From: Candidatus Latescibacterota bacterium
Lineage (GTDB): Bacteria > Latescibacterota > UBA2968 > UBA8231
Assembly: GCA_965243025.1 (NCBI GenBank)
Contig: CBDETY010000003.1
Coordinates: forward strand, 2,368,001-2,432,000
Direction of reading: 5' to 3'
DNA length: 64,000 bases
Shown piece after piece: positions 1-64,000 of this stretch (positions are counted from its first letter, which is position 1; each line of letters opens with the position of its first letter). The notes beneath the pieces were generated by a model. It worked only from the letters and a program-made list of their open reading frames with translations. It ran no database searches and was not told the DNA's origin. Position numbers and translations under genes: made by a program.

Positions 1-358
1 GGATCAGGGCGGGGTCGTAGAGCCGGTTCCAGACGATGGCCGAGGCCCCTGTCTCCCGCGCCAGCGCCCCTATCTCATCGCCGGCGGGACCGCGGCGGAG
101 GATCAGGCGGCTGCCCAGACCCTCCAGCGCTCTGGCGAGAGCGCCGAGGCTGCCGTGCAGCCACCACCGGGAAGCGCCGCCGATCGGACGGCTCCCGGGG
201 TCGTCGTCCAGGACGAAAACCGGAACTACCGGCCGGCCGCTTCGGGCTGCCCGGGACAGGGCCTGGTTGTCCTCCAGGCGCAGGTCGCTGCGGAACCAGA
301 CGAGGACCGGGGAATGGCCGCTGCTGCCGGAAGGGCGTCCGGTGCTGCCTACGGCCAC
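1..358 (-). CDS. phrB: Deoxyribodipyrimidine photolyase, N-terminal part (runs off window edge)
   Basis: Manual minus-strand translation (not in ORF track): VLVWFRSDLRLEDNQAL...PVVPVFVLD...GGASRWWLHGSL...LILRRG...IVWNRLYDP, the classic photolyase N-terminus. GTG start at 358 is tentative. Confidence 0.88.
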   Translation of the reverse strand, partial: MAVGSTGRPSGSSGHSPVLVWFRSDLRLEDNQALSRAARSGRPVVPVFVLDDDPGSRPIGGASRWWLHGSLGALARALEGLGSRLILRRGPAGDEIGALARETGASAIVWNRLYDPALI

Positions 359-450
359 TTCCCGCCTTCGTGGAAATCAACCTGCATCGTCGATGCCCCC
401 TGGGGTGTCCCGGCTCAAAGATGGTTCCCACGGTGGGGCTCAGGAGCCCC

Positions 451-819
451 TCACTCCGATGGTGAAGCTGTCTGCTTGGAGGATGGAGCGGTTCCCCGGG
501 CAAGTATCCGGGCAACCAGGGCGTTCATGCTGATACCTGCCTGCCCTGCCTGCATCGCCAGCCGCCGATGCAGGATCTTGTCGATCCGCACGTTGAACTG
601 GCCGCTGTACTCCTTTCGGGCCGGTGCGACCGGCACCGGCTCGCCGTGCTCCCGGTAGCTTTCCTTGGCCGCTTCCCAGGCGGCGGCCAACTCCGCCAGG
701 GCTTCGGCCGGGGTACCGGCAAAGGCCGAAACAGAGGGCATTTCCACCAGGTGTCCCAGCCAATCGCCGTCTTCATCCTGAAAGAGATTGACCGAGAACC
801 CGTCGAAATCATCCTGCAT
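451..819 (-). CDS. hicB: HicB family antitoxin
   Basis: SAFAGTPAEALAEL core and C-terminal ribbon-helix-helix YSGQFNVRIDKILHRRLA; GAGGA upstream of ATG 819; overlaps hicA stop. Confidence 0.88.
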   Translation of the reverse strand: MQDDFDGFSVNLFQDEDGDWLGHLVEMPSVSAFAGTPAEALAELAAAWEAAKESYREHGEPVPVAPARKEYSGQFNVRIDKILHRRLAMQAGQAGISMNALVARILARGTAPSSKQTASPSE

Positions 820-1054
820 CGTCTGATTCCTCCGCATAGTGCCGCAAGAATCGCTCTACCTGGTACCCTTTGGCCCTGTTTCCCCTGGCCTGTACCGCCA
901 AGCGCATGCCCTGGGGGGAATACCAGATTCGGTGCGAGCCCCGTTGCCGGTCAAAGGTCCATCCGCACTGCGTGAGCAACGTTTCGAATTCGTTGAAGCG
1001 CAATGAGTTGGAGTTGCGGATCGCCTTTTCGAGCAACTTGCTCTGTCGGACCAT
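809..1054 (-). CDS. hicA: HicA family toxin (mRNA interferase)
   Basis: 81 aa, GWTFDRQRGSHRIWY (GSH motif), AKGYQV; directly upstream of hicB. Confidence 0.88.
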   Translation of the reverse strand: MVRQSKLLEKAIRNSNSLRFNEFETLLTQCGWTFDRQRGSHRIWYSPQGMRLAVQARGNRAKGYQVERFLRHYAEESDDAG

Positions 1055-1075
1055 TGCAACTAAATGCAGTTACAA
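1054..1075. promoter_or_regulatory. Near-perfect palindrome at hicA start, probable HicB operator
   Basis: TTGCAACT-AAATGC-AGTTACAA (one mismatch) abutting the hicA ATG. Confidence 0.5.
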
Positions 1076-1121
1076 GAGCGTCGCAAGGAGGCAGGATGAT
1101 GGATGCACATCCAGAGGCCGG

Positions 1122-3749
1122 CTACTTTAGCAGGAGCATCCCCATGGAGCGGCGACCCTCGGGCGTGCTCAGGAGAGCCTGGTAGCGGCCGCTGGCCAGG
1201 GGCCGGCCCTTCTGGTCGGTGCCGTCCCAGGCGATCCGGTATGCTCCCGGTGTCCGGTGGCCTTCGTCCACGACCCTGACGAGCTGGCCCAGGCTGTTGT
1301 AGATACCGAGACGAACCGGCCCGGCCGCGGTCAGATGAAAGGGAATGAGGGTGCGGGTGTTGAACGGGTTGGGATGGTTGGGCTCCAGGGCCAGCCGCTG
1401 CGGACTGCGCGGCCCGGGTTCGACCGCGGTGGGCCATGCCTCCCCGGGGGCGAGAACCGGCTGGTCGGCGAGGTGGACGGCGGTCAGACGGGCTTCCCCG
1501 GGGCGGGCCCCGGGATCGGGGTACAGGCGCAGCAATTCCCCCTCCCCGAAGGCCGGACGCGGCCCGGCGAACGCGATCCGGGTGGCCCCGTCCTTGTGCC
1601 GGAAGTCCAGCAGGAAATTCTCCAGGCCGGAATCCAGCTCGACCCGGCCGCGGACCCCTTCGACCGCCATGCTGCCGGAAGGGGCCGCGGAGCGTTCGTC
1701 GATCCAGACCGCCAGGTGGTCGCCGCGGACCATCAGGGCCAGCAGAGGCGCCGGGTGCCCCGCCTTGGATGCCGCCACGATCCGGGGGTGGTTGTCCGCC
1801 CCGTCCTCCTGCACCGGGAAGCGGCGGATCAGGCCCACCCGGTGCTGCAGGATGAGGGAGGCGTCCAGAGGGGTGATTCTGCCTGAGGCGGCGTCGAAGG
1901 CCTGGGCGTCGACGTTGGTCGACAGAGAATCGAGCCCTGTCAGGAAGGGCTCCAGCACGTGGGAAAGCACCCGGGCCGCGTCGAAGGTCTGCAACCGTTT
2001 GTTGCCGTCGGCGTCGCCGAAGAGACCGACGATGTTCGTCGCCGCGGTCCGCACTTCCGGGGTGCCCGTCTGCGTCAGGGCGTCCGTGTAACTCACCTCG
2101 ACCCGGTCCCCCCGGGCCACCGCAAGGGCACTCCCCGATCCTGTCAGGTTGACCGGCAAGCGGCCGGCGAACTGGCTGTCGTCCGCCCCGGCCTCCCGCA
2201 GGGTTGCCGCAACGGGAAGGCCCGCGGCGTTGCGCCGGGCATGCACGGCCACCTGCTCGCGCACCAGGGGATCGAGGTTGAGGTCCGGGTCGGTCACCAG
2301 GATGCGCAGCGAGTCCCCCGGCTGGGCCGCGGCCGTGACCGCCAGCCTGCCGTCCTCTCCCCCCAGGGAGACCGAATCGCACCGCACCTCCGCCTTGCCT
2401 GCGGCGCTCAGACTGTCGTCGTAACAGGCCGTAACCCGAATCGCCGTCCCCACCTCGATGCTGTCGTTTGCGGCCGACGGAAGGCCCCGGAAGGTGCGGA
2501 AGGTCCCCTGGAACAGGCCGGTGGCGTCGTCGACCTCAGCGAGCAGCACCTTTTCGCTGTCGCTTCCGCTCTTCACGGTCACGGCCAGCGTGTCGGGCTT
2601 GAGGGAGTCGCGGTTTTCGTCGGGGTCCCGCGTCTTCAGGGTCAGCCCCGTGCCCGGAAACAGCAGCGCGGGCAAGGCATCCAGGGTGCCGGTGGTGCCC
2701 GTCCACCGCAGCCGGCCGTCCACCTTGGTGACGCCAAAAGCGCCGTCGTTGAGGAGGGCGTGGGTCAGGTAGAGCGGGGCCGTGGTGACCTTGCGGCGCC
2801 CCGCGGTGTCGAAGGAGAGATCGACCAGGGCGCCGTCCCCGGCCAGGGCCGGCCCGTTGGAGGCCAGGACGATCTTTAGCGTGTTGAAGTTGGTTCCCAC
2901 CGAGGTATTCTCCTCCAGGACCCAGGCCCTGGTCAGTTCCGCCAGGGTCACCGCGGCCGGAGCCGCCCTCAGCAGGTCGGGATCGTAGGCCACGAACAAC
3001 TCGACCGCGACAATTTCCCGGCCGGCGATCCCGGTCAGTCGAACCGGCAGATCGATGCGGGTTCCGTAGAATGCCGTCGTATCGGGCAGGATCAGGCTCG
3101 GACCCGAAGTTGCGGTGCTGGTGTCAGGCGTCGAGGGCTGGCTGGCTGCCGGCGGTGGGGCCCCACCGGTCCCGGGGGTGGGGCTGTCCCGGGCGGAGAA
3201 GTCGGCCAGGTTGTCACCGGTATCCGACCCGTCCGCGGCCCTGGAGAGACTCTGACCGGCCGTGACCTGCGGGGCGGGATTCCCCTCGCCGGCGTTGTGC
3301 TGCCCGGCATCCCCGTACTGAAGGGCGTCGACGATCCGGTCCTCGGGGTCGCGCAGCTGGACCGCGTCCGGACCGTTCTGCCAGTCGACGTTGGCGGTGA
3401 AGTCCCGGTGGGTAAGGGCGTCCCCGGTGGCGTTTTCATGGGCAACTACCAGCAGGCTGTCCGCGGGAATGGTCGCCCCGTCGAGAGAGATGGTTCGGTA
3501 CGCCTGCCCGTTGCTGCCGTTGACCCCCACCAGGCTCCAGCCGTCCATGACCTTGCCGGCCGGGCCGGAAATTTCGGTGAAGGCCTCTTCGGAATCGGTG
3601 CCGGACCCGTCGTAGAGCACCTCCTGAATGAGGACCGGGGTGTCGGTCTGAGCGGCAGCCGGGTGAACCGCGGAAAAGGCCAGGATCAGCAGGCCGCTCG
3701 CGAGACCGGGGGGTTGGAGGAATGGGGATGCAGCAGTGCGCTGTGTCAT
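1122..3749 (-). CDS. Secreted multidomain protein: lamin-tail domain, cohesin-like, dockerin-like, C-terminal FlgD-Ig/CTD-like domain
   Basis: Signal peptide (AAAQ), VLIQEVLYD..E..E..G (LTD), cohesin-like beta segment, FGDADGNKRLQTFDA (dockerin-like), LEPNHPNPFNTRT...WDGTD...ASGRY...LLLK tail. Confidence 0.75.
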   Translation of the reverse strand: MTQRTAASPFLQPPGLASGLLILAFSAVHPAAAQTDTPVLIQEVLYDGSGTDSEEAFTEISGPAGKVMDGWSLVGVNGSNGQAYRTISLDGATIPADSLLVVAHENATGDALTHRDFTANVDWQNGPDAVQLRDPEDRIVDALQYGDAGQHNAGEGNPAPQVTAGQSLSRAADGSDTGDNLADFSARDSPTPGTGGAPPPAASQPSTPDTSTATSGPSLILPDTTAFYGTRIDLPVRLTGIAGREIVAVELFVAYDPDLLRAAPAAVTLAELTRAWVLEENTSVGTNFNTLKIVLASNGPALAGDGALVDLSFDTAGRRKVTTAPLYLTHALLNDGAFGVTKVDGRLRWTGTTGTLDALPALLFPGTGLTLKTRDPDENRDSLKPDTLAVTVKSGSDSEKVLLAEVDDATGLFQGTFRTFRGLPSAANDSIEVGTAIRVTACYDDSLSAAGKAEVRCDSVSLGGEDGRLAVTAAAQPGDSLRILVTDPDLNLDPLVREQVAVHARRNAAGLPVAATLREAGADDSQFAGRLPVNLTGSGSALAVARGDRVEVSYTDALTQTGTPEVRTAATNIVGLFGDADGNKRLQTFDAARVLSHVLEPFLTGLDSLSTNVDAQAFDAASGRITPLDASLILQHRVGLIRRFPVQEDGADNHPRIVAASKAGHPAPLLALMVRGDHLAVWIDERSAAPSGSMAVEGVRGRVELDSGLENFLLDFRHKDGATRIAFAGPRPAFGEGELLRLYPDPGARPGEARLTAVHLADQPVLAPGEAWPTAVEPGPRSPQRLALEPNHPNPFNTRTLIPFHLTAAGPVRLGIYNSLGQLVRVVDEGHRTPGAYRIAWDGTDQKGRPLASGRYQALLSTPEGRRSMGMLLLK

Positions 3750-3813
3750 GGCCGTACCGCCCTGGATGCAAGATGAGCTGGAAGCGAGGGATTTGATTTT
3801 CCGCCTGCTCTTC

Positions 3814-3829
3814 TGCACGCACCGTGCCA
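3814..3829 (-). promoter_or_regulatory. Putative sigma-54 (-24/-12) promoter
   Basis: Minus strand TGGCACGGTGCGTGCA = GG-N10-GC with perfect TGGCAC, about 65 bp upstream of ATG 3749. Confidence 0.5.
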
Positions 3830-4189
3830 GCGCCGCGGGGGGCTGCCCGGACGGGTCATCCGGTTGCGGGGCAGGGCATTAGGACCGAGCCCCCCGGAGG
3901 TCCGCCGCGGACGGGGTGTTACCTGTCGGGGGCACCCGGTGGGGCGGTACGGATACAGCTTGGTGTCGCGGGGGTGAGACACCGGTATTCCATCTCAGGG
4001 TCTTCGGTGCCGGCCGGTGAGTATCCAGATCATTTTCCGCCCGGGAAGAGGGGCCAGGTAGCAGAAAATCTCGGATTTCCCTTTCAGGGATTGGGTGATC
4101 CGGTTCACGATGCTTGCTGATGGCTGGCTTCCTCGGCTATTTCCCAAAGGAAACCGCCATGCAATAACTCCTGGGAGAGACGGCGACTC

Positions 4190-5014
4190 GTGATCATCCC
4201 CCTCATCGAAACAATCAGGAATCTTCACAACCCGCGTAGGCGGCCGGACTCACCCGGGGAAATCCAGGCCCGGCGGCTGAGCGGGACCTTCGCGGCAGTC
4301 CTCGCCGCCTGTTTGACGGGGGCATCCTGTACCCACACGCAGGAGGCGGCAGAGGTTGAATTCAGCTTCTCTTTCGAAGGCGACGCCGAGGAGTGGACCG
4401 CCGGGTTCGCGGACTTGCCCGCCGGCTTCGACCCGTCGATCTACGAGCTCGACTCCGGGAACCGCCGGCTTCCCGACGGCCTCGAAGGCAACGGCCTCTA
4501 CATCCGGGGGCACAACCGCAGCGACGACCTCTTCATGTTCTTCAAGAAGCAGGTCGGCGGACTGAAGGCGGATGCGGAATACACCGCCGTCCTTTCCCTC
4601 GATCTGGCGACCAACGTCCAGGAAGGTCTGGTCGGCATCGGCGGTTCTCCCGGCGAGAGCGTGTTCGTGAAAGCGGGAGCGTCCGCCGTCGAGCCCCTGG
4701 CGCCGGAGGACGACAGCGGGTACTTCAGGATGAACATCGACAAGGGCAACCAGTCCAGGGGGGGCCGGTCGATGGCGGTTCTGGGGCACGCCGCCCATCC
4801 GGAGGTGACCGGGGAGGAGTACCGCATCAAACGCCTCGACAACACCGGCAGCCCGGTGCCGGTCGCCGCGGACGGAGCGGGAAAGCTGTGGCTGATCGTC
4901 GGCACCGACTCCGGGTTCGAGGGACTGAGCGCCTTCTACTACGCCCGCATCGCCTGCACGCTCACCCCGGAGGGAACCCCGGGCTCGGGGGGTTCCCCCC
5001 TCGGGGTCGACTAA
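4190..5014 (+). CDS. Hypothetical exported protein / probable lipoprotein
   Basis: GTG with GGAGA upstream, hydrophobic stretch with Cys (AACLTGASC), good codon bias, globular body (GHNRSDDLFMF, IDKGNQ, GTDSGFEG). Confidence 0.65.
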   Translation: MIIPLIETIRNLHNPRRRPDSPGEIQARRLSGTFAAVLAACLTGASCTHTQEAAEVEFSFSFEGDAEEWTAGFADLPAGFDPSIYELDSGNRRLPDGLEGNGLYIRGHNRSDDLFMFFKKQVGGLKADAEYTAVLSLDLATNVQEGLVGIGGSPGESVFVKAGASAVEPLAPEDDSGYFRMNIDKGNQSRGGRSMAVLGHAAHPEVTGEEYRIKRLDNTGSPVPVAADGAGKLWLIVGTDSGFEGLSAFYYARIACTLTPEGTPGSGGSPLGVD

Positions 5015-5168
5015 AGTCCAGACAGGTCGAGGTCAGGACCAGGGCGTCTCAAACAAGCCGCCGGCCAGGTGCGGTTGCCGAAGGCCCGCCGGAATCGGCA
5101 AACCCGGTTTCGATCTTCCTCGACACCCCCCTGTCCGGCCCCTGCCGTGGCCGAGAGGCGCTTCAGCC

Positions 5169-8100
5169 TTACGGGCTCCGGGCTTCCTCGGAAAAGGCAC
5201 AGATCCCGTTGGCCAGCCGCATCTGCCGCACCGAGCGGCACTCCGGCTCGAACAGCTTCGGGGTCGCCACCAGGATGCAGACGCAGCGGGCGCGGCTCGT
5301 GGCGACGTTGAGCCGGTTGAGGCTGTACAGGAACTCCATGCCGCGCGGGGCATCCTCCGGGCTCGAGGTGGTCATGCTGTAGACGACGGCGGCAGCCTCT
5401 TGGCCCTGGAACCTGTCGACGGTGCCGACCTCCACCCCGGGGAGCCTCGCCCGCAATTCCGCCACCTGGGCGTTGTAGGGAGCCACCACGAGGATGTCCT
5501 CAAGCCGTTTCACCTTGCCGTCGGTATCCCTCCAGGTCACCCCCTCCCGCGTAAGGTCCGCCACCACCTCGGCGACCCGCTCCACCTCCTCCGGGCTGGT
5601 GCCCTGGTTCCCCTCGTGTTCCACCTCCTCCACCCACAGGCCTGCCCCGCGGTACTTCGTCGGCCCCTCGACGGCCTGCCGCTCCATCCCTTCCCGGGAA
5701 CTCAGCTGCCCCTCGTAGAACTGCCGCGAGGTGAAGCCGCAGACCGCCGGGTGCAGGCGCCAGGTCTGCTCGAGGAACAGGCCCTTCTCCTGCGGCATGA
5801 CGCTGCCCTCGCCGATCACGTGCTGCAGCGCCGACACGTCGGTCCCTTCCGGGTGGCTCCCCTTCTGCGGCTGCTCGAGCTGCTGCGGGTCGCCGAGCAG
5901 CACCAGGCTGCGCGCGCACGGGCTCATGGCCAGCGCGTTGGCGAGGCTCATCTGTCCCGCTTCGTCGACGAACAGCACGTCCACCGATCCGGCGTACTCC
6001 TCGCGCGACCACAGCCAGGCGGTGCCCCCCACGACGGTCGCCTCGCCCGCTTCCAGGGCGGCTAGCGGCCTCTGGTTGCTTGTGGTCTCCTCGATTCCCT
6101 CAGGGGGTTTGTCCGAGGGAACCGTCACCTTGTGGAGGCAGGCCAGCTCCGCCTTTTCCTCCGCGGCGGCTTTGAGGGCGCTTTCCAGCAGGTTGACGAT
6201 CACCTTGTGGCTCACCGCGGAGACGCCCACCCGCTTTCCCCGCTTCACCAAGTCGACAATCATGCGGGCCCCGGTGAAGGTCTTGCCGCTTCCCGGCGGA
6301 CCCTGGACCGGCAGCGTCCCGCCGTCGAGCACCCCAGTGAGGCGGCGCGCGGCATCGACCGCTGATTCACCTCCACTGCGGAGCGGACCCGGGCGCGTCC
6401 GCCGCGGACCGAGGCGCAGCAGCAGGTCGCGGCCGGCCCGGGCGCAGGTTTCCGCGCCTCCGGCGTCAACTCCGTTTCCGGCCACCCATTCGCCGAGGCG
6501 CATCAGGCTTTCGCGCAGTTTATCCGCGCGAATTTCGTCCCACTCGTACACCGACCTCGGCCGCGCCTCCTTTTTATTACCCGACTGCTTGATATCCACC
6601 GTCCGGACGATGAGGTCGATGCCGACGACCTCTCCCAGTCTTTCGCCATCCGCATCGAACAGCTTTGCCCCTTCTCCGATCTCGACGATCTGCTCCGGAT
6701 AGGAGTACCGGTGGCGGGGGTTCCTCTCCTTTCCCATCTTCGGGAGCTGCTCCTTCCATTCGAGCCCGGCTACCCCCGCCTTCTCGTCCAACAGCTCGTC
6801 CTCGGGCAGGTCGCGAAGCCTGAAAAACTCCCACCAGGCGGTCTTCTCCTCGCGCCAGTGCCAGTCGAGCAGGTAGGCGAGCAGCCAGCGGCCCTGTTCG
6901 TCCCTGTTGCGCTCCTCCGGCAACGGCGACACCCCCTCCGTAAGGCGGCCGCGCAGGTCCTCCAGCTCCTGCTGCCGCTCGCTCAGCGCCCCCCCGGGCT
7001 CCCCCTCCTGCGGCAAAGGCCGCGGCACCTCCACCCCTGCCGCGACCTGGCCGTCGCGCAGCTCCTCCAGCCACTGCCGCAGCCGCCACGTCGACACGCA
7101 GTCGTCCTCGTTGTACCGGCGCACGATCTCGCGGATCTCCTCCGGGGCCGCCTGCCCCTGTCCGGTCTCCAGCAGGGCCTCCAGCCGGCGCTTCGGGCGG
7201 CTCACCTCGGGGAGGGCGATGCGGCGCTCGTACCCGAAGAACCGCTCCAGCTCCTTGATCGAGTAGCTCTCGACGCCGGCGCGCACCGCCTGCCGCGTCA
7301 CCCGGTACAGGTCGACGAACGCCTCGGCGCGCAGCAGCTCGTCCACCTCCTGCTCGCGCGTTGCGTAGCGGCCCATCAGCCGCTTGAGGGCCGCCGGCTC
7401 GTACGGGGCGTAGTGGTAGACGTGCATCCCCGGATGCTTTTCGCGCCGCTCCATCACCATGTCGATGAAGCGCTCGAAGGCCACCTGTTCCGATTGCCCG
7501 TCGTGGGCCCAGTCGTGGCCGTAGGCCGGCTCTCCAGGGCTCCCGTCCGGCACCGCCGCCCACCCGAACAGGTACTCCAGGCCGGCCTCCCCGACGAACG
7601 GATCTCCCTCCAGGTCGAAGAACAGGTCCCCGGCATCCGGCTCGGGCAGGCGCGCCAAGCCGCTGTCCTCGCTGACCGGGAGGGTCTCGAAGTACGGCTC
7701 CGGGCTGGTGCGGTCCTTCAGCTGCACGTGCGCCTGGTGTTGGGAATGGTCCAGACTCTCGCGGCTGCCCCGCCCCGGTTTCAGGCCGGGCTCGAGAGGC
7801 TCGCACCCGAACCGCTCGACAGTGCCGATCCCCCACCCGGTCAGCTCGCTCCTCTGCCCGCGCGTGATCCCGGCCACCAGGCTGAGGTGGTCGTCATCGT
7901 GCCGCTGCCTGTCGCAAAGTTTCCACCAGTCGCAGACGTTGCAGTGCTCGCACGGCTCGGGGTAGGTGTCGGCCCCGTTGCGGGCCGCCTCTTCGAGGCG
8001 CCTCTTCACCCGGCGGTAGCAGGCCTCGTAATGATCGACGCGGTACACCTCCGGCTCGAAGCCGGTGCCCGGGGTCACCACCTTGACCGCGTCCGGCCGC

Positions 8101-8570
8101 CGCCCCTGCAGCCTGCCCAGCATCTCCGCGTAAAGGCAGAGTTGCAGAATGGTTCCCGGTTTCGTGTGCGCCGACAGCTTGGTGTCCACCACCTCGTAGT
8201 GGTACTCCCCGAGGCCGCTTCTGCCCGGCACCCGCAGCAGCACGTCGGCGCGGCCGTTCCAGCAGCCGTCCTCAAGCCAGGCCTGCGAGATGGCGCCGGC
8301 ACCCTCGGCCAGGGCCCGGCGCGTCGCTTCGAGATCCTTGTTTCCCGGCAACTCCTGCACTTGCATGCCCTGGTTTTTGAGATGATCCAGGTAGGACCGC
8401 TCGTGCTCCATCCCCTTCTGCCGCAGCACATCGACCCCCGGGTCGTACCAGCGGGGTTTCCGTAGCTCACCCTTTGCCCCGCGCACCTCGAGCTGGATCA
8501 GGTGACGGCAGGCGAGCTGCTTGGCGAGGTCTGTGGCGGACAGCCTGAGACCGGAGTCTGAAAAATGCAT
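5169..8570 (-). CDS. TM0106 family RecB-like nuclease fused to SF1 (DNA2/NAM7-like) helicase
   Basis: LSATDL, GRADVL..VDTKL (PD-(D/E)xK), CEHCNVCDW, FFDLEGDP (RNase H-like), QGPPGSGKT, VDEAGQ, GTVDRFQGQE, NRLNVATSRA. Confidence 0.9.
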   Translation of the reverse strand: MHFSDSGLRLSATDLAKQLACRHLIQLEVRGAKGELRKPRWYDPGVDVLRQKGMEHERSYLDHLKNQGMQVQELPGNKDLEATRRALAEGAGAISQAWLEDGCWNGRADVLLRVPGRSGLGEYHYEVVDTKLSAHTKPGTILQLCLYAEMLGRLQGRRPDAVKVVTPGTGFEPEVYRVDHYEACYRRVKRRLEEAARNGADTYPEPCEHCNVCDWWKLCDRQRHDDDHLSLVAGITRGQRSELTGWGIGTVERFGCEPLEPGLKPGRGSRESLDHSQHQAHVQLKDRTSPEPYFETLPVSEDSGLARLPEPDAGDLFFDLEGDPFVGEAGLEYLFGWAAVPDGSPGEPAYGHDWAHDGQSEQVAFERFIDMVMERREKHPGMHVYHYAPYEPAALKRLMGRYATREQEVDELLRAEAFVDLYRVTRQAVRAGVESYSIKELERFFGYERRIALPEVSRPKRRLEALLETGQGQAAPEEIREIVRRYNEDDCVSTWRLRQWLEELRDGQVAAGVEVPRPLPQEGEPGGALSERQQELEDLRGRLTEGVSPLPEERNRDEQGRWLLAYLLDWHWREEKTAWWEFFRLRDLPEDELLDEKAGVAGLEWKEQLPKMGKERNPRHRYSYPEQIVEIGEGAKLFDADGERLGEVVGIDLIVRTVDIKQSGNKKEARPRSVYEWDEIRADKLRESLMRLGEWVAGNGVDAGGAETCARAGRDLLLRLGPRRTRPGPLRSGGESAVDAARRLTGVLDGGTLPVQGPPGSGKTFTGARMIVDLVKRGKRVGVSAVSHKVIVNLLESALKAAAEEKAELACLHKVTVPSDKPPEGIEETTSNQRPLAALEAGEATVVGGTAWLWSREEYAGSVDVLFVDEAGQMSLANALAMSPCARSLVLLGDPQQLEQPQKGSHPEGTDVSALQHVIGEGSVMPQEKGLFLEQTWRLHPAVCGFTSRQFYEGQLSSREGMERQAVEGPTKYRGAGLWVEEVEHEGNQGTSPEEVERVAEVVADLTREGVTWRDTDGKVKRLEDILVVAPYNAQVAELRARLPGVEVGTVDRFQGQEAAAVVYSMTTSSPEDAPRGMEFLYSLNRLNVATSRARCVCILVATPKLFEPECRSVRQMRLANGICAFSEEARSP

Positions 8571-8630
8571 TCCGTGTTTGTTCCGGGTTGAGCAGCAGTG
8601 GAAGGTTCACTCCCGGCAACGCCGGAAGGG

Positions 8631-9445
8631 CTACGTTTGCGGCTTCCGGGGCGCGCCTACCCCTCCCGCTCCTCGGCGAACTGCCCCTCCCTTTCGAGCC
8701 GTTCCCATACGGCCGCAGGCCAGCACGTTGCCGATGCCGCCGCCGCCGAGCATGTAGAGGTCGGCCATGCCGAGAGTCGAGTCCATGGCGGTTCCGAGCT
8801 GGCCCCCGTGCCCCATGATCAAAGGGATGCGGGTGCGCTCCCGCAGGTTGCGCCAGCCGTGGACGTCCCAGCGCGCCAGCGGGTCCTCGACGAACCCGAC
8901 CACCGGGTGGTCCTCGAGTTGCCGCAGGATCGGCAGCACCGTGGCCACGGTGCGCGGCAGGCGGGTGTGGGGGGCGCCGCGGCCTCGGCACAGGCGGTAT
9001 GCTCCATCACGTCCCACAGCGGCGAGGTGTGCATCTTCAGGATGGTATACCCCCCGGCGGCCGCGTGCCGCACCTCGTCGGCGAGCTCCGTCGGGGAGCA
9101 GGGCCGCGTCCAGGCGGCCAGCGACACGGCGTCGCGCCGCTTCTTCCCCATCAGCTTGTAGGCGGGGACCTCGAGCCGTTTCCCCATCAGGTCGTACAGG
9201 GCCGCGGCCAGGCCGTGGTTGAGGTTGCTGCCGACGAAGTCGAACGGGTCGCGCCCGATTACCGGCTCGACCGCGGACCGGGGCGGCACCGGTCCCCGCG
9301 TCTCCCCGTAGCCGACGAGCCCCGAGTCGGTGGCGACGCGGTACACGGCGATTCTGGACAGCTGCCCGTAGAAGGCGAAGTTGCCGCGGTTGCGGGCCTG
9401 GTTCCGGGGGTGGATCTGGATGACGTCGACGTCGGGGATCTTCAT
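8631..9445 (-). pseudogene. Mandelate racemase/muconate lactonizing enzyme family, frameshifted and truncated
   Basis: Two overlapping ORFs (8819-9445, 8631-9017) are each colinear with the intact paralog at 11762-12988; frame change near 8960-8980; similarity is lost after GNVLACG. Confidence 0.8.
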
Positions 9446-9509
9446 GGCGTGCCCGGGGGCTCCGGCGGCAGCAACACGGGCAGGGCCCAGGAAGCCTGGA
9501 GGGGGAACG

Positions 9510-9704
9510 TCAGAAGGCTTTTTCGCCCCCGGACTCCTTCAGAATGTGATTGGCGGTGTGACGGGATTTTATTTGTCGGGGAACGGTAACGTGTCTTTTT
9601 GTCAGCGGGCTGTACCAGATCTCGTGACTGCCCTTTCCCTCCCGAACTTTATGGCATCCGATATCGGTGAGCAGTCTTCTGACCTGCCTTGAAAAATCTG
9701 CCAC
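9510..9704 (-). CDS. hicA: HicA family toxin
   Basis: 64 aa, VREGKGSHEIWYSP...VTVP...HTANHILKESG. Confidence 0.85.
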   Translation of the reverse strand: MADFSRQVRRLLTDIGCHKVREGKGSHEIWYSPLTKRHVTVPRQIKSRHTANHILKESGGEKAF

Positions 9705-9937
9705 TACACAAACTCAAGCACTGTTTCCCCGTGAATTTTGCAGAGAAGGGAGGCAGTCGTGTCGCCTGTAACGCCGTTCAGACGCAGCAACTCCGGCACC
9801 AGGCGGCGCGCTTCCTCGACAATGCCGTCGAGGGTTTCTGATTCAAGGACCAGGCCCGGGACGTCCTCACTGGTGGCAAACCATACTTTCGCTTCTGAAT
9901 CCCAGGTCGAACTGATAGTGATTTCCCCGACGGCCAT
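9704..9937 (-). CDS. DUF1902 / HicB-like antitoxin
   Basis: WDSEAKVWFATSEDVPGLVLESETLD...VPELL; AAGGAGGAG RBS before ATG 9937; stop overlaps toxin start. Confidence 0.82.
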   Translation of the reverse strand: MAVGEITISSTWDSEAKVWFATSEDVPGLVLESETLDGIVEEARRLVPELLRLNGVTGDTTASLLCKIHGETVLEFV

Positions 9938-10261
9938 ATCGCTCCTCCTTGATTCGAAACAGTACCGGAGGTGATGCCTTGGTGGCCAGGCCCCATGCGG
10001 ACCGGTCCGGCGCCGCCTCAGGCGGCGAAGATCACCTTGCAAAATCGTCCTGTCAACGCGATCTCCCGTCCAGATCAGCGAGCCGAACGGGCCGGGACTG
10101 GGCTCCATCCCGGCAGGCGGCCGGAGCATCGGCAAAAACCCGGAGGTTTGGCATTCGCACGTGTTAATCCTGCCCGCACTGCGCCCCTATATTGATCCTC
10201 CGGCAGCCGCCCGCCACCGCACCCCGAATCCTCCGCACCAAAAAAAAACCCACATCCGCCC

Positions 10262-11641
10262 ATGAACCCGTTCACCCTCGCCCGCCCCGAGCTCGAGGCC
10301 CTTCTCGGAGAGCGCCTGTCGGTGGCCGGCGACGTGCTCGCCTCCCACTCGAAGGACGCCTCCCACCACCGGCCGCGTCCGCCGCAGGCAGTCGCCTTCC
10401 CGGAGAGCAATACCGAGGTCGTGGCGCTCGTCGAGGTCTGCCGCGGCCACCGCCTCCCCATCATCCCCTTCGGCAAGGGGACCGCGGTCGAGGGGGGCGT
10501 GGTCGCGGTCAGCGGCGGGCTCAGCGTCGACCTCTCCCGCATGAACGCCGTCCTCGAGGTCAACGCCGGCGACCTCGACGCCAGGGTCGAGGCCGGGGTG
10601 ACGCGCAAGCAGCTGAACCGCCACCTCGCCGAGGCCGGCACCGGCCTGCACTTCCCCGTCGACCCGGGGGCCGACGCCAGCCTCGGGGGCATGGCCGCCA
10701 CCCGCGCCTCCGGGACTGAAGCCGTGGGCTACGGGACCATGCGCGAGAACGTCCTTGGTTTGACGGTGGTGACCGCCGGCGCGCGGCTGGTGCGGACCGG
10801 GGGCCGGGCGCGCAAATCGGCAGCCGGGTACGACCTCACCCGGCTGCTGGTCGGCTCCGAGGGTACCCTCGGGATCATCACCGAGGTCTGCGTCAGGCTT
10901 GCCCGGCTGCCCGAAGCGATCGCCGCGGCGGTCTGCCCCTTTCCCGGCATCGAAGCAGCCACCGCCGCGGTGATCGAGCTGATCTCCTCGGGCATCCGGG
11001 TCGCCCGCAGCGAGCTCCTCGACGAGATCCAGATCGACGCCGTCAACCGCTGGGCCGGCTTCGACCACCCGGTCACGCCGACCCTGTTCCTCGAGTTCCA
11101 CGGCAGCGGGCAGGCGGTAGCCGAGCAGGCCGCGGCCGCCGGGGACATCGCCGCCCGCCACGGAGGCGCGGACTTCCGGTGGGCAACCGAAGAGCCGGAG
11201 CGGGAGCGCCTCTGGCAGGCCCGCCACGACGGCTACTACGCCTGCCTCGCCCTGCGCCCCGGGTCGGTGGGGTACGTCACCGACGTCTGCGTCCCGGTCT
11301 CGCGGCTGGCCGACTGCATACTGCGGGCCAGGCGCGACCTTTCCGGCTCAAAGCTGATCGCCCCGGTCTTCGGGCACGTGGGAGACGGCAACTTCCACGT
11401 CGTCTACCTCGTCGATCCGAAGCGTCCGGAAGAGCTGGAAGAAGCCCGCCGCCTCGGGGACCGCCTGATCGCCCACGCCCTCGAGCTGGGGGGAACCTGC
11501 AGCGGCGAGCACGGCATCGGCATCGGCAAGCTCGACGCCCTCGAGCGGGAGTTCGGCGAGGGAGTGGGGCTCATGCGGGACATCAAGCGGGCCCTCGACC
11601 CGGACAACATCATGAACCCGGGGAAGGTGGTGCGGCTGTAA
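10262..11641 (+). CDS. FAD-linked oxidase, D-lactate dehydrogenase/GlcD-like
   Basis: PFGKGTAVEGG, PVDPGADASLGGM, GYDLTRLLVGSEGTLG, GHVGDGNFH, SGEHGIGIGK, IMNPGK. Confidence 0.9.
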   Translation: MNPFTLARPELEALLGERLSVAGDVLASHSKDASHHRPRPPQAVAFPESNTEVVALVEVCRGHRLPIIPFGKGTAVEGGVVAVSGGLSVDLSRMNAVLEVNAGDLDARVEAGVTRKQLNRHLAEAGTGLHFPVDPGADASLGGMAATRASGTEAVGYGTMRENVLGLTVVTAGARLVRTGGRARKSAAGYDLTRLLVGSEGTLGIITEVCVRLARLPEAIAAAVCPFPGIEAATAAVIELISSGIRVARSELLDEIQIDAVNRWAGFDHPVTPTLFLEFHGSGQAVAEQAAAAGDIAARHGGADFRWATEEPERERLWQARHDGYYACLALRPGSVGYVTDVCVPVSRLADCILRARRDLSGSKLIAPVFGHVGDGNFHVVYLVDPKRPEELEEARRLGDRLIAHALELGGTCSGEHGIGIGKLDALEREFGEGVGLMRDIKRALDPDNIMNPGKVVRL

Positions 11642-11761
11642 ATCTCCGGGGTCCTGCCGGGGACCTCGCTCATCTTTACCCTCCCGGGGCGATTCTCTAT
11701 CGTTAGCCGCCGCTCGCGGCTCCCCCACCTGCCGAAAGCATCCTCCCACCCGGAAAGCCTC

Positions 11762-12988
11762 ATGAAAATCACCGACATCGAAGTCTTCCACATCAACCCG
11801 CGGCTTGCCGACCGCAACGCCGGCCAGAAACCCCGCTTCGTCGGCATCGACACGCAGACCGTGTACAAGGTCGCCACCGACAACGGCATCGTCGGCTACG
11901 GGGAATCCCGCGGCCACTCCCAACTGCCGGAAAAGACCCGGGAGACGCTCGTCGGCCGCAATCCCTTCGAGCTCGTCAACTCCCCGTGGACCGGCGGCCT
12001 CACCGGGGCGCTCTTCGACGTCATGGGCAAGCACGTCGAGCTGCCGGCGTACCGGCTGATGGGAGAGAAGGTGCGGGAGCGCGTGCCGGTGGCGGCCTGG
12101 ACGCGGCCGGCTTCCCCGGAGGACCTGGCCGCCGAGGTGCAGCGCGCCGCGGACGAGGGGTACACCCTCTTCAAGATCCACACCTGCACCTACTACGACG
12201 TGCTGGAGCAGCACCGGGCCGTGGAGGACGTCGCCCCCCCGGGATTCCTCATGCACTACGACTTCAACCACAACCGCACCCCGGGCGCGGTTTCGCGGCT
12301 GATCGAGGAGCTCGAGAAGTCGCCGTTCACCGGCTTCATCGAGGACCCGGTGCGCTGGCAGGACCTCGACGGCTGGCGCTCCCTGCGGGAGAGGACGCGG
12401 CTGCCGCTGGTGATGCATGTGCCCCAGCTCGGCGGCGGACCGGAGATCATCCACGGCTGCGCCGACATGTACATGGTCGGCGAGGGAGGTACCGGCACCC
12501 CGGTGCAGCGCGGCTTCGCCTGCGGCCAGGCCAACCTCTCGGTGGTGATCCAGATGACCGGCGGCACCCTGTGCAAGGCCCTGGCCATGCACCTCGGGGC
12601 GGTGCTGCCGAACCTGTCCCATTCCATCAACCTCGACGACCAGTACGGCGAGGACGTAACCGGCGGCCGCCTCGAGGTCGCAGAGGGCAGCACCCCGGTT
12701 CCGGAAGAACCGGGACTCGGGGTCTCCGTCGACGAGACGGAGCTGGCTCGCATCGCCGAGAACCCCAGGACGGTGCTGCCCCGCTTCATCACGGAGATGC
12801 GTCTGCCCCGCGGCGGGATCTACTCGAAGGCGGGGTGGCCCAACGTCGAGAGCGTGACCGGTTTCGCCGAGGGGAACGTCAGGGGGATCCGCCTCGACGT
12901 GCGCGACGACGACGGCAGCGACGAGTTCGACCGCCTCTACCGGGAGCTCGAAGAGAAGGGCCCCCGCTTCGACAACCCGAACGCCTGA
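11762..12988 (+). CDS. Mandelate racemase/muconate lactonizing enzyme (enolase superfamily)
   Basis: TDNGIVGYGE, ALFDVMGK...PAYRLMG, FKIH, YDFN, IEDP, PEEPGLGVSVD. Confidence 0.85.
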   Translation: MKITDIEVFHINPRLADRNAGQKPRFVGIDTQTVYKVATDNGIVGYGESRGHSQLPEKTRETLVGRNPFELVNSPWTGGLTGALFDVMGKHVELPAYRLMGEKVRERVPVAAWTRPASPEDLAAEVQRAADEGYTLFKIHTCTYYDVLEQHRAVEDVAPPGFLMHYDFNHNRTPGAVSRLIEELEKSPFTGFIEDPVRWQDLDGWRSLRERTRLPLVMHVPQLGGGPEIIHGCADMYMVGEGGTGTPVQRGFACGQANLSVVIQMTGGTLCKALAMHLGAVLPNLSHSINLDDQYGEDVTGGRLEVAEGSTPVPEEPGLGVSVDETELARIAENPRTVLPRFITEMRLPRGGIYSKAGWPNVESVTGFAEGNVRGIRLDVRDDDGSDEFDRLYRELEEKGPRFDNPNA

Positions 12989-13028
12989 CCGGGCGCCCCG
13001 GCGCACCTGGATTCCGGAGATCGCCCCA

Positions 13029-14174
13029 ATGACCGGCAGCCTCATCGACAACCTCACCCGCATCGGCAACGGCAGGACGGGCCGCGCCTCCTCGTGGGAC
13101 ACCAGCGGCCGCAACGCCGACTCCTGGTCCTTCGAGCCGGGGGAGTCGCGGGTGCTCGCCGACATCGACGGCCCCGGCGCCGTCACCCACCTGTGGATGA
13201 CCCAGCCGAACCACTACCGCGAGGTGCTGCTGAAGATCACCTGGGACAACGCCCGGCAGCCGAGCGTGCTCTGCCCGCTCGGGGACTTCTTCGGGCTCGG
13301 CCACGGGATCGTCAACTCCTACCAGTCGCTGCTGTTCAGCGCCTCGACCCGCCGCGACAACTGCTTCGACGAGGGCTGCGCCCTCAACAGCTACGTGCGC
13401 ATGCCGTTCCGCGAGCGCGCCGTCGTCGAGCTCGTCAACGAGAGCAGGGAGCTCCACCGCCAGTACTTCTACGTCGACTACGAGCAGGACGCCGCCTCGC
13501 CGCCGGAAGACGCCGGGTACTTCCACGCCGAGTTCCGCCGCGAGAACCCGTTCGGCGGCTGGTCGCACGACATCCCCGTCAACCACCCGGAAGCCAACGT
13601 CGTCAACAAGGAACGCGCCGCCTGGGAGAACAACTACGTCATCCTCGAGACGACCGGCCGCGGCCACTACGTCGGCTGCAACCTCAGCGTCACCAACTTC
13701 CAGGGGACCTGGTGGGGAGAGGGGGACGACATGATCTGGGTCGACGGGTACAAGTGGCCCCCCGACCTGCACGGCACCGGCAGCGAGGACTACCTCAACC
13801 AGGCCTGGGGCATGCAGGACAACGCCTTCCTGCGCAACGGCTCGTCGATCCACGAGGAGAACACCGGCGGCTACCAGACCAGCTACGTCCACCACCTCGA
13901 GAACCCGGTCCGCTTCGAGAGGGAGATCAGGGTCACCATCGAGCACGGACACGGGAACCACCTCTGCAACGAGATGAGCAGCGTCGCCTACTGGTACGGG
14001 GCGGAGCCTGGCGGGGTGAAGAAGCCGCCCCCGGTCGCCAGGCGCATGCCGGTGCTTCGCGACAACCAGGGGAGCTGGCTCCACCAGCGCCGCAACCAGA
14101 CGACGTCGAGGAGGGTCGAGCCGAACCGCGAGATGCGCAGGATGGCGGAGAAGTGGAAGAAACGGGGCTCCTAG
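13029..14174 (+). CDS. DUF2961 protein (GH172-like glycoside hydrolase)
   Basis: ASSWD.SG.NAD, GPGAVTHLWMT, PLGDFFG, WWGEGDDMIWVDG, HGTGSEDY, IEHGH. Confidence 0.87.
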   Translation: MTGSLIDNLTRIGNGRTGRASSWDTSGRNADSWSFEPGESRVLADIDGPGAVTHLWMTQPNHYREVLLKITWDNARQPSVLCPLGDFFGLGHGIVNSYQSLLFSASTRRDNCFDEGCALNSYVRMPFRERAVVELVNESRELHRQYFYVDYEQDAASPPEDAGYFHAEFRRENPFGGWSHDIPVNHPEANVVNKERAAWENNYVILETTGRGHYVGCNLSVTNFQGTWWGEGDDMIWVDGYKWPPDLHGTGSEDYLNQAWGMQDNAFLRNGSSIHEENTGGYQTSYVHHLENPVRFEREIRVTIEHGHGNHLCNEMSSVAYWYGAEPGGVKKPPPVARRMPVLRDNQGSWLHQRRNQTTSRRVEPNREMRRMAEKWKKRGS

Positions 14175-14233
14175 CGCCGGCGCCGGCCGCCGCGCTTCCT
14201 TCGTCTCTGTGATTTCGACGCGTTTCCCGATCC

Positions 14234-15418
14234 TTGGTCGCTATGTCCCCAACCCCTCTGAACAGCCAATCCCCGGACTGGTCCGCGGAGCCGTCCTTCG
14301 AGCCTGCCGTCTTCGCGCCCCCCGGACTCGGCGGCGAGGCTCTGTACTTCGCCTTCCGCGGCGACCGCCTGCTGGTGCGCAGGGCCGGGGGCCGCCCCGA
14401 GGTGCCGCGGCTGACCTCCTTCGCCGAGGCCGGTGTGGAGACGCAGGCGGATGCGGGCGAACCGAGGGGAGATGGGGGCCGCGGACAAAGGGGATCCCAG
14501 GGAGCAAGCGGAGACCCGGACGGAGGCGGCGAAACCTTGGATGCGGAAGGCCGGGGACTACGGGAATCCAAAGGAACCGGCGCGAGTGGGGCCGAAACCT
14601 TGGTTGGCGAAGGCCGCGGTCAAGGTGAATCCAGGGAACCCGGCGGGGGCCGGGCCGAACCGCCGGATGCAGATGACGGCAATCCTTCGGAATTTCCGGG
14701 AGCCCGGACCGCTCCGGCCGAGCATTACCTCGGGGCCATCGCCGAGGACCACCCCGGCAGCCACGCCGGCCTCCACTGCTTCGCCGTCGACCTTCCCGAC
14801 TCCGCCGAGGCCGCGGACGGCCTCGCCTTTCAGGGCCTGCGGAAACTGTTCGGCCTCATCGACGAGGAGCTGTTCGCCGTGGCCGGCCGCGCCTTCCAGG
14901 TCGTGCAGTGGGACCGCACCCACCGCTTCTGCGGGCGCTGCGGCGGCGCCACCGCGCACCACGAGCGGGACCGCGCCCGCCAGTGCCCCGGCTGCGGCCT
15001 GGTCTCCTACCCGAGGGTGTCGCCGGCCGTCATCGTGCTCGTCAGCCGCGGCGACCGCTTCCTGCTCGCCCGCAACGCCAGCTTCCCCGGAAAGCGCTAC
15101 AGCATCATCGCCGGCTTCGTAGAGGCCGGGGAGACCCTCGAGACCGCGGTGGTCCGCGAGATCCGCGAGGAGGTCGGCATCGAGGTCCGCAACGTCGCCT
15201 ACTTCGGCAGCCAGCCGTGGCCGTTCCCCCACTCGCTGATGGTCGGCTTCACCGCCGAGCACGCCTCCGGGGAGATCGCCATCGACGGCGAGGAGATCGT
15301 CGACGCCGGCTGGTACCGCGCCGACCCGGAGCAGCTTCCCGAGCTGCCCAACCGCATCAGCATCTCGCGCCGGATCATCGATTCCTTCCTGAACGCCCAC
15401 GGGGTCCACCTGCCGTGA
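14234..15418 (+). CDS. nudC: NAD(+)/NADH diphosphatase NudC with an internal repeat insertion
   Basis: HRFCGRCG...CPGCG zinc finger, YPRVSPAVI, Nudix box AGFVEAGETLETAVVREIREEVG, SQPWPFPHSLM. Confidence 0.9.
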   Translation: MVAMSPTPLNSQSPDWSAEPSFEPAVFAPPGLGGEALYFAFRGDRLLVRRAGGRPEVPRLTSFAEAGVETQADAGEPRGDGGRGQRGSQGASGDPDGGGETLDAEGRGLRESKGTGASGAETLVGEGRGQGESREPGGGRAEPPDADDGNPSEFPGARTAPAEHYLGAIAEDHPGSHAGLHCFAVDLPDSAEAADGLAFQGLRKLFGLIDEELFAVAGRAFQVVQWDRTHRFCGRCGGATAHHERDRARQCPGCGLVSYPRVSPAVIVLVSRGDRFLLARNASFPGKRYSIIAGFVEAGETLETAVVREIREEVGIEVRNVAYFGSQPWPFPHSLMVGFTAEHASGEIAIDGEEIVDAGWYRADPEQLPELPNRISISRRIIDSFLNAHGVHLP

Positions 15419-16077
15419 GCGCCCGGGGAAAGCCCCTGACCCGGGCGCAGAAGGCGGATGTGATCGTCAGCACCCTCGACGAGCTGTTCCCGCAGCCGGC
15501 GATCCCGCTCAGGCACCGCGACCCCTACACCCTGCTGGTGGCGGTGGTGCTGTCGGCGCAGTGCACCGACGCGCGCGTCAACGAGGTGACCCCGGTGCTG
15601 TTCGCCCGGACCGACACCGCGGAAGGGATGGCGCGGCTGACCGCGGCGCAGATCGAGAAGATCATCAAGCCCTGCGGACTGGCCCCCACCAAGGCGAAGA
15701 ACATCCGCGCGACCTCCCGCATCCTCGCGGAGCAGTACGGGGGGGAGGTGCCGCGCAGCCTCGACGAGCTGGAGACCCTGCCCGGGGTCGGGCACAAGAC
15801 CGCGCAGGTGGTGGTGTCGCAGGCCTTCGGCATCCCCGCCTTTCCGGTGGACACCCACATCCACAGGCTCGCCTACCGCTGGGGCCTGTCGACGGGAAAG
15901 AACGTCGTGCAGACCGAGAAGGACCTGAAGCGCACCTTCCCGGAGGAACGCTGGAACGACCTCCACAAGCAGATCATCTACTTCGGCCGCCAGTACTGCC
16001 CCGCCCGGGGCCACGACCCGGAGGAGTGCGTCCTGTGCCGCGTCGTCGGCCGCAGGAGCCTTTTCGCGAGGCGGTAG
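15415..16077 (+). CDS. nth: Endonuclease III
   Basis: LVAVVLSAQCTD, HhH LPGVGHKTA, FPVDTHIHR; GTG start overlaps nudC stop (GTGA). Confidence 0.92.
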   Translation: MSARGKPLTRAQKADVIVSTLDELFPQPAIPLRHRDPYTLLVAVVLSAQCTDARVNEVTPVLFARTDTAEGMARLTAAQIEKIIKPCGLAPTKAKNIRATSRILAEQYGGEVPRSLDELETLPGVGHKTAQVVVSQAFGIPAFPVDTHIHRLAYRWGLSTGKNVVQTEKDLKRTFPEERWNDLHKQIIYFGRQYCPARGHDPEECVLCRVVGRRSLFARR

Positions 16078-16115
16078 CGGCAGCTGGCTGAATATGGAAA
16101 TAGCCCCGTCAGGGT

Positions 16116-16625
16116 TCAGGCAGGCGGGACAATCAGGACGGCCAGTCTGGCGGTATTGAATAAATCGGCCAGGGTACTGAGCAGGATGTTGAAATCGTGC
16201 AGGAAAAGGGACCCCTCGTTGACGAACACGAGCGGGGTCAGCAATTCATCGGTTTCCGGACTCACGGAGATGTCGTAAATGACCGCGTAGGTCAGGGGAA
16301 GCAAACTGCCCTCTTCGGGTACTTCCAGGTAGATGCCCCGAAACGATTTCGGGGAGATGCGGTCATCCCATATCCAGATATTGTAGTTTTCGTCGTACTC
16401 GATGTCGTGAAAAATCAAGACCGCTTCTGCGGGTGGACCCTGTTCCCCCTGAGGGCCTCGTTCACCCGGTGGGCCCGGCTCTCCTTGTTCGCCTCGGGGA
16501 CCTCGATCACCTGGTGGACCCTGCTCCCCCTGTTCGCCTTGGGGGCCTCGTTCACCTGGTGGACCCATCGGACCCTCGCACGCGATCAGGGCCGCGGTGA
16601 CCAGGACCACGAAAAAGCGGCTCAT
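16116..16625 (-). CDS. Collagen-like (Gly-X-Y) lipoprotein
   Basis: Lipobox LIAC followed at once by about 16 Gly-X-Y triplets, then a small unassigned domain; GGAGG RBS. Confidence 0.8.
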
Positions 16626-16813
16626 CTCGTTACCTCCGGGGTTTGAAAAGGGCTGTCTGATTCCGGATAAAAGGGAATCCGGAGTGTGCGGCAGGAATTA
16701 ACTCAAACCCTGGACAGGCACAATCTGGTCATGCCTCTCCAGCCCCGGGCTGGGATTCGAGGAAATCCCGGCGGGAACGAACCCCGCTTCACCACCACAA
16801 GGAGAACTGGCAC

Positions 16814-17704
16814 ATGAGACTGGGCGTTGCCTTCTGGGACGGAGTCTCCCTCGACGATCCGCAGAAAACCGTGGACCGCCTCGAGACCATCGGCGTCAGG
16901 GGCGCCTGGCTCAACGCCGTCGAGGAGGGTTGGTCCCCGGCCCGGATCGAGGGCACCAGAAAGACCTTCGAAGAGGCGGGAATATTCGTCGGCGCGGTCG
17001 CCTCCCTGCACTTCGGTATGGCCACCAACCCGGACGAGGCAGTGCAGCGTCGGGGCATCGAGGCGACAAAGAGGTGCATCGCCGACTCGGTCGCCCTCGG
17101 GGCCCACTGCATCTCCGTCCACTGGCGGCAGAACGGGGCCGCCGGGGACTGGTGGTCTGAGAACTGCTGGAAGCGGCTCATCAAGAACACGGCGGTCGTC
17201 GCCGGGGAGGCCGAACGCCTGGGGATCGACCTCGGCTTCCACTCGTTCAAGCTCTGCCCCTGGGACACCCCCGAGCAGCACCGGCGGCTCGCCGACGAGG
17301 TCGCCTCCCCGCGCGTCAAGGTGCTCATCGACGCCGTCAACATGATCGATCACCGCGGCGTCTACGACAGCACCGACTACCTGAACCGCACCTTCGACAG
17401 TATCGGCGACCTGGTGGTCGGGGCCCACGCCAAGGACGTGACGATCGAGCCCCGGCACTGGACCCTGAGGATCGACGAGGTCCCACCCGGGGCCGGCATG
17501 CTGGACCACGACACCTTCCTCCGCCGGCTCTCCGAGCTCGACCCGGACCTGGTGCTGACCATCGAGCACCTCCGCGACGTCGGCGTCGCCGGCACCAACG
17601 CCATCCCCAACTACGTCTACTACCCCGATACGCACCTGGAGATCATCCGCGCCAGGGAGTTCCTCCAGTCGGTGGCGGGGCGTATCGGAATACCGCTGGA
17701 GTGA
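16814..17704 (+). CDS. Sugar phosphate isomerase/epimerase (xylose isomerase-like TIM barrel)
   Basis: LIDAVN, AHAKD, PGAGMLD, LTIEH; AAGGAG RBS. Confidence 0.8.
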   Translation: MRLGVAFWDGVSLDDPQKTVDRLETIGVRGAWLNAVEEGWSPARIEGTRKTFEEAGIFVGAVASLHFGMATNPDEAVQRRGIEATKRCIADSVALGAHCISVHWRQNGAAGDWWSENCWKRLIKNTAVVAGEAERLGIDLGFHSFKLCPWDTPEQHRRLADEVASPRVKVLIDAVNMIDHRGVYDSTDYLNRTFDSIGDLVVGAHAKDVTIEPRHWTLRIDEVPPGAGMLDHDTFLRRLSELDPDLVLTIEHLRDVGVAGTNAIPNYVYYPDTHLEIIRAREFLQSVAGRIGIPLE

Positions 17705-17708
17705 AGCC

Positions 17709-18476
17709 ATGCCCGACGCACCGATGTTCTCCCTCGAAGGCAAAACCGCCCTCGTAACCGGCGCCGGCCGCGGCATCGGCCGCGCCATCAGCCTCGCCTA
17801 CGCCCGGGCCGGAGCGGCGCTGGCCATCGGCGCCCGCACCGGATCCGAGCTCGACGACACCGCCGCGGAGATCGAGAAGCTGGGCGGCCGCGTCGTAAGC
17901 CGTCGCCTCGACATGAGCGACCTCGACAGCGTCCGCGGCTTCGTGCGCCGGACCCTCGACGAGCTGGGCCGCGTCGACATCCTGGTGAACAACGCCGGGG
18001 TGCCGATGCGCAAGACCGCGCTGGAGACCACCGAGGAGGACTGGAACCGGGTCACCGACGTCAACCTGAAGGGGCTGTTCTTCTGCACCCAGGAGTGCGC
18101 CCGCGCCATGGTCGCCCGGGGAGGAGGCAAGGTGATCAACATCACCTCGACGATCGGCGTCGTCGCCCTTCCCGGACAGTCGGCGTACGGCGCCGGCAAG
18201 GCCGCGGTGATCCAGCTGAGCAAGGTGTGGGCGATCGAGTGGGCGGAGCACAACATCAACGTCAACACCATCGCCCCGTTCTCCACCCGCACCGGCCTGG
18301 GGCGGGACATGCCGGACTACGAGGAGATGCTGGCCGAGCGCGCCAGGACCATTCCCATGGGAAGGGTGCTCGAACCGGACGACCTCGTCGGGACCGCCCT
18401 GTTCCTCGCGAGCCCGGCGTCGGACTTCATCACCGGACAGACGATCGTCGTCGACGGGGGCTATTCGGTGCAGTAG
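17709..18476 (+). CDS. Short-chain dehydrogenase/reductase
   Basis: TGAGRGIG, NNAG, YGAGK, ITGQTIVVDGG. Confidence 0.92.
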   Translation: MPDAPMFSLEGKTALVTGAGRGIGRAISLAYARAGAALAIGARTGSELDDTAAEIEKLGGRVVSRRLDMSDLDSVRGFVRRTLDELGRVDILVNNAGVPMRKTALETTEEDWNRVTDVNLKGLFFCTQECARAMVARGGGKVINITSTIGVVALPGQSAYGAGKAAVIQLSKVWAIEWAEHNINVNTIAPFSTRTGLGRDMPDYEEMLAERARTIPMGRVLEPDDLVGTALFLASPASDFITGQTIVVDGGYSVQ

Positions 18477-19141
18477 CGGGGGCCGGCAAGCCGGTTGCCG
18501 TGATCCTCTCCGGTCTTCTTCCGAAATGGAAGTCCCGGCAGGTTCACGGGAACAGCCAGTCCGACCGAGCCTGACAGCTGCCGGTGCAGGATGCGTTCCC
18601 CGCGGTACGACTGGTCCACCTCGACGTGTCTCGCATTAAAAGTCAGCAGCCAGTTCTTCCACAGGTTGCAGCCGACCCCCGCGCCGAACCCGAGGCCGGC
18701 AAGGGAAAGGGATGTGTCCTCGTGGTCGAAGCCGATTATGGAAATCCCGTATTCGATTAAACCGGTCCAGGACTCCGACAGCTCGAAGGAATGCCTGACC
18801 AGGAGATGGGTGAGCAGCACCGGCTTGTCTCCTGCGGAGATCAGGTTGTTCGGGCGGACCGTTGCCTTTGCGCCGCCGTGCCCTACATAAATTCCTGTGC
18901 TACGCTCGTCCCGGATGGATAGAGGTTTCCAGACACCGATCTCTACCGTTGGAGATTGTCCGGTCGATTGTTGGAAGCTGGATAGAACACCCACTGCCGG
19001 ATGCAGGTAAAAATCGGCTGCTCCTTCGGCGAAAAGACTTCCGGGCAGAAGAATCGCACAAAGAGAGAGCCGCTTTCCAATCGCAGTCATTGAACAGACC
19101 AGTAACAATCGAAGGTTTTGATAATTCGATTTAAGCATCAC
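18461..19141 (-). CDS. Hypothetical exported protein, possible small outer-membrane beta-barrel
   Basis: Signal-like N-terminus, alternating beta-strand pattern (GLGFGAGVGCNLW, WLLTFNARH); visibly lower GC than neighbours; start uncertain. Confidence 0.5.
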   Translation of the reverse strand: MMLKSNYQNLRLLLVCSMTAIGKRLSLCAILLPGSLFAEGAADFYLHPAVGVLSSFQQSTGQSPTVEIGVWKPLSIRDERSTGIYVGHGGAKATVRPNNLISAGDKPVLLTHLLVRHSFELSESWTGLIEYGISIIGFDHEDTSLSLAGLGFGAGVGCNLWKNWLLTFNARHVEVDQSYRGERILHRQLSGSVGLAVPVNLPGLPFRKKTGEDHGNRLAGPRYCTE

Positions 19142-19286
19142 CGGGTTACTGAGCGGCCGAGAAGTCGAGATTCCCGCGGATGTCCTTTCGGAAACAGGTT
19201 CGTCAGCACCCGCATGTCATGCGTGAGAAAGCAGGGTCGCGCCCCAGCCACTTTCAACAGACCGTCTCCATTGGCAGACCAACCTC

Positions 19287-20930
19287 TTATCGGGCCATCA
19301 GCACCGTCACCCGGTGCGGCTCGGTTCCCGGCGGCAGTTTCCGGGCTCCGTGAGCATCCCGCAGGGTGAACGGGTGATGCACGAGGATGTCCTGCCTGCC
19401 GTCCCGGTCGAGGTCCGCAAGCCAGGCGTACTCCCCGTCGTGCAGCGGGACCTCCACCCTTTGGGGTTTTGGGGCGAACATACCGGGCCCCGGCACTCCG
19501 GCATAGACGTGGAGCTCCCTGAACTCCGGCTCGATCAGCAGGTCCGGGCGGCCGTCGCCGGTCACGTCCCCGATCAGCAAGGTCCGGTTGAATGCGCGGG
19601 GCCATTCTTCTTGCGTCCTGCGGCTCTCGTGCGTTCCCCCGCGAAGCAGGATGTCGAGGGGCACCCACCCCGGCTCTCGATGGCTGGGCACACCGTCCAG
19701 GGCGATGCTGCGGATGGCGTCCGGTTCGTCCGGGAAGGGGCCGTCTCCCGTTCGGTAGAACTCGAGATCGAGGAAGACGTCGTCCCCCATGAACCCCTTG
19801 ATTCGCTTCCACAGGCTGCCCTCGAGGAACCTTTTCTCGATGGTCGTGAACACCAGGGCGACCCGCCCGCCGCCGTCGAAGTCGTGCCGGTCCATGCCGA
19901 GCTGGATGCTGCCGTCCGACTCGATCCGGGCCCCGGCCTCGGGCGCGAAAACCGTATGGCCACCGGGTGTCCGGGCGCCGAAATGCAGCTCGAAGGCGGA
20001 ACGCTTGCCGGATATGTCCCGGCCCTCCAGCGAGAAGACCACGAGGTCGGCGACGCCGTCGCCGTTCAGGTCGGTCAAGGAGTGCAGCACCCTCCCGGTC
20101 ATGTCTCCGGAAGCGAGCGAGGAGAGGTCGTCCGATTCGAACTCCACCCCGGTCGCGAAGGTTCTGCCCGCCGGGGAAAACAGGCCGCGCTCGTCCTGGA
20201 GGTGAACGGCGAAGCTGTCCCCGTTCCAGAACACCAGGTCGCTGCGGCCGTCTCCGTTGCAGTCCACCTCGTGGACACGGCTCTGGCTCCAGGGGTCGTA
20301 CCGGTACCCGTCGGCTCCCAGGATCCGGCTCATGTCGGTGGAACGGCCGACCTTCACAGGATCCGCGAAGGCCCCGCCCTCCGTCTGGACGAACACCTTA
20401 AAACCGTCGACGTCCGGCACTGCAAGGTCGTCGCGGCCGTCGCCGTTCAGGTCGTGGGTGACGTCCACATGGGGGATTTCCGTTGGGCGAGGGGGGACGA
20501 AATTCGATGAAACCGCAACCAGCGGACGCTCTGTCCCCGACTCGGGATCGAACCAGCTGAGTCGTCCGGGTGCGAAAGTGACCAGCCGGTCGCGGCCATC
20601 GATTCCCGCCACGTCGACGAACTCCACTTCGGGACCAAGGGTTGCCTCGAGTCCCGGCGCCCTTGCGCCGTCTGCGAATGCGTAGATGCGCAGGAGGCGG
20701 TCGCCGCTGTCCCCGACGGTGAGGACGGCAAGTTCTGCGACAGGGCCGCCGAGAAGAAAGCCGGTCAGAACGGTCTGGCGTTTCGCCAGGCCGGTGACGA
20801 CCTCGAAGCGTTCGAAACTGATTTCCGCGGCGACAGATTGCCCGCCCCAGGTTCCTGCCGGGGTCGTGAATCCCGTCAGGAGAACCGCAAGAACGAAGGT
20901 GGATGTCGGGGTATCCCCCCTGTATTTCAT
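19287..20930 (-). CDS. FG-GAP/VCBS repeat secreted protein
   Basis: Repeated DxNGDGRxDL motifs ([50 protein letters not shown]); ATG 20930 overlaps higA stop. Confidence 0.82.
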
Positions 20931-21256
20931 CCCGCGGCGCGATCTGTGCCTGCAGACCGCTGTGAAACCGGTCCCGCCTCGTACCGCACTACCTCGATCT
21001 GGTCTTCGCCCCGGCGAGCCTGCGCCAGATCGTACGAAGCCTGCCGCCGCAGCCAGAACTCCGCGCTCGACCATCCCGCCTTCTCCAGCCGAATGGCCAT
21101 CTCCGGCGAAACGCCAGCATGGCCGTTCAATACCCGCGAAAGGGTGTGTCGGGCAACGCCCAGCACCATTGCCGCCTCGGTAACGGTCAGGCCAAGAGGT
21201 TCCAGGCAGTTCTTCCTTATGCTGAGGCCGGGATGGGGGGGGGTCTTCATAGCCAT
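20927..21256 (-). CDS. higA: HigA family antitoxin (HTH-XRE)
   Basis: PPHPG...[35 protein letters not shown]...AEFWLRRQ. Confidence 0.92.
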
Positions 21257-21267
21257 GGTTTCGGTTC

Positions 21268-21546
21268 CTAGTGGTAGTCGATCAAGTCAACGTCGGTGGC
21301 GTCACCTTCGCCGAAACGGAAGATGATTCGCCAATTGGCGGTAATCGAGATACTCCAAAACCCTTTCAGATTACCCTTCAGCGGATGAAGCCGATACCCC
21401 GGTAACTCAAGGTCCGAAGGCTTTCCGGCCTCATCGAGATCCGCCAGGGCGATGGCGACTCGTTCCGCCAGATCAGCGCCTACTCTGCTTGGATCTCCGC
21501 GTTCATACAACCGCTTCAGGCCAGGATGCCGAAAGGATTGAATCAT
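21268..21546 (-). CDS. higB: HigB family toxin (RelE/ParE superfamily)
   Basis: [14 protein letters not shown]...[10 protein letters not shown]...WSI...NWRIIFRF...DLIDYH. Confidence 0.92.
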
Positions 21547-21553
21547 TTTTTGG

Positions 21554-21582
21554 AGTGTACCGTGTTCCGGTACGCCTGTCAA
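21554..21582 (-). promoter_or_regulatory. sigma-70 promoter of higBA with embedded operator palindrome
   Basis: TTGACA-17 nt-TACACT on minus strand; GTACCG-N5-CGGTAC palindrome at 21557-21573; -10 ends 7 nt before the ATG. Confidence 0.75.
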
Positions 21583-21701
21583 AACTCACCCTTATGACGG
21601 GAACCACGGCAACTATCCCGGCCTGCATAAACCTGGACCCGATCCGAAGCGGCTCCGCGCGGGTGAGAAATCTGGTCCAGCACCCTTTTGTCTGATCTGG
21701 A

Positions 21702-24700
21702 TCATTCTGCATCTCCCGATGCGAACGGGAGCAGCCACAGCACCCGGTCCGGGGCGCGCCGTTCATCCCCGGGGACGCCGGTCGAGTGCAGGGCGGCCTC
21801 CCCCTGCAGGAAGCCGTGGTTGCCGTGCGGCGACCGGTCCCCCGGCGGGTCCTCCTCCATCGGGAGCCAGGCCACCAGGCCCGGCTCGTCCCCTTTCAGT
21901 CCGCGGCGCATCGACTGCCGGATCTCCTCCTGCGTTCGCGCGATGTTCCAGATCTCGACATCGTCGATGAGAGCGGGAGTGCTGTCCAGGTATCCGCTGG
22001 CTCCGATCCAGACCGGGCTGTCCGTCGAGTTGATGCGCTTGCCCGGGACAGCTCTTTCCGCTGCAAGCTCGCCGTTGACGTAGACCCGCATGCGGCTGCC
22101 GTCGTACGTGCCGGCGTAGTGGGCCCACTCCAGGTACGGAAGCGTGAACCCGCGGATGTTGGTCTGGGTCCGGTCTTCCCAGTGCAGGTGGAACCCGTTT
22201 CCCGGCAGGTGGAGCACGTACGACCAGGAACCCCGCTGGTACCACTTGCCGATGACGGTGCCCCTTTCCCCGAGCCGGTAGACCCAGGCGGCCAGGGTGA
22301 TTTCGTCGGTGATGTCGAGGGACGGGGAGGGCTTCAGCTCGATGTAGCCCGGGGCTGTCTTCGCCGCGGGGCTTTGGGAAAGCACCTCGTGGACCCCGTG
22401 CCCCGGGGGCGCCTCGCGCAGCATGGCCTCGAGGTTCTGGGCGAACCCGGCGCCGGCTTCCCGCAGCAGGCGCCCGATTTCGGGGCGGCCGTGCCTGACG
22501 GCGAGGTCCAGCGGGGTCCATCCCCGGCGGCGCCGGTTGACGAGTTGCGGGTCCGACTCGATAAGGGCCCGCGCCTTCTCGACATCGCCGAGGATGATGG
22601 CGGTGCCGAGGTCGATGGCCGCACCTGCCTCGACCAGAACCAGGATGATGCGGCTGCTGTCCGGCCCGTCGCGGTCCGGTTCGTCGCGGCATTGATCGGC
22701 CGCCCGCATGAGGGCGGTCCGTCCGTCGCTGTCGACGGCGTCGACGCCGGCCCCCCGCTCCAGCAGCAGCGCAGCCATATCCCCGTTGCAGTGGTCGGCG
22801 GCCTCGTGCAGGGGAGTTCCCTCTCCCCCGTGGCCGAGCGGCTTCCACTCGTCGACCCGGGACGGATCCCGTTCGAGCTCCTCACCCAGCCGCTCCCGGT
22901 AGTCGAGCATGACCAGATGGACGAGGTCGAAGCGCCCCCCTGCGGCGATCAGCAGGTCCAGGCAGTCGAGGTAGCGCTTGCCCATGACGTGCGAGCCCTC
23001 GTGGGCGGTTGCGGAGACGACGCTGTTCCCGGTCGAGCTGACGTAGTCGGGATCGCCGCCGTGCTCAAGGTACAGCTGGACGAGAGGCGGGCTGCCGAAG
23101 AAGCCGGCGTACCCGAGGGCCGACTCGCCCGATCCCCGGGCCTGGCCTCCCTCGGCGTTGACGTCCGCGCCGCGCGCGATCAGCAGGCGGGCGATCTCGA
23201 CGTCTTCGGCGCTGGTGCCGTACGCCCCGACGATGCGGTGCAGGAAGGTGCTGCCGGCGGCCGGCGCGTCCGGGGACAGGATCCGGGATGCCGCCAGTCC
23301 CGGGTCGCGCTCGAGCAGGGCCTCCGCTGCGGCCACGTCGTTCCGGTCGGCGGCCATGGCCAGCGCCAGCTGCGCGGCGACCTCCTCGGCGGGACGGGAC
23401 GGGTACTCCTCCCCGCCGTCGAAGGTGAACCCCTCCATCGCGACGTCCCGCAGCCCGACCGAAAACAGGCCTTCGTCCGCCCCCGGCCGCTCGTAGTACT
23501 GGATGAAGGGGCGCAGCGCCAGGCCGAAGTGCGCTTCACCGGCAACCCGCGTGCTGTCCGCACCGGCTCCCAGCAGGGTCACGCCGCTGACGAGCTCGAG
23601 CGGCTGACTGTAGGTGCCGGCTGCGAGTCGTACGGTGTCGCCTCTGCTGCTCGCATTCAGCGCTTCCCCTATGGTTCGGAACGGACGCTCCTCCGATCCG
23701 TCGCCGCCGACCTGCGCATCGTCGTCGACGTACCAGTGCGCACCGCCATGCTCGATCTCCATCCGTGCGATACGCCCCGCGCGTTCTTCGGCGAGGTCGA
23801 GGTCGCCCACCTCGGCGATGGCGATATCCCCCCTGTGGGACTCGAAGACGAGCCTGCCGCCGTCCGGGGACCACCTGGGCCCGATGTGCCCCGCGGTCGA
23901 GTCGGTCAGCTGAACGAGGGGGCCTCCCGCAAACGGGATGGCGTACAGGTTGAACGGCCCCTGGTCGCGGGCGGTGAAAGCGATCCAGCGGCCGTCGGGA
24001 GACCACGCCGGATTGTAGCTGTTCTGCGCCAGGGAGGTCAGCCGGCGCACCTCGCCGCCGGCCGCCGGTATCGCCCACAACTTGGCATACCCCTCCTCGC
24101 CGTGCGCGTTGAAGGCGATCCAGCGGCCGTCCGGGGACCAGTCCGGATCCCAGCCTCTCAGTCCATGCGTATCGAGCTGTCTTCTGTCACCCCCGGCCGC
24201 GGAGGCGATCCAGAGCTCATACCCACCTCGCGACCCGGTAAAGACGATCTCATTGCCGTCAGGGGACCAGCCGGCCGGGAGGGCATGAGAAATGACTGCG
24301 TCCTCATCCTTCGTGATCTTGATCAGGCTGCTTTCACCGGAGAAGGGGGCCACCGTCCACAGGTTCCAGCGCCCGCCGCGGTCGGAGGCGAAGAGCAGTT
24401 TGCCGCCATCGGGAGACCACCTCGGCACGCGGTCGTTCCCCAGGTCTGAGGTGATGCGCACAGGGTCGCCCCCGGAGACCGGTTTGATCCAGATGTCGCG
24501 ATTGCCTTCATGGTTTGCGCCGTAGGCGATCCACTTGCCGTCGGGCGACCAGTCGGCGTGCTCTTCGCGCACCGGCAGGGCCGCGAATTCACTGATCGGA
24601 ACGTCGCCGGCGATGTCGAAGTCGGCCGAGGATCGATAGACTGGCTGGGCCGCCCCGGCAGCGCGCAGAAGCTCGACGACGCCGCCGCACTCGTCTCCCT

Positions 24701-26999
24701 GACCGAGCGCTGCCTGGAGCGGTGTCCTGCCGCTGTCGTCGAGGGCGTTCACGTCCGCGCCTCCCTCCAGCAACAGCCGCGTCGCTGCGGCGATGCACTG
24801 GTCGGCTGCCTCGTGCAGCGGTGTGCCCCGCCCCCCCCTTTCCAGTGGAATCGGTCCGTTGACTTGGGCGGGGTCCTTGTCGAGGTCCGCCTCGAGCCGC
24901 CCGTTGTGCTCGAGCATGACCAGGTGACCGAGGTGGTAGCGGCCGCCCGCATTCACCAGCGCCTCGAGGCAGGGGACATAAGTAGAGGAGCCTCCCGCCC
25001 GGGATCCTTCGCGCGCCGCCGCGTCGACAGGCGTGATGCCGGTGGAGCCGGCGCGGTTGGGATCGGCGCCGTGCGCGAGATACAGCTCGACCAGCCGCAG
25101 GTCGCCGAAGAAAGCGGCGTACCCCAGCGCCGACTCTCCGGCGCCGCGGGCCTGACCCCCTTCGGCATTGACGTCGGCCCCGTGCTCGATCAGCAGGCGG
25201 GCGATCTCGTACTTCCCGTCGCTGGCGGCTTCGGACATGCTGACGGCGCGATGCAGGAAGGTGCTGCCCCCGGCATGGGCATCCGGGGACAGGATGGGCG
25301 CCGCGGCCAGGCCGGGACTGCGGGCCAGCAGGGTCTCGACCGCGGCCACGTCCTCCCCGTTGATCGCCATCACCATGGCCAGCACGTCGGCGACCTCTTC
25401 GGCTGGGCGCCGCGGGTACTCCTCTCCGCCGTCGAAGGCGAACCCTTTCATGACGACGTCCCTCAAGGCGATGGCGCGCAGCGCCACCTTTTCGCCGGGT
25501 CGGGTGTGGTAGCGGATGAAGGGACGCACCGCCAGCCAGAAGTGGGCTTCACCGGTCACCGTTGTCTTGTTCGAGCCGGCCCCCAGAAGCGTCACGCCGC
25601 TGACGGGTTTCACCGGGTGATCGTAGGTGCCCGGCGCCAGGCGGACGGTATCGCCGTAGCTGGCCGCGTTCAGGCCTTCCCGAATGGATCGGAACGGCCG
25701 CTCCCGGGTGCCGTTTCCCCCCGGTGGGGCGTCGTCGTCGACGTGGAACTGCGTGCCGAAATCCGCGAACTGCAGGTCGAGGACCTTCTGCTCCCCGTCG
25801 GCAAGAGCCACTGCCGCCGGGTGCACCCCGGCTCCCCGGCCGGAACCCAGCTCGTACGAACCCGAAGGCAGATCGAACCGGTACCGACCCGTCGAGTCGG
25901 TTCGGGTCATCGCCACCAGGCGGCCACCGGCGGAAACCGCCAGGTCGACCCCGCCCGCCGCCCGGTCTCCGGCGCGAACCACGCCGCCCAGGCCGGTCAG
26001 GGACAGGTCTGCGACGTCGATCGCCCCGAGTGCGCTCACGTCGGCGATATCGATACCGGAGCCGTCGAAGACGAGCCGCCTGCCGTCGGGGGACCAGCGC
26101 GGGCCCGTATGCCGGCCATCCGAGGCGGTCAGTCGCAGCGGAGACCCTCCCGCGAACGGCGCCGCCCACAGCTGGAAACCCCCCGCCCCCTTCGAACAGA
26201 AGGCGATCCAGCGGCCGTCGGGAGACCAGCTGGCGTTGTAGCTCTTCTGCTGAAGGGAGGTGACCCTTCGCAGCGCGCCGCCGATCATGGGAACCGCCCA
26301 GATCTCGCTCCACCCGCCGCGGTCGGAATTGTAGACGATCCATCTTCCGTCGGGAGACCAGTCGGGGTCGGAACCGTTGTACCCATCCGGGAGGAGCCTG
26401 CGTTTCTCACCGCCGACGGAAGGGATGACCCAGAGCTCGCGGGTCCTGCGCTGGGAAGCGAAAACGATCTCGCGCCCGTCGGGCGACCAGCCGGCGGGGA
26501 GTGCATGCGGTGGTACGAGGTCGTCTTCGTCGGCAGTGATCCGCACCGGTTTCGCTTGCGACCGGAACGGCTCGATGGTCCACAGGTTCCAGGCGCCGTT
26601 GCGGTTGGAGGCGAAGAGCAGTTTCCGACCGTCCGGAGACCATCGAGGGACCCGGTCCCACGCCGGATCGGTGGTCAGGCGAATGCGCTCTCCGCCGGCG
26701 GCCGGTTCGATCCAGATGTCGTAGTTGCCGCCGTGCATGACGCCGCAGGCGATCCACTTGCCGTCGGGCGACCAGTCGGCGTGGAACGTGTTTTCTCCGG
26801 GACGCGCGGAGAACTCGCTGATCGGAACGTCGCGGGCGATGTTGAAGCCGGCCGGGGATCGATTGACCGGCTCAGGCGGGGTCGCTCCGGCAGGGCCGGC
26901 GTACGGGGCCGGAATCAGCGGGGCGAGCGCGGCGGGCAGCAGGAAAAGGCGGACCAGGGCGGTTCCCAGGAACCGGTTGCGAGCATTGATGATGTTCAT
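21702..26999 (-). CDS. Large secreted protein: two TolB-like/PD40 propeller + DUF1565-like + ankyrin modules, C-terminal LamG-like domain
   Basis: Many WSPDG repeats, two VDDDA..GG.G..ERPF.I.E.LNA segments, ankyrin repeats (GTPLHEAA, GADVNA), LamG-like AGTYDGSRMRVYVNG...IDDVEIWN; GAGGAG RBS before ATG 26999. Confidence 0.82.
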   Translation of the reverse strand: MNIINARNRFLGTALVRLFLLPAALAPLIPAPYAGPAGATPPEPVNRSPAGFNIARDVPISEFSARPGENTFHADWSPDGKWIACGVMHGGNYDIWIEPAAGGERIRLTTDPAWDRVPRWSPDGRKLLFASNRNGAWNLWTIEPFRSQAKPVRITADEDDLVPPHALPAGWSPDGREIVFASQRRTRELWVIPSVGGEKRRLLPDGYNGSDPDWSPDGRWIVYNSDRGGWSEIWAVPMIGGALRRVTSLQQKSYNASWSPDGRWIAFCSKGAGGFQLWAAPFAGGSPLRLTASDGRHTGPRWSPDGRRLVFDGSGIDIADVSALGAIDVADLSLTGLGGVVRAGDRAAGGVDLAVSAGGRLVAMTRTDSTGRYRFDLPSGSYELGSGRGAGVHPAAVALADGEQKVLDLQFADFGTQFHVDDDAPPGGNGTRERPFRSIREGLNAASYGDTVRLAPGTYDHPVKPVSGVTLLGAGSNKTTVTGEAHFWLAVRPFIRYHTRPGEKVALRAIALRDVVMKGFAFDGGEEYPRRPAEEVADVLAMVMAINGEDVAAVETLLARSPGLAAAPILSPDAHAGGSTFLHRAVSMSEAASDGKYEIARLLIEHGADVNAEGGQARGAGESALGYAAFFGDLRLVELYLAHGADPNRAGSTGITPVDAAAREGSRAGGSSTYVPCLEALVNAGGRYHLGHLVMLEHNGRLEADLDKDPAQVNGPIPLERGGRGTPLHEAADQCIAAATRLLLEGGADVNALDDSGRTPLQAALGQGDECGGVVELLRAAGAAQPVYRSSADFDIAGDVPISEFAALPVREEHADWSPDGKWIAYGANHEGNRDIWIKPVSGGDPVRITSDLGNDRVPRWSPDGGKLLFASDRGGRWNLWTVAPFSGESSLIKITKDEDAVISHALPAGWSPDGNEIVFTGSRGGYELWIASAAGGDRRQLDTHGLRGWDPDWSPDGRWIAFNAHGEEGYAKLWAIPAAGGEVRRLTSLAQNSYNPAWSPDGRWIAFTARDQGPFNLYAIPFAGGPLVQLTDSTAGHIGPRWSPDGGRLVFESHRGDIAIAEVGDLDLAEERAGRIARMEIEHGGAHWYVDDDAQVGGDGSEERPFRTIGEALNASSRGDTVRLAAGTYSQPLELVSGVTLLGAGADSTRVAGEAHFGLALRPFIQYYERPGADEGLFSVGLRDVAMEGFTFDGGEEYPSRPAEEVAAQLALAMAADRNDVAAAEALLERDPGLAASRILSPDAPAAGSTFLHRIVGAYGTSAEDVEIARLLIARGADVNAEGGQARGSGESALGYAGFFGSPPLVQLYLEHGGDPDYVSSTGNSVVSATAHEGSHVMGKRYLDCLDLLIAAGGRFDLVHLVMLDYRERLGEELERDPSRVDEWKPLGHGGEGTPLHEAADHCNGDMAALLLERGAGVDAVDSDGRTALMRAADQCRDEPDRDGPDSSRIILVLVEAGAAIDLGTAIILGDVEKARALIESDPQLVNRRRRGWTPLDLAVRHGRPEIGRLLREAGAGFAQNLEAMLREAPPGHGVHEVLSQSPAAKTAPGYIELKPSPSLDITDEITLAAWVYRLGERGTVIGKWYQRGSWSYVLHLPGNGFHLHWEDRTQTNIRGFTLPYLEWAHYAGTYDGSRMRVYVNGELAAERAVPGKRINSTDSPVWIGASGYLDSTPALIDDVEIWNIARTQEEIRQSMRRGLKGDEPGLVAWLPMEEDPPGDRSPHGNHGFLQGEAALHSTGVPGDERRAPDRVLWLLPFASGDAE

Positions 27000-27091
27000 C
27001 CCCGTCTCCTCGTTATTTCCTCTCGGTGTTTCCCGCCTCAGGTCTCGAGTCCTCGTTGGCGAAACCATACAGAAAAGGCGGTCCTGCTCCC

Positions 27092-28258
27092 TCAAGGCTC
27101 CTGCGGCAGCCTGTCGATCACCGAAATCGTGCGGTCGGAGTTGGCGACGTAGACGAAACGCCCGTCCGGACTGACCAGGGCGATTGCAGGCGAGCTGCCG
27201 ACCGGAATGGTGGCGGCAACCTCGTGCGTCTCCAGGTCGATCGCGGACACGGTCTCGTCGATCAGGTTGGCGACGTAGAGAGTCTCGCCGCCGGGCGTCA
27301 TCCCGACGGTTCCCGGAAAGCGGCCCGCGGGAATCGTCTCCCTCACCGCAGCTGCCGGCACGTCCCATACGGAAACGTAGTCGCTGTCCGGCAGGGCTGC
27401 GTACACCAGGTCGCGGTCCGGGTGAACGGCGAACGAGGGATACGGGCCGAGGCGGACGGCGAGATCGGCGGCGACCTCGAGGGATGCAGTGTCGACGACG
27501 ATGAGGGCGCCGGCCCCGGCGTACCCGACGTACAGGCGGCTGCCGTCGCGCGAGGAGCGGACCGCGGCGTACCCCGACTGCGCAAGACCGGTGCCCACCG
27601 TCTTCGTCACCTCCCGGGCCGAAAGATCGACCACCGCGATTTTCGAGCTGTCCCAGCCGACGGCGAATCCCCGCCGGCTTCCCGGGGGAATGAACATTCC
27701 CAGCGGCCGCAGCCGGTCCGGGATCGGGACGGCGCCGACGACCTCGTTGCTCGAAGTGCTTATCACCGAAATGTCCTCGGCGTTGGCGCCGCTGCCGTCG
27801 ATGTTGGCGACGTAGGCGAACCTGCCGTCGGGCGAGATCGAGATCCCGCCCGGCCCGCGGCCCACGGGGATCACCCTCGATACCTGGTTGCCGGAGGTGC
27901 TTATGGCGATTATCTCGTCGGTCTGGTTCTGGTTGACGTAGAGCGAGCGGCCGTCGGGTGTAATCGCCAGGTCGCAGTCGAGGAACCCGGTACCCGTGGT
28001 CTCTGTCTCCCCCAGGTCGATGGTTTCGACGACCTCGTGCGAGCGCCCGTCCACGACCGAAACGAAGTGGCCGTAACAGTTCATCACGTAGAGGGTCCCG
28101 CTGTCCGGGGTCATGATCCCCTCGGAGAACTCGAGCGGGATCGAAGCGACCACCCTGCCGGCGTCATACTCCGGGCTGGCAACCGGGGAGCGCCCCTCGT
28201 CACACCCCCACGCCAGCAGTGCGAGCCCGAATACGGGCAGCCATTGTTTATTCCCCAT
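27092..28258 (-). CDS. YVTN/YncE-type beta-propeller lipoprotein
   Basis: Lipobox AWGC; repeats TPDGRSLYV, SPDGRFAYVAN, TPGGETLYVAN, IPVG. Confidence 0.85.
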   Translation of the reverse strand: MGNKQWLPVFGLALLAWGCDEGRSPVASPEYDAGRVVASIPLEFSEGIMTPDSGTLYVMNCYGHFVSVVDGRSHEVVETIDLGETETTGTGFLDCDLAITPDGRSLYVNQNQTDEIIAISTSGNQVSRVIPVGRGPGGISISPDGRFAYVANIDGSGANAEDISVISTSSNEVVGAVPIPDRLRPLGMFIPPGSRRGFAVGWDSSKIAVVDLSAREVTKTVGTGLAQSGYAAVRSSRDGSRLYVGYAGAGALIVVDTASLEVAADLAVRLGPYPSFAVHPDRDLVYAALPDSDYVSVWDVPAAAVRETIPAGRFPGTVGMTPGGETLYVANLIDETVSAIDLETHEVAATIPVGSSPAIALVSPDGRFVYVANSDRTISVIDRLPQEP

Positions 28259-28287
28259 GATCCAGCAAAGGTAAGCCGGAGACGGTC

Positions 28288-29517
28288 ATGAGCCTGCAAG
28301 CAGAGGCCGGGCGCAGCCGCCCGGATTTCACCCTGTTCGTTCCCCCTGAGGGGGAGGCCGGCGTCGAGCGGAACAACATGCACCTCGTCGTCACCCCCCT
28401 GCCGGACGGGGACTTCCTGGCGACCTGGACCCAGGCGAGCGAACCCCACGGCCCGGACCAGCGCGTGGTGGTGGCGCGCTCCGGCGACTGCGGCCGCACC
28501 TGGAGCCCCCCCGAGGTGATCGACGGGCCCGAGCCGGGCACCGAAAACATCGCCAGCTGGTCGATGCTCGTGCCCGTTCCCGGCGGCAGCAGGGTCTACT
28601 GCCTCTACCACAAGAACACCGGCATCGTCGACTACGACCGCGCCATGACCGGGGTGCTGGCCTGGCGCTGCTCCGAGGACGGCGGCCGCACCTGGGGTGA
28701 GCGCTTCCAGGCCCCGATCGGGCGCGGGGCCGTCGACCACAGCGACTCCTCCGTCCCGGGCAACTGGGTTACGGCGGGCTGGCAGCATCCCATCGCCGCC
28801 GGCAGCGGTCTGATCCTCCCCGTAACCCGCTGGGCGAGCCGCGAGCACCGCTTCCGGGAAGGGTTCGCCGACCAGCACCACGAGGGCTGGTTCCTGCGCT
28901 TCGACAACATCCTCGAGGAAGCGGATCCCTCGCGGCTGTCGATCACCACCCTGCCCCGGGGGGACCGCGGCATCCGCATACCGTCCCCTTCCGACCCGGA
29001 GGTCAGCGCCGCCATGGAGCCGGCGGTGCAACCCCTGGCCGGAGGCCGCCTCGTCTGCCTGCTGCGCACCGTGACCGGCTTTGTCCACTACTCCCAGTCC
29101 GGGGATCTCGCCGAATCCTGGAGCGAGCCCAGGCCTCTCTGTTTCCACCCCGGCGGCCCCCGGGTGCCGCATCCGAACGCCCCGGTCGGCTTCCACCGGA
29201 TGGCGGACGGCCGCTTCCTGCTGCTTTTCCACAACAACGACGGCACCGCCAACGGCTGCAGCGGTCCGCTCGACTGGAAGGCGCGGCGGCCGGTCTACGC
29301 CAGCGTCGGCAGCGAGATCGACAATCCCGGGGGGCAGCCGCTGGCCTTCACGGAACCGCGGTTCTTCTACGACAACGGCGGCCCCGAGCGGCCGTATGCC
29401 GGGTCGCTGGCGCTCTACGGAACCTTCTTCGAGCACGACGGCGTCCGCTACTGGTGGTACCCGGACGCCATCCGCTTCCTGCTCGGGCGCGTGGTGCCGG
29501 ACGACCTGGTGGCTTGA
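28288..29517 (+). CDS. Sialidase-like / BNR (Asp-box) repeat protein
   Basis: Asp boxes SGDCGRTW, SEDGGRTW, SGDLAESW. Confidence 0.75.
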   Translation: MSLQAEAGRSRPDFTLFVPPEGEAGVERNNMHLVVTPLPDGDFLATWTQASEPHGPDQRVVVARSGDCGRTWSPPEVIDGPEPGTENIASWSMLVPVPGGSRVYCLYHKNTGIVDYDRAMTGVLAWRCSEDGGRTWGERFQAPIGRGAVDHSDSSVPGNWVTAGWQHPIAAGSGLILPVTRWASREHRFREGFADQHHEGWFLRFDNILEEADPSRLSITTLPRGDRGIRIPSPSDPEVSAAMEPAVQPLAGGRLVCLLRTVTGFVHYSQSGDLAESWSEPRPLCFHPGGPRVPHPNAPVGFHRMADGRFLLLFHNNDGTANGCSGPLDWKARRPVYASVGSEIDNPGGQPLAFTEPRFFYDNGGPERPYAGSLALYGTFFEHDGVRYWWYPDAIRFLLGRVVPDDLVA

Positions 29518-29983
29518 GGCGTCTCCCGGGAACCTTCGTCGATTCGGCCCTTCAGGGTTAAAGCCTGGCATGGTCCTGAGATTCAGTCTTCGGGCACCCG
29601 GGATTTTTTAGTGCAAGCTTTAGCCATCTGCGGCGGGCTGCTAAAGAGTCTTCAGCTCCGGATTGGCCAATCGCGTTACCCACGCCGGACATGCGGGGCC
29701 ATTTCCAGGACAGGGAAAAATCTCGAACAAAGCGGCCAGATTTTGTCCCCTTGTACTTAATTCCTGCTCCTGTCTTTCATTGCTGCCTTTTTTCAATCTC
29801 CGCATTCAAGCGCAGGCCGGCATTGAACCCTGTCGATGCGAAGCACGCTGAATGGTGTCGGTGTATGGGACGGCCTGATGGTCAGGGTGGCTGAATGCAA
29901 AAATTGAATTTGACCTGCCGTACCCATCCTGACTAGGATACTGGCCGTGCAGAGGTTGGCCCTGCATTCCAGTCAGAGGTGCC

Positions 29984-31327
29984 ATGATGCTTCGATCCCT
30001 TTCCCTCGTCATGGTGCTGACCGCAATGGCTGCGCCCGCTGCTTCAGCGCAGCCCTTCCCTGCGGCAGCCCCGGAAACCGACACCACCGACGTCTACGAG
30101 ACCCGGCGCAATCACGTTCTCGCATTCCCGAAGTACGTCTGGGACGCGCTGGTCTTCCCGATCGGCAAGTTCACCATCTGGCTCGAGCGGAAGGAGATTC
30201 CCCAGCGGGTGATCGAGATGTTCACCTTGGAGGATGTCTTCGAGGTGTATCCGTATGGGACCCTGGGCGGAGAGACGGGAACGGCCGGCGGCGTTTCATT
30301 GCTTTACGGCGACCTGTTCGGCCGCGGCAAAGGGATCTCGACCAGCTTCATCGCCAACTCCTCCAACTACAGCGGATTCGTCCTGTTCGAGGACCCGGGG
30401 ATCGGCGGCGGTCCCTGGTACTGGAACGCCTCTCTCGAGGCGCTGAAGACGGGGAACGAGAACGCCACCATAAACGGCGAGCTGCGCAAGTCGGGGTCCC
30501 TGCTCGAGCACGAGCAGCGTGATACGAGGCTCACCCTCGGGCGCCGCTCCAACTACGGGGTGACCGAAGGGTACGAACCGGATGCCGTCGTCGAGCTGCG
30601 GCTGTCCCACGGCTTCCGCAAGTTCGCCTCCGGAGATCTCCACCCCGGCCGCTTTCCCGGCCTGAACCGGGCGATCAACCTGTTCTCGGTCGGCGCCATG
30701 GCCGCCTTCGACGACCGGGACTTCAAACCCCCTGCCGCCTCGATCAGTCTTCCGCTGAACTACCAGCTGCCGGGGCGGGTGCTGCTTTTCGCCGACGACC
30801 GTTACTACAGCTTTCGCGACACCGCCTTCCCCGAGCACGGCGGGTTCGCCCGCGTCGAGGCCGACTACGCAACCGGCTCCGATGACGTTCGCTACTTCCG
30901 CTACACTGCGGAGCTTCAGCGCTTCTTCACCCTGTTCTTCAGGGACCGCATCCTCGGTATCCGGGCCCGGCTCGACAGGGCGCACGCCCTCGGAGACGGC
31001 GGCATCGTCCCCTACTCCGACATGCCCGACCTCGGGGGAGGCGACCGCCTGCGCGGGTACCGCCGCGGGTTCTTCCGCGGCGCCGGCAGTCTGCTGTTGA
31101 GCGCCGAATACCGCTACCCGATCTGGGACACCTGGAACGCCTTCCTCTTCCTGGAGGAAGGGCAGGTGTTCGACAGGTACGGCGACATCGAACCGGGCCG
31201 GTTCGAGTACAGCTACGGCGCCGGCATCAGCGTGCGCACCGAGCGCGCCTTCCTGTTCGGGGTGCGCATCGCCCGCAGCAGGCAGGAGAAGGCGTTGACC
31301 GGCTTCTCGCTGGAAAAGGAGTTCTGA
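29984..31327 (+). CDS. Omp85/BamA-TamA family outer-membrane beta-barrel, no evident POTRA domains
   Basis: Signal peptide (ASAQ), LGGGDRLRGYRRGFF (VRGY/F loop), SAEYRYPIW, YSYGAGI, C-terminal Phe. Confidence 0.82.
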   Translation: MMLRSLSLVMVLTAMAAPAASAQPFPAAAPETDTTDVYETRRNHVLAFPKYVWDALVFPIGKFTIWLERKEIPQRVIEMFTLEDVFEVYPYGTLGGETGTAGGVSLLYGDLFGRGKGISTSFIANSSNYSGFVLFEDPGIGGGPWYWNASLEALKTGNENATINGELRKSGSLLEHEQRDTRLTLGRRSNYGVTEGYEPDAVVELRLSHGFRKFASGDLHPGRFPGLNRAINLFSVGAMAAFDDRDFKPPAASISLPLNYQLPGRVLLFADDRYYSFRDTAFPEHGGFARVEADYATGSDDVRYFRYTAELQRFFTLFFRDRILGIRARLDRAHALGDGGIVPYSDMPDLGGGDRLRGYRRGFFRGAGSLLLSAEYRYPIWDTWNAFLFLEEGQVFDRYGDIEPGRFEYSYGAGISVRTERAFLFGVRIARSRQEKALTGFSLEKEF

Positions 31328-33003
31328 TGGGCTCCCGGCGAGGCCTCATGCTGCCTGTCCTTGTGCTGTTGCTGCCCAACGCGGCGGCGGCCGGCCCGGA
31401 CCTGACCACCGATCCAATCAAGTGGTTCGACGCCGACAACAAGACGATCCCGGAGCCGGCCGAGGCGAAGGAGAACAAGGTCTGGGACTTCATCGACAAA
31501 TCCTCCTTTTACCAGGTCGGCAAGGTGCTGGACCTGGGGTGGACGGCGCGCCGGATCGGAGACCTCCTCGGCGTCGTCGGGCCGCGCCAGGCCGACAACG
31601 TCAACGCCCTCGACGAGGTGCCCAACTCCTCCTGGTTCACCAACCGGCACTTCCTGCAACCGATGACCCTCGAGGAGCTGGCGGAGGGACCCGGCTTCGC
31701 CGAACCGGACGACAGCGGCCCCTGGGAGGTCGTCGCCGGCAAGTTCGAAGGGATCACCGCCGGCTTCACCATCAAGGACGCCTCGAAGCGGTACTTCCTG
31801 CTCAAGTTCGATTCCAAAGGGAACGACGAGATGGGATCCGGGGCCGAGGCGGTGGTCACCAAGGTGCTGTACGCCGCCGGCTACAACGTGCCGCGCAACT
31901 CCGTCGTCTACTTCGACCCCGGACAACTGCAGATCGGACCCAAGGCCAGGGTCCCGGACGGGGAGGGCGGCAAGCGGCCGATGACCCCGAAGGATCTCCG
32001 GAAAATCCTCGACCACATCGCGCCGCAGCCGGACGGCACCCTGCGCTGCCTGGCCAGCCGGTTCCTCACCGGCAAGCCGGTCGGTGTCTTCAACTACAAC
32101 GGCAGGCGCCGGGACGACCCCAACGACCGGGTCGACCACGAGCACCGGCGCGAGCTGCGCGGCCTGCGCGTCATCGGCTCCTGGCTCAACGATGCCGACC
32201 GCCGGGCCGCCAACACCCTCGACATGTACGTGACCGGGGAGGCCGGCCGCCGCTACGTCCGCCACTACCTGATCGACATGGGCTCCGCCCTCGGCAGCGG
32301 CAGCTGGAGACCGCACCAGCCCAAGCACGGCAACGAGTACATGGTCGACCCGCGCACGATCCTGCGGTCGCTCCTGTCGCTGGGGTTCTACATGAAGAAG
32401 TGGGAAGAGCCGGTGCCGATGCCGTACACCTCGCTCGGTTATTTCGAGAACGAGACGTTCAGTCCCGGGGGATGGGTGCCGGACTATCCCAACCCCGCCT
32501 TCGAGCGCTGCACCGCCCGGGACGGGTACTGGGGCGCCAAGATCGTCATGGCCTTCCGCGACGACGAGATCCGCGCCATGGTCGAGCGGGGGCGCTACTC
32601 GGATCCGGGCGCCGCCGACGAGCTGACCCGTCTGCTGGCGGAGCGGCGGGACATGATCGGGCGCTACTGGTTCGAACGCGTCAACCCGCTGGACCGCTTC
32701 GAAATCGAGGGGGGCCGGCTGCGGTTCGCCGACCTCGCCGTGGATGGGGGGCTGGCGCCGCGCGCCTCGCGGCAGTGGCGGTGTGCTGTCGTCGCTGCCG
32801 ACGGGGACGAGGCTGGCGAGCCGCGGCGGCTGACCGGGCCGGTCGTCCCGGTCGGCGAGGAGGCGCGGCCCGGGCAGTTCTTCGGCTACCGGCTGCAGAG
32901 CCGCAGCGGCGACAGGGGGAGCTGGAGCAAGGATACCACGGTGTTTCTCTACAAGCACGAGGACGGCCGTCTGCAACTGGTGCAGATCGACCGCGAGGAG
33001 TGA
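31327..33003 (+). CDS. Exported protein with atypical kinase (PI3/4K-HipA-like) motifs
   Basis: Signal peptide (AAAA|G); GKFEGITAG, YFLLKFD, AEAVVTK, GYNVP, WLNDADRRAANTL, YLIDMGSALG; TGATG coupling to upstream gene. CDS is confident, function is inferred. Confidence 0.65.
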   Translation: MGSRRGLMLPVLVLLLPNAAAAGPDLTTDPIKWFDADNKTIPEPAEAKENKVWDFIDKSSFYQVGKVLDLGWTARRIGDLLGVVGPRQADNVNALDEVPNSSWFTNRHFLQPMTLEELAEGPGFAEPDDSGPWEVVAGKFEGITAGFTIKDASKRYFLLKFDSKGNDEMGSGAEAVVTKVLYAAGYNVPRNSVVYFDPGQLQIGPKARVPDGEGGKRPMTPKDLRKILDHIAPQPDGTLRCLASRFLTGKPVGVFNYNGRRRDDPNDRVDHEHRRELRGLRVIGSWLNDADRRAANTLDMYVTGEAGRRYVRHYLIDMGSALGSGSWRPHQPKHGNEYMVDPRTILRSLLSLGFYMKKWEEPVPMPYTSLGYFENETFSPGGWVPDYPNPAFERCTARDGYWGAKIVMAFRDDEIRAMVERGRYSDPGAADELTRLLAERRDMIGRYWFERVNPLDRFEIEGGRLRFADLAVDGGLAPRASRQWRCAVVAADGDEAGEPRRLTGPVVPVGEEARPGQFFGYRLQSRSGDRGSWSKDTTVFLYKHEDGRLQLVQIDREE

Positions 33004-33021
33004 GGAGAAAGGACTAAAGCA

Positions 33022-34455
33022 ATGGACGTTCTGGGGTTCGGTTTTTTTCAGGGTTTCATGCACTACCTCGGCGTGCTGCAATGGCCGCTGGTCGCCGTCT
33101 TCCTGCTCTTCATCGCCTGGCAGATACGGGGGTTCGCCCCGGAAGAGCGGCTGCAGACCGCCCTGATGTTTGCCTACTTCTTCCTGGTGATCACGACCTT
33201 CTGGATCCTCAAGCCGATCAAGAAGGGGCTCTTCATCACCTACTACAAAGGGGTCGGAGGCTTCGACCTGCTGGGCTGGAACCTCGACCCGGCGCAGGCC
33301 GAGCTGCTGGCCAAGGTCCTCAACATGGCGGTCGCCGCCGCGGCGGTCGCGGTCTTCACCCTGCTCGCCCGTTCCTTCCGGCGCCAGCAGCTCACCTTCA
33401 TCCTGTCGGGATTCTTCATCCTCTGTTACCTGGTCTACAGCTTCCTCCTCGACGGTGCCGGCGGCGGCACCGTCTGGACCTTCTACCTGTTCGGCGACCT
33501 GTTCAGCACGTTGATGGTCGCCACCTTCTTCGCCTTCCTCAACGACAGCGTCGATCCCTCTTCCGCCAAGCGTCTCTACGGACTGATCGGTCTCGGGGGG
33601 GTTTCGGGAGGTTTCTTCGGCAGCGCCGTGGTCGGCGTCAACGTCAAGAGCCTGAGCCCGGCGCTGTCCATGTGGCTGTGCCTGGCGATCGCCGTCGCCA
33701 TCGCGCTGATCGCCATGGCAGCCGGCCGGGTGGTCAGCCGCAAGCTGGCGGCGCAGGAACCCGGGGAAAGCAAGGAGGAGGAAGCCTCCGATTCTCAGGC
33801 CGCCCCCGCCGAGAGTCAGCCGCAGGGCAACCCGGCATGGGAAGGGGCGCGGCTCGCCCTGCGCTCCCCTTACTTGTTGTCGGTGGTGGCCATCGTCGGT
33901 CTCTACGAGATGGTCTCCACCATAATGGACTTTCAGTTCACCTCGACGGTGCTGCACTACCTCGAGGGGCCCCAGATCGGAGAGCATTTCCCGCGCGTGT
34001 TCACCTTCACCAACATGGTCGCCCTCGTCGTGCAGCTGTTTCTCACCAGCTTCGTGATGACGCGGTTCGGCGTCGGCACGGCGCTGCTGTTCCTGCCGGT
34101 CGCCGCCCTGCTCGGTTCCGCCGGGTTCCTGATCGCCCCGGTGCTTCTCATGGGAAGCCTGCTGAACACGACCGACAACGGCTTCAGCTACTCGATCAAC
34201 CAGTCGGCGAAGGAAGCCCTCTACGTTCCCACCACGCGGGACGAGAAGTACAAGGCCAAGGCCTTCATCGACATGTTCGTGCAGCGGTTCGCCAAGGCTC
34301 TGGCGGTCGGCCTGAGTCTTCTGATAACGACCCTCTTCGCGGGGTTCTCGAGCATCCGCTGGCTGTCGCTGGTGACCGCGGCCATCCTGGTGCTGTGGAT
34401 CCTCGCCGCCATTTACGCCGGCCGCACCTTCCGCGCGAAGGAAGAAGCAGCCTGA
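33022..34455 (+). CDS. Npt1/Npt2 (TLC ATP/ADP translocase-like) nucleotide transporter, MFS fold
   Basis: About 12 TM helices; ILKPIKKGLF, FFAFLND...AKRLYGLIGLGG..GG..G, YSINQSAKEALYVP...KYKAKAFIDMFVQRFAK, typical of the TLC family. Confidence 0.8.
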   Translation: MDVLGFGFFQGFMHYLGVLQWPLVAVFLLFIAWQIRGFAPEERLQTALMFAYFFLVITTFWILKPIKKGLFITYYKGVGGFDLLGWNLDPAQAELLAKVLNMAVAAAAVAVFTLLARSFRRQQLTFILSGFFILCYLVYSFLLDGAGGGTVWTFYLFGDLFSTLMVATFFAFLNDSVDPSSAKRLYGLIGLGGVSGGFFGSAVVGVNVKSLSPALSMWLCLAIAVAIALIAMAAGRVVSRKLAAQEPGESKEEEASDSQAAPAESQPQGNPAWEGARLALRSPYLLSVVAIVGLYEMVSTIMDFQFTSTVLHYLEGPQIGEHFPRVFTFTNMVALVVQLFLTSFVMTRFGVGTALLFLPVAALLGSAGFLIAPVLLMGSLLNTTDNGFSYSINQSAKEALYVPTTRDEKYKAKAFIDMFVQRFAKALAVGLSLLITTLFAGFSSIRWLSLVTAAILVLWILAAIYAGRTFRAKEEAA

Positions 34456-34462
34456 TCCGGCG

Positions 34463-35416
34463 TCAGGGGCGCTGCTTCGGCAGATTCAGCGGGGGCTGCG
34501 GCGGCTCTTCTTCGCCGGGGGGATGCTCGAGCGTGACGTGGCGGTAGGCGAACTCGATCCGGTCGTTCCGGTTGAAGGCCTCGATGACTCTCCCAAGAAT
34601 GTCACTGGCGATTCGTTCCCGATCGACCGCTATGGACTGGTACCGCACCCGCATGGTGATCCCCGAATGGAAGAGCTCGGCCCGGACAAAGGGCGTCTCC
34701 CCGGTCTCCTCGATGATTTCCCGGGTCACCTCGGTGGCGCAGTCGATGAGGGTCTGCTCGACCGATCGAAAATCCGAGCGATAGGAGACCCGCACCGGCA
34801 CCTCATCGAGAATGTACTTGGCCTCCTCGAGAGAGTCCGTGTCCGCGTAGTTGATGACCATCTGGTCGAACAGCAATGCATTGGGGATCAGGATAATCCG
34901 CTTGGATGCTTCTTCCCCGGGGATGGTCCCGCCCACTTCCCCCAGCAGAATGTGGCTGGGACTGATGTCGAGCACGTCGCCCGTCACCTCCTGAAAGATG
35001 ATGCGGTCACCGATCTGGAAGGGCCGCTTCATCATGACCATGATCCAGGCGGCCACCCCGGTCACGGGCCGTTGCAGGGACCAGCCCATGAGCATGCCGA
35101 GGAAGCCCAGGCCCAGTCCCATGGCAGCGAATGAACCCGACAGGCTGATGACCAGGAGGATGATCCCTGACAGCACGAAGGCGTACTTCAGCAGGGAGTG
35201 GGCCCTGTGGACCTGGACCTCGCGGCGACCCTGGCGCCGCATGGCCCCCAGGACGAAGCGTTTGGTGATCCTGTAGATGAGCACCGTAACCGTCAGCACC
35301 AAGGCGCCCGGGAGGAGATAGACGATCACGTCCACGACATCCCTGCCCATTTCGGGGACGTGATGGGCGACCCATCCCTGCGTGGTGTCCACCAGGCTGG
35401 CTACTTCCTCGTTCAT
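34463..35416 (-). CDS. Small-conductance mechanosensitive channel family protein
   Basis: 3 TM segments, RPFQIGDRI, GDVLDI, IPNALL; convergent with the transporter. Confidence 0.85.
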   Translation of the reverse strand: MNEEVASLVDTTQGWVAHHVPEMGRDVVDVIVYLLPGALVLTVTVLIYRITKRFVLGAMRRQGRREVQVHRAHSLLKYAFVLSGIILLVISLSGSFAAMGLGLGFLGMLMGWSLQRPVTGVAAWIMVMMKRPFQIGDRIIFQEVTGDVLDISPSHILLGEVGGTIPGEEASKRIILIPNALLFDQMVINYADTDSLEEAKYILDEVPVRVSYRSDFRSVEQTLIDCATEVTREIIEETGETPFVRAELFHSGITMRVRYQSIAVDRERIASDILGRVIEAFNRNDRIEFAYRHVTLEHPPGEEEPPQPPLNLPKQRP

Positions 35417-35869
35417 CGTCGGTTCCTTTTCGCTCGATGGTTATTTATGAGGACTACTTGAAAGTTTACACGTCATCCAAGGGGTAATGCCCCCATCACT
35501 GTAACCTGATTTACCGGCCTCCGTAAAAATACCTTTGGTAACTTCCGTTTCACGGAGACGGGCACCGAAGGCATCATGGCCCCGCGACCCCCCCGGCTCC
35601 CCCTCTCACAACTGCCATCCGCTGTTCTTTGAGCCTTCCGTCTGCAAGCTACCGGGACGGAAACAGCGCGTCAACGGAACCGGGAAGTTCGTCTCCGTAT
35701 ACGGAAATGCCGCCGGATACAAGGACGATCCGGATGCCCGGAACGAGACCGCTCAGGGACTGATCCTTCCAGGATAAACCTCCTCATACGCGGTAACATC
35801 TTCATGCTGCCCGACTTCCGGATGGGCCGGGGAGATTCGCGTTCGGAGGGAGTCGGTTTCGCTGAGAAA

Positions 35870-35933
35870 GGGGACAGTAACTGTCCCCCCAATTTTTTTT
35901 TTACCTGTTGCACACAACGGACACCCCCTGTCC
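35870..35933. promoter_or_regulatory. Paired GGACA-N5-TGTCC palindromes upstream of WYL gene
   Basis: GGACA-GTAAC-TGTCC at 35872-35886 and GGACA-CCCCC-TGTCC at 35919-35933, flanking a T tract and TTGCAC. Confidence 0.65.
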
Positions 35934-35969
35934 CCTTGGAGCCCATCTTTATCGGGGGGAGGAGAAACA

Positions 35970-36956
35970 ATGCTCATATCAGATGCGATCCACAAAGCGG
36001 ATCGGCTCGAACAGATCAAGGTACTGTTTCGGCGGCGGCCCGAAGGGGTAGGAACCGGGGAAATCGCCCGACTTTTGGGGGTGAGCCAACGGACGGCCCG
36101 GCGCTATGTGAAGGAGCTGTCGGAGCGGGGACGGCTCCCGGTATACCGGGAGGGCCGCGTCTGGAGGCTGGTGGAAGGCGGGCACATCGACCTGCTTCGC
36201 ATCCAGCTGAACCTCGACGAGGCCCTCTCGCTCTACCTGGCGGCGCGGATGCTGTCGGCCTACAGCGACAAGCACAATCCACATGTGGTTGCGTCCCTGC
36301 TCAAGCTCGCCGCAACCCTGCCCGACGCCATCGGAGAGCACGTCGAGCAGGCGGCCGTGGCTGTTTCCCAAAGGCGGCTTGCCCCGGACTACCTGAAAGT
36401 TCTGGAAGGCCTTACCCGGGCATGGGCGGGCCGGCGGCAGGTGCAGCTGGTTTATCGCGATCCCATCACCGGGGAGCGCTCCGAGCGCCTGTTCGATCCC
36501 TTCTTCATCGAGCCCTCCTTCGTGGGCTATTCCTGTTATGTGTTCGGGTTCGATCACTTCCGCCAGGCGATCCGCTCATTCAAGGTCGAGCGGCTGGAAG
36601 ATGTAGAGGTGCTCGATACCCGCTTCGAGCCTCTGCCGGACTTCGACCCCTACGACTACCTCAAGCACTCCTGGGGAATCAGGGGCGGCGACGAGGTAGT
36701 GGAAGTGAAGCTGCGCTTTTCCAGAAACGCGGTCTACCGGGTGAATGAATCGGACTGGCCCGGGGTTGTTGCCCACGAGGAAGACCGGGAGGGGCGCTGT
36801 ACGCTGACGTTCCTGGTCAATCACGTCCTGGAAATCAAGTCCTGGATCAGGGCATGGGGACCGGAGTGCGAGGTGCTGTCCCCGGAGGAATTGCGCCGGG
36901 AGATCGGGGAGGAGATGAAGGCAGCGAGGGAACTGTATGCAGACAACGAGGAATGA
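35970..36956 (+). CDS. WYL-domain transcriptional regulator (wHTH-WYL-WCX)
   Basis: HTH EIARLLGVSQRTARRYV, ERLFDPFFI...CYVFG...IRSFKVERL, WIRAWGPECEVLSPEELR; GGAGGAG RBS. Confidence 0.9.
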   Translation: MLISDAIHKADRLEQIKVLFRRRPEGVGTGEIARLLGVSQRTARRYVKELSERGRLPVYREGRVWRLVEGGHIDLLRIQLNLDEALSLYLAARMLSAYSDKHNPHVVASLLKLAATLPDAIGEHVEQAAVAVSQRRLAPDYLKVLEGLTRAWAGRRQVQLVYRDPITGERSERLFDPFFIEPSFVGYSCYVFGFDHFRQAIRSFKVERLEDVEVLDTRFEPLPDFDPYDYLKHSWGIRGGDEVVEVKLRFSRNAVYRVNESDWPGVVAHEEDREGRCTLTFLVNHVLEIKSWIRAWGPECEVLSPEELRREIGEEMKAARELYADNEE

Positions 36957-37137
36957 TCGAAATCGGCGTCGGTGGGCGTGCCCGCCACCCTGGAAACAAG
37001 CGGCGATGCGCCATGGATCCGTGACTGTCGAATAACCCGCTCCTGCCTTTTAGAAACCGCAAGGCAGGGCTGAAAACCTCTTCTGCCAATTACGCAGCAG
37101 ATATCCCGAAAGGGCACATGCACGGGGAATTGACCTC

Positions 37138-40100
37138 ATGAAGGTTGCGATCGGCTGTCTCGTATGGTTGTTGTCGAGCCTGCAGGCGGAGGCCGAGCCC
37201 TTGGTCGAGGGCCGGGTGAGACTGGCCTCGGGGGATCCCGCCGCCGGGGCTCAGGTGCTGCTGTTCGATCTGAACGACCTGCGCCTGGCGCCGGCCGTGG
37301 CGACGACGGATGAGGCGGGATACTTCTCTCTGCCATTCGGGGGATTGCGGGGGCGGGTGCCGGTCCTGCCGGAGCGGTTCGAGCTGGGCCATAACTACCC
37401 CAATCCGTTCAATCCTTCCACCATCATCCCCTACCAGCTGCCGGCCCCGACCCGGTTGCGGCTCGAGATCTTCAATATCCTCGGACAGCGGGTGACGACC
37501 CTGGTCGACGGGGAACGTCCGGCCGGTTTTCACACCGCCCGCTGGGACGCCACCGATGCGGCGGGGCGGGCGGTGGCCGCGGGAGTCTACTTCTACCGGC
37601 TGAAAGGGGACGGGGTTCACCTGACTCGGCGCATGGTGTTGATCGACGGGCAGGCCGGGATTCCTTCGGCCGGGGGGAGCGGTCCATCCACCGCCGCCGG
37701 GGAGGAGGTGGAAACGCCCCCGGTGGTCGGGTTGACCGTCTCGGGAGAGGGGCTGGTCCCCTACCTCGACCCGGCCTTCCGGGTAGAGCCTGGAATGGCG
37801 CCCGTGGAGGTTGTCGTCGAAGCCCTGGGCGGGGTCCGGCATGGGAAGGTGGCCTCCAGCGGAATCCTGGGGGACGTCGACAACAACAGCCGGGTCGACA
37901 TTTTCGACGCCCTGCTGGTTGCCGTGTACAGCGCCAATCCCAGCCTCGTCATGCCGAACAACGGGGATATAACCCTCGGCGACGTCAACCGGGACGGCCG
38001 CACGGATCTCACCGACGCCTACCACATCGCCGCCTACACAGTCGATCCCTCAGACCCGACGCTGCCTCCAGGAATAGGGGAAGCCCTGGTCCAGGGGACG
38101 GGGACCGCATCGCTGTCCCCCCCGCCCTCCACCGTCTCCTTCGAGGACGACGGAGCATGGCACCGGTTTACGGTCCGGGCAGGCGAGTCGATCGTGGTGG
38201 TTGCCAACCCCACCGGAACCACCCCGCGCGTGGAGATCAACGCCACCAGCGGTTCCAATTACTGTCCGGCCGAAGCCGAGGACGACCGGGCGCGCCAGGA
38301 CGGCGAGGAAGTCTACCTCGCCGGCTGCTCCTCTGGAACGGGTACAGTTGAACTGCGGCGGGCGTCCGACCAGACCGTTCTGCAGACCTATACCTTCACG
38401 ATACGGGGACAGGGAACAGGTGGAGGGGGCGGCGGCACCGGCCCCGACCTGGTCGTCGAGCCCCCTGCGGTCAGCAACAGCAGCCCCACTGCCGGAGCCT
38501 CCTTCACCCTGAGGGCCAGAGTCCGCAACCAGGGAGCCGCCCGGTCCAGCTCGACCACCCTGCGCTACTACCGCTCCACCGACGCCACCGTTTCCACCAG
38601 CGACACCCAGGTCGGAACCGACCCGGTCAGCAGCCTGTCCGCCTCCCGCACCAGCTTCGAGTCGATCAGCCTGCGCGCCCCCTCCAGCGCCGGCACCTAC
38701 TACTACGGGGCCTGCGTCGAGAGCGTCAGCGACGAAACCGATACCGGAAACAACTGCTCCGCTTCCGTAACCGTTACCGTGGGAGCGGCCCCTGCCCCGG
38801 ATCTCGTCGTCGAGACCCCTACGGTCAGCAACGGCAGCCCGACCGCCGGAGCCTCCTTCACCCTGAGGGCCAGGGTCCGCAACCAGGGAAACGGCCGGTC
38901 CAGCTCGACCACCCTGCGCTACTACCGCTCCACCGACGCGACGGTCTCCGCCAGCGACACCGAAGTCGGCACCGATCCGGTCAGCAGCCTGTCCGCCTCC
39001 CGCACCAGCTCCGAGTTCATCAGCCTGCGCGCCCCCTCCAGCGCCGGCACCTACTACTACGGAGCCTGCGTCGAGAGCGTCAGCGGAGAAACCAATACCG
39101 GAAACAACTGCTCCGCTGCCGTCACCCTGACCGTGGGCGCCGCACCCGCCCCGGATCTCGTCGTCGAGACCCCTACGGTCAGCAACTCCAGCCCGGCCGC
39201 CGGAGCCTCCTTCACATTGAGGGCCAGGGTCCGCAACCAGGGAAACGGCCGGTCCAGCTCGACCACTCTGCGCTACTACCGCTCCACCGACGCGACGGTC
39301 TCCGCCAGCGACACCCAGGTCGGAACCGACCGGGTCAGCAGCCTGTCGGCTTCCCGGACCAGTTCCGAGTCGATCAGCCTGCGCGCTCCATCCAGCGCCG
39401 GCACCTACTACTACGGAGCCTGCGTCGAGAGCGTCACCGGAGAAACCAATACCGGAAACAACTGCTCCGCTTCCGTCACCCTGACCGTGGGCGCCGCACC
39501 CGCCCCGGATCTCGTCGTCGAGGCCCCTACGGTCAGCAACTCCAGCCCGGCCGGCGGAGCCTCCTTCACCCTGAGGGCTACGGTCCGCAACCAGGGTGCC
39601 GCCCGGTCGGGCTCGACCACCCTGCGCTACTACCGCTCCACCGACGCCACCGTTTCCACCAGCGATACCGAAGTCGGCACCGACCCGGTCAGCAGCCTGT
39701 CCGCCTCCCGCACCAGTTCCGAGTCGATCAGCCTGCGCGCCCCCTCCAGCGCCGGCACCTACTACTACGGGGCCTGCGTCGGGAGTGTCAGCGGAGAAAC
39801 CAATACCGGAAACAACTGCTCCGCTGCGGTGGCCGTAACCGTGCCCGGAACCGTCACTCAGCCGCCCCCCCAACCGGGAGTGGCGAAGCTGTACTGGTCG
39901 GACTGGGGCACGGACAAGATCCAGCGCGCCGACCTCGACGGCTCCAATGTCGAAGACCTGGTAACAGGCGCCGGACTGGACGGCCCGGACGGGCTGTCCC
40001 TGGATCTGGCCGGCGGCAGGATCTACTGGGCGGATGCCGGCACCAACAAGATTCAGCGGGCCAACCTCGACGGCTCGGGGGTAGAGGACCTCGTCACCGG

Positions 40101-42819
40101 CCTGGGGATTCCATACGGGCTGGCGCTGGACGTGTCCGGCGGCAAGATGTACTGGACCAACCGGCAGACCAACAGGATCCAGCGGGCCAACCTCGACGGC
40201 TCGGGGGTAGAAGACCTCGTAACCAGCGGCTTGACTTTTCCCGGCGCCCTGGCCCTGGACGCAGCCGGGGGCAAGATGTACTGGACGAACCCCGGCGCGA
40301 CGAAAATCCAGCGGGCCAACCTGAGCGGCTCCAACGTCGAAGATCTCGTCACCAGCGGTTTGACCAGTCCCACCGGGCTGGCACTCGACGTGGGCGGCGG
40401 CAAGATCTACTGGACCGACCGGGGCACCGACAAGATTCAGCGGGCCAACCTGAGCGGCTCCAACGTCGAAGACCTGGTAACCAGCGGCCTGAACAGTCCC
40501 AACGGGCTGGCACTCGACGCGGCCGGCGGCAAGATCTACTGGACCGACGCGGAGACGAACAAGGTGCAGCGGGCCAATCTCGACGGCTCCGGGGTCGAAG
40601 ACCTTCTCACCAGCTCCGACGGACTTGTCGATCCATCCGGAATTGCCGTCGGGGGAACCGCCCGGAACGGGTCCGGTGGCGGTGGAGGCGGTGGCACCTC
40701 CCCTGCCCCCGACCTGGTCGTCGATGCCCCCACGGTCAGCAACAGCAGCCCGACCGCAGGCGCCTCCTTCACCCTGAGGGCCACGGTACGCAACCAGGGG
40801 AACGGGAGGTCGGGCTCTACCACCCTGCGCTACTACCGCTCCACCGACGCAACGGTTTCCACCAGCGACACCGAAGTCGGCACCGACCTGGTCAGCACCC
40901 TGTCCGCCTCTCGCACCAGTTCCGAGTCGATCTTCCTTTCCGCCCCATCGAATGCCGGAACCTACTACTACGGAGCCTGCGTCGAGAGCGTCAGCGATGA
41001 GAGCGAAACCGGAAACAACTGCTCCTCAACCGTTACCGTAACCGTGGGCGCGGCACCTGCCCCTGACCTGGTCGTCGATGCCCCTGCGGTCAGCAACAGC
41101 AGCCCGACCGCAGGCGCTTCCTTCACCCTGAGGGCCACGGTACGCAACCAGGGGAACGGGAGGTCGAGCTCGACCACCCTGCGCTACTACCGCTCCACCG
41201 ACGCAACGGTTTCCACCGGCGACACCGAAGTAGGCACCGATGCGGTGACCACCCTGTCCGCCTCCCGCACCAGTGCCGAGTCGATCAGCCTCCGCGCACC
41301 CTCGAGCGCGGGGACCTACTACTACGGGGCCTGCGTCGAGAGCGTCAGCGACGAAACCGATACAGGAAACAACTGCTCCTCAGCGGTTACCGTAACCGTG
41401 GGTTCCGCCCCGGCTCCGGATCTCGTCGTTGACTCGCCTTCGGTGAGCGACAGCAGCCCGACAGCGGGGGCTTCCTTCAGGCTGAGCGCAACCGTTCGCA
41501 ACCAGGGAACCGGCCAGTCCGCGTCGACAACCGTGCGTTTCTACCGCTCGAGCGACGGGACGATCTCTGCCAGCGACACGGAAGTGGGATCAGCCCACAC
41601 AGTGGGCGGCCTTGCGGCCTCCCGAACAAGCACCCATTCAACCGACCTGACCGCCCCCTCGAGCGCCGGCACCTACTACTATGGCGCCTGTGTCGGGAGC
41701 GTCAGCGGCGAAACCAATTCCGGAAACAACTGCTCCTCAGCGGTGACCGTAACCGTTTCAGCGACCGTCACTCAGCCGGACCCCCAACCCGCCGGGATAT
41801 CAAAGCTGTACTGGTCGGACTGGGGCACGGACAAGATCCAGCGCGCCGACCTCGACGGCTCCAATGTCGAAGACCTGGTTTCCGGCGCCGGACTCAACGG
41901 TCCGGACGGCCTGTCCCTGGATCCGGCCGGCGGCAAGATCTACTGGGCGGATGCCGGCACCAACAAGATCCAGCGGGCGAACCTCGACGGCTCCGGGGTC
42001 GAAGACCTCGTCACCGGCCTGGGGATTCCATACGGGCTGGCTCTGGACGTTGCCGGCGGCAAGATGTACTGGACCAACCGGCAGACGGGAAAGATCCAGC
42101 GGGCGAACCTCGACGGCTCCGGGGCCGAAGACCTCGTCACCAGCGGCTTGACTTTCCCCGGAGCCCTGGCTCTCGACGTTGCCGGCGGCAAGATGTACTG
42201 GACCAACCCGGGGGCGACGAAAATCCAGCGGGCCGACCTGAGCGGCTCCAACGTCGAAGACCTCGTCACCAGCGGTTTGAGCAGTCCCACCGGGCTGGCA
42301 CTCGACGTTTCCGGCGGCAAGATGTACTGGACCGACCGGGGATCGGACAAGATCCAGCGGGCCGACCTGAGCGGCTCCAATGTCGAGGACCTGGTCACCA
42401 GCGGCTTGAGCAGTCCCAATGGCCTGGCACTCGACGTGGCCGGCGGCAAGATGTACTGGACCGACGCGGAGACGAACAAGGTGCAGCGGGCGAACTTGAG
42501 CGGCTCCGGAGTCGAAGACCTTCTCACCAGCTCCGACGGACTGGTCGACCCATCCGGTATTGCCCTGGGAGCTGAGAGCGCCAGTAGCACCGGTACCACC
42601 TATAGAGTGGGCGATGCGCTCCCCGGTGTCCCCACGGGCTCCTTCTTTCCGGCGCGCCTTTCCGGTGGTGCAAGTCTTTCCAGCTCCGGGGGAACCACGA
42701 CCATCACCTTCAACAATGGAGGCGAAATGGAACTGCAGGACGGGACCACCTATACCTGTATCGCTTCAGGAGGATGCAGAGTCGAGAACGGGCGCGTCAC
42801 CCTGGGGGAATTCGAATAG
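37138..42819 (+). CDS. Giant surface protein: N-proximal FlgD-Ig/CTD-like, dockerin-like, 7 CARDB-like repeats, 2 YWTD (LDL receptor class B) propellers
   Basis: NYPNPFNPST..WDATD..AGVY, GDVDNN/GDVNRDG, seven PDLVV...VRNQG...YYYGACV...NNCS units, two blocks of YWTD/YWSD repeats. Confidence 0.85.
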   Translation: MKVAIGCLVWLLSSLQAEAEPLVEGRVRLASGDPAAGAQVLLFDLNDLRLAPAVATTDEAGYFSLPFGGLRGRVPVLPERFELGHNYPNPFNPSTIIPYQLPAPTRLRLEIFNILGQRVTTLVDGERPAGFHTARWDATDAAGRAVAAGVYFYRLKGDGVHLTRRMVLIDGQAGIPSAGGSGPSTAAGEEVETPPVVGLTVSGEGLVPYLDPAFRVEPGMAPVEVVVEALGGVRHGKVASSGILGDVDNNSRVDIFDALLVAVYSANPSLVMPNNGDITLGDVNRDGRTDLTDAYHIAAYTVDPSDPTLPPGIGEALVQGTGTASLSPPPSTVSFEDDGAWHRFTVRAGESIVVVANPTGTTPRVEINATSGSNYCPAEAEDDRARQDGEEVYLAGCSSGTGTVELRRASDQTVLQTYTFTIRGQGTGGGGGGTGPDLVVEPPAVSNSSPTAGASFTLRARVRNQGAARSSSTTLRYYRSTDATVSTSDTQVGTDPVSSLSASRTSFESISLRAPSSAGTYYYGACVESVSDETDTGNNCSASVTVTVGAAPAPDLVVETPTVSNGSPTAGASFTLRARVRNQGNGRSSSTTLRYYRSTDATVSASDTEVGTDPVSSLSASRTSSEFISLRAPSSAGTYYYGACVESVSGETNTGNNCSAAVTLTVGAAPAPDLVVETPTVSNSSPAAGASFTLRARVRNQGNGRSSSTTLRYYRSTDATVSASDTQVGTDRVSSLSASRTSSESISLRAPSSAGTYYYGACVESVTGETNTGNNCSASVTLTVGAAPAPDLVVEAPTVSNSSPAGGASFTLRATVRNQGAARSGSTTLRYYRSTDATVSTSDTEVGTDPVSSLSASRTSSESISLRAPSSAGTYYYGACVGSVSGETNTGNNCSAAVAVTVPGTVTQPPPQPGVAKLYWSDWGTDKIQRADLDGSNVEDLVTGAGLDGPDGLSLDLAGGRIYWADAGTNKIQRANLDGSGVEDLVTGLGIPYGLALDVSGGKMYWTNRQTNRIQRANLDGSGVEDLVTSGLTFPGALALDAAGGKMYWTNPGATKIQRANLSGSNVEDLVTSGLTSPTGLALDVGGGKIYWTDRGTDKIQRANLSGSNVEDLVTSGLNSPNGLALDAAGGKIYWTDAETNKVQRANLDGSGVEDLLTSSDGLVDPSGIAVGGTARNGSGGGGGGGTSPAPDLVVDAPTVSNSSPTAGASFTLRATVRNQGNGRSGSTTLRYYRSTDATVSTSDTEVGTDLVSTLSASRTSSESIFLSAPSNAGTYYYGACVESVSDESETGNNCSSTVTVTVGAAPAPDLVVDAPAVSNSSPTAGASFTLRATVRNQGNGRSSSTTLRYYRSTDATVSTGDTEVGTDAVTTLSASRTSAESISLRAPSSAGTYYYGACVESVSDETDTGNNCSSAVTVTVGSAPAPDLVVDSPSVSDSSPTAGASFRLSATVRNQGTGQSASTTVRFYRSSDGTISASDTEVGSAHTVGGLAASRTSTHSTDLTAPSSAGTYYYGACVGSVSGETNSGNNCSSAVTVTVSATVTQPDPQPAGISKLYWSDWGTDKIQRADLDGSNVEDLVSGAGLNGPDGLSLDPAGGKIYWADAGTNKIQRANLDGSGVEDLVTGLGIPYGLALDVAGGKMYWTNRQTGKIQRANLDGSGAEDLVTSGLTFPGALALDVAGGKMYWTNPGATKIQRADLSGSNVEDLVTSGLSSPTGLALDVSGGKMYWTDRGSDKIQRADLSGSNVEDLVTSGLSSPNGLALDVAGGKMYWTDAETNKVQRANLSGSGVEDLLTSSDGLVDPSGIALGAESASSTGTTYRVGDALPGVPTGSFFPARLSGGASLSSSGGTTTITFNNGGEMELQDGTTYTCIASGGCRVENGRVTLGEFE
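38440..39845 (+). repeat. Four tandem 354-bp CARDB-coding repeats
   Basis: PDLVV codons recur at about 38443, 38797, 39151, 39505; three more units at about 40708, 41062, 41416. Confidence 0.85.
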
Positions 42820-43020
42820 AATGACCGATGAATGCGAAAGGGGTGAATCGGGGAAATGCCCTCGGGGGAGGTCGTTCCATGGCAAGGGAGTCTGATTCAA
42901 CTGGCTGATGAGCGCCGGGCGCGTTCTGAGCCGGAGCCTCACTCTCCTGCTCTGAGGGGACGTACGCCATTATTCGAGCACAGGTTGCCCGAAATGGAAT
43001 GCAACAGGGGGCATTACCAT

Positions 43021-46000
43021 ATGAAAACTCCCGTTCTTCTTTCTGCTTTCATGGGGTTGCCCGGCTCTTTTTTCACTCCGCTGGCTGTCGCCTATGGTTC
43101 TCCTCTTCCACCCGACAGCGTGCATTTCTGCCGGACCGTCGATCCCGACCAGTTGAACCGCCTTCATCACCCTCCTGCCGGAAAGCGTCTGCAGGATCTG
43201 AACGTCGGCGAACCGCGCACCGTGCGGCTCTTCTACTTCCTGCCCAACGACCGGCCCTACCGCTCCGAGGTCGTCGATTCCCTCAAATCCGGAATTCTCG
43301 ATCTTCAAACCTTTTTTGCCGGCCAGATGGAGACGCATGATCAGGGTCGCAAAACCTTCAATTTTGAAACCGATGACCGGGGCGACCCGGTCGTCCACCG
43401 CGTCGACGGGGACTCTTCGGACAGCCACTACAGCAGGCGAGGTTATACAGAGGGCGAGATCAAACGAGCGTTCGACAACTCAGCCAATACCATACTGATC
43501 GTGATGGACGTGAGTGCCAGATCCGTGCATGGAGTGGGAACCGGCTCGAAGGGCAGCGGATGGGCGATGATTTACGGAGAATGGAACTGGTTTGCGGCCG
43601 CGCATGAACTTGGGCACTCCTTCGGTTTGCACCATGACTTCCGCGATAATGAATACATAATGTCGTACGGTCGAGCGGATCGGGCATCCGCGAAAATATC
43701 CCCTTGCGCGGCCCGATTCCTGGCGGCAAATCCATACTTCAACTCCGATGTCCCACTTCAGAATGAATCGCCCCCCACGGTAGAGCTTGTTTCCTCTTCC
43801 GAGTATCCATTCGGATCAACAAGTACGGCCGTCCAACTGAGAGTTCGGGATGATGATGGACTTCACCAGTTGATCCTGTTCGTGATGCCCAAAAATCCCT
43901 TTCTGGGCGGCACTCCCGAAGTGAAAGCGTGGAATGCATTGTCGGCTGAAACAGATACCGTTGTTGAGTTCAACTTCGATGGCAGGCTTCCATCGGACAA
44001 CGTCGGCACCAGCCCCGAGGCTCACACGACGCTTTCGAACACCGTCCAGCATCGAATACATGCCATGGCAGTCGATACAGACGGCAATCGGAACAATATC
44101 CCGAATACCAGTTATCAGTTCAATCTGGAGGCAGGGCACTCGCCGCAACACATCGCCACGGTTGACCGGCCTTACTACTATGACATCGGGGGCTTGGCGA
44201 TTTCCCGTGACGGCTCGCATCTGGCGATCGGGACGGGCGGTACAGTCGAATTGATGGACGCTGCGAAAAGGGAACGCATAACCACCTTCCGCCATACCGA
44301 GGGCAACAGATACACGAACTGGTCCGTCGCTTTTTCACACGATGGGACGCTGCTGGCCTCCGGATCGGCGAACGGCACAATCAAGGTGTGGAACGTGAAC
44401 ACAAGAGAGGAAGCCGCCTCGCTCGACGGGCATACGGAGCAGGTTCTCGCTCTGGACTTTTCGCCTGATGGAACGCTGCTCGCTTCAGGGTCCCGGGACA
44501 GTACCGTAAAGCTTTGGGACGTGACAACATGGACGAACACGGACACGCTCGAAGGACATACGGATGGAATTGTTTTACTCGACTTTCTTCCCGGTGGGAA
44601 GCTCGCAACCAAATCCTGGCGGGATGGAACAGTCAGGATTTGGGATGTGCAAACGAGATCACAGAACTCCACCATTAACACGGATGCGGTCGGGACCGTT
44701 GCGTTGTCACCCGATGGTGCAACTCTCGCATCATCGATTTCCTGGGCCATCAAGCTATGGAGTCTGTCGACAGGAGCACAGACCGGCGCCCTCAACCATA
44801 TGCGGGAATACAATTACGCGCAGCTGGCGTTTTCCCCAGATGGAACAATCCTCGCCGTAGCCGCTAACGGTTTGATTGAAATTTGGAACGTTCCGACGAG
44901 TGAACTCCTGGCTACCATTTCCGGGGGACCGGGAGGGGTGGGAAGGATGTTGTTTTCACCCAATGGGAAGCAACTGATTGCCACTGCTGACAAGGGGATC
45001 AAATTCTGGAACGTGTCCGAGTGGACGGCTCCCACGACTCCGGTCAGCCAACGTACCTCGCAAGTTCGTGAGGCGATTCTCGGCGTAGTCCGCCTTGATT
45101 ATCCGAACCTCTCCAGCTATGCGGAAATTTCCGAGACGCATCTTGCCGGGATTACTGCCCTGTATCTCAACGATAGAGGCATCACCTCCTTGAAACCAGG
45201 GGACCTTGACGGCCTTTCAGGGTTGGAAGAACTCCGACTGTGGGGCAATCAACTCACGAGTCTGCCGGAGGACATTTTCTCCGGGCTTTCGTCTCTGGCA
45301 ATCCTTCGCTTCGGCCTCAATCAGTTGACGACACTTCCGGCAGATCTGTTGGATGGACTTTCCTCCCTGACTGACCTGCGAATGATCGGCAACCAGTTGA
45401 CGACGCTGCCAGACGGAATCTTTGAAGGACTGACCGGGCTGACGAGGCTGGCGTTGGGTAGTAACTCTGTTAACCCCCTCCCACTTACCGTATCCCTGCA
45501 AATAGTTGGAAAGGCGCAGTTCAGGGCCGAGGCACCAACGGGGGCACCCTTCGACCTCGTGCTGCCGTTGATTGTTTCAAACGGCAGTATCGACGGCGGC
45601 TCAACCTCCATAACGATACCTGCCGGCAGCGTGGGAAGTGAATTGCTCACCGTGACACGAACACCCGGCGCAGCCTATATGACCAGCATAAATATTGGAA
45701 CATTGCCCGGGTTGCCTGTCAATCATTCAGGCTACACGCTCGTCAGGTCAAACGACCTCCCGCTTGTGTTCACAGAATTGGGAGGAGCGGTATTCACTCC
45801 GGTTTGCGACCGTACGCCGCAGGTGCGCGACGCGATTGTGGGAACGGCGACCGGAGTAAGCAACTGCCGGAACGTGACCAAGGCACATCTGTCCGCTATC
45901 CCGGGCTTACATATACAAAAAAAAGAGATTGCATCACTGAAGGCTGGAGATTTCGCCGGACTCACCGCGCTGGAAAGCCTTTTCCTTTGGCGCAACGAGT

Positions 46001-47313
46001 TAAGTTCGTTGCCGGCGGGCATCTTCGACAATCTCGACGCCCTGACACAGCTCCACCTTTACACCAACAGGTTTACCACGTTGCCAGCGGGCACCTTTGA
46101 ACACCTCGGCGCACTGACATTCCTGGGCCTGTCCCATAACCAGTTGAATTCGTTGCCCCCGGGAATCTTTGACAACCTCAACGCGCTGAGAACGCTCCGC
46201 CTGTGGAGTAACCAGTTATCGACGTTACCGAAGGGCATTTTTGACAACCTCAACGCACTGACGGAGCTCAACCTTAACAACAACCATTTCACCACTCTAT
46301 CAGCGGGAATTTTCGATGGGCTGTCCTCGCTGCAAACTCTCGATCTGTACAACAACCAGCTCACCACCCTACCGTCCGGCATCTTTGACAACCTCAACGC
46401 ACTAACCGAGCTCACCCTGTACAACAACCAGTTCACCACCCTACCCGCGGGCATCTTTGAAGGACTGACCTCGCTGACAAACCTCCGCCTGGAAGGCAAC
46501 CCGGTTGATCCCCTTCCACTTACCGTGACATTGGAAAAGGTTGGCGTGAGTCAGGTCAAAGCGGTGGCCCCCACCGGCGCCCCTTTTGATATGGTCCTGC
46601 CGATAACAGTTGTAAACGGAAGCATCACCGGCGGCTCCACCACCATCTCAATTCCTGCCGGCAGCGTGGACAGCGACACCCTCACCGGGACACGAACCTC
46701 CGGTACGACGGCTGCCGTAACCGTGGATATCGGCACCTTGCCGGGATTGCCCAGTAACCATGACGGCTACGAACTCGTCAAATCCACCGACCTGCCGGTG
46801 GAGATCATCGGGGACGCCGCCGCGCAAGCCTCGACGGATTTCAACGGCGACGGCCAGACGGACTTCGCGGATTTCTTCCTCTTTATCGACGCCTTCGGCG
46901 GCACGGACTCCCGCTTCGACCTCGACGGCAGCGGTACCGTCGATTTCGTCGATTTCTTCCAGTTCATCGATGCCTTCGACCAGGCGGGGCAGGCCAAGCT
47001 GCTGGCACTCGCCCGGGAGATGATCCGCCTGCCTTCCGAAACCCAATTGCAGCAAAACGCTCCCAACCCCTTCAACAGCGAAACAGCCATCTCCTGGTTT
47101 CTGCTGGAGCCGGGGTTTGCTCGAGTGGAGGTGTTCGCGCTGAGCGGGCAGCGGGTGGCGGTCCTGCACCGGGGGCCGCTGCAGGCCGGCTTCCACCGCA
47201 TCCACTTTGACGGCCGCGACGATGCAGGCCGCGCCCTGGCCAGCGGGGTTTACCTCTACCGGCTGGTGTGCTCCGACCGCGTCCTGACCCGCAAGCTCAC
47301 CCTGCTGAGATAG
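43021..47313 (+). CDS. Secreted metzincin-like peptidase + WD40 + two LRR blocks + EF-hand/dockerin-like + FlgD-Ig/CTD-like tail
   Basis: HELGHSFGLHHD...IMSY (zinc motif and Met-turn), GH...WD repeats, LxxLxLxxNQLTTLP repeats, DFNGDGQTDF, QNAPNPFNSET...LTLLR. Start placed at ATG 43021 by comparison with paralog at 62081. Confidence 0.85.
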   Translation: MKTPVLLSAFMGLPGSFFTPLAVAYGSPLPPDSVHFCRTVDPDQLNRLHHPPAGKRLQDLNVGEPRTVRLFYFLPNDRPYRSEVVDSLKSGILDLQTFFAGQMETHDQGRKTFNFETDDRGDPVVHRVDGDSSDSHYSRRGYTEGEIKRAFDNSANTILIVMDVSARSVHGVGTGSKGSGWAMIYGEWNWFAAAHELGHSFGLHHDFRDNEYIMSYGRADRASAKISPCAARFLAANPYFNSDVPLQNESPPTVELVSSSEYPFGSTSTAVQLRVRDDDGLHQLILFVMPKNPFLGGTPEVKAWNALSAETDTVVEFNFDGRLPSDNVGTSPEAHTTLSNTVQHRIHAMAVDTDGNRNNIPNTSYQFNLEAGHSPQHIATVDRPYYYDIGGLAISRDGSHLAIGTGGTVELMDAAKRERITTFRHTEGNRYTNWSVAFSHDGTLLASGSANGTIKVWNVNTREEAASLDGHTEQVLALDFSPDGTLLASGSRDSTVKLWDVTTWTNTDTLEGHTDGIVLLDFLPGGKLATKSWRDGTVRIWDVQTRSQNSTINTDAVGTVALSPDGATLASSISWAIKLWSLSTGAQTGALNHMREYNYAQLAFSPDGTILAVAANGLIEIWNVPTSELLATISGGPGGVGRMLFSPNGKQLIATADKGIKFWNVSEWTAPTTPVSQRTSQVREAILGVVRLDYPNLSSYAEISETHLAGITALYLNDRGITSLKPGDLDGLSGLEELRLWGNQLTSLPEDIFSGLSSLAILRFGLNQLTTLPADLLDGLSSLTDLRMIGNQLTTLPDGIFEGLTGLTRLALGSNSVNPLPLTVSLQIVGKAQFRAEAPTGAPFDLVLPLIVSNGSIDGGSTSITIPAGSVGSELLTVTRTPGAAYMTSINIGTLPGLPVNHSGYTLVRSNDLPLVFTELGGAVFTPVCDRTPQVRDAIVGTATGVSNCRNVTKAHLSAIPGLHIQKKEIASLKAGDFAGLTALESLFLWRNELSSLPAGIFDNLDALTQLHLYTNRFTTLPAGTFEHLGALTFLGLSHNQLNSLPPGIFDNLNALRTLRLWSNQLSTLPKGIFDNLNALTELNLNNNHFTTLSAGIFDGLSSLQTLDLYNNQLTTLPSGIFDNLNALTELTLYNNQFTTLPAGIFEGLTSLTNLRLEGNPVDPLPLTVTLEKVGVSQVKAVAPTGAPFDMVLPITVVNGSITGGSTTISIPAGSVDSDTLTGTRTSGTTAAVTVDIGTLPGLPSNHDGYELVKSTDLPVEIIGDAAAQASTDFNGDGQTDFADFFLFIDAFGGTDSRFDLDGSGTVDFVDFFQFIDAFDQAGQAKLLALAREMIRLPSETQLQQNAPNPFNSETAISWFLLEPGFARVEVFALSGQRVAVLHRGPLQAGFHRIHFDGRDDAGRALASGVYLYRLVCSDRVLTRKLTLLR

Positions 47314-47325
47314 TCGCACTCCCCG

Positions 47326-49665
47326 ATGAACAACCAACCCTTCAATCGGAAACTCATCGTGTCCATCCTGGCGGTAATTCTGGTGTTATGCGTCCTCCCA
47401 GGAACCAGCCACGGCGGCGGCGTCGGCGATGTCATCGGAGGAATCGTCGAGGTCACGGTCGGCCTCGTGGAATTGACCGTCGGGATTGTCGAGATCGCCG
47501 TCGGGGTAATCGACCTTACCGTCAGCCTCCTTGCCACCCTCGCCTTGCATACGGCTGCCGTCACCGCCGCCATCATCAGCCCGGACGGCGCGACGCTGAT
47601 CAGCGCAAGTCTCGACCTGACAATTGCCCTGTGGGATCTCACGACCGGGGTGCTCGGGGCTACGCTGGAACATCTGTCTCCTGTCCTGAGCCTGGCCCTC
47701 TGCCCCCTCGATGGCTGCCTTCTGGCAAGCGGGACCGAGGACGGCAAGCTGCACCTGTGGAACCCCGACACCGGGCAGCTCATCAGAACGCTCATCGGGC
47801 ACACCGCCGCCGTGCTCAGCTCGGCTTTCAGTCCCGTCGACCACAGCCTGCTGGCAAGCAGCAGCGCGGACCGCACCATACGTCTCTGGGATGCGGTGAC
47901 GGGTACACACCAGCGGACCCTCACCGGGCATACCGACAGTGTCCTGAGCGTCGCCTTCAGTTCCACCGGCGACAAGCTGGCCAGCGGCAGCGCGGACGGC
48001 ACCATACGTCTCTGGAACCCAGGGACAGGTGCGCACCAACAGACACTCACCGGGCACACCGAAGCCGTCATGAGCCTTGCCTTCAGTTTCAGCGACAGCC
48101 TGCTGGCCAGTGGCAGCGAGGATGGAACGGTGCGGTTGTGGAACGCCCTCACCGGGGAGCACCTCGCCACTCTCGATCACAAGTCTCCTGTCCTGAGCGT
48201 GACCTTCGGTCCCGGCGACAGTCTGTTCGCCAGCGGCAGCGAGGACGGCAACGCGCGCTTGTGGGACCCCGCCGGGGAACTGTTGGCAACACTCGGGCAC
48301 GAGTCTCCGGTCCGCAGCGTGGCCTTCAGTCCCGACGGCAGCCTGCTGGTCAGCGGGGCGGAGGACGGCAAGGTGCGCCAGTGGCAGGTAAGGTCCGTCG
48401 CTAGTTGTTGTCCCCGGAATCCGGCGAACGATTTCGACACGATGAAGGCTGCCGGGAACGAATCGCCGCGAGGCATCTGGTCGGATGGAACCACCATGTG
48501 GGTTGTGGACGACTGGGACGACAAGCTGTACGCCTACGACATGGCATCAAGAGACCGGGATCCCGCCAGGGACTTCACTACCCTGGATGGGGCTGGAAAC
48601 AACAAACCATCCGGCATCTGGTCGGACGGAACCACCATGTGGGTCGCCGACTATTTCGACAGGAAGGTGTACGCCTACGACATGGCATCCGGTGCCCGGG
48701 ATTCCTCCGAGGATTTCAATACCCTGGATGCAGCCGGGAACACGAGGCCACAGGGCATCTGGTCCGACGGAACCACCATGTGGGTGGCCGACGACTGGGA
48801 CGAGAAACTGTACGCCTACGACAGGACATCAAAAGCCCGGGTACCGGCAAAGGATTTCGACACTGCCGGGAATCATTACCCCACGGGCCTCTGGTCGGAC
48901 GGAGCCAGTTTGTGGGTGGCCAACTACGCTGGATCAAAGTTGCATGCCTATGACCTGACCACCAAGGCCAGCGAACCGGACAAGGACTTTCTAACTCTGC
49001 GCTCGGCGGGAAACAATCTTCCGGTCGGCATCTGGTCTGACGGAACCACAATGTGGGTAACGGACGACTCCGACAGGAAGCTGTACGCCTACGACATGCC
49101 AACCGATGGGGAAAGACCGGTCGTGGACGCACCCCAAACCCCCGGTACTGGTACAACGACACCGCCTGCGCAAACCTCAGCGGCCACCGACTTCAACGGG
49201 GACGGCAAGACCGATTTCGTCGACTTCTTCGAGTTCATCGACGCCTTCGGCAGCACGGATTCCCGCTTCGACCTGGACGGCAACGGAACAGTGGATTTCG
49301 TGGACTTCTTCGAGTTCGTCGATGCCTTTGGCCAGGAGGAGCGCGCCAAGATGGTGGCGATAGCCCAGGAAATGATCGCTTTGCCGACTGAAACCCGGCT
49401 CCACCAGAATGCGCCCAACCCGTTCAACAGTGAAACGGTCATTTCCTGGTTCCTGTTGGAGCCGATGCCGGCGCAACTGGAGGTGTTTTCCCTGACCGGG
49501 CAAAGGGTTGCGGTCCTGCACCAGGGGCCTCGACAGGCCGGCCGCCACCGAATCCATTGGGACGGCAGGGATATCGGGGGCCGTCCCCTGGCCAGCGGGG
49601 TTTACCTGTACCGTCTGGTTACTGACGAAAGTGTCCTTACGAGGAAGCTCACCCTGCTGAGGTGA
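47326..49665 (+). CDS. Secreted WD40 + GIWSDG-repeat propeller + EF-hand/dockerin-like + FlgD-Ig/CTD-like tail
   Basis: Signal peptide, WD40 repeats, five PxG(I/L)WSDGxxxWV...K(L/V)xAYD repeats, same C-terminal cassette as the upstream gene. Confidence 0.82.
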   Translation: MNNQPFNRKLIVSILAVILVLCVLPGTSHGGGVGDVIGGIVEVTVGLVELTVGIVEIAVGVIDLTVSLLATLALHTAAVTAAIISPDGATLISASLDLTIALWDLTTGVLGATLEHLSPVLSLALCPLDGCLLASGTEDGKLHLWNPDTGQLIRTLIGHTAAVLSSAFSPVDHSLLASSSADRTIRLWDAVTGTHQRTLTGHTDSVLSVAFSSTGDKLASGSADGTIRLWNPGTGAHQQTLTGHTEAVMSLAFSFSDSLLASGSEDGTVRLWNALTGEHLATLDHKSPVLSVTFGPGDSLFASGSEDGNARLWDPAGELLATLGHESPVRSVAFSPDGSLLVSGAEDGKVRQWQVRSVASCCPRNPANDFDTMKAAGNESPRGIWSDGTTMWVVDDWDDKLYAYDMASRDRDPARDFTTLDGAGNNKPSGIWSDGTTMWVADYFDRKVYAYDMASGARDSSEDFNTLDAAGNTRPQGIWSDGTTMWVADDWDEKLYAYDRTSKARVPAKDFDTAGNHYPTGLWSDGASLWVANYAGSKLHAYDLTTKASEPDKDFLTLRSAGNNLPVGIWSDGTTMWVTDDSDRKLYAYDMPTDGERPVVDAPQTPGTGTTTPPAQTSAATDFNGDGKTDFVDFFEFIDAFGSTDSRFDLDGNGTVDFVDFFEFVDAFGQEERAKMVAIAQEMIALPTETRLHQNAPNPFNSETVISWFLLEPMPAQLEVFSLTGQRVAVLHQGPRQAGRHRIHWDGRDIGGRPLASGVYLYRLVTDESVLTRKLTLLR

Positions 49666-49810
49666 GAACAGGAGGACGTTCACTTAAGGAGGGATTTATG
49701 CCTTTTCGAGAATGGAAACCAAAATTCTGGTGTCTACATATTTGCACAGGACGTTCTACATTGGCATAAGCAGTAAGCAGGGTTCTTTCGAATCGACAGG
49801 AGAAACGTAT

Positions 49811-50497
49811 ATGCAGTGTTTTTTTCTGGTCTTCTGCCTGGCCGCGCTGGCATTGCACTCGCCGCTTTTCGCCCAGAAGATTGAAGATGTCATTCACTTG
49901 AAAAATGGAGAAACGGTTCGCGGCACCATCATCGAGCAGATTCCGGGCGAATCGCTGAAGATACAAACTGCCGACGGCAGTGTTTTCGTCTATACCATAT
50001 ATGAGATCGCCGAAATAAGCAGGGAACCTGTGATGAAAATGGAAGAGGGGTTCATCAAGGCCAGGAAGAAAAATCCCTGGCTTGCCTCCGGCCTGTCATT
50101 GTTGATTCCGGGTACGGGGCAATTTTACAACGACCAACAGAAAAAGGGTTTGCCCCAACTTGGCGTTGCACTTGCGGGAGCAGGGCTTATGTGGTGGGCG
50201 GTGCGGGATAATTATGAAACTTGGGAGAGTTATGAAAACAACCCTTCCTGGAACCCGCTCGATTGGATCGATGAGAATGGAAACGACAAGCTGTTCTATC
50301 TCGGGACTCCCCTCTGGTTAGGCAGCCTGGTCTGGTCGGTGGTTGATGCAAACCGCTCGGCCAACCGGATCAACCAGGAAGGCGAACAACCTGATTTCGG
50401 TCATCTGCTGGAGTTGGGTACCGACCGGGTCACACTTGGAGTGGATCCCGTCTTCGGGCCCTACGGACCGGGTGGGAAACTGATACTTCATTTTTGA
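49811..50497 (+). CDS. Hypothetical exported/membrane protein
   Basis: AGGAG RBS, signal peptide (LFAQ), DVIHLKNGETVRGTIIEQ small beta domain, KNPWLASGLSLLIPGTGQFYN (TM2/DUF5683-like). Confidence 0.7.
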   Translation: MQCFFLVFCLAALALHSPLFAQKIEDVIHLKNGETVRGTIIEQIPGESLKIQTADGSVFVYTIYEIAEISREPVMKMEEGFIKARKKNPWLASGLSLLIPGTGQFYNDQQKKGLPQLGVALAGAGLMWWAVRDNYETWESYENNPSWNPLDWIDENGNDKLFYLGTPLWLGSLVWSVVDANRSANRINQEGEQPDFGHLLELGTDRVTLGVDPVFGPYGPGGKLILHF

Positions 50498-50638
50498 TCT
50501 CCATTCAGGGGCGACTCTTCCATCCTGACCATGAGAGCGCAGGAAACCTCTTCATCTTTTTTCAGGAGCAGCCGGATTTGGAATGACTGACCGTCGATTG
50601 AAAATCCGTTTATCCAGTTACCCGCAAGGAGACAGTTT

Positions 50639-52528
50639 ATGAATTACTATGGTCTGATTTTGTTATTGGCCCTGAGCCTCGCCGCATGCAGAGGACCCCA
50701 GGGTCCCCCGGGCGGTGATGGCCAGATGGGCCCGATGGGCCCTACCGGCGACCAGGGTTCCCAGGGGGAAAAAGGAGAGCAGGGATCTCAAGGACCTCAA
50801 GGGGAAACGGGAGACCAGGGACCCCAGGGGGAAACTGGACCTCAGGGCCAACAGGGTTCCCAAGGGGAAAAAGGAGATCAGGGACCCCAAGGGCCTCAGG
50901 GGGAAACAGGACAGCAAGGACCTCAAGGAGAAACCGGGGAACAGGGACCTCGAGGACCCCAGGGGGAAACAGGACCTCAAGGGCCTCAAGGGGAAACTGG
51001 AGAACAGGGACCTCAAGGAACCCAGGGGGAAACAGGACAGCAAGGGCCTCAAGGAGAAACCGGGGAACAGGGATCTCAAGGACCCCAGGGGGAAACAGGA
51101 CAGCAAGGACCCCAAGGTGACCCAGGACCTGAGGGACCCCAGGGACCGGAGGGATCTCCAGGCGAGCAAGGACCTCCAGGTGACCCGGGACCTGAAGGAC
51201 CCCAGGGACCGGAGGGATCTCCAGGCGAGCAGGGACCTCCAGGTGACTCAGGACCTGAAGGACCCCAGGGACCGGAGGGACCTCCAGGGGAACAAGGACC
51301 TGAGGGACCTCAAGGGCCCGGCGGTGGCGAACAAGGGCCCCCGGGACCTCCCGGCCCCGAAGGGCCCCAGGGACCTCCTGGCGAACAAGGACCTGAAGGC
51401 GAGCGAGGACCGGAAGGACCTGAAGGACCCGAGGGACCTCAAGGCGAGCGAGGACCTGAAGGACTGGAGGGACCGGAAGGGCCAGAGGGGCCCCAGGGCG
51501 AGCGAGGGCCGGAAGGACCGGAAGGACCTCAAGGACCTGCAGGGTCCGGAGGCGGCCAAGGGGGGCAGGAACCTCCCGTCTTCGAGGCCACGGGGGACAG
51601 CGCCGCTCTGGTAGCGCTTTACTATGCGGCGGGTGGGGATGCCTGGACGCAAAAGTCCGGGTGGCTCAGCTCGGCTCCCATCAGCAGATGGTACGGAGTC
51701 ACTACCAACCCCAGCGGCCGCCAGGTACTTCGCCTGGACCTGTCAGAGAATGCGTTGTGGGGGCCAATTCCCCCCGAATTTGCCAACCTCCCCTACCTGG
51801 AATTCCTGGACCTCTCCGATAACGGTTTGCGGGAGGAAATTCCACCGGAACTGGCAAACCTGGAAAACCTGGAAGTTCTGAATCTTTCAAACAACGATTT
51901 GCAGGGGGAGATTCCGCCGGAACTGGCAAACCTCGAAAACCTGGAAATCCTCGGCCTGTTCGGCAACGATTTGCAGGGGGAAATTCCCCCGGAACTGGGA
52001 GACCTCAACAATTTGAAAGCACTGTCCCTGGGTTTCAACAGGTTGGAAGGAGAAATTCCACCGGAGCTGGCAAACCTCGAGAACCTGGAGTTCCTGAACC
52101 TGAGCAATAACCGGTTCGAGGGAATTCTGCCGGATTTTCTGGCGGATTTCCCCAACCTGGAAGACCTGTTTCTCGGTGGAAACACCCAACTGAATGGATG
52201 CTTGCCCGAAGGGGCGTCGGTGCCGTTCTGCACACAGCCAGGCAACCTCAATGCAAGGCGGGAAAACGGCACTACAGTCCTCACTTGGGATCCTGTGGAA
52301 GGGGCTACCCACTATAATATTTACTATGAGGATTTCTGGGGTGAATGCTCCGTGACTTCTGGTGGTGTAACCGGCAGCTTCGCGTGTGATTTAGTGGTTG
52401 CCGACATCTTTGAGACGACCTACACACACACCGTCAGGGAGGACGATGATGCAGAGTACTGGGTTGCTGCCTGTAACGACGACGGGTGCTCCCCGATATA
52501 CAGAACTGATTCGGGAGCCAGTCCTTAG
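50639..52528 (+). CDS. Collagen-like lipoprotein with LRR and C-terminal FnIII-like domain
   Basis: Lipobox LAAC, about 280 aa Gly-X-Y, plant-type LRR ([16 protein letters not shown]), [15 protein letters not shown]...YWVAACN. Confidence 0.85.
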
Positions 52529-52748
52529 GATTTCTTTGGAGAAAAAGGGGCGTCTCGTCCGAACGATATCGCAGGCCCAATCACCAAAATTTGCCGGATG
52601 AGAACGCCTCTTCCCTGTTGGACCGATTTCGCATAACCCTCACCCGGGGTTTGTGAAACCACGTGATGAAACCAAACATGGATTCCAACCGAACTTCCAG
52701 GGAGACCTTTTCATCAGGTACTCCTTGCACCGGAAAGGAGGAAAGGCA

Positions 52749-53876
52749 ATGAATTACCTTGTCATTTCTTCGTTGATTGTTTTCGCCCTCGCCGCCTGCG
52801 AAGGGCCTCCGGGACCGATGGGCCCTCAAGGGCCCATGGGCGAGCAGGGTCCGTCAGGGCCACAGGGTCCTCAAGGGCCTGAGGGACCACAGGGAGAAGG
52901 TGAACAAGGACCTCCAGGGCCCCAGGGACCCCCGGGACCGCAAGGGCCTTCTGGATCCCCGGTGGAAACCGGTGAACAGGGACCTTCGGCCTCCCCTGCC
53001 ATGTCGGACAGCACCGTGCTGGTTGCGTTCTACCACGCCACGGGCGGAGAAAGCTGGAAGGACAACACCAACTGGTTGGGTGAGGCCCCCATCAGTGAAT
53101 GGTACGGTGTCACCACCAACCCGGGCGGCCGCTACGTAACCCGGCTCGATCTTTCGCAGAACGGGTTGTGGGGAACGATCCCGGCTGAACTGGGAAACCT
53201 CCCTTACCTCGAACTCCTCAGCCTGCACAGCAACGAGCTCCGGGGGGAGGTTCCGGCGGAACTGGCCAACCTTGCCAACCTGGAAATCCTGGGCCTGGAG
53301 AACAACAGGCTGCAGGGGGAAGTCCCGTCGGGATTGGGCCAGCTTGACAACCTGCTCGCGCTGGCCCTGGGGAACAACAAGCTGCAGGGAGAGATTCCAG
53401 CGGAACTGGGAAACCTCGACAACCTGGAGTACCTGAGCCTCAACAACAACCGGTTGGAAGGAGTGGTCCCGTCCGAACTTGCCGACCTCAAATACCTGCA
53501 ATCCCTGTTTCTCGACGGAAACAACCAACTGAACGGATGCCTGCCCGAGGGGGCTTCGATCTCTTACTGCACAAGCCCTGGAACCCAGCGATTCAGATGG
53601 GAGGAGGAAACGATAGTCATCAGCTGGGAACCCGTGGAAAGGGCGACCCACTACAATATCTACTGGGACGATTTCTTCACATCCTGCCGTCTGGAGCAAA
53701 GCGGTGAACCGAGCTGGTGCGAGGAACTTGCAAAAAAGGTTTCCGGGACGACCTACGTTCATACCGATCCACCGGAACCAGGCCTGTTCGACATCAACTA
53801 CTGGATCACTGCCTGCAACGGCGATGGTTGCTCGAAGATCGACACTGAAAACCCGGCCAGGTCTTCGAACCAGTAG
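52749..53876 (+). CDS. Short-collagen lipoprotein with LRR and FnIII-like domain (paralog of upstream gene)
   Basis: AAGGAGG upstream, lipobox LAAC, short Gly-[10 protein letters not shown], LRRs, [15 protein letters not shown]...YWITACN. Confidence 0.85.
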
Positions 53877-53937
53877 AAAACAAACTTTCAAGAAGGTGCA
53901 TCGGAAAACCAGCCCTTCATCTGAAAGGAAGGATGCA

Positions 53938-54888
53938 ATGAAATATCCGGCGTTTTTCTTGTTACTCGCTTTTGCCTTCTCTGCATGCACCGGCCCCCGG
54001 GGGGAACAGGGTCCGATGGGACCTCAAGGTCCCCAAGGAGAAAAGGGAGAACCAGGACCAGCCGGGCCAGAAGGACCGGCGGGGGCACAAGGGGAAACGG
54101 GGGGACAGGGACCCCAGGGAGAACCTGGCCCAGCCGGTTCGAACAATGGAGGATCCGCGCAGAGCATGCTGTACTGGACCGACACCGGCGCGGGCAAGAT
54201 TCACCGCGCAAACCTCGACGGTTCCGAAGTTGAAACCATCGTCTCCGGATTGGAAGATCCGGAGGGCATTGCCCTCGACGCGGAGGCAGGCAAGGTCTAC
54301 TGGACGGAACAGGAGAGCGTTAAACGGGCAAACCTCGATGGCTCCCAGGTCGAAAGCCTCGGAACCGTATCGGGCAGCGACATCGCTTTGGACGTGGCTG
54401 GCGGCAGGTCGTACCTGGGGAACTGGAAAGAAACAATCTACCGCACGGGCCTCGGCGGCTCCCCGGTCGAAACCCTTCTCACCGATGCCGGTGCATCAGA
54501 GGTCATCGCCCTGGATCTGAGAAAGGGCAAGATGTACTGGGCAGGCTGGAGGGGAGAAGAAATCAGGCGGGCAAACCTCGACGGGTCCGAGGACGAAACC
54601 ATCATCACCGGGGCGGCGCGTGTGTACGACCTTGCCATCGACGAGGGCGGAGGCAAGATATACTCCGCAGGGTGGGACGGGATTCTTCGAGCCAACCTCG
54701 ATGGATCCCAGGTCGAAACCTTTTTCCCCGGAAGTTTCAAGGGCGTTGCCCTCGACGTGGGCGGTGGCAAGATATACTGGACGGATTGGATTGAAGGCAA
54801 CATTCAGCGGGGCAATTTCGATGGCTCCCAGGTAGAAACAATCGTCTCCGGACTGGATGAACCTCACGATGTCGCTTTGGGTCCCTGA
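53938..54888 (+). CDS. Short-collagen lipoprotein with YWTD propeller
   Basis: Lipobox FSAC, Gly-X-Y, LYWTD/VYWTE/IYWTD and RANLDGS repeats. Confidence 0.85.
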
Positions 54889-54979
54889 ACCCGGCATGAG
54901 CGGGAATAACCAGGAATGCTGCAGGTGAACCCAGGCCGTTTGCGAATTTTCCGACGGCAATCCTGAACCCTGTGGAATC

Positions 54980-56554
54980 ATGAGAAAGCAGCTCATCTTC
55001 CCAATCTTTGTTGCAGTAGCCGCTTTGAGCTGTTTCCCGAGGTACCTCGGGGCCCGGACAGATGTCGATGTCCTCTCCGAAAGCATCGTCCGTGTTCGGG
55101 CGTACGACAATAACCAGGTTGCCGTCGAGGGAGCCGGGTTTGTCGTCAACGAAATGGGACATGTCCTTACGAATGCCCATCTCATTGAGAAAGCGGAGAG
55201 AGTAACGGTATTGTCCCTGAAAACGGACGCCGAGGCAATTCCCGGGCAGGTGTTCGCAGACCGGGAAACAAACCTCGCCCTTTTGCAAACAGAGAATTTG
55301 AACCTCCCCCACCTCAGGCTGTCCGAAAGGGCAGCCGGTGCAGGCCAAACCGTCCGGACGCTGCGCTTCGGCGTCATGGGGGACGTCTCGCTTTCCCAGG
55401 GAACCGTAAGCGCCTGGGAAACCATTTTCGAAAAGAAGGCAGGACGGCCCGTCGGGCGCCTGCTGCAACACAATGCCTTGATAACAGGAAAAGCCTTCGG
55501 CACGCCCTTGTTCAACGAATGCGGAGACGTGGTGGCAATCAACATGCCGAACCCACGCGGCGAGCCTTGGCCGTTTCGAACAGCGAAGCCGAAAGGAGCG
55601 GTTTTTGCCTTGAGCAGCAAAGACATGGTGGCTGCTCTCGACGACCGGAAAATCCCGCATCAGGCGGTAAATACTGAATGCCTGGGTGCACTCGAGCGGG
55701 CCGAACGCGACAAACTGGCCACCGAGGACAGCCTGAAACTGGCAAGGGCGGAAGCCGACTCGGCGATAAAGGCCGCATCAGAAGCCGGGGAGAAGGAGAA
55801 GGCGGCCCGGCAAGAGGCTGAAAGGGTTATAGCCCGGGCGGACGCTGCAAAAAGGGCCGCTGCCCGGAGCATTCAGGCTGCCAGAGCCCAGGCGGAGAGT
55901 CTGAAAAGAGCGACAACGCGGGCGGTCACCGCGGTAAAAGCTGCGCCCGATGGCCCGCAGGCTTCCAAGGTTCAAACGGACAGCCTGGAGACAGGGAAAG
56001 CGTTCCCCGATGCGGCGACTGATGAGATCTCCGGCAGCAGCGAACAACCTGCCCGGGAGATCCCGCTGAGCTTGAAGTGGGGAATTCCAATCGGGGGAGC
56101 CGTTGTGTTGCTCACCCTGCTCGGCTGGTTGCTTGCTACCCACCGTAGAAAGGAACAGCTGCGAAGCGCCGAGTCCCGTTTGAGCGCAGCGCACCAGGCT
56201 GCGGCGGCCGCACCGAAGCCGGCGCCTTTCAGATGCCTGCTGGAAGGCCGGGACAGCTCCGGCCGGGAATTCGCATTGACCATATCGGCCCTGGCGCTGG
56301 GTGATCCGGCCGGTGTAACGCTTGGGAGGAGTCCGGCGAATGCCGATTTCGTCGTCGATCACGATGAAGTCTCCCGCGAACACGTCCGCCTCAGGTGCAC
56401 TGGCCCCACCCTCTACGCGGAGGATTTGAACGCCCTGAACGGGACCAGGGTAAATGGCCGTTTGCTGAATCAGGAGGAAAGGGTGCCCCTGCAAAACGGG
56501 GATCGGCTCGAGACAGGCCCGATTGTTTTCTCCGTGCTCCTGGTCCAGGAGTGA
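54980..56554 (+). CDS. Trypsin-like (probably inactive) domain + coiled coil + TM + cytoplasmic FHA domain
   Basis: GAGFVV...LTNAH, NLALL, KAFGTPLFNECGDVVAIN, TM GIPIGGAVVLLTLLGWLL, FHA motifs LGRS..VSREH..DLNALNGTRVNG. Confidence 0.8.
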   Translation: MRKQLIFPIFVAVAALSCFPRYLGARTDVDVLSESIVRVRAYDNNQVAVEGAGFVVNEMGHVLTNAHLIEKAERVTVLSLKTDAEAIPGQVFADRETNLALLQTENLNLPHLRLSERAAGAGQTVRTLRFGVMGDVSLSQGTVSAWETIFEKKAGRPVGRLLQHNALITGKAFGTPLFNECGDVVAINMPNPRGEPWPFRTAKPKGAVFALSSKDMVAALDDRKIPHQAVNTECLGALERAERDKLATEDSLKLARAEADSAIKAASEAGEKEKAARQEAERVIARADAAKRAAARSIQAARAQAESLKRATTRAVTAVKAAPDGPQASKVQTDSLETGKAFPDAATDEISGSSEQPAREIPLSLKWGIPIGGAVVLLTLLGWLLATHRRKEQLRSAESRLSAAHQAAAAAPKPAPFRCLLEGRDSSGREFALTISALALGDPAGVTLGRSPANADFVVDHDEVSREHVRLRCTGPTLYAEDLNALNGTRVNGRLLNQEERVPLQNGDRLETGPIVFSVLLVQE

Positions 56555-56560
56555 GTTGAA

Positions 56561-57511
56561 ATGAAAAGACGCAGACCCGAACTGACGATTTTCAGTATGT
56601 CCGCGCTCGATCTGCTCGCATCGGCCCTCGGTGCTTTCATCCTGATAACCGTAGTGCTTATCCCCCTGTTCCCGAACCTGGAAATCCTGGGTCAGGTGAG
56701 GGGCGAGTTGGCCCAGAAAAAAACCGAGTTGGAACAGACCAGGGAAGATCTCGACCTGGCAATGGCCGAATTGGACCGGAAGAAATCCGAATTCCAGTTG
56801 GACAAGGAGAAATCGGAGCGGGAAAGGACTCAACTGGAGCAGAAGAACGTCGAGCTGAAACGGGAAAAGGCCGGACTCGAGCAGAAAAAGGCATTGGCCC
56901 GGCAGACCAGAACCGAACTTGTAGAACAGATCCAGGCGTTACAACAAAAGATTGACGACACCAGTGTCCTGCTCGGCATAAGGACAATCGCCAGGAAATT
57001 CGTTTTCGTCATCGATATGTCGGGCAGCATTTACCACCCCGGGGAGCACGACTACCGCCAGTTCATAAGGCTGTCCATACAAGACATGCTCGCTTCCTTC
57101 AAATCCGAAATAGAAGTCTGCCTGATCGGTTTTCAGACTCCTGAACGGGGAACAACCTTGCATTTCTGGCCCGAGAACAAGGAATACTTCCAGGTCGGGA
57201 AGGATGCACATGATCAACTGATTGAAAAGGTAAACGACTGGATGGGAATGGTAGACGGCGTCACCCCTACCCGGGCGGCGTTGCTGGAGGCCATTGCCCT
57301 GCAACCTGAGGAAATCATCCTTCTGAGCGACGGGGCTCCCTCGGAGGACTGGCGCACGGTGGTGCGAGCCGTAACCGCCGAAAACAGGCAGAGAATACCC
57401 ATACACGCAGTAGCCGTGGGAAATTACACCGCGGACCGGAAGTTCATTGATTTCCTCGTGAATCTGACAAAGCAGAACAACGGGTACGTGGTGGGAGCAA
57501 AACCGGGCTGA
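56561..57511 (+). CDS. Membrane-anchored vWA domain protein with ExbD/MotB-like N-terminal TM and coiled coil
   Basis: MKRRR..FSMSALDLLASALGAFILI (TM with Asp), coiled coil, MIDAS VIDMSGS, TPT, LLSDGAP, IHAVAVG. Confidence 0.8.
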   Translation: MKRRRPELTIFSMSALDLLASALGAFILITVVLIPLFPNLEILGQVRGELAQKKTELEQTREDLDLAMAELDRKKSEFQLDKEKSERERTQLEQKNVELKREKAGLEQKKALARQTRTELVEQIQALQQKIDDTSVLLGIRTIARKFVFVIDMSGSIYHPGEHDYRQFIRLSIQDMLASFKSEIEVCLIGFQTPERGTTLHFWPENKEYFQVGKDAHDQLIEKVNDWMGMVDGVTPTRAALLEAIALQPEEIILLSDGAPSEDWRTVVRAVTAENRQRIPIHAVAVGNYTADRKFIDFLVNLTKQNNGYVVGAKPG

Positions 57512-57537
57512 CATGTACGGCTGAGAGGAGAAGGAGA

Positions 57538-58338
57538 ATGGCGGAATCCAACATGGTAAAACCCAGAAGCATCAACAGGGACCAACGACTGATCGCCAGC
57601 GTCGTCAGTCTGGCCGGGGGCATTTTTTACATAGCTGTCCTGAGCTTTGTTTTCGATCATCCCGATTCCATCGCGGGCGACTTCCTGCTGGATCGCAACT
57701 CCAGAAACTTCACCTACCCGTTCACCATCCAGAACCTCATGTGGCTGTTGTTCTGGTTCGGGTGCGGCGAACTGTTTGTGCGGTTCAACCAGGCCAAGCT
57801 CGAAATGGAGCAGATTTCCAAAGGTTATCTGCCGGAAGGTGACGAGGTAATGCTTCAGGCCCACGAATTGGGGCCCTTGCACCAGAAATCCATGCCCGTC
57901 GCCAGGGAACGGACCTTTTTCCTGCCGCGTCTGATCGTGCGCTGCATCCTGCAATTCCAGGGAAGCCGCTCCGTCAACCAGGCCAACTCCCTGCTCAATT
58001 CCTCCCTCGAGTTGTTCCAGCACGAGCTCGACCTCAAATACTCGATGCTGCGCTACCTCGTCTGGCTCATTCCGACGATGGGTTTTGTGGGCACTGTTCT
58101 CGGCATCGCCTTGTCCCTGGACTACGCGGCGAAAATCGTGGACCCCCATGACCCGGACTTGCTGCGCCAGATCACCGGGCGGCTCGGGGTCGCCTTCTAC
58201 ACCACCCTGCTTGCCCTGGTCCAGTCCATTCTTCTGGTGTTTGCGCTCCACATTGCCCAAAACCGGGAGGAAATGGCCCTGAACCTGTCCGGGCAGTACT
58301 GCCTGGACAACCTGATCAACCGCCTCTACGAAAAGTAA
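57538..58338 (+). CDS. MotA/TolQ/ExbB proton channel family protein
   Basis: LIPTMGFVGTVLGI and LGVAFYTTLLAL helices; GAAGGAG RBS. Confidence 0.85.
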   Translation: MAESNMVKPRSINRDQRLIASVVSLAGGIFYIAVLSFVFDHPDSIAGDFLLDRNSRNFTYPFTIQNLMWLLFWFGCGELFVRFNQAKLEMEQISKGYLPEGDEVMLQAHELGPLHQKSMPVARERTFFLPRLIVRCILQFQGSRSVNQANSLLNSSLELFQHELDLKYSMLRYLVWLIPTMGFVGTVLGIALSLDYAAKIVDPHDPDLLRQITGRLGVAFYTTLLALVQSILLVFALHIAQNREEMALNLSGQYCLDNLINRLYEK

Positions 58339-58391
58339 ATCTCCTTCGAGAAACTCCGCGTCTCAGGGAACCCCAAGGAAGGAAGGGAACC

Positions 58392-59045
58392 ATGCCGGTT
58401 TTTCGCCGCCCCGATGGAAACATAACCGAGAAAAAAACCGGGAAATCAGAGAAGGATTCCCCGCCGCCCGACCAGGCCAACAGGCCGCTGCCGCCGGCAT
58501 CTCAGGAAGGGGGTCAAGCCGCTCCCCCCGGTCGTTTCGATGCTGCCACCAAGCGGATGGAGACAGACCCTTCACCACCCCGCCCTGGAGATGACGAGAA
58601 AACACGGCTGGTCGGTGGACGGGCGCCGCGGTCAGACAAAGGGGTCGTCCAGGAAAGCGCCGCGGAAAGCCGCGGGATGGACGATCCGGTCGTTGGATGG
58701 CTGGTGATCGTCGAGGGGCCGGGAAAGGGCCGGGCGGTGCAACTGGGGTATGGATCCAATTCCCTCGGGCGCGGCGCAACCGACCGCGTCAAGCTCGATT
58801 TCGGCGACGACCAGATTTCCCGGAATGGCCATGCGGTGGTCACCTACGACCCCCGCGGCCGGAAGTTCTACGTGCAGCACGGGGGCGGCACCAACCTGAC
58901 GTATCTCGGCGATCAGCCGGTCTTGACTCCGGCAGAGTTGCCGCCAATGGGCCGGATCGGAATCGGGAATACCGTTCTCCGGTTCGTGCCCTTCTGCGGT
59001 ACGGAGTTCGACTGGCAGGACTCGGAAGAAAGCGAAGACGCTTGA
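58392..59045 (+). CDS. FHA domain protein with disordered Pro/Thr-containing N-terminus
   Basis: DPVVGWLVIVEGPGKG, SLGRG, DDQISRNGHA, TNLTYL. Confidence 0.85.
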   Translation: MPVFRRPDGNITEKKTGKSEKDSPPPDQANRPLPPASQEGGQAAPPGRFDAATKRMETDPSPPRPGDDEKTRLVGGRAPRSDKGVVQESAAESRGMDDPVVGWLVIVEGPGKGRAVQLGYGSNSLGRGATDRVKLDFGDDQISRNGHAVVTYDPRGRKFYVQHGGGTNLTYLGDQPVLTPAELPPMGRIGIGNTVLRFVPFCGTEFDWQDSEESEDA

Positions 59046-59920
59046 GCGAAAGCGGTCGCTGTGCCGCGGGGCAAATCCGCGGCAAACGGAGCTGCCAGGA
59101 AGACGACTACGGCTTCGTCGATGCACGCGCCCTCGGAACAGACCGTAACGAACACTCCCTGTTACTGGTGGCCGACGGCATGGGCGGCCACGCCGGCGGC
59201 GCCACTGCCAGCGGTCTTCTGAGAAAGACCTTTGTCGAGGCCTACCCGCGGGCTTCCGGGCCGATCGTCCATCGCCTTCAAGGTTGTCTCCAATCGGCCA
59301 ATGCAGCCATGGCGGACGCCGTTGACCAGAATCCCGAGCTGGCCGGCATGGGTTCCACCCTGGTCGCGGCCGTCGTCTCCGCCGGGGGCCTGAACTGGAT
59401 CAGCGTCGGGGATTCCCCGTTGTGGTTGTTCCGCAAGGGCGCGCTGGAGCGGTTGAACGCAGACCACTCCATGGCACCGGTCCTCGCCGACCTCGTTTCC
59501 ACCGGGCGGATGACCGAAGAGGACGCCGCCCGGGATCCCGCCCGGCATTCGCTCAGGTCCGCGGTCACGGGCGAGGACATACATCTGGTTGACATATCGC
59601 CGCAACCGGTTCCCGTGGAGAATGGCGACCGGCTGCTGTTGGCCAGCGACGGGTTGATGACCCTCGGAGACCGGGAGATCTCCGGTATCCTTGCCGAAAC
59701 GCAGGAGGCGCCGTTGGAGGACAGCGCCGCGGCCCTTATCCAGGCAGTGGAAGCCGCGAGCAATCCCCGCCAGGACAACACCACTCTTCTGTTGTACGCC
59801 CCCGCCGGAGGCACCCAACCCCCCGGGGCCGATGTGGCCGGGTCGGAAGCCGACCGGGGCATTCCCCGCCTGAAACGCTGGGCGAGACTGTTTGGCAGAT
59901 CCGCAGGACGGAAACAGTAG
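59042..59920 (+). CDS. PP2C/PPM family Ser/Thr phosphatase
   Basis: RSCQED, VADGMGGHAGG, GMGSTL, VGDS, LASDGL, QDNTT; TTG start overlaps upstream stop. Confidence 0.9.
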   Translation: MSESGRCAAGQIRGKRSCQEDDYGFVDARALGTDRNEHSLLLVADGMGGHAGGATASGLLRKTFVEAYPRASGPIVHRLQGCLQSANAAMADAVDQNPELAGMGSTLVAAVVSAGGLNWISVGDSPLWLFRKGALERLNADHSMAPVLADLVSTGRMTEEDAARDPARHSLRSAVTGEDIHLVDISPQPVPVENGDRLLLASDGLMTLGDREISGILAETQEAPLEDSAAALIQAVEAASNPRQDNTTLLLYAPAGGTQPPGADVAGSEADRGIPRLKRWARLFGRSAGRKQ

Positions 59921-59993
59921 GGGGTCAGCCGGGAGGCCGGGGAAGCAGAAAAGGTGCCTTGGCGGCCCTGCGATACACACACGGTCCGGTCTG

Positions 59994-61979
59994 ATGGGTG
60001 AGGAACAACAGCATCGCCTGGCGCTGCCGAAGGGGACTCGCATTCGCGACTTCGAGTTCCACCGGGTTCTCGGCCACGGCGGGTTCGGGATCACCTACCT
60101 GGGGTGGAACATCACCCTGGATATTCCCGTCGCGATCAAGGAGTACTTCCCCTCGGACCTGGCTACTCGCGAACGGAACCTGTCCGTCGTTCCGCAGACA
60201 GCCCAGGCTGCCCCTGATTTCAAATGGGGCCTCGAGCGCTTCCTGGACGAAGCCCGCATCCTCGCCCGCTTTCAACACCCCGGCATCGTCCGCATCCATC
60301 ACTTCTTCGAAGCCCACCGCACCGCCTATATCGCGATGGAATACGTGGAGGGAGAAAGTCTGTCCGCATATCTGAAGCGCAAGGGAACCCTGAGCGAAAA
60401 GGAACTGAAAGGAATATTGGATCCGTTGCTGGGCGCTTTGGAAGTGGTCCATCGAGCAGACTTTCTGCACCGGGACATCAAGCCCGCCAACATCGTCCTC
60501 CGGGCAAAGGACGGCTCCCCGGTGTTGCTGGACTTCGGCGCGGCGCGTCAGGCAATGGGCGCCAGGAGCCGCTCGGTCACGTCGATAGTTACCCCGGGGT
60601 ATGCGCCGATCGAACAGTATTCGACCCGGGCTGCCCAGGGAGAGTGGACGGACATTTACGCCCTGGGAGGGGTCTGTTATCGGGCGTTGACTGGAGAGAG
60701 CCCCTTCGATGCAACCGACCGGATGCGGAACGACCCGCTGGTTCCGGTGGCGCAACGATGCGCGGGCAAAGCCAGTCCGGGATTTCTCGCGGCGATAGAT
60801 GCGGCCCTGGCGGTCGATGCCCCGGACCGTCCCCAGAGCATTCCGGCGTGGCGAGAGTCCTTCAGCGATGCCGGGAAAGTCCGCAGGCCCCGGAAGAACC
60901 TCCCATACAGGCTTGTTGCAGCAGCCTTGGGGTTGGTTGCTCTCCTGATCGGTGGCGAAAGGTATATGGAGCACGCCGCACAGGCGGCAGCAGAGGAGAA
61001 ACGGCTGGAACAGGAAACGCTGGAGAGACAGGCTCGGGAGCAAGCCGCCCTGGAGAAACAGCGCCGGGAAAAGGAAGCGTTGGAGAAACAGCAACGGCGC
61101 AAACAAGCGTCGCTGAAGGAAAAGCGTCAGGAACAAGCCGCCCTGGAGGAACAGCGCCAGGACCGGGCGGCGTTGGAGAAGCAGCGGCGGGAAAAAGCGG
61201 CGCTGGAAATACAGCGTCAGGAAGAGGCGGTACTGGAGAAACAACGTCAGGAACGGGCCGCGTTGGAGAAGCAGCGGCGGGACGCTGCATTGGAAAAGCA
61301 ACGCCTGGAAGGTGCGGCATTGGAGAGACAGACTCAGGAACAGGCATTTGTTGCAGAGGTGGGACGCCCCCCCAACCCCGGTGGGATGAACAACGGCGAC
61401 ACCGATCTGCATACCGCCGCCCGGTTGAACCTGCCCCTGTTGACGGTATCCCTGCTCGAGCAGGGAGCTGATGTCCACGCCGGGAACAAGGACGACTGGA
61501 CACCCCTCCACGTTGCCGCCGGGGAGAACGCTTCGGCATCCGCCGAAGTCCTGCTTCAGCGGGGAGCTGACGTCCACGCAAAGAACAAGGACGGCTGGAC
61601 ACCCCTCCACGTTGCCGCCAGGGAGAACGCTTCGGCAACGGCCGAGCTCCTGCTCGAACAGAAAGCCGATGTCAACGCCAGGGAAAAATTGTTCGGCTGG
61701 ACGCCGCTGCACCTGGCCGCGGCAAAAGAGGATGCTTCTGCAACCGCCGAGATCCTGCTGAAACAGAAAGCCGATTTGAACGCCAGGGACAAATTCGGCT
61801 GGACTCCGCTGCACTCTGCGGCATCCAACAATTCTTATGAGACAGCCGAGGTTTTGTTGAACAGGGGGGCCGATGTCAACGCCAAGGACAATCACGGCTG
61901 GGGACCGCTCTACTGGGCGTCGCGAAAAAATGCCTCCGAGGCCGCGGCCGTCCTGCGCAGTCACGGCGCTCGACAGTAA
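59994..61979 (+). CDS. Hanks-type Ser/Thr kinase + TM + coiled-coil repeats + ankyrin repeats
   Basis: LGHGGFGITY, VAIKE, HRDIKPAN, LDFG, YAPIEQ, DIYALG; TM LVAAALGLVALLIG; LEKQRxExAA repeats; GWTPLH ankyrins. Confidence 0.92.
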   Translation: MGEEQQHRLALPKGTRIRDFEFHRVLGHGGFGITYLGWNITLDIPVAIKEYFPSDLATRERNLSVVPQTAQAAPDFKWGLERFLDEARILARFQHPGIVRIHHFFEAHRTAYIAMEYVEGESLSAYLKRKGTLSEKELKGILDPLLGALEVVHRADFLHRDIKPANIVLRAKDGSPVLLDFGAARQAMGARSRSVTSIVTPGYAPIEQYSTRAAQGEWTDIYALGGVCYRALTGESPFDATDRMRNDPLVPVAQRCAGKASPGFLAAIDAALAVDAPDRPQSIPAWRESFSDAGKVRRPRKNLPYRLVAAALGLVALLIGGERYMEHAAQAAAEEKRLEQETLERQAREQAALEKQRREKEALEKQQRRKQASLKEKRQEQAALEEQRQDRAALEKQRREKAALEIQRQEEAVLEKQRQERAALEKQRRDAALEKQRLEGAALERQTQEQAFVAEVGRPPNPGGMNNGDTDLHTAARLNLPLLTVSLLEQGADVHAGNKDDWTPLHVAAGENASASAEVLLQRGADVHAKNKDGWTPLHVAARENASATAELLLEQKADVNAREKLFGWTPLHLAAAKEDASATAEILLKQKADLNARDKFGWTPLHSAASNNSYETAEVLLNRGADVNAKDNHGWGPLYWASRKNASEAAAVLRSHGARQ

Positions 61980-62080
61980 AAAAAAGACGGCCGGGGTTTA
62001 TTCAGAAACATGGCACACCACAACCGAGTGACTCATTCGCTCACGGCCTCCCGGCACAACCGCCAACTGAGGACAGGCCC

Positions 62081-64000
62081 ATGAAAACCTGGTTGTACAA
62101 ACCCGCCTGTCTGGCGATAGCGGGTCTTTTTCTTTCGCCTCGCGCAGGCCATGTCTCCCCCTTCCCTATCGACTGGTCGATCTCCTGCCGGCCGCTCGAC
62201 GCGGAGCAGTGGGAGGAAGGTCACCCCGGCGGCCATGCCGCCAAGTTGCTCTCCGCGAACGCCGACCAGACGCGCGACGTGAAGTTGATCTACTTCATTC
62301 CCAACGACCGCACGTTCGACTCCGACGTGGTCGACTCGATAAAAGTCAGGATTCCCCGCATCCAGACTTTTTTTCGGGACCAGATGCAGGCGCACGGCCG
62401 CGGCACGAAGACCTTCCAGTTTGAAACCGACGCCCAGGGAGATCCCGTGGTGCATCGCGTGGACGCGCCGAACTCCGACGACAGCTATCTCCGCTCTTAC
62501 CGTAGGGTCGGCATCGGCAACGTGCTCAGGGATCTGAGACCGGCGTTTGATTCCAGCAGCAGCATTCTGTTCATCGTCGCCGACCACAGCACCTACGACA
62601 ATCTCGGTTGGGGAAACGTGGCCGGGTTCGGCGGGCGGGCAGGCAAGAACAGCGGCTACGCCCTTGTTCCCGCCAGCTTCATTGACGAAACCGCGGCTCA
62701 CGAACTCGGCCATGCCTTCGGGTTGCAGCACGATTTCAACGACAATGCCAACATCATGTCGTACGGCCCGGGATGGAACCGGTTATCCGCGTGCAGCGCC
62801 GGGTTCCTGGCCGCGCATCCCTACTTCGATTCCGGCGTCCCGATTGAGGAGCAGCAGACCTGGGACCTTCTGGCGCCGGCCGTCGATCTCGTTTCCCCCC
62901 TCAGGTATGCGGCGGGCTCAAAGAGCTTGTCAGTTCAATTCAGAATCACCGCCCCGGGAAATCCGGGGCTTCACCAGGTGCTTTTCTTCCTCAAATCAAG
63001 GGCGCCCCACCCTGCCGCCGGATCGCATGAAGTAAAGGGATGCCATGACCTGCATGGCGTGCAGGATACCGTCGTTGTATTCCAGCATGACGGGGTGATC
63101 CCGTCGAAGGGCTCGGGAAATCTTTCCGACTCCCCTGCGCATTACCTGTCCGTACAGGCAGTCGATACCGATGGGAACGCCAATTCCGGCCCTTATAAAG
63201 ATTCTCATTTCGTTCTGGCGGAAGATTCTCCCCACCACCTCGCCACGCTTTTCAGGTATACGCGGGATACTTCGCCCGAGATCTATGGCGCGAAGTTTTC
63301 ACGGGACGGAACGATCCTGGCCGTCAGTTCGTCCGCGGGAATCCAGATCTGGAACACGGCGACTCGAGCCGCGGTCGGAAGTCTCAGCGGGGGAAGCTCC
63401 TGCCTGGCCTTTTCGCCCGACGGGACCACCCTCGCCTCCGGGTCCACCAGAACCGACGAGGCCAACATCGAGCTGTGGGACGTGGCCAACAAATCTCTGA
63501 TCGCCACCCTTCCGGGGCATACGGGAGGACCTACGGGGGTCCATTCCGTGGCGTTTTCGCCCGGCGGGGACACCCTCGCTTCAGGTTCGGGGGATCAGAC
63601 CATCAAGCTGTGGGACGTGGCAAACCGAACCCTTATCGCCACCCTCACCGGGCATGCGAGTCATGTCTTCTCGGTGGCCTTCTCGCCCGACGGTACGCTC
63701 GCTTCCGGGTCGCGGGACGGCGCCGTCAAGCTGTGGGACGCGGCATCGCAAACCAGTACAGCCACCCTGGAGGGAAATACAGGCAGGGTCCTCGACGTGG
63801 TGTTTTCCCCCGATGGATCCCTCCTCGCAGCGAGCACGGACGGGCCGATGCTGCTGTGGAACGTGGCGGCGAGAGATACGACCGCCGCCCTTCAGGGGCA
63901 CGGAGAGCCGTCGTTTTCTTCGGACGGGACCATCCTTGCCACCGGGGCAAGCCTGGGGGAGGTCCTGCTGTGGGACCTTGCGACGAAGGCAATCACCGCA
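62081..64000 (+). CDS. Secreted metzincin-like peptidase + WD40 protein (paralog of 43021 gene), runs off window edge
   Basis: Manual translation (absent from ORF track): MKTWLYKPACLAIAGLFL...VKLIYFIPNDR...FETDAQGDPVVHRVD...HELGHAFGLQHDF...IMSYG, then WD40 repeats. Confidence 0.82.
   Translation, partial: MKTWLYKPACLAIAGLFLSPRAGHVSPFPIDWSISCRPLDAEQWEEGHPGGHAAKLLSANADQTRDVKLIYFIPNDRTFDSDVVDSIKVRIPRIQTFFRDQMQAHGRGTKTFQFETDAQGDPVVHRVDAPNSDDSYLRSYRRVGIGNVLRDLRPAFDSSSSILFIVADHSTYDNLGWGNVAGFGGRAGKNSGYALVPASFIDETAAHELGHAFGLQHDFNDNANIMSYGPGWNRLSACSAGFLAAHPYFDSGVPIEEQQTWDLLAPAVDLVSPLRYAAGSKSLSVQFRITAPGNPGLHQVLFFLKSRAPHPAAGSHEVKGCHDLHGVQDTVVVFQHDGVIPSKGSGNLSDSPAHYLSVQAVDTDGNANSGPYKDSHFVLAEDSPHHLATLFRYTRDTSPEIYGAKFSRDGTILAVSSSAGIQIWNTATRAAVGSLSGGSSCLAFSPDGTTLASGSTRTDEANIELWDVANKSLIATLPGHTGGPTGVHSVAFSPGGDTLASGSGDQTIKLWDVANRTLIATLTGHASHVFSVAFSPDGTLASGSRDGAVKLWDAASQTSTATLEGNTGRVLDVVFSPDGSLLAASTDGPMLLWNVAARDTTAALQGHGEPSFSSDGTILATGASLGEVLLWDLATKAITA

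What the first reader, a model, noticed from the sequence alone, without database searches (positions are those of the whole stretch)
29984..34455. Omp85 barrel + exported atypical kinase + ATP/ADP-translocase-like carrier: candidate extracytoplasmic phosphorylation system with its own nucleotide supply
Seen: three co-oriented genes with a 1-nt overlap (TGATG at 31325-31329) and an 18-nt gap. Gene 2 has a Sec-type signal peptide, yet carries in order a Gly-rich loop (GKFEGITAG), a beta3-Lys (LLKFD), an alphaC-like Glu (AEAV), a catalytic loop DADRRAAN and LIDMG. Known: these match the DRHxxN and HIDFG motifs of PI3/4-kinases and HipA-like kinases; Npt/TLC carriers exchange ATP/ADP across the inner membrane and are characterised mainly as importers in Chlamydia, Rickettsia and plastids; the periplasm is normally regarded as lacking an ATP supply. 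Inference: the carrier may export ATP to fuel a periplasmic or surface kinase (a bacterial analogue of secretory-pathway kinases such as Fam20C), with the POTRA-less Omp85 as translocator, anchor or substrate channel. Alternatively the unit scavenges nucleotides from a host. I know of no characterised system with this composition.
Basis: partly seen in the sequence, partly recalled or inferred. Interest (0 to 1): 0.9.

Follow-up and report, generated by a model that had tools for sequence, protein, structure and literature searches.

The report
Outer-membrane barrel with docked periplasmic kinase
A conserved bacterial gene cluster pairs an outer-membrane barrel with an exported, kinase-shaped enzyme and often an ATP/ADP-carrier-like transporter, hinting at ATP-using chemistry outside the cytoplasm that has not been described before.

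Summary
The three co-oriented genes exist exactly as described. Gene 1 is a POTRA-less 16-strand Omp85 barrel. Gene 2 has no Pfam or NCBIfam family, but its model is a protein-kinase-like fold: 14 of the top 15 structural matches are atypical kinases, led by CtkA at Z 12.9 and Fam20C at 12.3. Its Lys160, Asp291, Asn296 and Asp317 are kept in 92-95+% of 130 cluster representatives. Omp85 lies directly upstream of 72 of 75 gene-2 copies across many phyla. Natural kinase-Omp85 fusions exist. A complex model passes its controls, 0.71 against 0.00, and docks gene 2 on the periplasmic face of the barrel. TLC-like carriers lie within 4.6 kb downstream in 30 of 53 loci. Exported metallophosphoesterases sit in between in 16 of 80. 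The carrier's substrate and direction are unproven: it scores 65 bits against a 387-bit NTP/NDP-exchanger cut-off. The barrel-kinase machine is well supported; ATP export to feed it is plausible but untested. I found no description of it in print.

The parts
29910..29939 (+). Promoter-like site (TTGACC, 18 nt, TAGGAT) in the 466-nt intergenic region upstream of gene 1
   Evidence: 1 site found against 0.6 expected in shuffles, so this is weak. One search gives the sequence.
29984..31327 (+). Gene 1: POTRA-less ('noNterm') Omp85 barrel, 447 aa. Signal peptide is about residues 1-21. N-terminal helices 44-69 and 72-79 are followed by 16 beta-strands. Loop L6 (336-367) carries LRGY at 355-358.
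   Evidence: PF01103 at 44.8 bits against a 24-bit cut-off. AF2 model has pLDDT 78.5. Foldseek matches BamA, TamA, Sam50 and Toc75 at E 5e-13 to 1e-9. R357 and G358 are invariant, and F389 and D391 nearly so, in 33 orthologues.
31327..31392 (+). Gene 2, residues 1-22: Sec-type signal peptide. It is SPase-I-like here; many orthologues have a lipobox Cys instead.
   Evidence: In one search, 228 of 236 homologues have a hydrophobic N-terminus and 89 of 236 a lipobox-like Cys (rough pattern, with some false positives).
31393..31656 (+). Gene 2, residues 23-110: highly conserved N-terminal docking region. It is disordered in the monomer model and ordered against the Omp85 N-terminal helices in the complex model.
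   Evidence: Invariant D35, D37, P44, W53, D54, D69, D90, N91, N93, E97, S101, S102, W103, R107 and H108. pLDDT is 42-59 in the monomer. Contact residues are 32-74, 90-91 and 99.
31672..32682 (+). Gene 2, residues about 116-452: protein-kinase-like core. It has a Gly-rich loop at 138-146, beta3 Lys160, alphaC Glu174, catalytic loop N288-N296 (D291, N296) and metal-binding Asp317 in IDMG.
   Evidence: VIA-align gives CtkA Z 12.9, Fam20C 12.3, CotH 11.0, PI4KIIalpha 10.7 and HipA 10.1. Foldseek gives Fam20C at E 4e-4. The order of secondary-structure elements comes and conservation.
32683..32964 (+). Gene 2, residues 453-546: FN3/Ig-like beta-sandwich
   Evidence: VIA-align gives Z 8-9.7 with rmsd 2.2-3.1 to FN3 and cytokine-receptor domains. 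One of 30 members hits Pfam fn3 at E 0.0099.
33022..34455 (+). Gene 3: TLC/NTT-like MFS carrier, 477 aa, and the only PF03219 match in this genome
   Evidence: PF03219 at 71 bits against 21, and MFS_1 at 32.6. TIGR00769 at 65.1 against 387.2. phmmer hits solved ADP,ATP carrier 9j3n_A at E 3.3e-16, with shared signature blocks. One search shows both own-genome matches lie in this ORF.

Best explanation
Genes 1 and 2 encode a two-part outer-membrane machine. A POTRA-less Omp85 barrel carries an exported enzyme on its periplasmic face. That enzyme belongs to a new family within the protein-kinase-like superfamily; its nearest folds are CtkA/HipA, Fam20, CotH and PI4KII.

Shown computationally:
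- the fold and the conserved Lys/Glu/Asp/Asn/Asp set;
- export signals;
- near-obligate synteny with the barrel;
- natural kinase-barrel fusions;
- a complex model that passes its controls.

Inferred:
- The enzyme binds Mg-nucleotide and transfers phosphate, or another nucleotide-derived group, to a substrate at or in the outer membrane. The substrate could be a protein passing the barrel, a lipid or a glycan; its identity is unknown.
- In the window and in more than half of related loci, an inner-membrane TLC/NTT-type carrier encoded next to the pair supplies the nucleotide by exchanging cytoplasmic ATP for periplasmic ADP. For an electrogenic ATP4-/ADP3- exchanger, an inside-negative membrane potential favours this direction, as with the mitochondrial carrier (established knowledge, recalled).
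- Where present, an exported metallophosphoesterase lipoprotein between the kinase and the carrier would reverse the modification or trim the nucleotide products.
For: - **Fold.** The AF2 model has pLDDT 79.7 and pTM 0.83. In VIA-align against 48,161 chains, 14 of the top 15 rows are atypical kinases:
  - CtkA, Z 12.9, 220 aligned residues, rmsd 3.9;
  - DrFam20C1 and Fam20C, Z 12.3, 257 aligned;
  - CotH, Z 11.0;
  - PI4KIIalpha, Z 10.7;
  - actin-fragmin kinase, Z 10.3;
  - HipA, Z 10.1;
  - MavQ, Z 8.9.
- **Other fold evidence.** Foldseek independently ranks Fam20C first at E 4e-4. The nearest named Atlas clusters are Fam20C, HipA_2, PI3_PI4 kinase and LepB_N at about 0.8, which makes them leads only.
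- **Motif order.** The motifs sit on the expected elements: strand, Gly loop, strand, strand with K160, helix with E174, helix 275-287, loop D291...N296, two strands, D317.
- **Conservation.** K160 is kept in 92%, D291 in 94%, N296 in 93% and D317 in >=95% of 130 cluster representatives.
- **Partnership with the barrel.**
  - Omp85 is directly upstream on the same strand in 72 of 75 copies with >=1200 nt of upstream sequence, and adjacent in 14 of 16 relatives' loci.
  - The complex model scores ipSAE 0.71, 0.71 and 0.70 against a best control of 0.00. That mark was reached by 58 of 80 solved complexes and 2 of 110 mismatched pairs. The runs agree in >=64% of contacts, and the partner's pLDDT is >=88.
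  - The contacts fall on Omp85 residues 36-69 (N-terminal helices) and on 318-322 and 378-388. By the position of loop L6 these last two are periplasmic turns.
  - Natural fusions P0270 and P0276 carry the kinase N-terminal to this same barrel subfamily (E 1.2e-87 and 1.4e-37). Their domain order is opposite to the operon order, so they are not read-through artefacts.
- **Carrier link.**
  - A TLC-like gene lies within 4.6 kb downstream on the same strand in 30 of 53 loci (17 directly adjacent), and within 300 nt in 25 of 74. Three more loci have it just upstream of the barrel.
  - The labels span Latescibacterota, Gemmatimonadota, Bacteroidota, Ignavibacteria, Zixibacteria, KSB1, Calditrichota, Acidobacteriota, Krumholzibacteriia and Planctomycetota.
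  - All 14 sampled neighbours pass the PF03219 cut-off.
  - With at most about 5 TLC-like ORFs per roughly 5-Mb genome, chance adjacency is well under 1% (my estimate).
- **Phosphoesterase.** An exported Metallophos lipoprotein lies directly after gene 2 in 16 of 80 loci.
Against: - No sequence-level link to any kinase family was found. Pfam and NCBIfam give nothing for gene 2. Only 2 of 30 members touch HipA_C, at E 0.14. PDB sequence and profile searches find no kinase.
- Model confidence around the catalytic and activation region is middling: 10-residue block mean pLDDT is 49-86 over residues 281-340.
- Foldseek TM-scores are low (0.21-0.29 by query length) because the protein has several domains.
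- The carrier is only a superfamily-level TLC member: 65.1 bits against a 387.2-bit cut-off. No characterised member is known to export ATP from a free-living cell.
- 23 of 53 neighbourhoods lack a TLC-like gene.
- The second Omp85-kinase pair in this genome has none adjacent.
- Relatives G033, G036 and G037 have the pair but only weak TLC-like matches of about 22 bits. The same weak matches also occur in genomes without the pair.
- Periplasmic ATP would leak through porins (established knowledge).
- The complex score is a model's own confidence, not a measurement.
- No substrate has been identified.
Confidence: 0.4

Rival explanations
1. The cluster is a nucleotide uptake or scavenging route. 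The TLC-like carriers import nucleotides, which is their only characterised role. The exported metallophosphoesterase frees or trims nucleotides from extracellular nucleic acids or cofactors. The kinase-fold protein acts as a periplasmic nucleotide-binding or processing factor at an Omp85-type outer-membrane entry site.
For: All characterised NTTs are importers or exchangers that serve uptake (PMC5381601, whole text part 1 and passages read). Exported Metallophos lipoproteins sit between the kinase and the carrier in 16 of 80 loci. Runs labelled sponge metagenome hold related sequence, so a host-associated lifestyle is possible. The kinase residues that bind Mg-ATP would also be conserved in a pure binding protein.
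Against: Omp85 barrels are not known solute channels, and the lid-lock motifs that occlude them are conserved here. The catalytic-base Asp291 is kept in 94% of representatives, which a mere binder would not need. The core pair occurs without a carrier in 23 of 53 loci. The family is spread through free-living sediment, soil and saline lineages, where free nucleoside triphosphates are scarce (general knowledge).
Confidence: 0.2
2. The cluster is a type-V-like secretion or surface-display system. The Omp85 barrel translocates the kinase-like protein (or the fused N-terminal domain) to the cell surface or the medium, where it acts on host or environmental targets using extracellular ATP. The carrier link would be secondary.
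For: The fusions have a passenger-like N-terminal enzyme and a C-terminal 16-strand barrel, as in PlpD/type Vd. CtkA, the best structural match, is a secreted kinase by its entry title. About a third of homologues are lipoproteins, and some bacteria display lipoproteins on the surface. The flanking genes encode eukaryote-like ankyrin and LDL-receptor-repeat proteins.
Against: The barrel protein has no POTRA domain. The partner gives no Pfam hit of any kind, so no TPS domain is detected. The complex model places the folded enzyme on periplasmic turns with a large interface of 83-113 confident contacts. This reading does not explain the conserved linkage to an inner-membrane carrier and an exported phosphoesterase.
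Confidence: 0.15
3. Gene 2 uses the kinase fold for something other than phosphorylation. It could be a POTRA-surrogate or pseudokinase scaffold for an Omp85 that inserts or handles a special set of outer-membrane proteins or lipids. It could instead be a nucleotidyl- or glutamyl-transferase, like SelO or SidJ.
For: The kinase-like fold supports AMPylation and glutamylation in known families; SidJ appears among the Foldseek hits. Heinz and Lithgow propose that noNterm Omp85 proteins act in membrane-protein biogenesis (PMC4104836, passages read). The most conserved block, R261-R278, lies partly in the barrel interface. One homologue is fused to a GT4 glycosyltransferase, which points to glycan chemistry.
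Against: A pure scaffold would not keep K160, D291, N296 and D317 across 130 divergent clusters. The alternative transferase chemistries still need a periplasmic nucleotide, so they differ from the best explanation only in the group transferred.
Confidence: 0.15
4. The three genes are neighbours by chance, and the motifs in gene 2 are coincidental.
For: None beyond the absence of any experimental data.
Against: Synteny holds in 72 of 75 copies for the barrel and 30 of 53 loci for the carrier, across many phyla. Fusions exist. The fold matches at Z 12.9. The motif residues are conserved.
Confidence: 0.02

Closest known systems
Secretory-pathway kinases (Fam20C/Fam20B) with their lumenal ATP supply
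   Same: Both are kinase-like enzymes carrying a signal peptide and working outside the cytosol. Fold match is Z 12.0-12.3 with 257 aligned residues. A dedicated membrane carrier brings ATP into the compartment; the ER/Golgi ATP importers are recalled, not taken from any call.
   Different: There is no sequence membership: PF06702 is not matched. Here the compartment is the bacterial periplasm, the enzyme is docked on an Omp85 barrel, and it has an FN3-like C-terminal domain. The carrier is of the TLC/NTT type.
CtkA / HipA-type and PI4K type II atypical kinases
   Same: These are the best fold matches: CtkA Z 12.9, HipA 10.1, PI4KIIalpha 10.7. They share a D-R-x-x-x-N-type catalytic loop and an ID(x)G metal-binding motif; the motif resemblance to PI4KII and HipA is recalled.
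   Different: HipA_C is touched by only 2 of 30 members, at E 0.14, and hhalign against crude HipA alignments gave nothing. Those kinases are cytoplasmic or host-directed and have no barrel partner.
Omp85 proteins with an enzymatic N-terminal domain (PlpD/type Vd; Omp85-metalloprotease class)
   Same: Both join a 16-strand Omp85 barrel to an enzyme. Single-chain kinase-Omp85 fusions exist (P0270 and P0276).
   Different: Here there is no POTRA domain. In most genomes enzyme and barrel are separate genes. The enzyme has a nucleotide-dependent fold. 'Kinase' does not occur in the text of the Omp85 classification paper (PMC4104836).
noNterm Omp85 paralogues of Leptospira with downstream lipoprotein genes (PMC11358297)
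   Same: A POTRA-less Omp85 with conserved lid-lock motifs is followed by an exported protein or lipoprotein gene; its function is unknown (passages read).
   Different: The Leptospira neighbours are DUF1566 and Big/integrin-like lipoproteins, not kinase-like, and no carrier gene is reported. 'Kinase' occurs 0 times in that text.
NTT/TLC nucleotide transporters, including the NTT, NTT-HEAT and cNBD sets of free-living bacteria (Major et al. 2017, PMC5381601)
   Same: The window's carrier and its relatives match PF03219. The related loci show the same short NTT, NTT-HEAT, cNMP-binding-protein series that the paper describes.
   Different: The paper gives no function and does not mention outer membrane, export or extracellular roles (0 occurrences each). 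The link to an Omp85-kinase pair is not in it. The window's carrier scores far below the exchanger equivalog-type cut-off.
CotH spore-coat kinases
   Same: A bacterial atypical kinase that acts on an extracytoplasmic structure; fold match is Z 11.0.
   Different: CotH works in the mother cell during spore assembly (recalled). There is no sequence membership, no barrel and no carrier.

Membership tests
Protein-kinase-like (PKL) superfamily | Bilobal kinase fold | tested here: met
   VIA-align gives Z 8.9-12.9 to 14 kinase entries among the top 15 rows. Foldseek gives Fam20C at E 4e-4.
Protein-kinase-like (PKL) superfamily | Gly-rich loop, beta3 Lys and alphaC Glu, in that order, on the N-lobe elements | tested here: met
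   The Gly-rich loop is at 138-146, between strands 133-138 and 146-150. K160 ends strand 156-160, and E174 lies in helix 169-184. K160 is kept in 92% of 130 representatives. The mapping is by element order, not by superposition.
Protein-kinase-like (PKL) superfamily | Catalytic loop Asp...Asn and a metal-binding Asp (DFG-like) | tested here: met
   D291 is kept in 94%, N296 in 93% and D317 in >=95% of 130 representatives; all are invariant in the 30 closer homologues.
Protein-kinase-like (PKL) superfamily | Nucleotide binding and phosphotransfer activity | not testable with these tools
   Needs biochemistry.
Named kinase families (Fam20C PF06702, HipA_C PF07804, PI3_PI4_kinase PF00454, CotH PF08757) | Match to the family's sequence model above its cut-off | tested here: not met
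   Gene 2 gives no Pfam or NCBIfam hit at E<=0.1. Among 30 members at E<=10, only HipA_C appears, in 2 members with best E 0.14. So this is a new family within the superfamily.
Omp85 superfamily | PF01103 match, a 16-strand barrel, and the L6 (V/L)RG(F/Y) and beta13 motifs | tested here: met
   PF01103 at 44.8 bits against 24. The model has 16 long strands, with an extra short hairpin at 266-277. Foldseek matches BamA and TamA at E 5e-13. R357 and G358 are invariant, and F389 and D391 nearly so.
BamA / TamA / TpsB (POTRA-bearing Omp85) | One to five N-terminal POTRA domains | tested here: not met
   Only about 60 residues precede the barrel, and they are modelled as helices 44-69 and 72-79. 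The BamA equivalog TIGR03303 scores 23.3 against 297. The protein therefore belongs to the noNterm class.
Two-partner secretion (type Vb) | TPS domain in the partner protein | tested here: not met
   Gene 2 and its 30 aligned homologues give no Pfam hit to a TPS/haemagglutination-activity domain.
TLC/NTT nucleotide transporters | PF03219 match above the gathering score, and the signature blocks shared with solved NTTs | tested here: met
   PF03219 at 71 bits against 21. phmmer to 9j3n_A gives E 3.3e-16, with blocks AKRLYGLIGLG, RSPYLL and KEALYVP...KYKAKAFID aligned to the carrier's own blocks.
TLC/NTT nucleotide transporters | Score at the level of the curated NTP/NDP exchange transporter model (TIGR00769) | tested here: not met
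   65.1 bits against a cut-off of 387.2. The protein is a distant branch, and its substrate cannot be inferred by homology.
TLC/NTT nucleotide transporters | About 12 transmembrane helices | tested here: inconclusive
   A Kyte-Doolittle scan gave 14 peaks, several of them overlapping. No dedicated predictor was available.
TLC/NTT nucleotide transporters | Nucleotide transport or counter-exchange | not testable with these tools
   Needs uptake or efflux assays.

The most novel reading that the evidence does not exclude
Many diderm bacteria run a small periplasmic ATP economy. An inner-membrane NTT-type exchanger exports ATP and retrieves ADP to drive a kinase or ATPase docked on a POTRA-less Omp85 barrel. 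That would make it the first nucleotide-energised Omp85 machine and the first dedicated extracytoplasmic phosphorylation system in bacteria. An exported metallophosphoesterase would act as its eraser.
Probability: 0.3. Interest if true: 0.95.

Novelty: categorically new. Interest (0 to 1): 0.82.

Why it matters
The outer membrane and periplasm are taught as lacking ATP. Known outer-membrane machines either borrow energy from the inner membrane (TonB, Lpt) or use none (BAM). A nucleotide-dependent enzyme fixed to an Omp85 barrel would overturn that picture, especially with a nucleotide carrier encoded beside it in lineages from at least ten phylum-level groups.

It would also give a first functional context to two long-standing unknowns. 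One is the POTRA-less 'noNterm' Omp85 proteins. The other is the NTT and NTT-HEAT carriers of free-living bacteria, whose role Major et al. 2017 left open.

Even if the carrier turns out to import nucleotides, two things would still be new. The first is a kinase-like family of about 3000 clusters with no Pfam model. The second is its near-obligate barrel partner, a new kind of outer-membrane complex.

Cultured Balneolaceae carry the cluster (loci L065 and L071), so the question can be tested directly.

Tried and rejected
- **Sequence routes to a kinase family failed.** phmmer and a 30-sequence profile against PDB sequences found only chance hits at E about 1. Pfam and NCBIfam gave nothing. A per-member Pfam scan at E<=10 gave HipA_C in 2 of 30 and fn3 in 1 of 30.
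- **hhalign against HipA alignments was uninformative.** I compared the 130-sequence gene-2 alignment with two HipA alignments built from loci L109-L138. Probabilities were 0.4% and 0.1%. My ORF extraction was crude: it gave 3 long sequences and many truncated short ones, because I ignored strand. The result says nothing for or against homology.
- **Regex check of the TLC signature was too strict.** It matched 17 and 20 of 56 ORFs. I replaced it with Pfam scans of sampled neighbours, and 14 of 14 passed.
- **TLC against gene 2 as a phylogenetic profile was not clean.** In 41 relatives, weak TLC-like matches occur with and without gene 2.
- **PPK2 link is not general.** PPK2 lies next to the second pair, but the link appears only in the own genus and in L090.
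- **Nucleotide-binding residues of NTTs could not be mapped.** The structure paper behind 9j3j and 9j3n is not in the library.
- **RNA evidence is weak.**
  - Contigs of one metatranscriptomic library (X20) match gene 2 at 31662-32078 with 11 differences in 417.
  - They match the carrier at 33128-33386 with 18 differences in 259.
  - They are contigs of relatives in an RNA library, and DNA can be present in such a library.
  - They show no start, strand or co-transcription, and bins with little cover mean nothing.
- **Shares of words in sponge-labelled runs (0.25-0.34).** Only X12 was laid.
- **Supplementary files of the papers were not opened.** The supplementary tables of neighbourhoods in PMC11358297 and of NTT sequences in PMC5381601 might list relatives of this cluster.
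- **Literature.**
  - I found no description of an Omp85-kinase pair or of a periplasmic kinase with a carrier in searches.
  - These searches cover only the held library.

Full report
**Observation.** The window holds three + strand ORFs at 29984-31327 (447 aa), 31327-33003 (558 aa) and 33022-34455 (477 aa). The stop of the first and the start of the second share one base (TGATG at 31325-31329). Eighteen bases with a Shine-Dalgarno-like GGAGAAAGGA separate the second and third. Upstream lies a 466-nt intergenic region with a terminator-like hairpin after the preceding BNR-repeat gene and the only promoter-like site of the region (29910-29939). Downstream, an MscS-like gene converges on the cluster. 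The unit therefore looks like a three-gene operon.

**Gene 1.** It matches Pfam Omp85 (44.8 bits against a 24-bit cut-off) but reaches neither the BamA equivalog nor the NCBIfam Omp85 subfamily cut-off. An AF2 model from 33 orthologues (pLDDT 78.5) shows a signal peptide, two N-terminal helices (44-69, 72-79) and 16 long strands, with an extra short hairpin at 266-277. Loop 336-367 carries LRGY at 355-358. Foldseek finds BamA, TamA, Sam50 and Toc75 barrels at E 5e-13 to 1e-9. The L6 Arg-Gly is invariant and the beta13 Phe/Asp positions are nearly invariant among orthologues. There is no room for, and no sign of, a POTRA domain. This is a 'noNterm' Omp85 in the sense of Heinz and Lithgow (PMC4104836, passages read).

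**Gene 2.**
- It has no Pfam or NCBIfam family and no sequence relative among solved structures.
- It nevertheless belongs to a very large family. There are 2976 proteins at E<=0.001 among the 8000 candidates scored in the 90%-identity database. There are 2974 clusters in the 50%-identity library, 833 of them at E<=1e-30. Every name given by a source is 'hypothetical protein'.
- An AF2 model from 30 homologues (pLDDT 79.7, pTM 0.83) was compared with 48,161 PDB representatives. Of the top 15 rows, 14 are atypical protein-kinase-like enzymes:
  - CtkA, Z 12.9;
  - two Fam20C entries, Z 12.3;
  - Hydra Fam20, Z 12.0;
  - CotH, Z 11.0;
  - PI4KIIalpha, Z 10.7 and 10.4;
  - actin-fragmin kinase, Z 10.3;
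  - HipA, Z 10.1 and 9.2;
  - HipT, Z 9.7;
  - MavQ, Z 8.9.
- Foldseek independently ranks Fam20C first, at E 4e-4, though with low TM-scores.
- Residues 453-546 form an FN3-like sandwich (Z 8-9.7).
The Gly-rich loop lies between the first two strands, K160 ends the third strand, and E174 is in the following helix. D291...N296 follow helix 275-287, and D317 follows two further strands.
- Across 130 cluster representatives at 38-55% identity, K160, D291 and N296 are 92-94% conserved and D317 >=95% conserved.
- Export is general. 228 of 236 full-length homologues have a hydrophobic N-terminus. 89 have a lipobox-like Cys by a rough pattern with some false positives. The window's copy has an SPase-I-type signal.

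**The barrel and the kinase-like protein belong together.**
- In 16 loci from relatives' genomes, the Omp85 gene is adjacent in 14.
- In 80 loci from a scan of one genome per species (497 confirmed relatives), 86 gene-2 copies were found. Of the 75 with at least 1200 nt upstream, 72 have this Omp85 subfamily directly upstream on the same strand. The misses are L039 and L040, with none found, and L094, where it lies about 1 kb further away.
- A search for longer relatives found two natural fusions, P0270 and P0276. In these the kinase-like and FN3 part is N-terminal and a full barrel of this same subfamily is C-terminal (E 1.2e-87 and 1.4e-37 against the orthologue profile). Because the domain order is opposite to the operon order, they cannot be read-through artefacts.
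- A complex prediction of the two mature proteins, each with its alignment, scored ipSAE 0.71, 0.71 and 0.70 against a best control of 0.00. That mark was reached by 58 of 80 solved complexes and 2 of 110 mismatched pairs. The runs agree in at least 64% of contacts, and the partner's pLDDT is at least 88.
- The confident contacts join the N-terminal helices of the barrel protein (36-69) to gene 2's conserved N-terminal region (32-74). That region is disordered in the monomer model.
- They also join barrel residues 318-322 and 378-388 to gene-2 residues 260-273 and 333-361. Loop L6 with its RG(F/Y) motif lies between strands 322-335 and 368-379, so 318-321 and 380-383 are periplasmic turns.
- The model therefore puts the enzyme on the periplasmic face of the barrel, where POTRA domains sit in other Omp85 proteins. 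This supports binding but does not show it.

**The carrier.**
- Gene 3 passes the Pfam TLC cut-off (71 bits against 21) and also resembles MFS_1.
- It hits the solved 'ADP,ATP carrier protein 1' chains at E 3.3e-16 and 7.8e-11 and shares their signature blocks.
- It scores only 65.1 bits against the 387.2-bit cut-off of the curated NTP/NDP-exchanger model. It is a distant NTT-family member, and its substrate cannot be read from homology.
- It is the only PF03219 match in its genome.
- Linkage is real but partial. A TLC-like gene follows gene 2 within 300 nt in 25 of 74 loci and within 4.6 kb on the same strand in 30 of 53. In three more loci it lies just upstream of the barrel gene. The labels span at least ten phylum- or class-level groups.
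- All 14 sampled neighbours pass the Pfam cut-off.
- Often there are two carriers, a short one and an NTT-HEAT fusion. In 10 loci a small cNMP-binding protein follows. This is the series that Major et al. 2017 described in free-living bacteria without a function and without any mention of the outer membrane or export (PMC5381601; part 1 of the text and passages read).
- In 16 of 80 loci an exported calcineurin-like phosphoesterase lipoprotein sits directly after gene 2.
- Evidence against a strict requirement for the carrier:
  - 23 of 53 neighbourhoods lack one.
  - The second Omp85-kinase pair of the same genome, about 43 kb downstream and outside the window, has none next to it.
  - Some relatives with the pair have only weak TLC-like matches.

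**Mechanism.**
- Best supported is an outer-membrane machine made of a POTRA-less Omp85 and a periplasm-facing kinase-like enzyme.
- The enzyme's activation-segment region touches the periplasmic rim of the barrel. The active site is therefore likely to look at the barrel opening or the inner leaflet of the outer membrane (inference).
- I infer that it uses Mg-nucleotide to modify a protein, lipid or glycan there.
- The adjacent carrier would provide ATP in exchange for ADP. An inside-negative potential would drive an electrogenic ATP4-/ADP3- exchanger in that direction (established for the mitochondrial carrier; recalled).
- I give the whole chain 0.4. The barrel-enzyme complex alone I would put near 0.8.
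- The rivals are:
  - nucleotide scavenging, with the carriers as importers (0.2);
  - type-V-like surface display of the enzyme (0.15);
  - a non-kinase use of the fold, as scaffold or nucleotidyl-transferase (0.15);
  - chance (0.02).

**Comparison and novelty.**
- By fold, gene 2 works like CtkA/HipA, Fam20, CotH and PI4KII enzymes. By sequence models it is a member of none of them, so it is a new family in the superfamily.
- The barrel is an Omp85 superfamily member of the noNterm class, not a BamA, TamA or TpsB.
- The closest system-level analogies are eukaryotic secretory-pathway kinases with lumenal ATP import (recalled) and Omp85 proteins with enzyme domains such as PlpD.
- Searches of the held library returned no paper describing such a system. 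No paper holds both 'Omp85' and 'kinase-like', and none lists a periplasmic kinase with a nucleotide carrier. Supplementary files could not be opened.

**Weak or negative results.**
- hhalign against crude HipA alignments gave no signal.
- Contigs from an RNA library match gene 2 and the carrier at 88-97% identity but do not prove transcription.
- The PPK2 gene beside the second pair is not a conserved neighbour.

**Verdict.** The system is unlike any characterised one. Interest is 0.82.

Noticed in passing
L013 4619-7647 (G000:C3 about 2441001-2444029, roughly 43 kb downstream of the finding, outside the window): A second, paralogous Omp85 plus kinase-like pair lies in the same genome (61% and 78% identity to the window's proteins) with no TLC gene beside it. 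G001 has the same duplication (L015).
   Followed up: partly
L013 3764-4585: A polyphosphate kinase 2 gene (PF03976, E 2.9e-105, no signal peptide) ends 33 nt before the second Omp85 gene on the same strand. PPK2 is near the pair only in this genus (L015/L031) and in L090, so the link is not general.
   Followed up: yes
P0270, P0276 (database proteins): These are natural single-chain fusions: signal or lipobox, kinase-like domain, FN3-like domain, then an Omp85 barrel of the same subfamily.
   Followed up: yes
P0250, P0271-P0275 (database proteins, about 1120-1180 aa): Kinase-like protein with a roughly 600-residue C-terminal extension. The extension matches neither Pfam nor the Omp85 orthologue profile, and its nature is unknown.
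   Followed up: partly
P0264 (database protein, 955 aa): A GT4 glycosyltransferase is fused N-terminally to the kinase-like core, and the fusion lacks the conserved N-terminal docking region. This is a possible hint of glycan substrates, or it may be a gene-calling fusion.
   Followed up: no
L064 7699-8937; L083 4036-5325; L065 7671-8807: Exported calcineurin-like metallophosphoesterase lipoproteins lie directly downstream of the kinase-like gene, before the TLC genes. They occur in 16 of 80 loci, in two sequence clusters of 10 and 6.
   Followed up: partly
L064 8937-13196; L071 7687-12229: A short TLC carrier, an NTT-HEAT fusion of about 920-940 aa and a small cNMP-binding protein lie in series after the pair. 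This is the architecture noted by Major et al. 2017, here tied to an outer-membrane module.
   Followed up: partly
window 34463-35416 (-) and 35970-36956 (+): An MscS-like mechanosensitive channel converges on the operon, and a WYL/WCX-domain HTH regulator follows. MscS keeps this position in three related genomes (L014, L016, L017) and the regulator in two (L014, L016).
   Followed up: no
window 21702-27368 (-) and 37138-42819 (+): Two ORFs of about 1890 aa carry eukaryote-like repeats. One has PD40 propellers, ankyrin repeats and a laminin-G-like domain. The other has LDL-receptor class B repeats and seven CARDB domains. Runs labelled sponge metagenome hold related sequence.
   Followed up: partly
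window 42001-58000: G+C drops from about 0.66-0.70 to 0.56-0.60 and AT skew rises, which suggests a compositionally distinct segment.
   Followed up: no
window 28288-29517 (+): A BNR-repeat (sialidase-like) protein lies just upstream of the operon, followed by a terminator-like hairpin at 29589-29602.
   Followed up: no
gene 2 residues 261-278 (window 32107-32160): The most conserved block of the family is R261, D264, D267, H271, R274, R275 and R278, each >=95% conserved in 130 representatives. It lies just before the catalytic loop and partly in the predicted barrel interface. Whether it serves substrate binding or docking is unexplained.
   Followed up: partly
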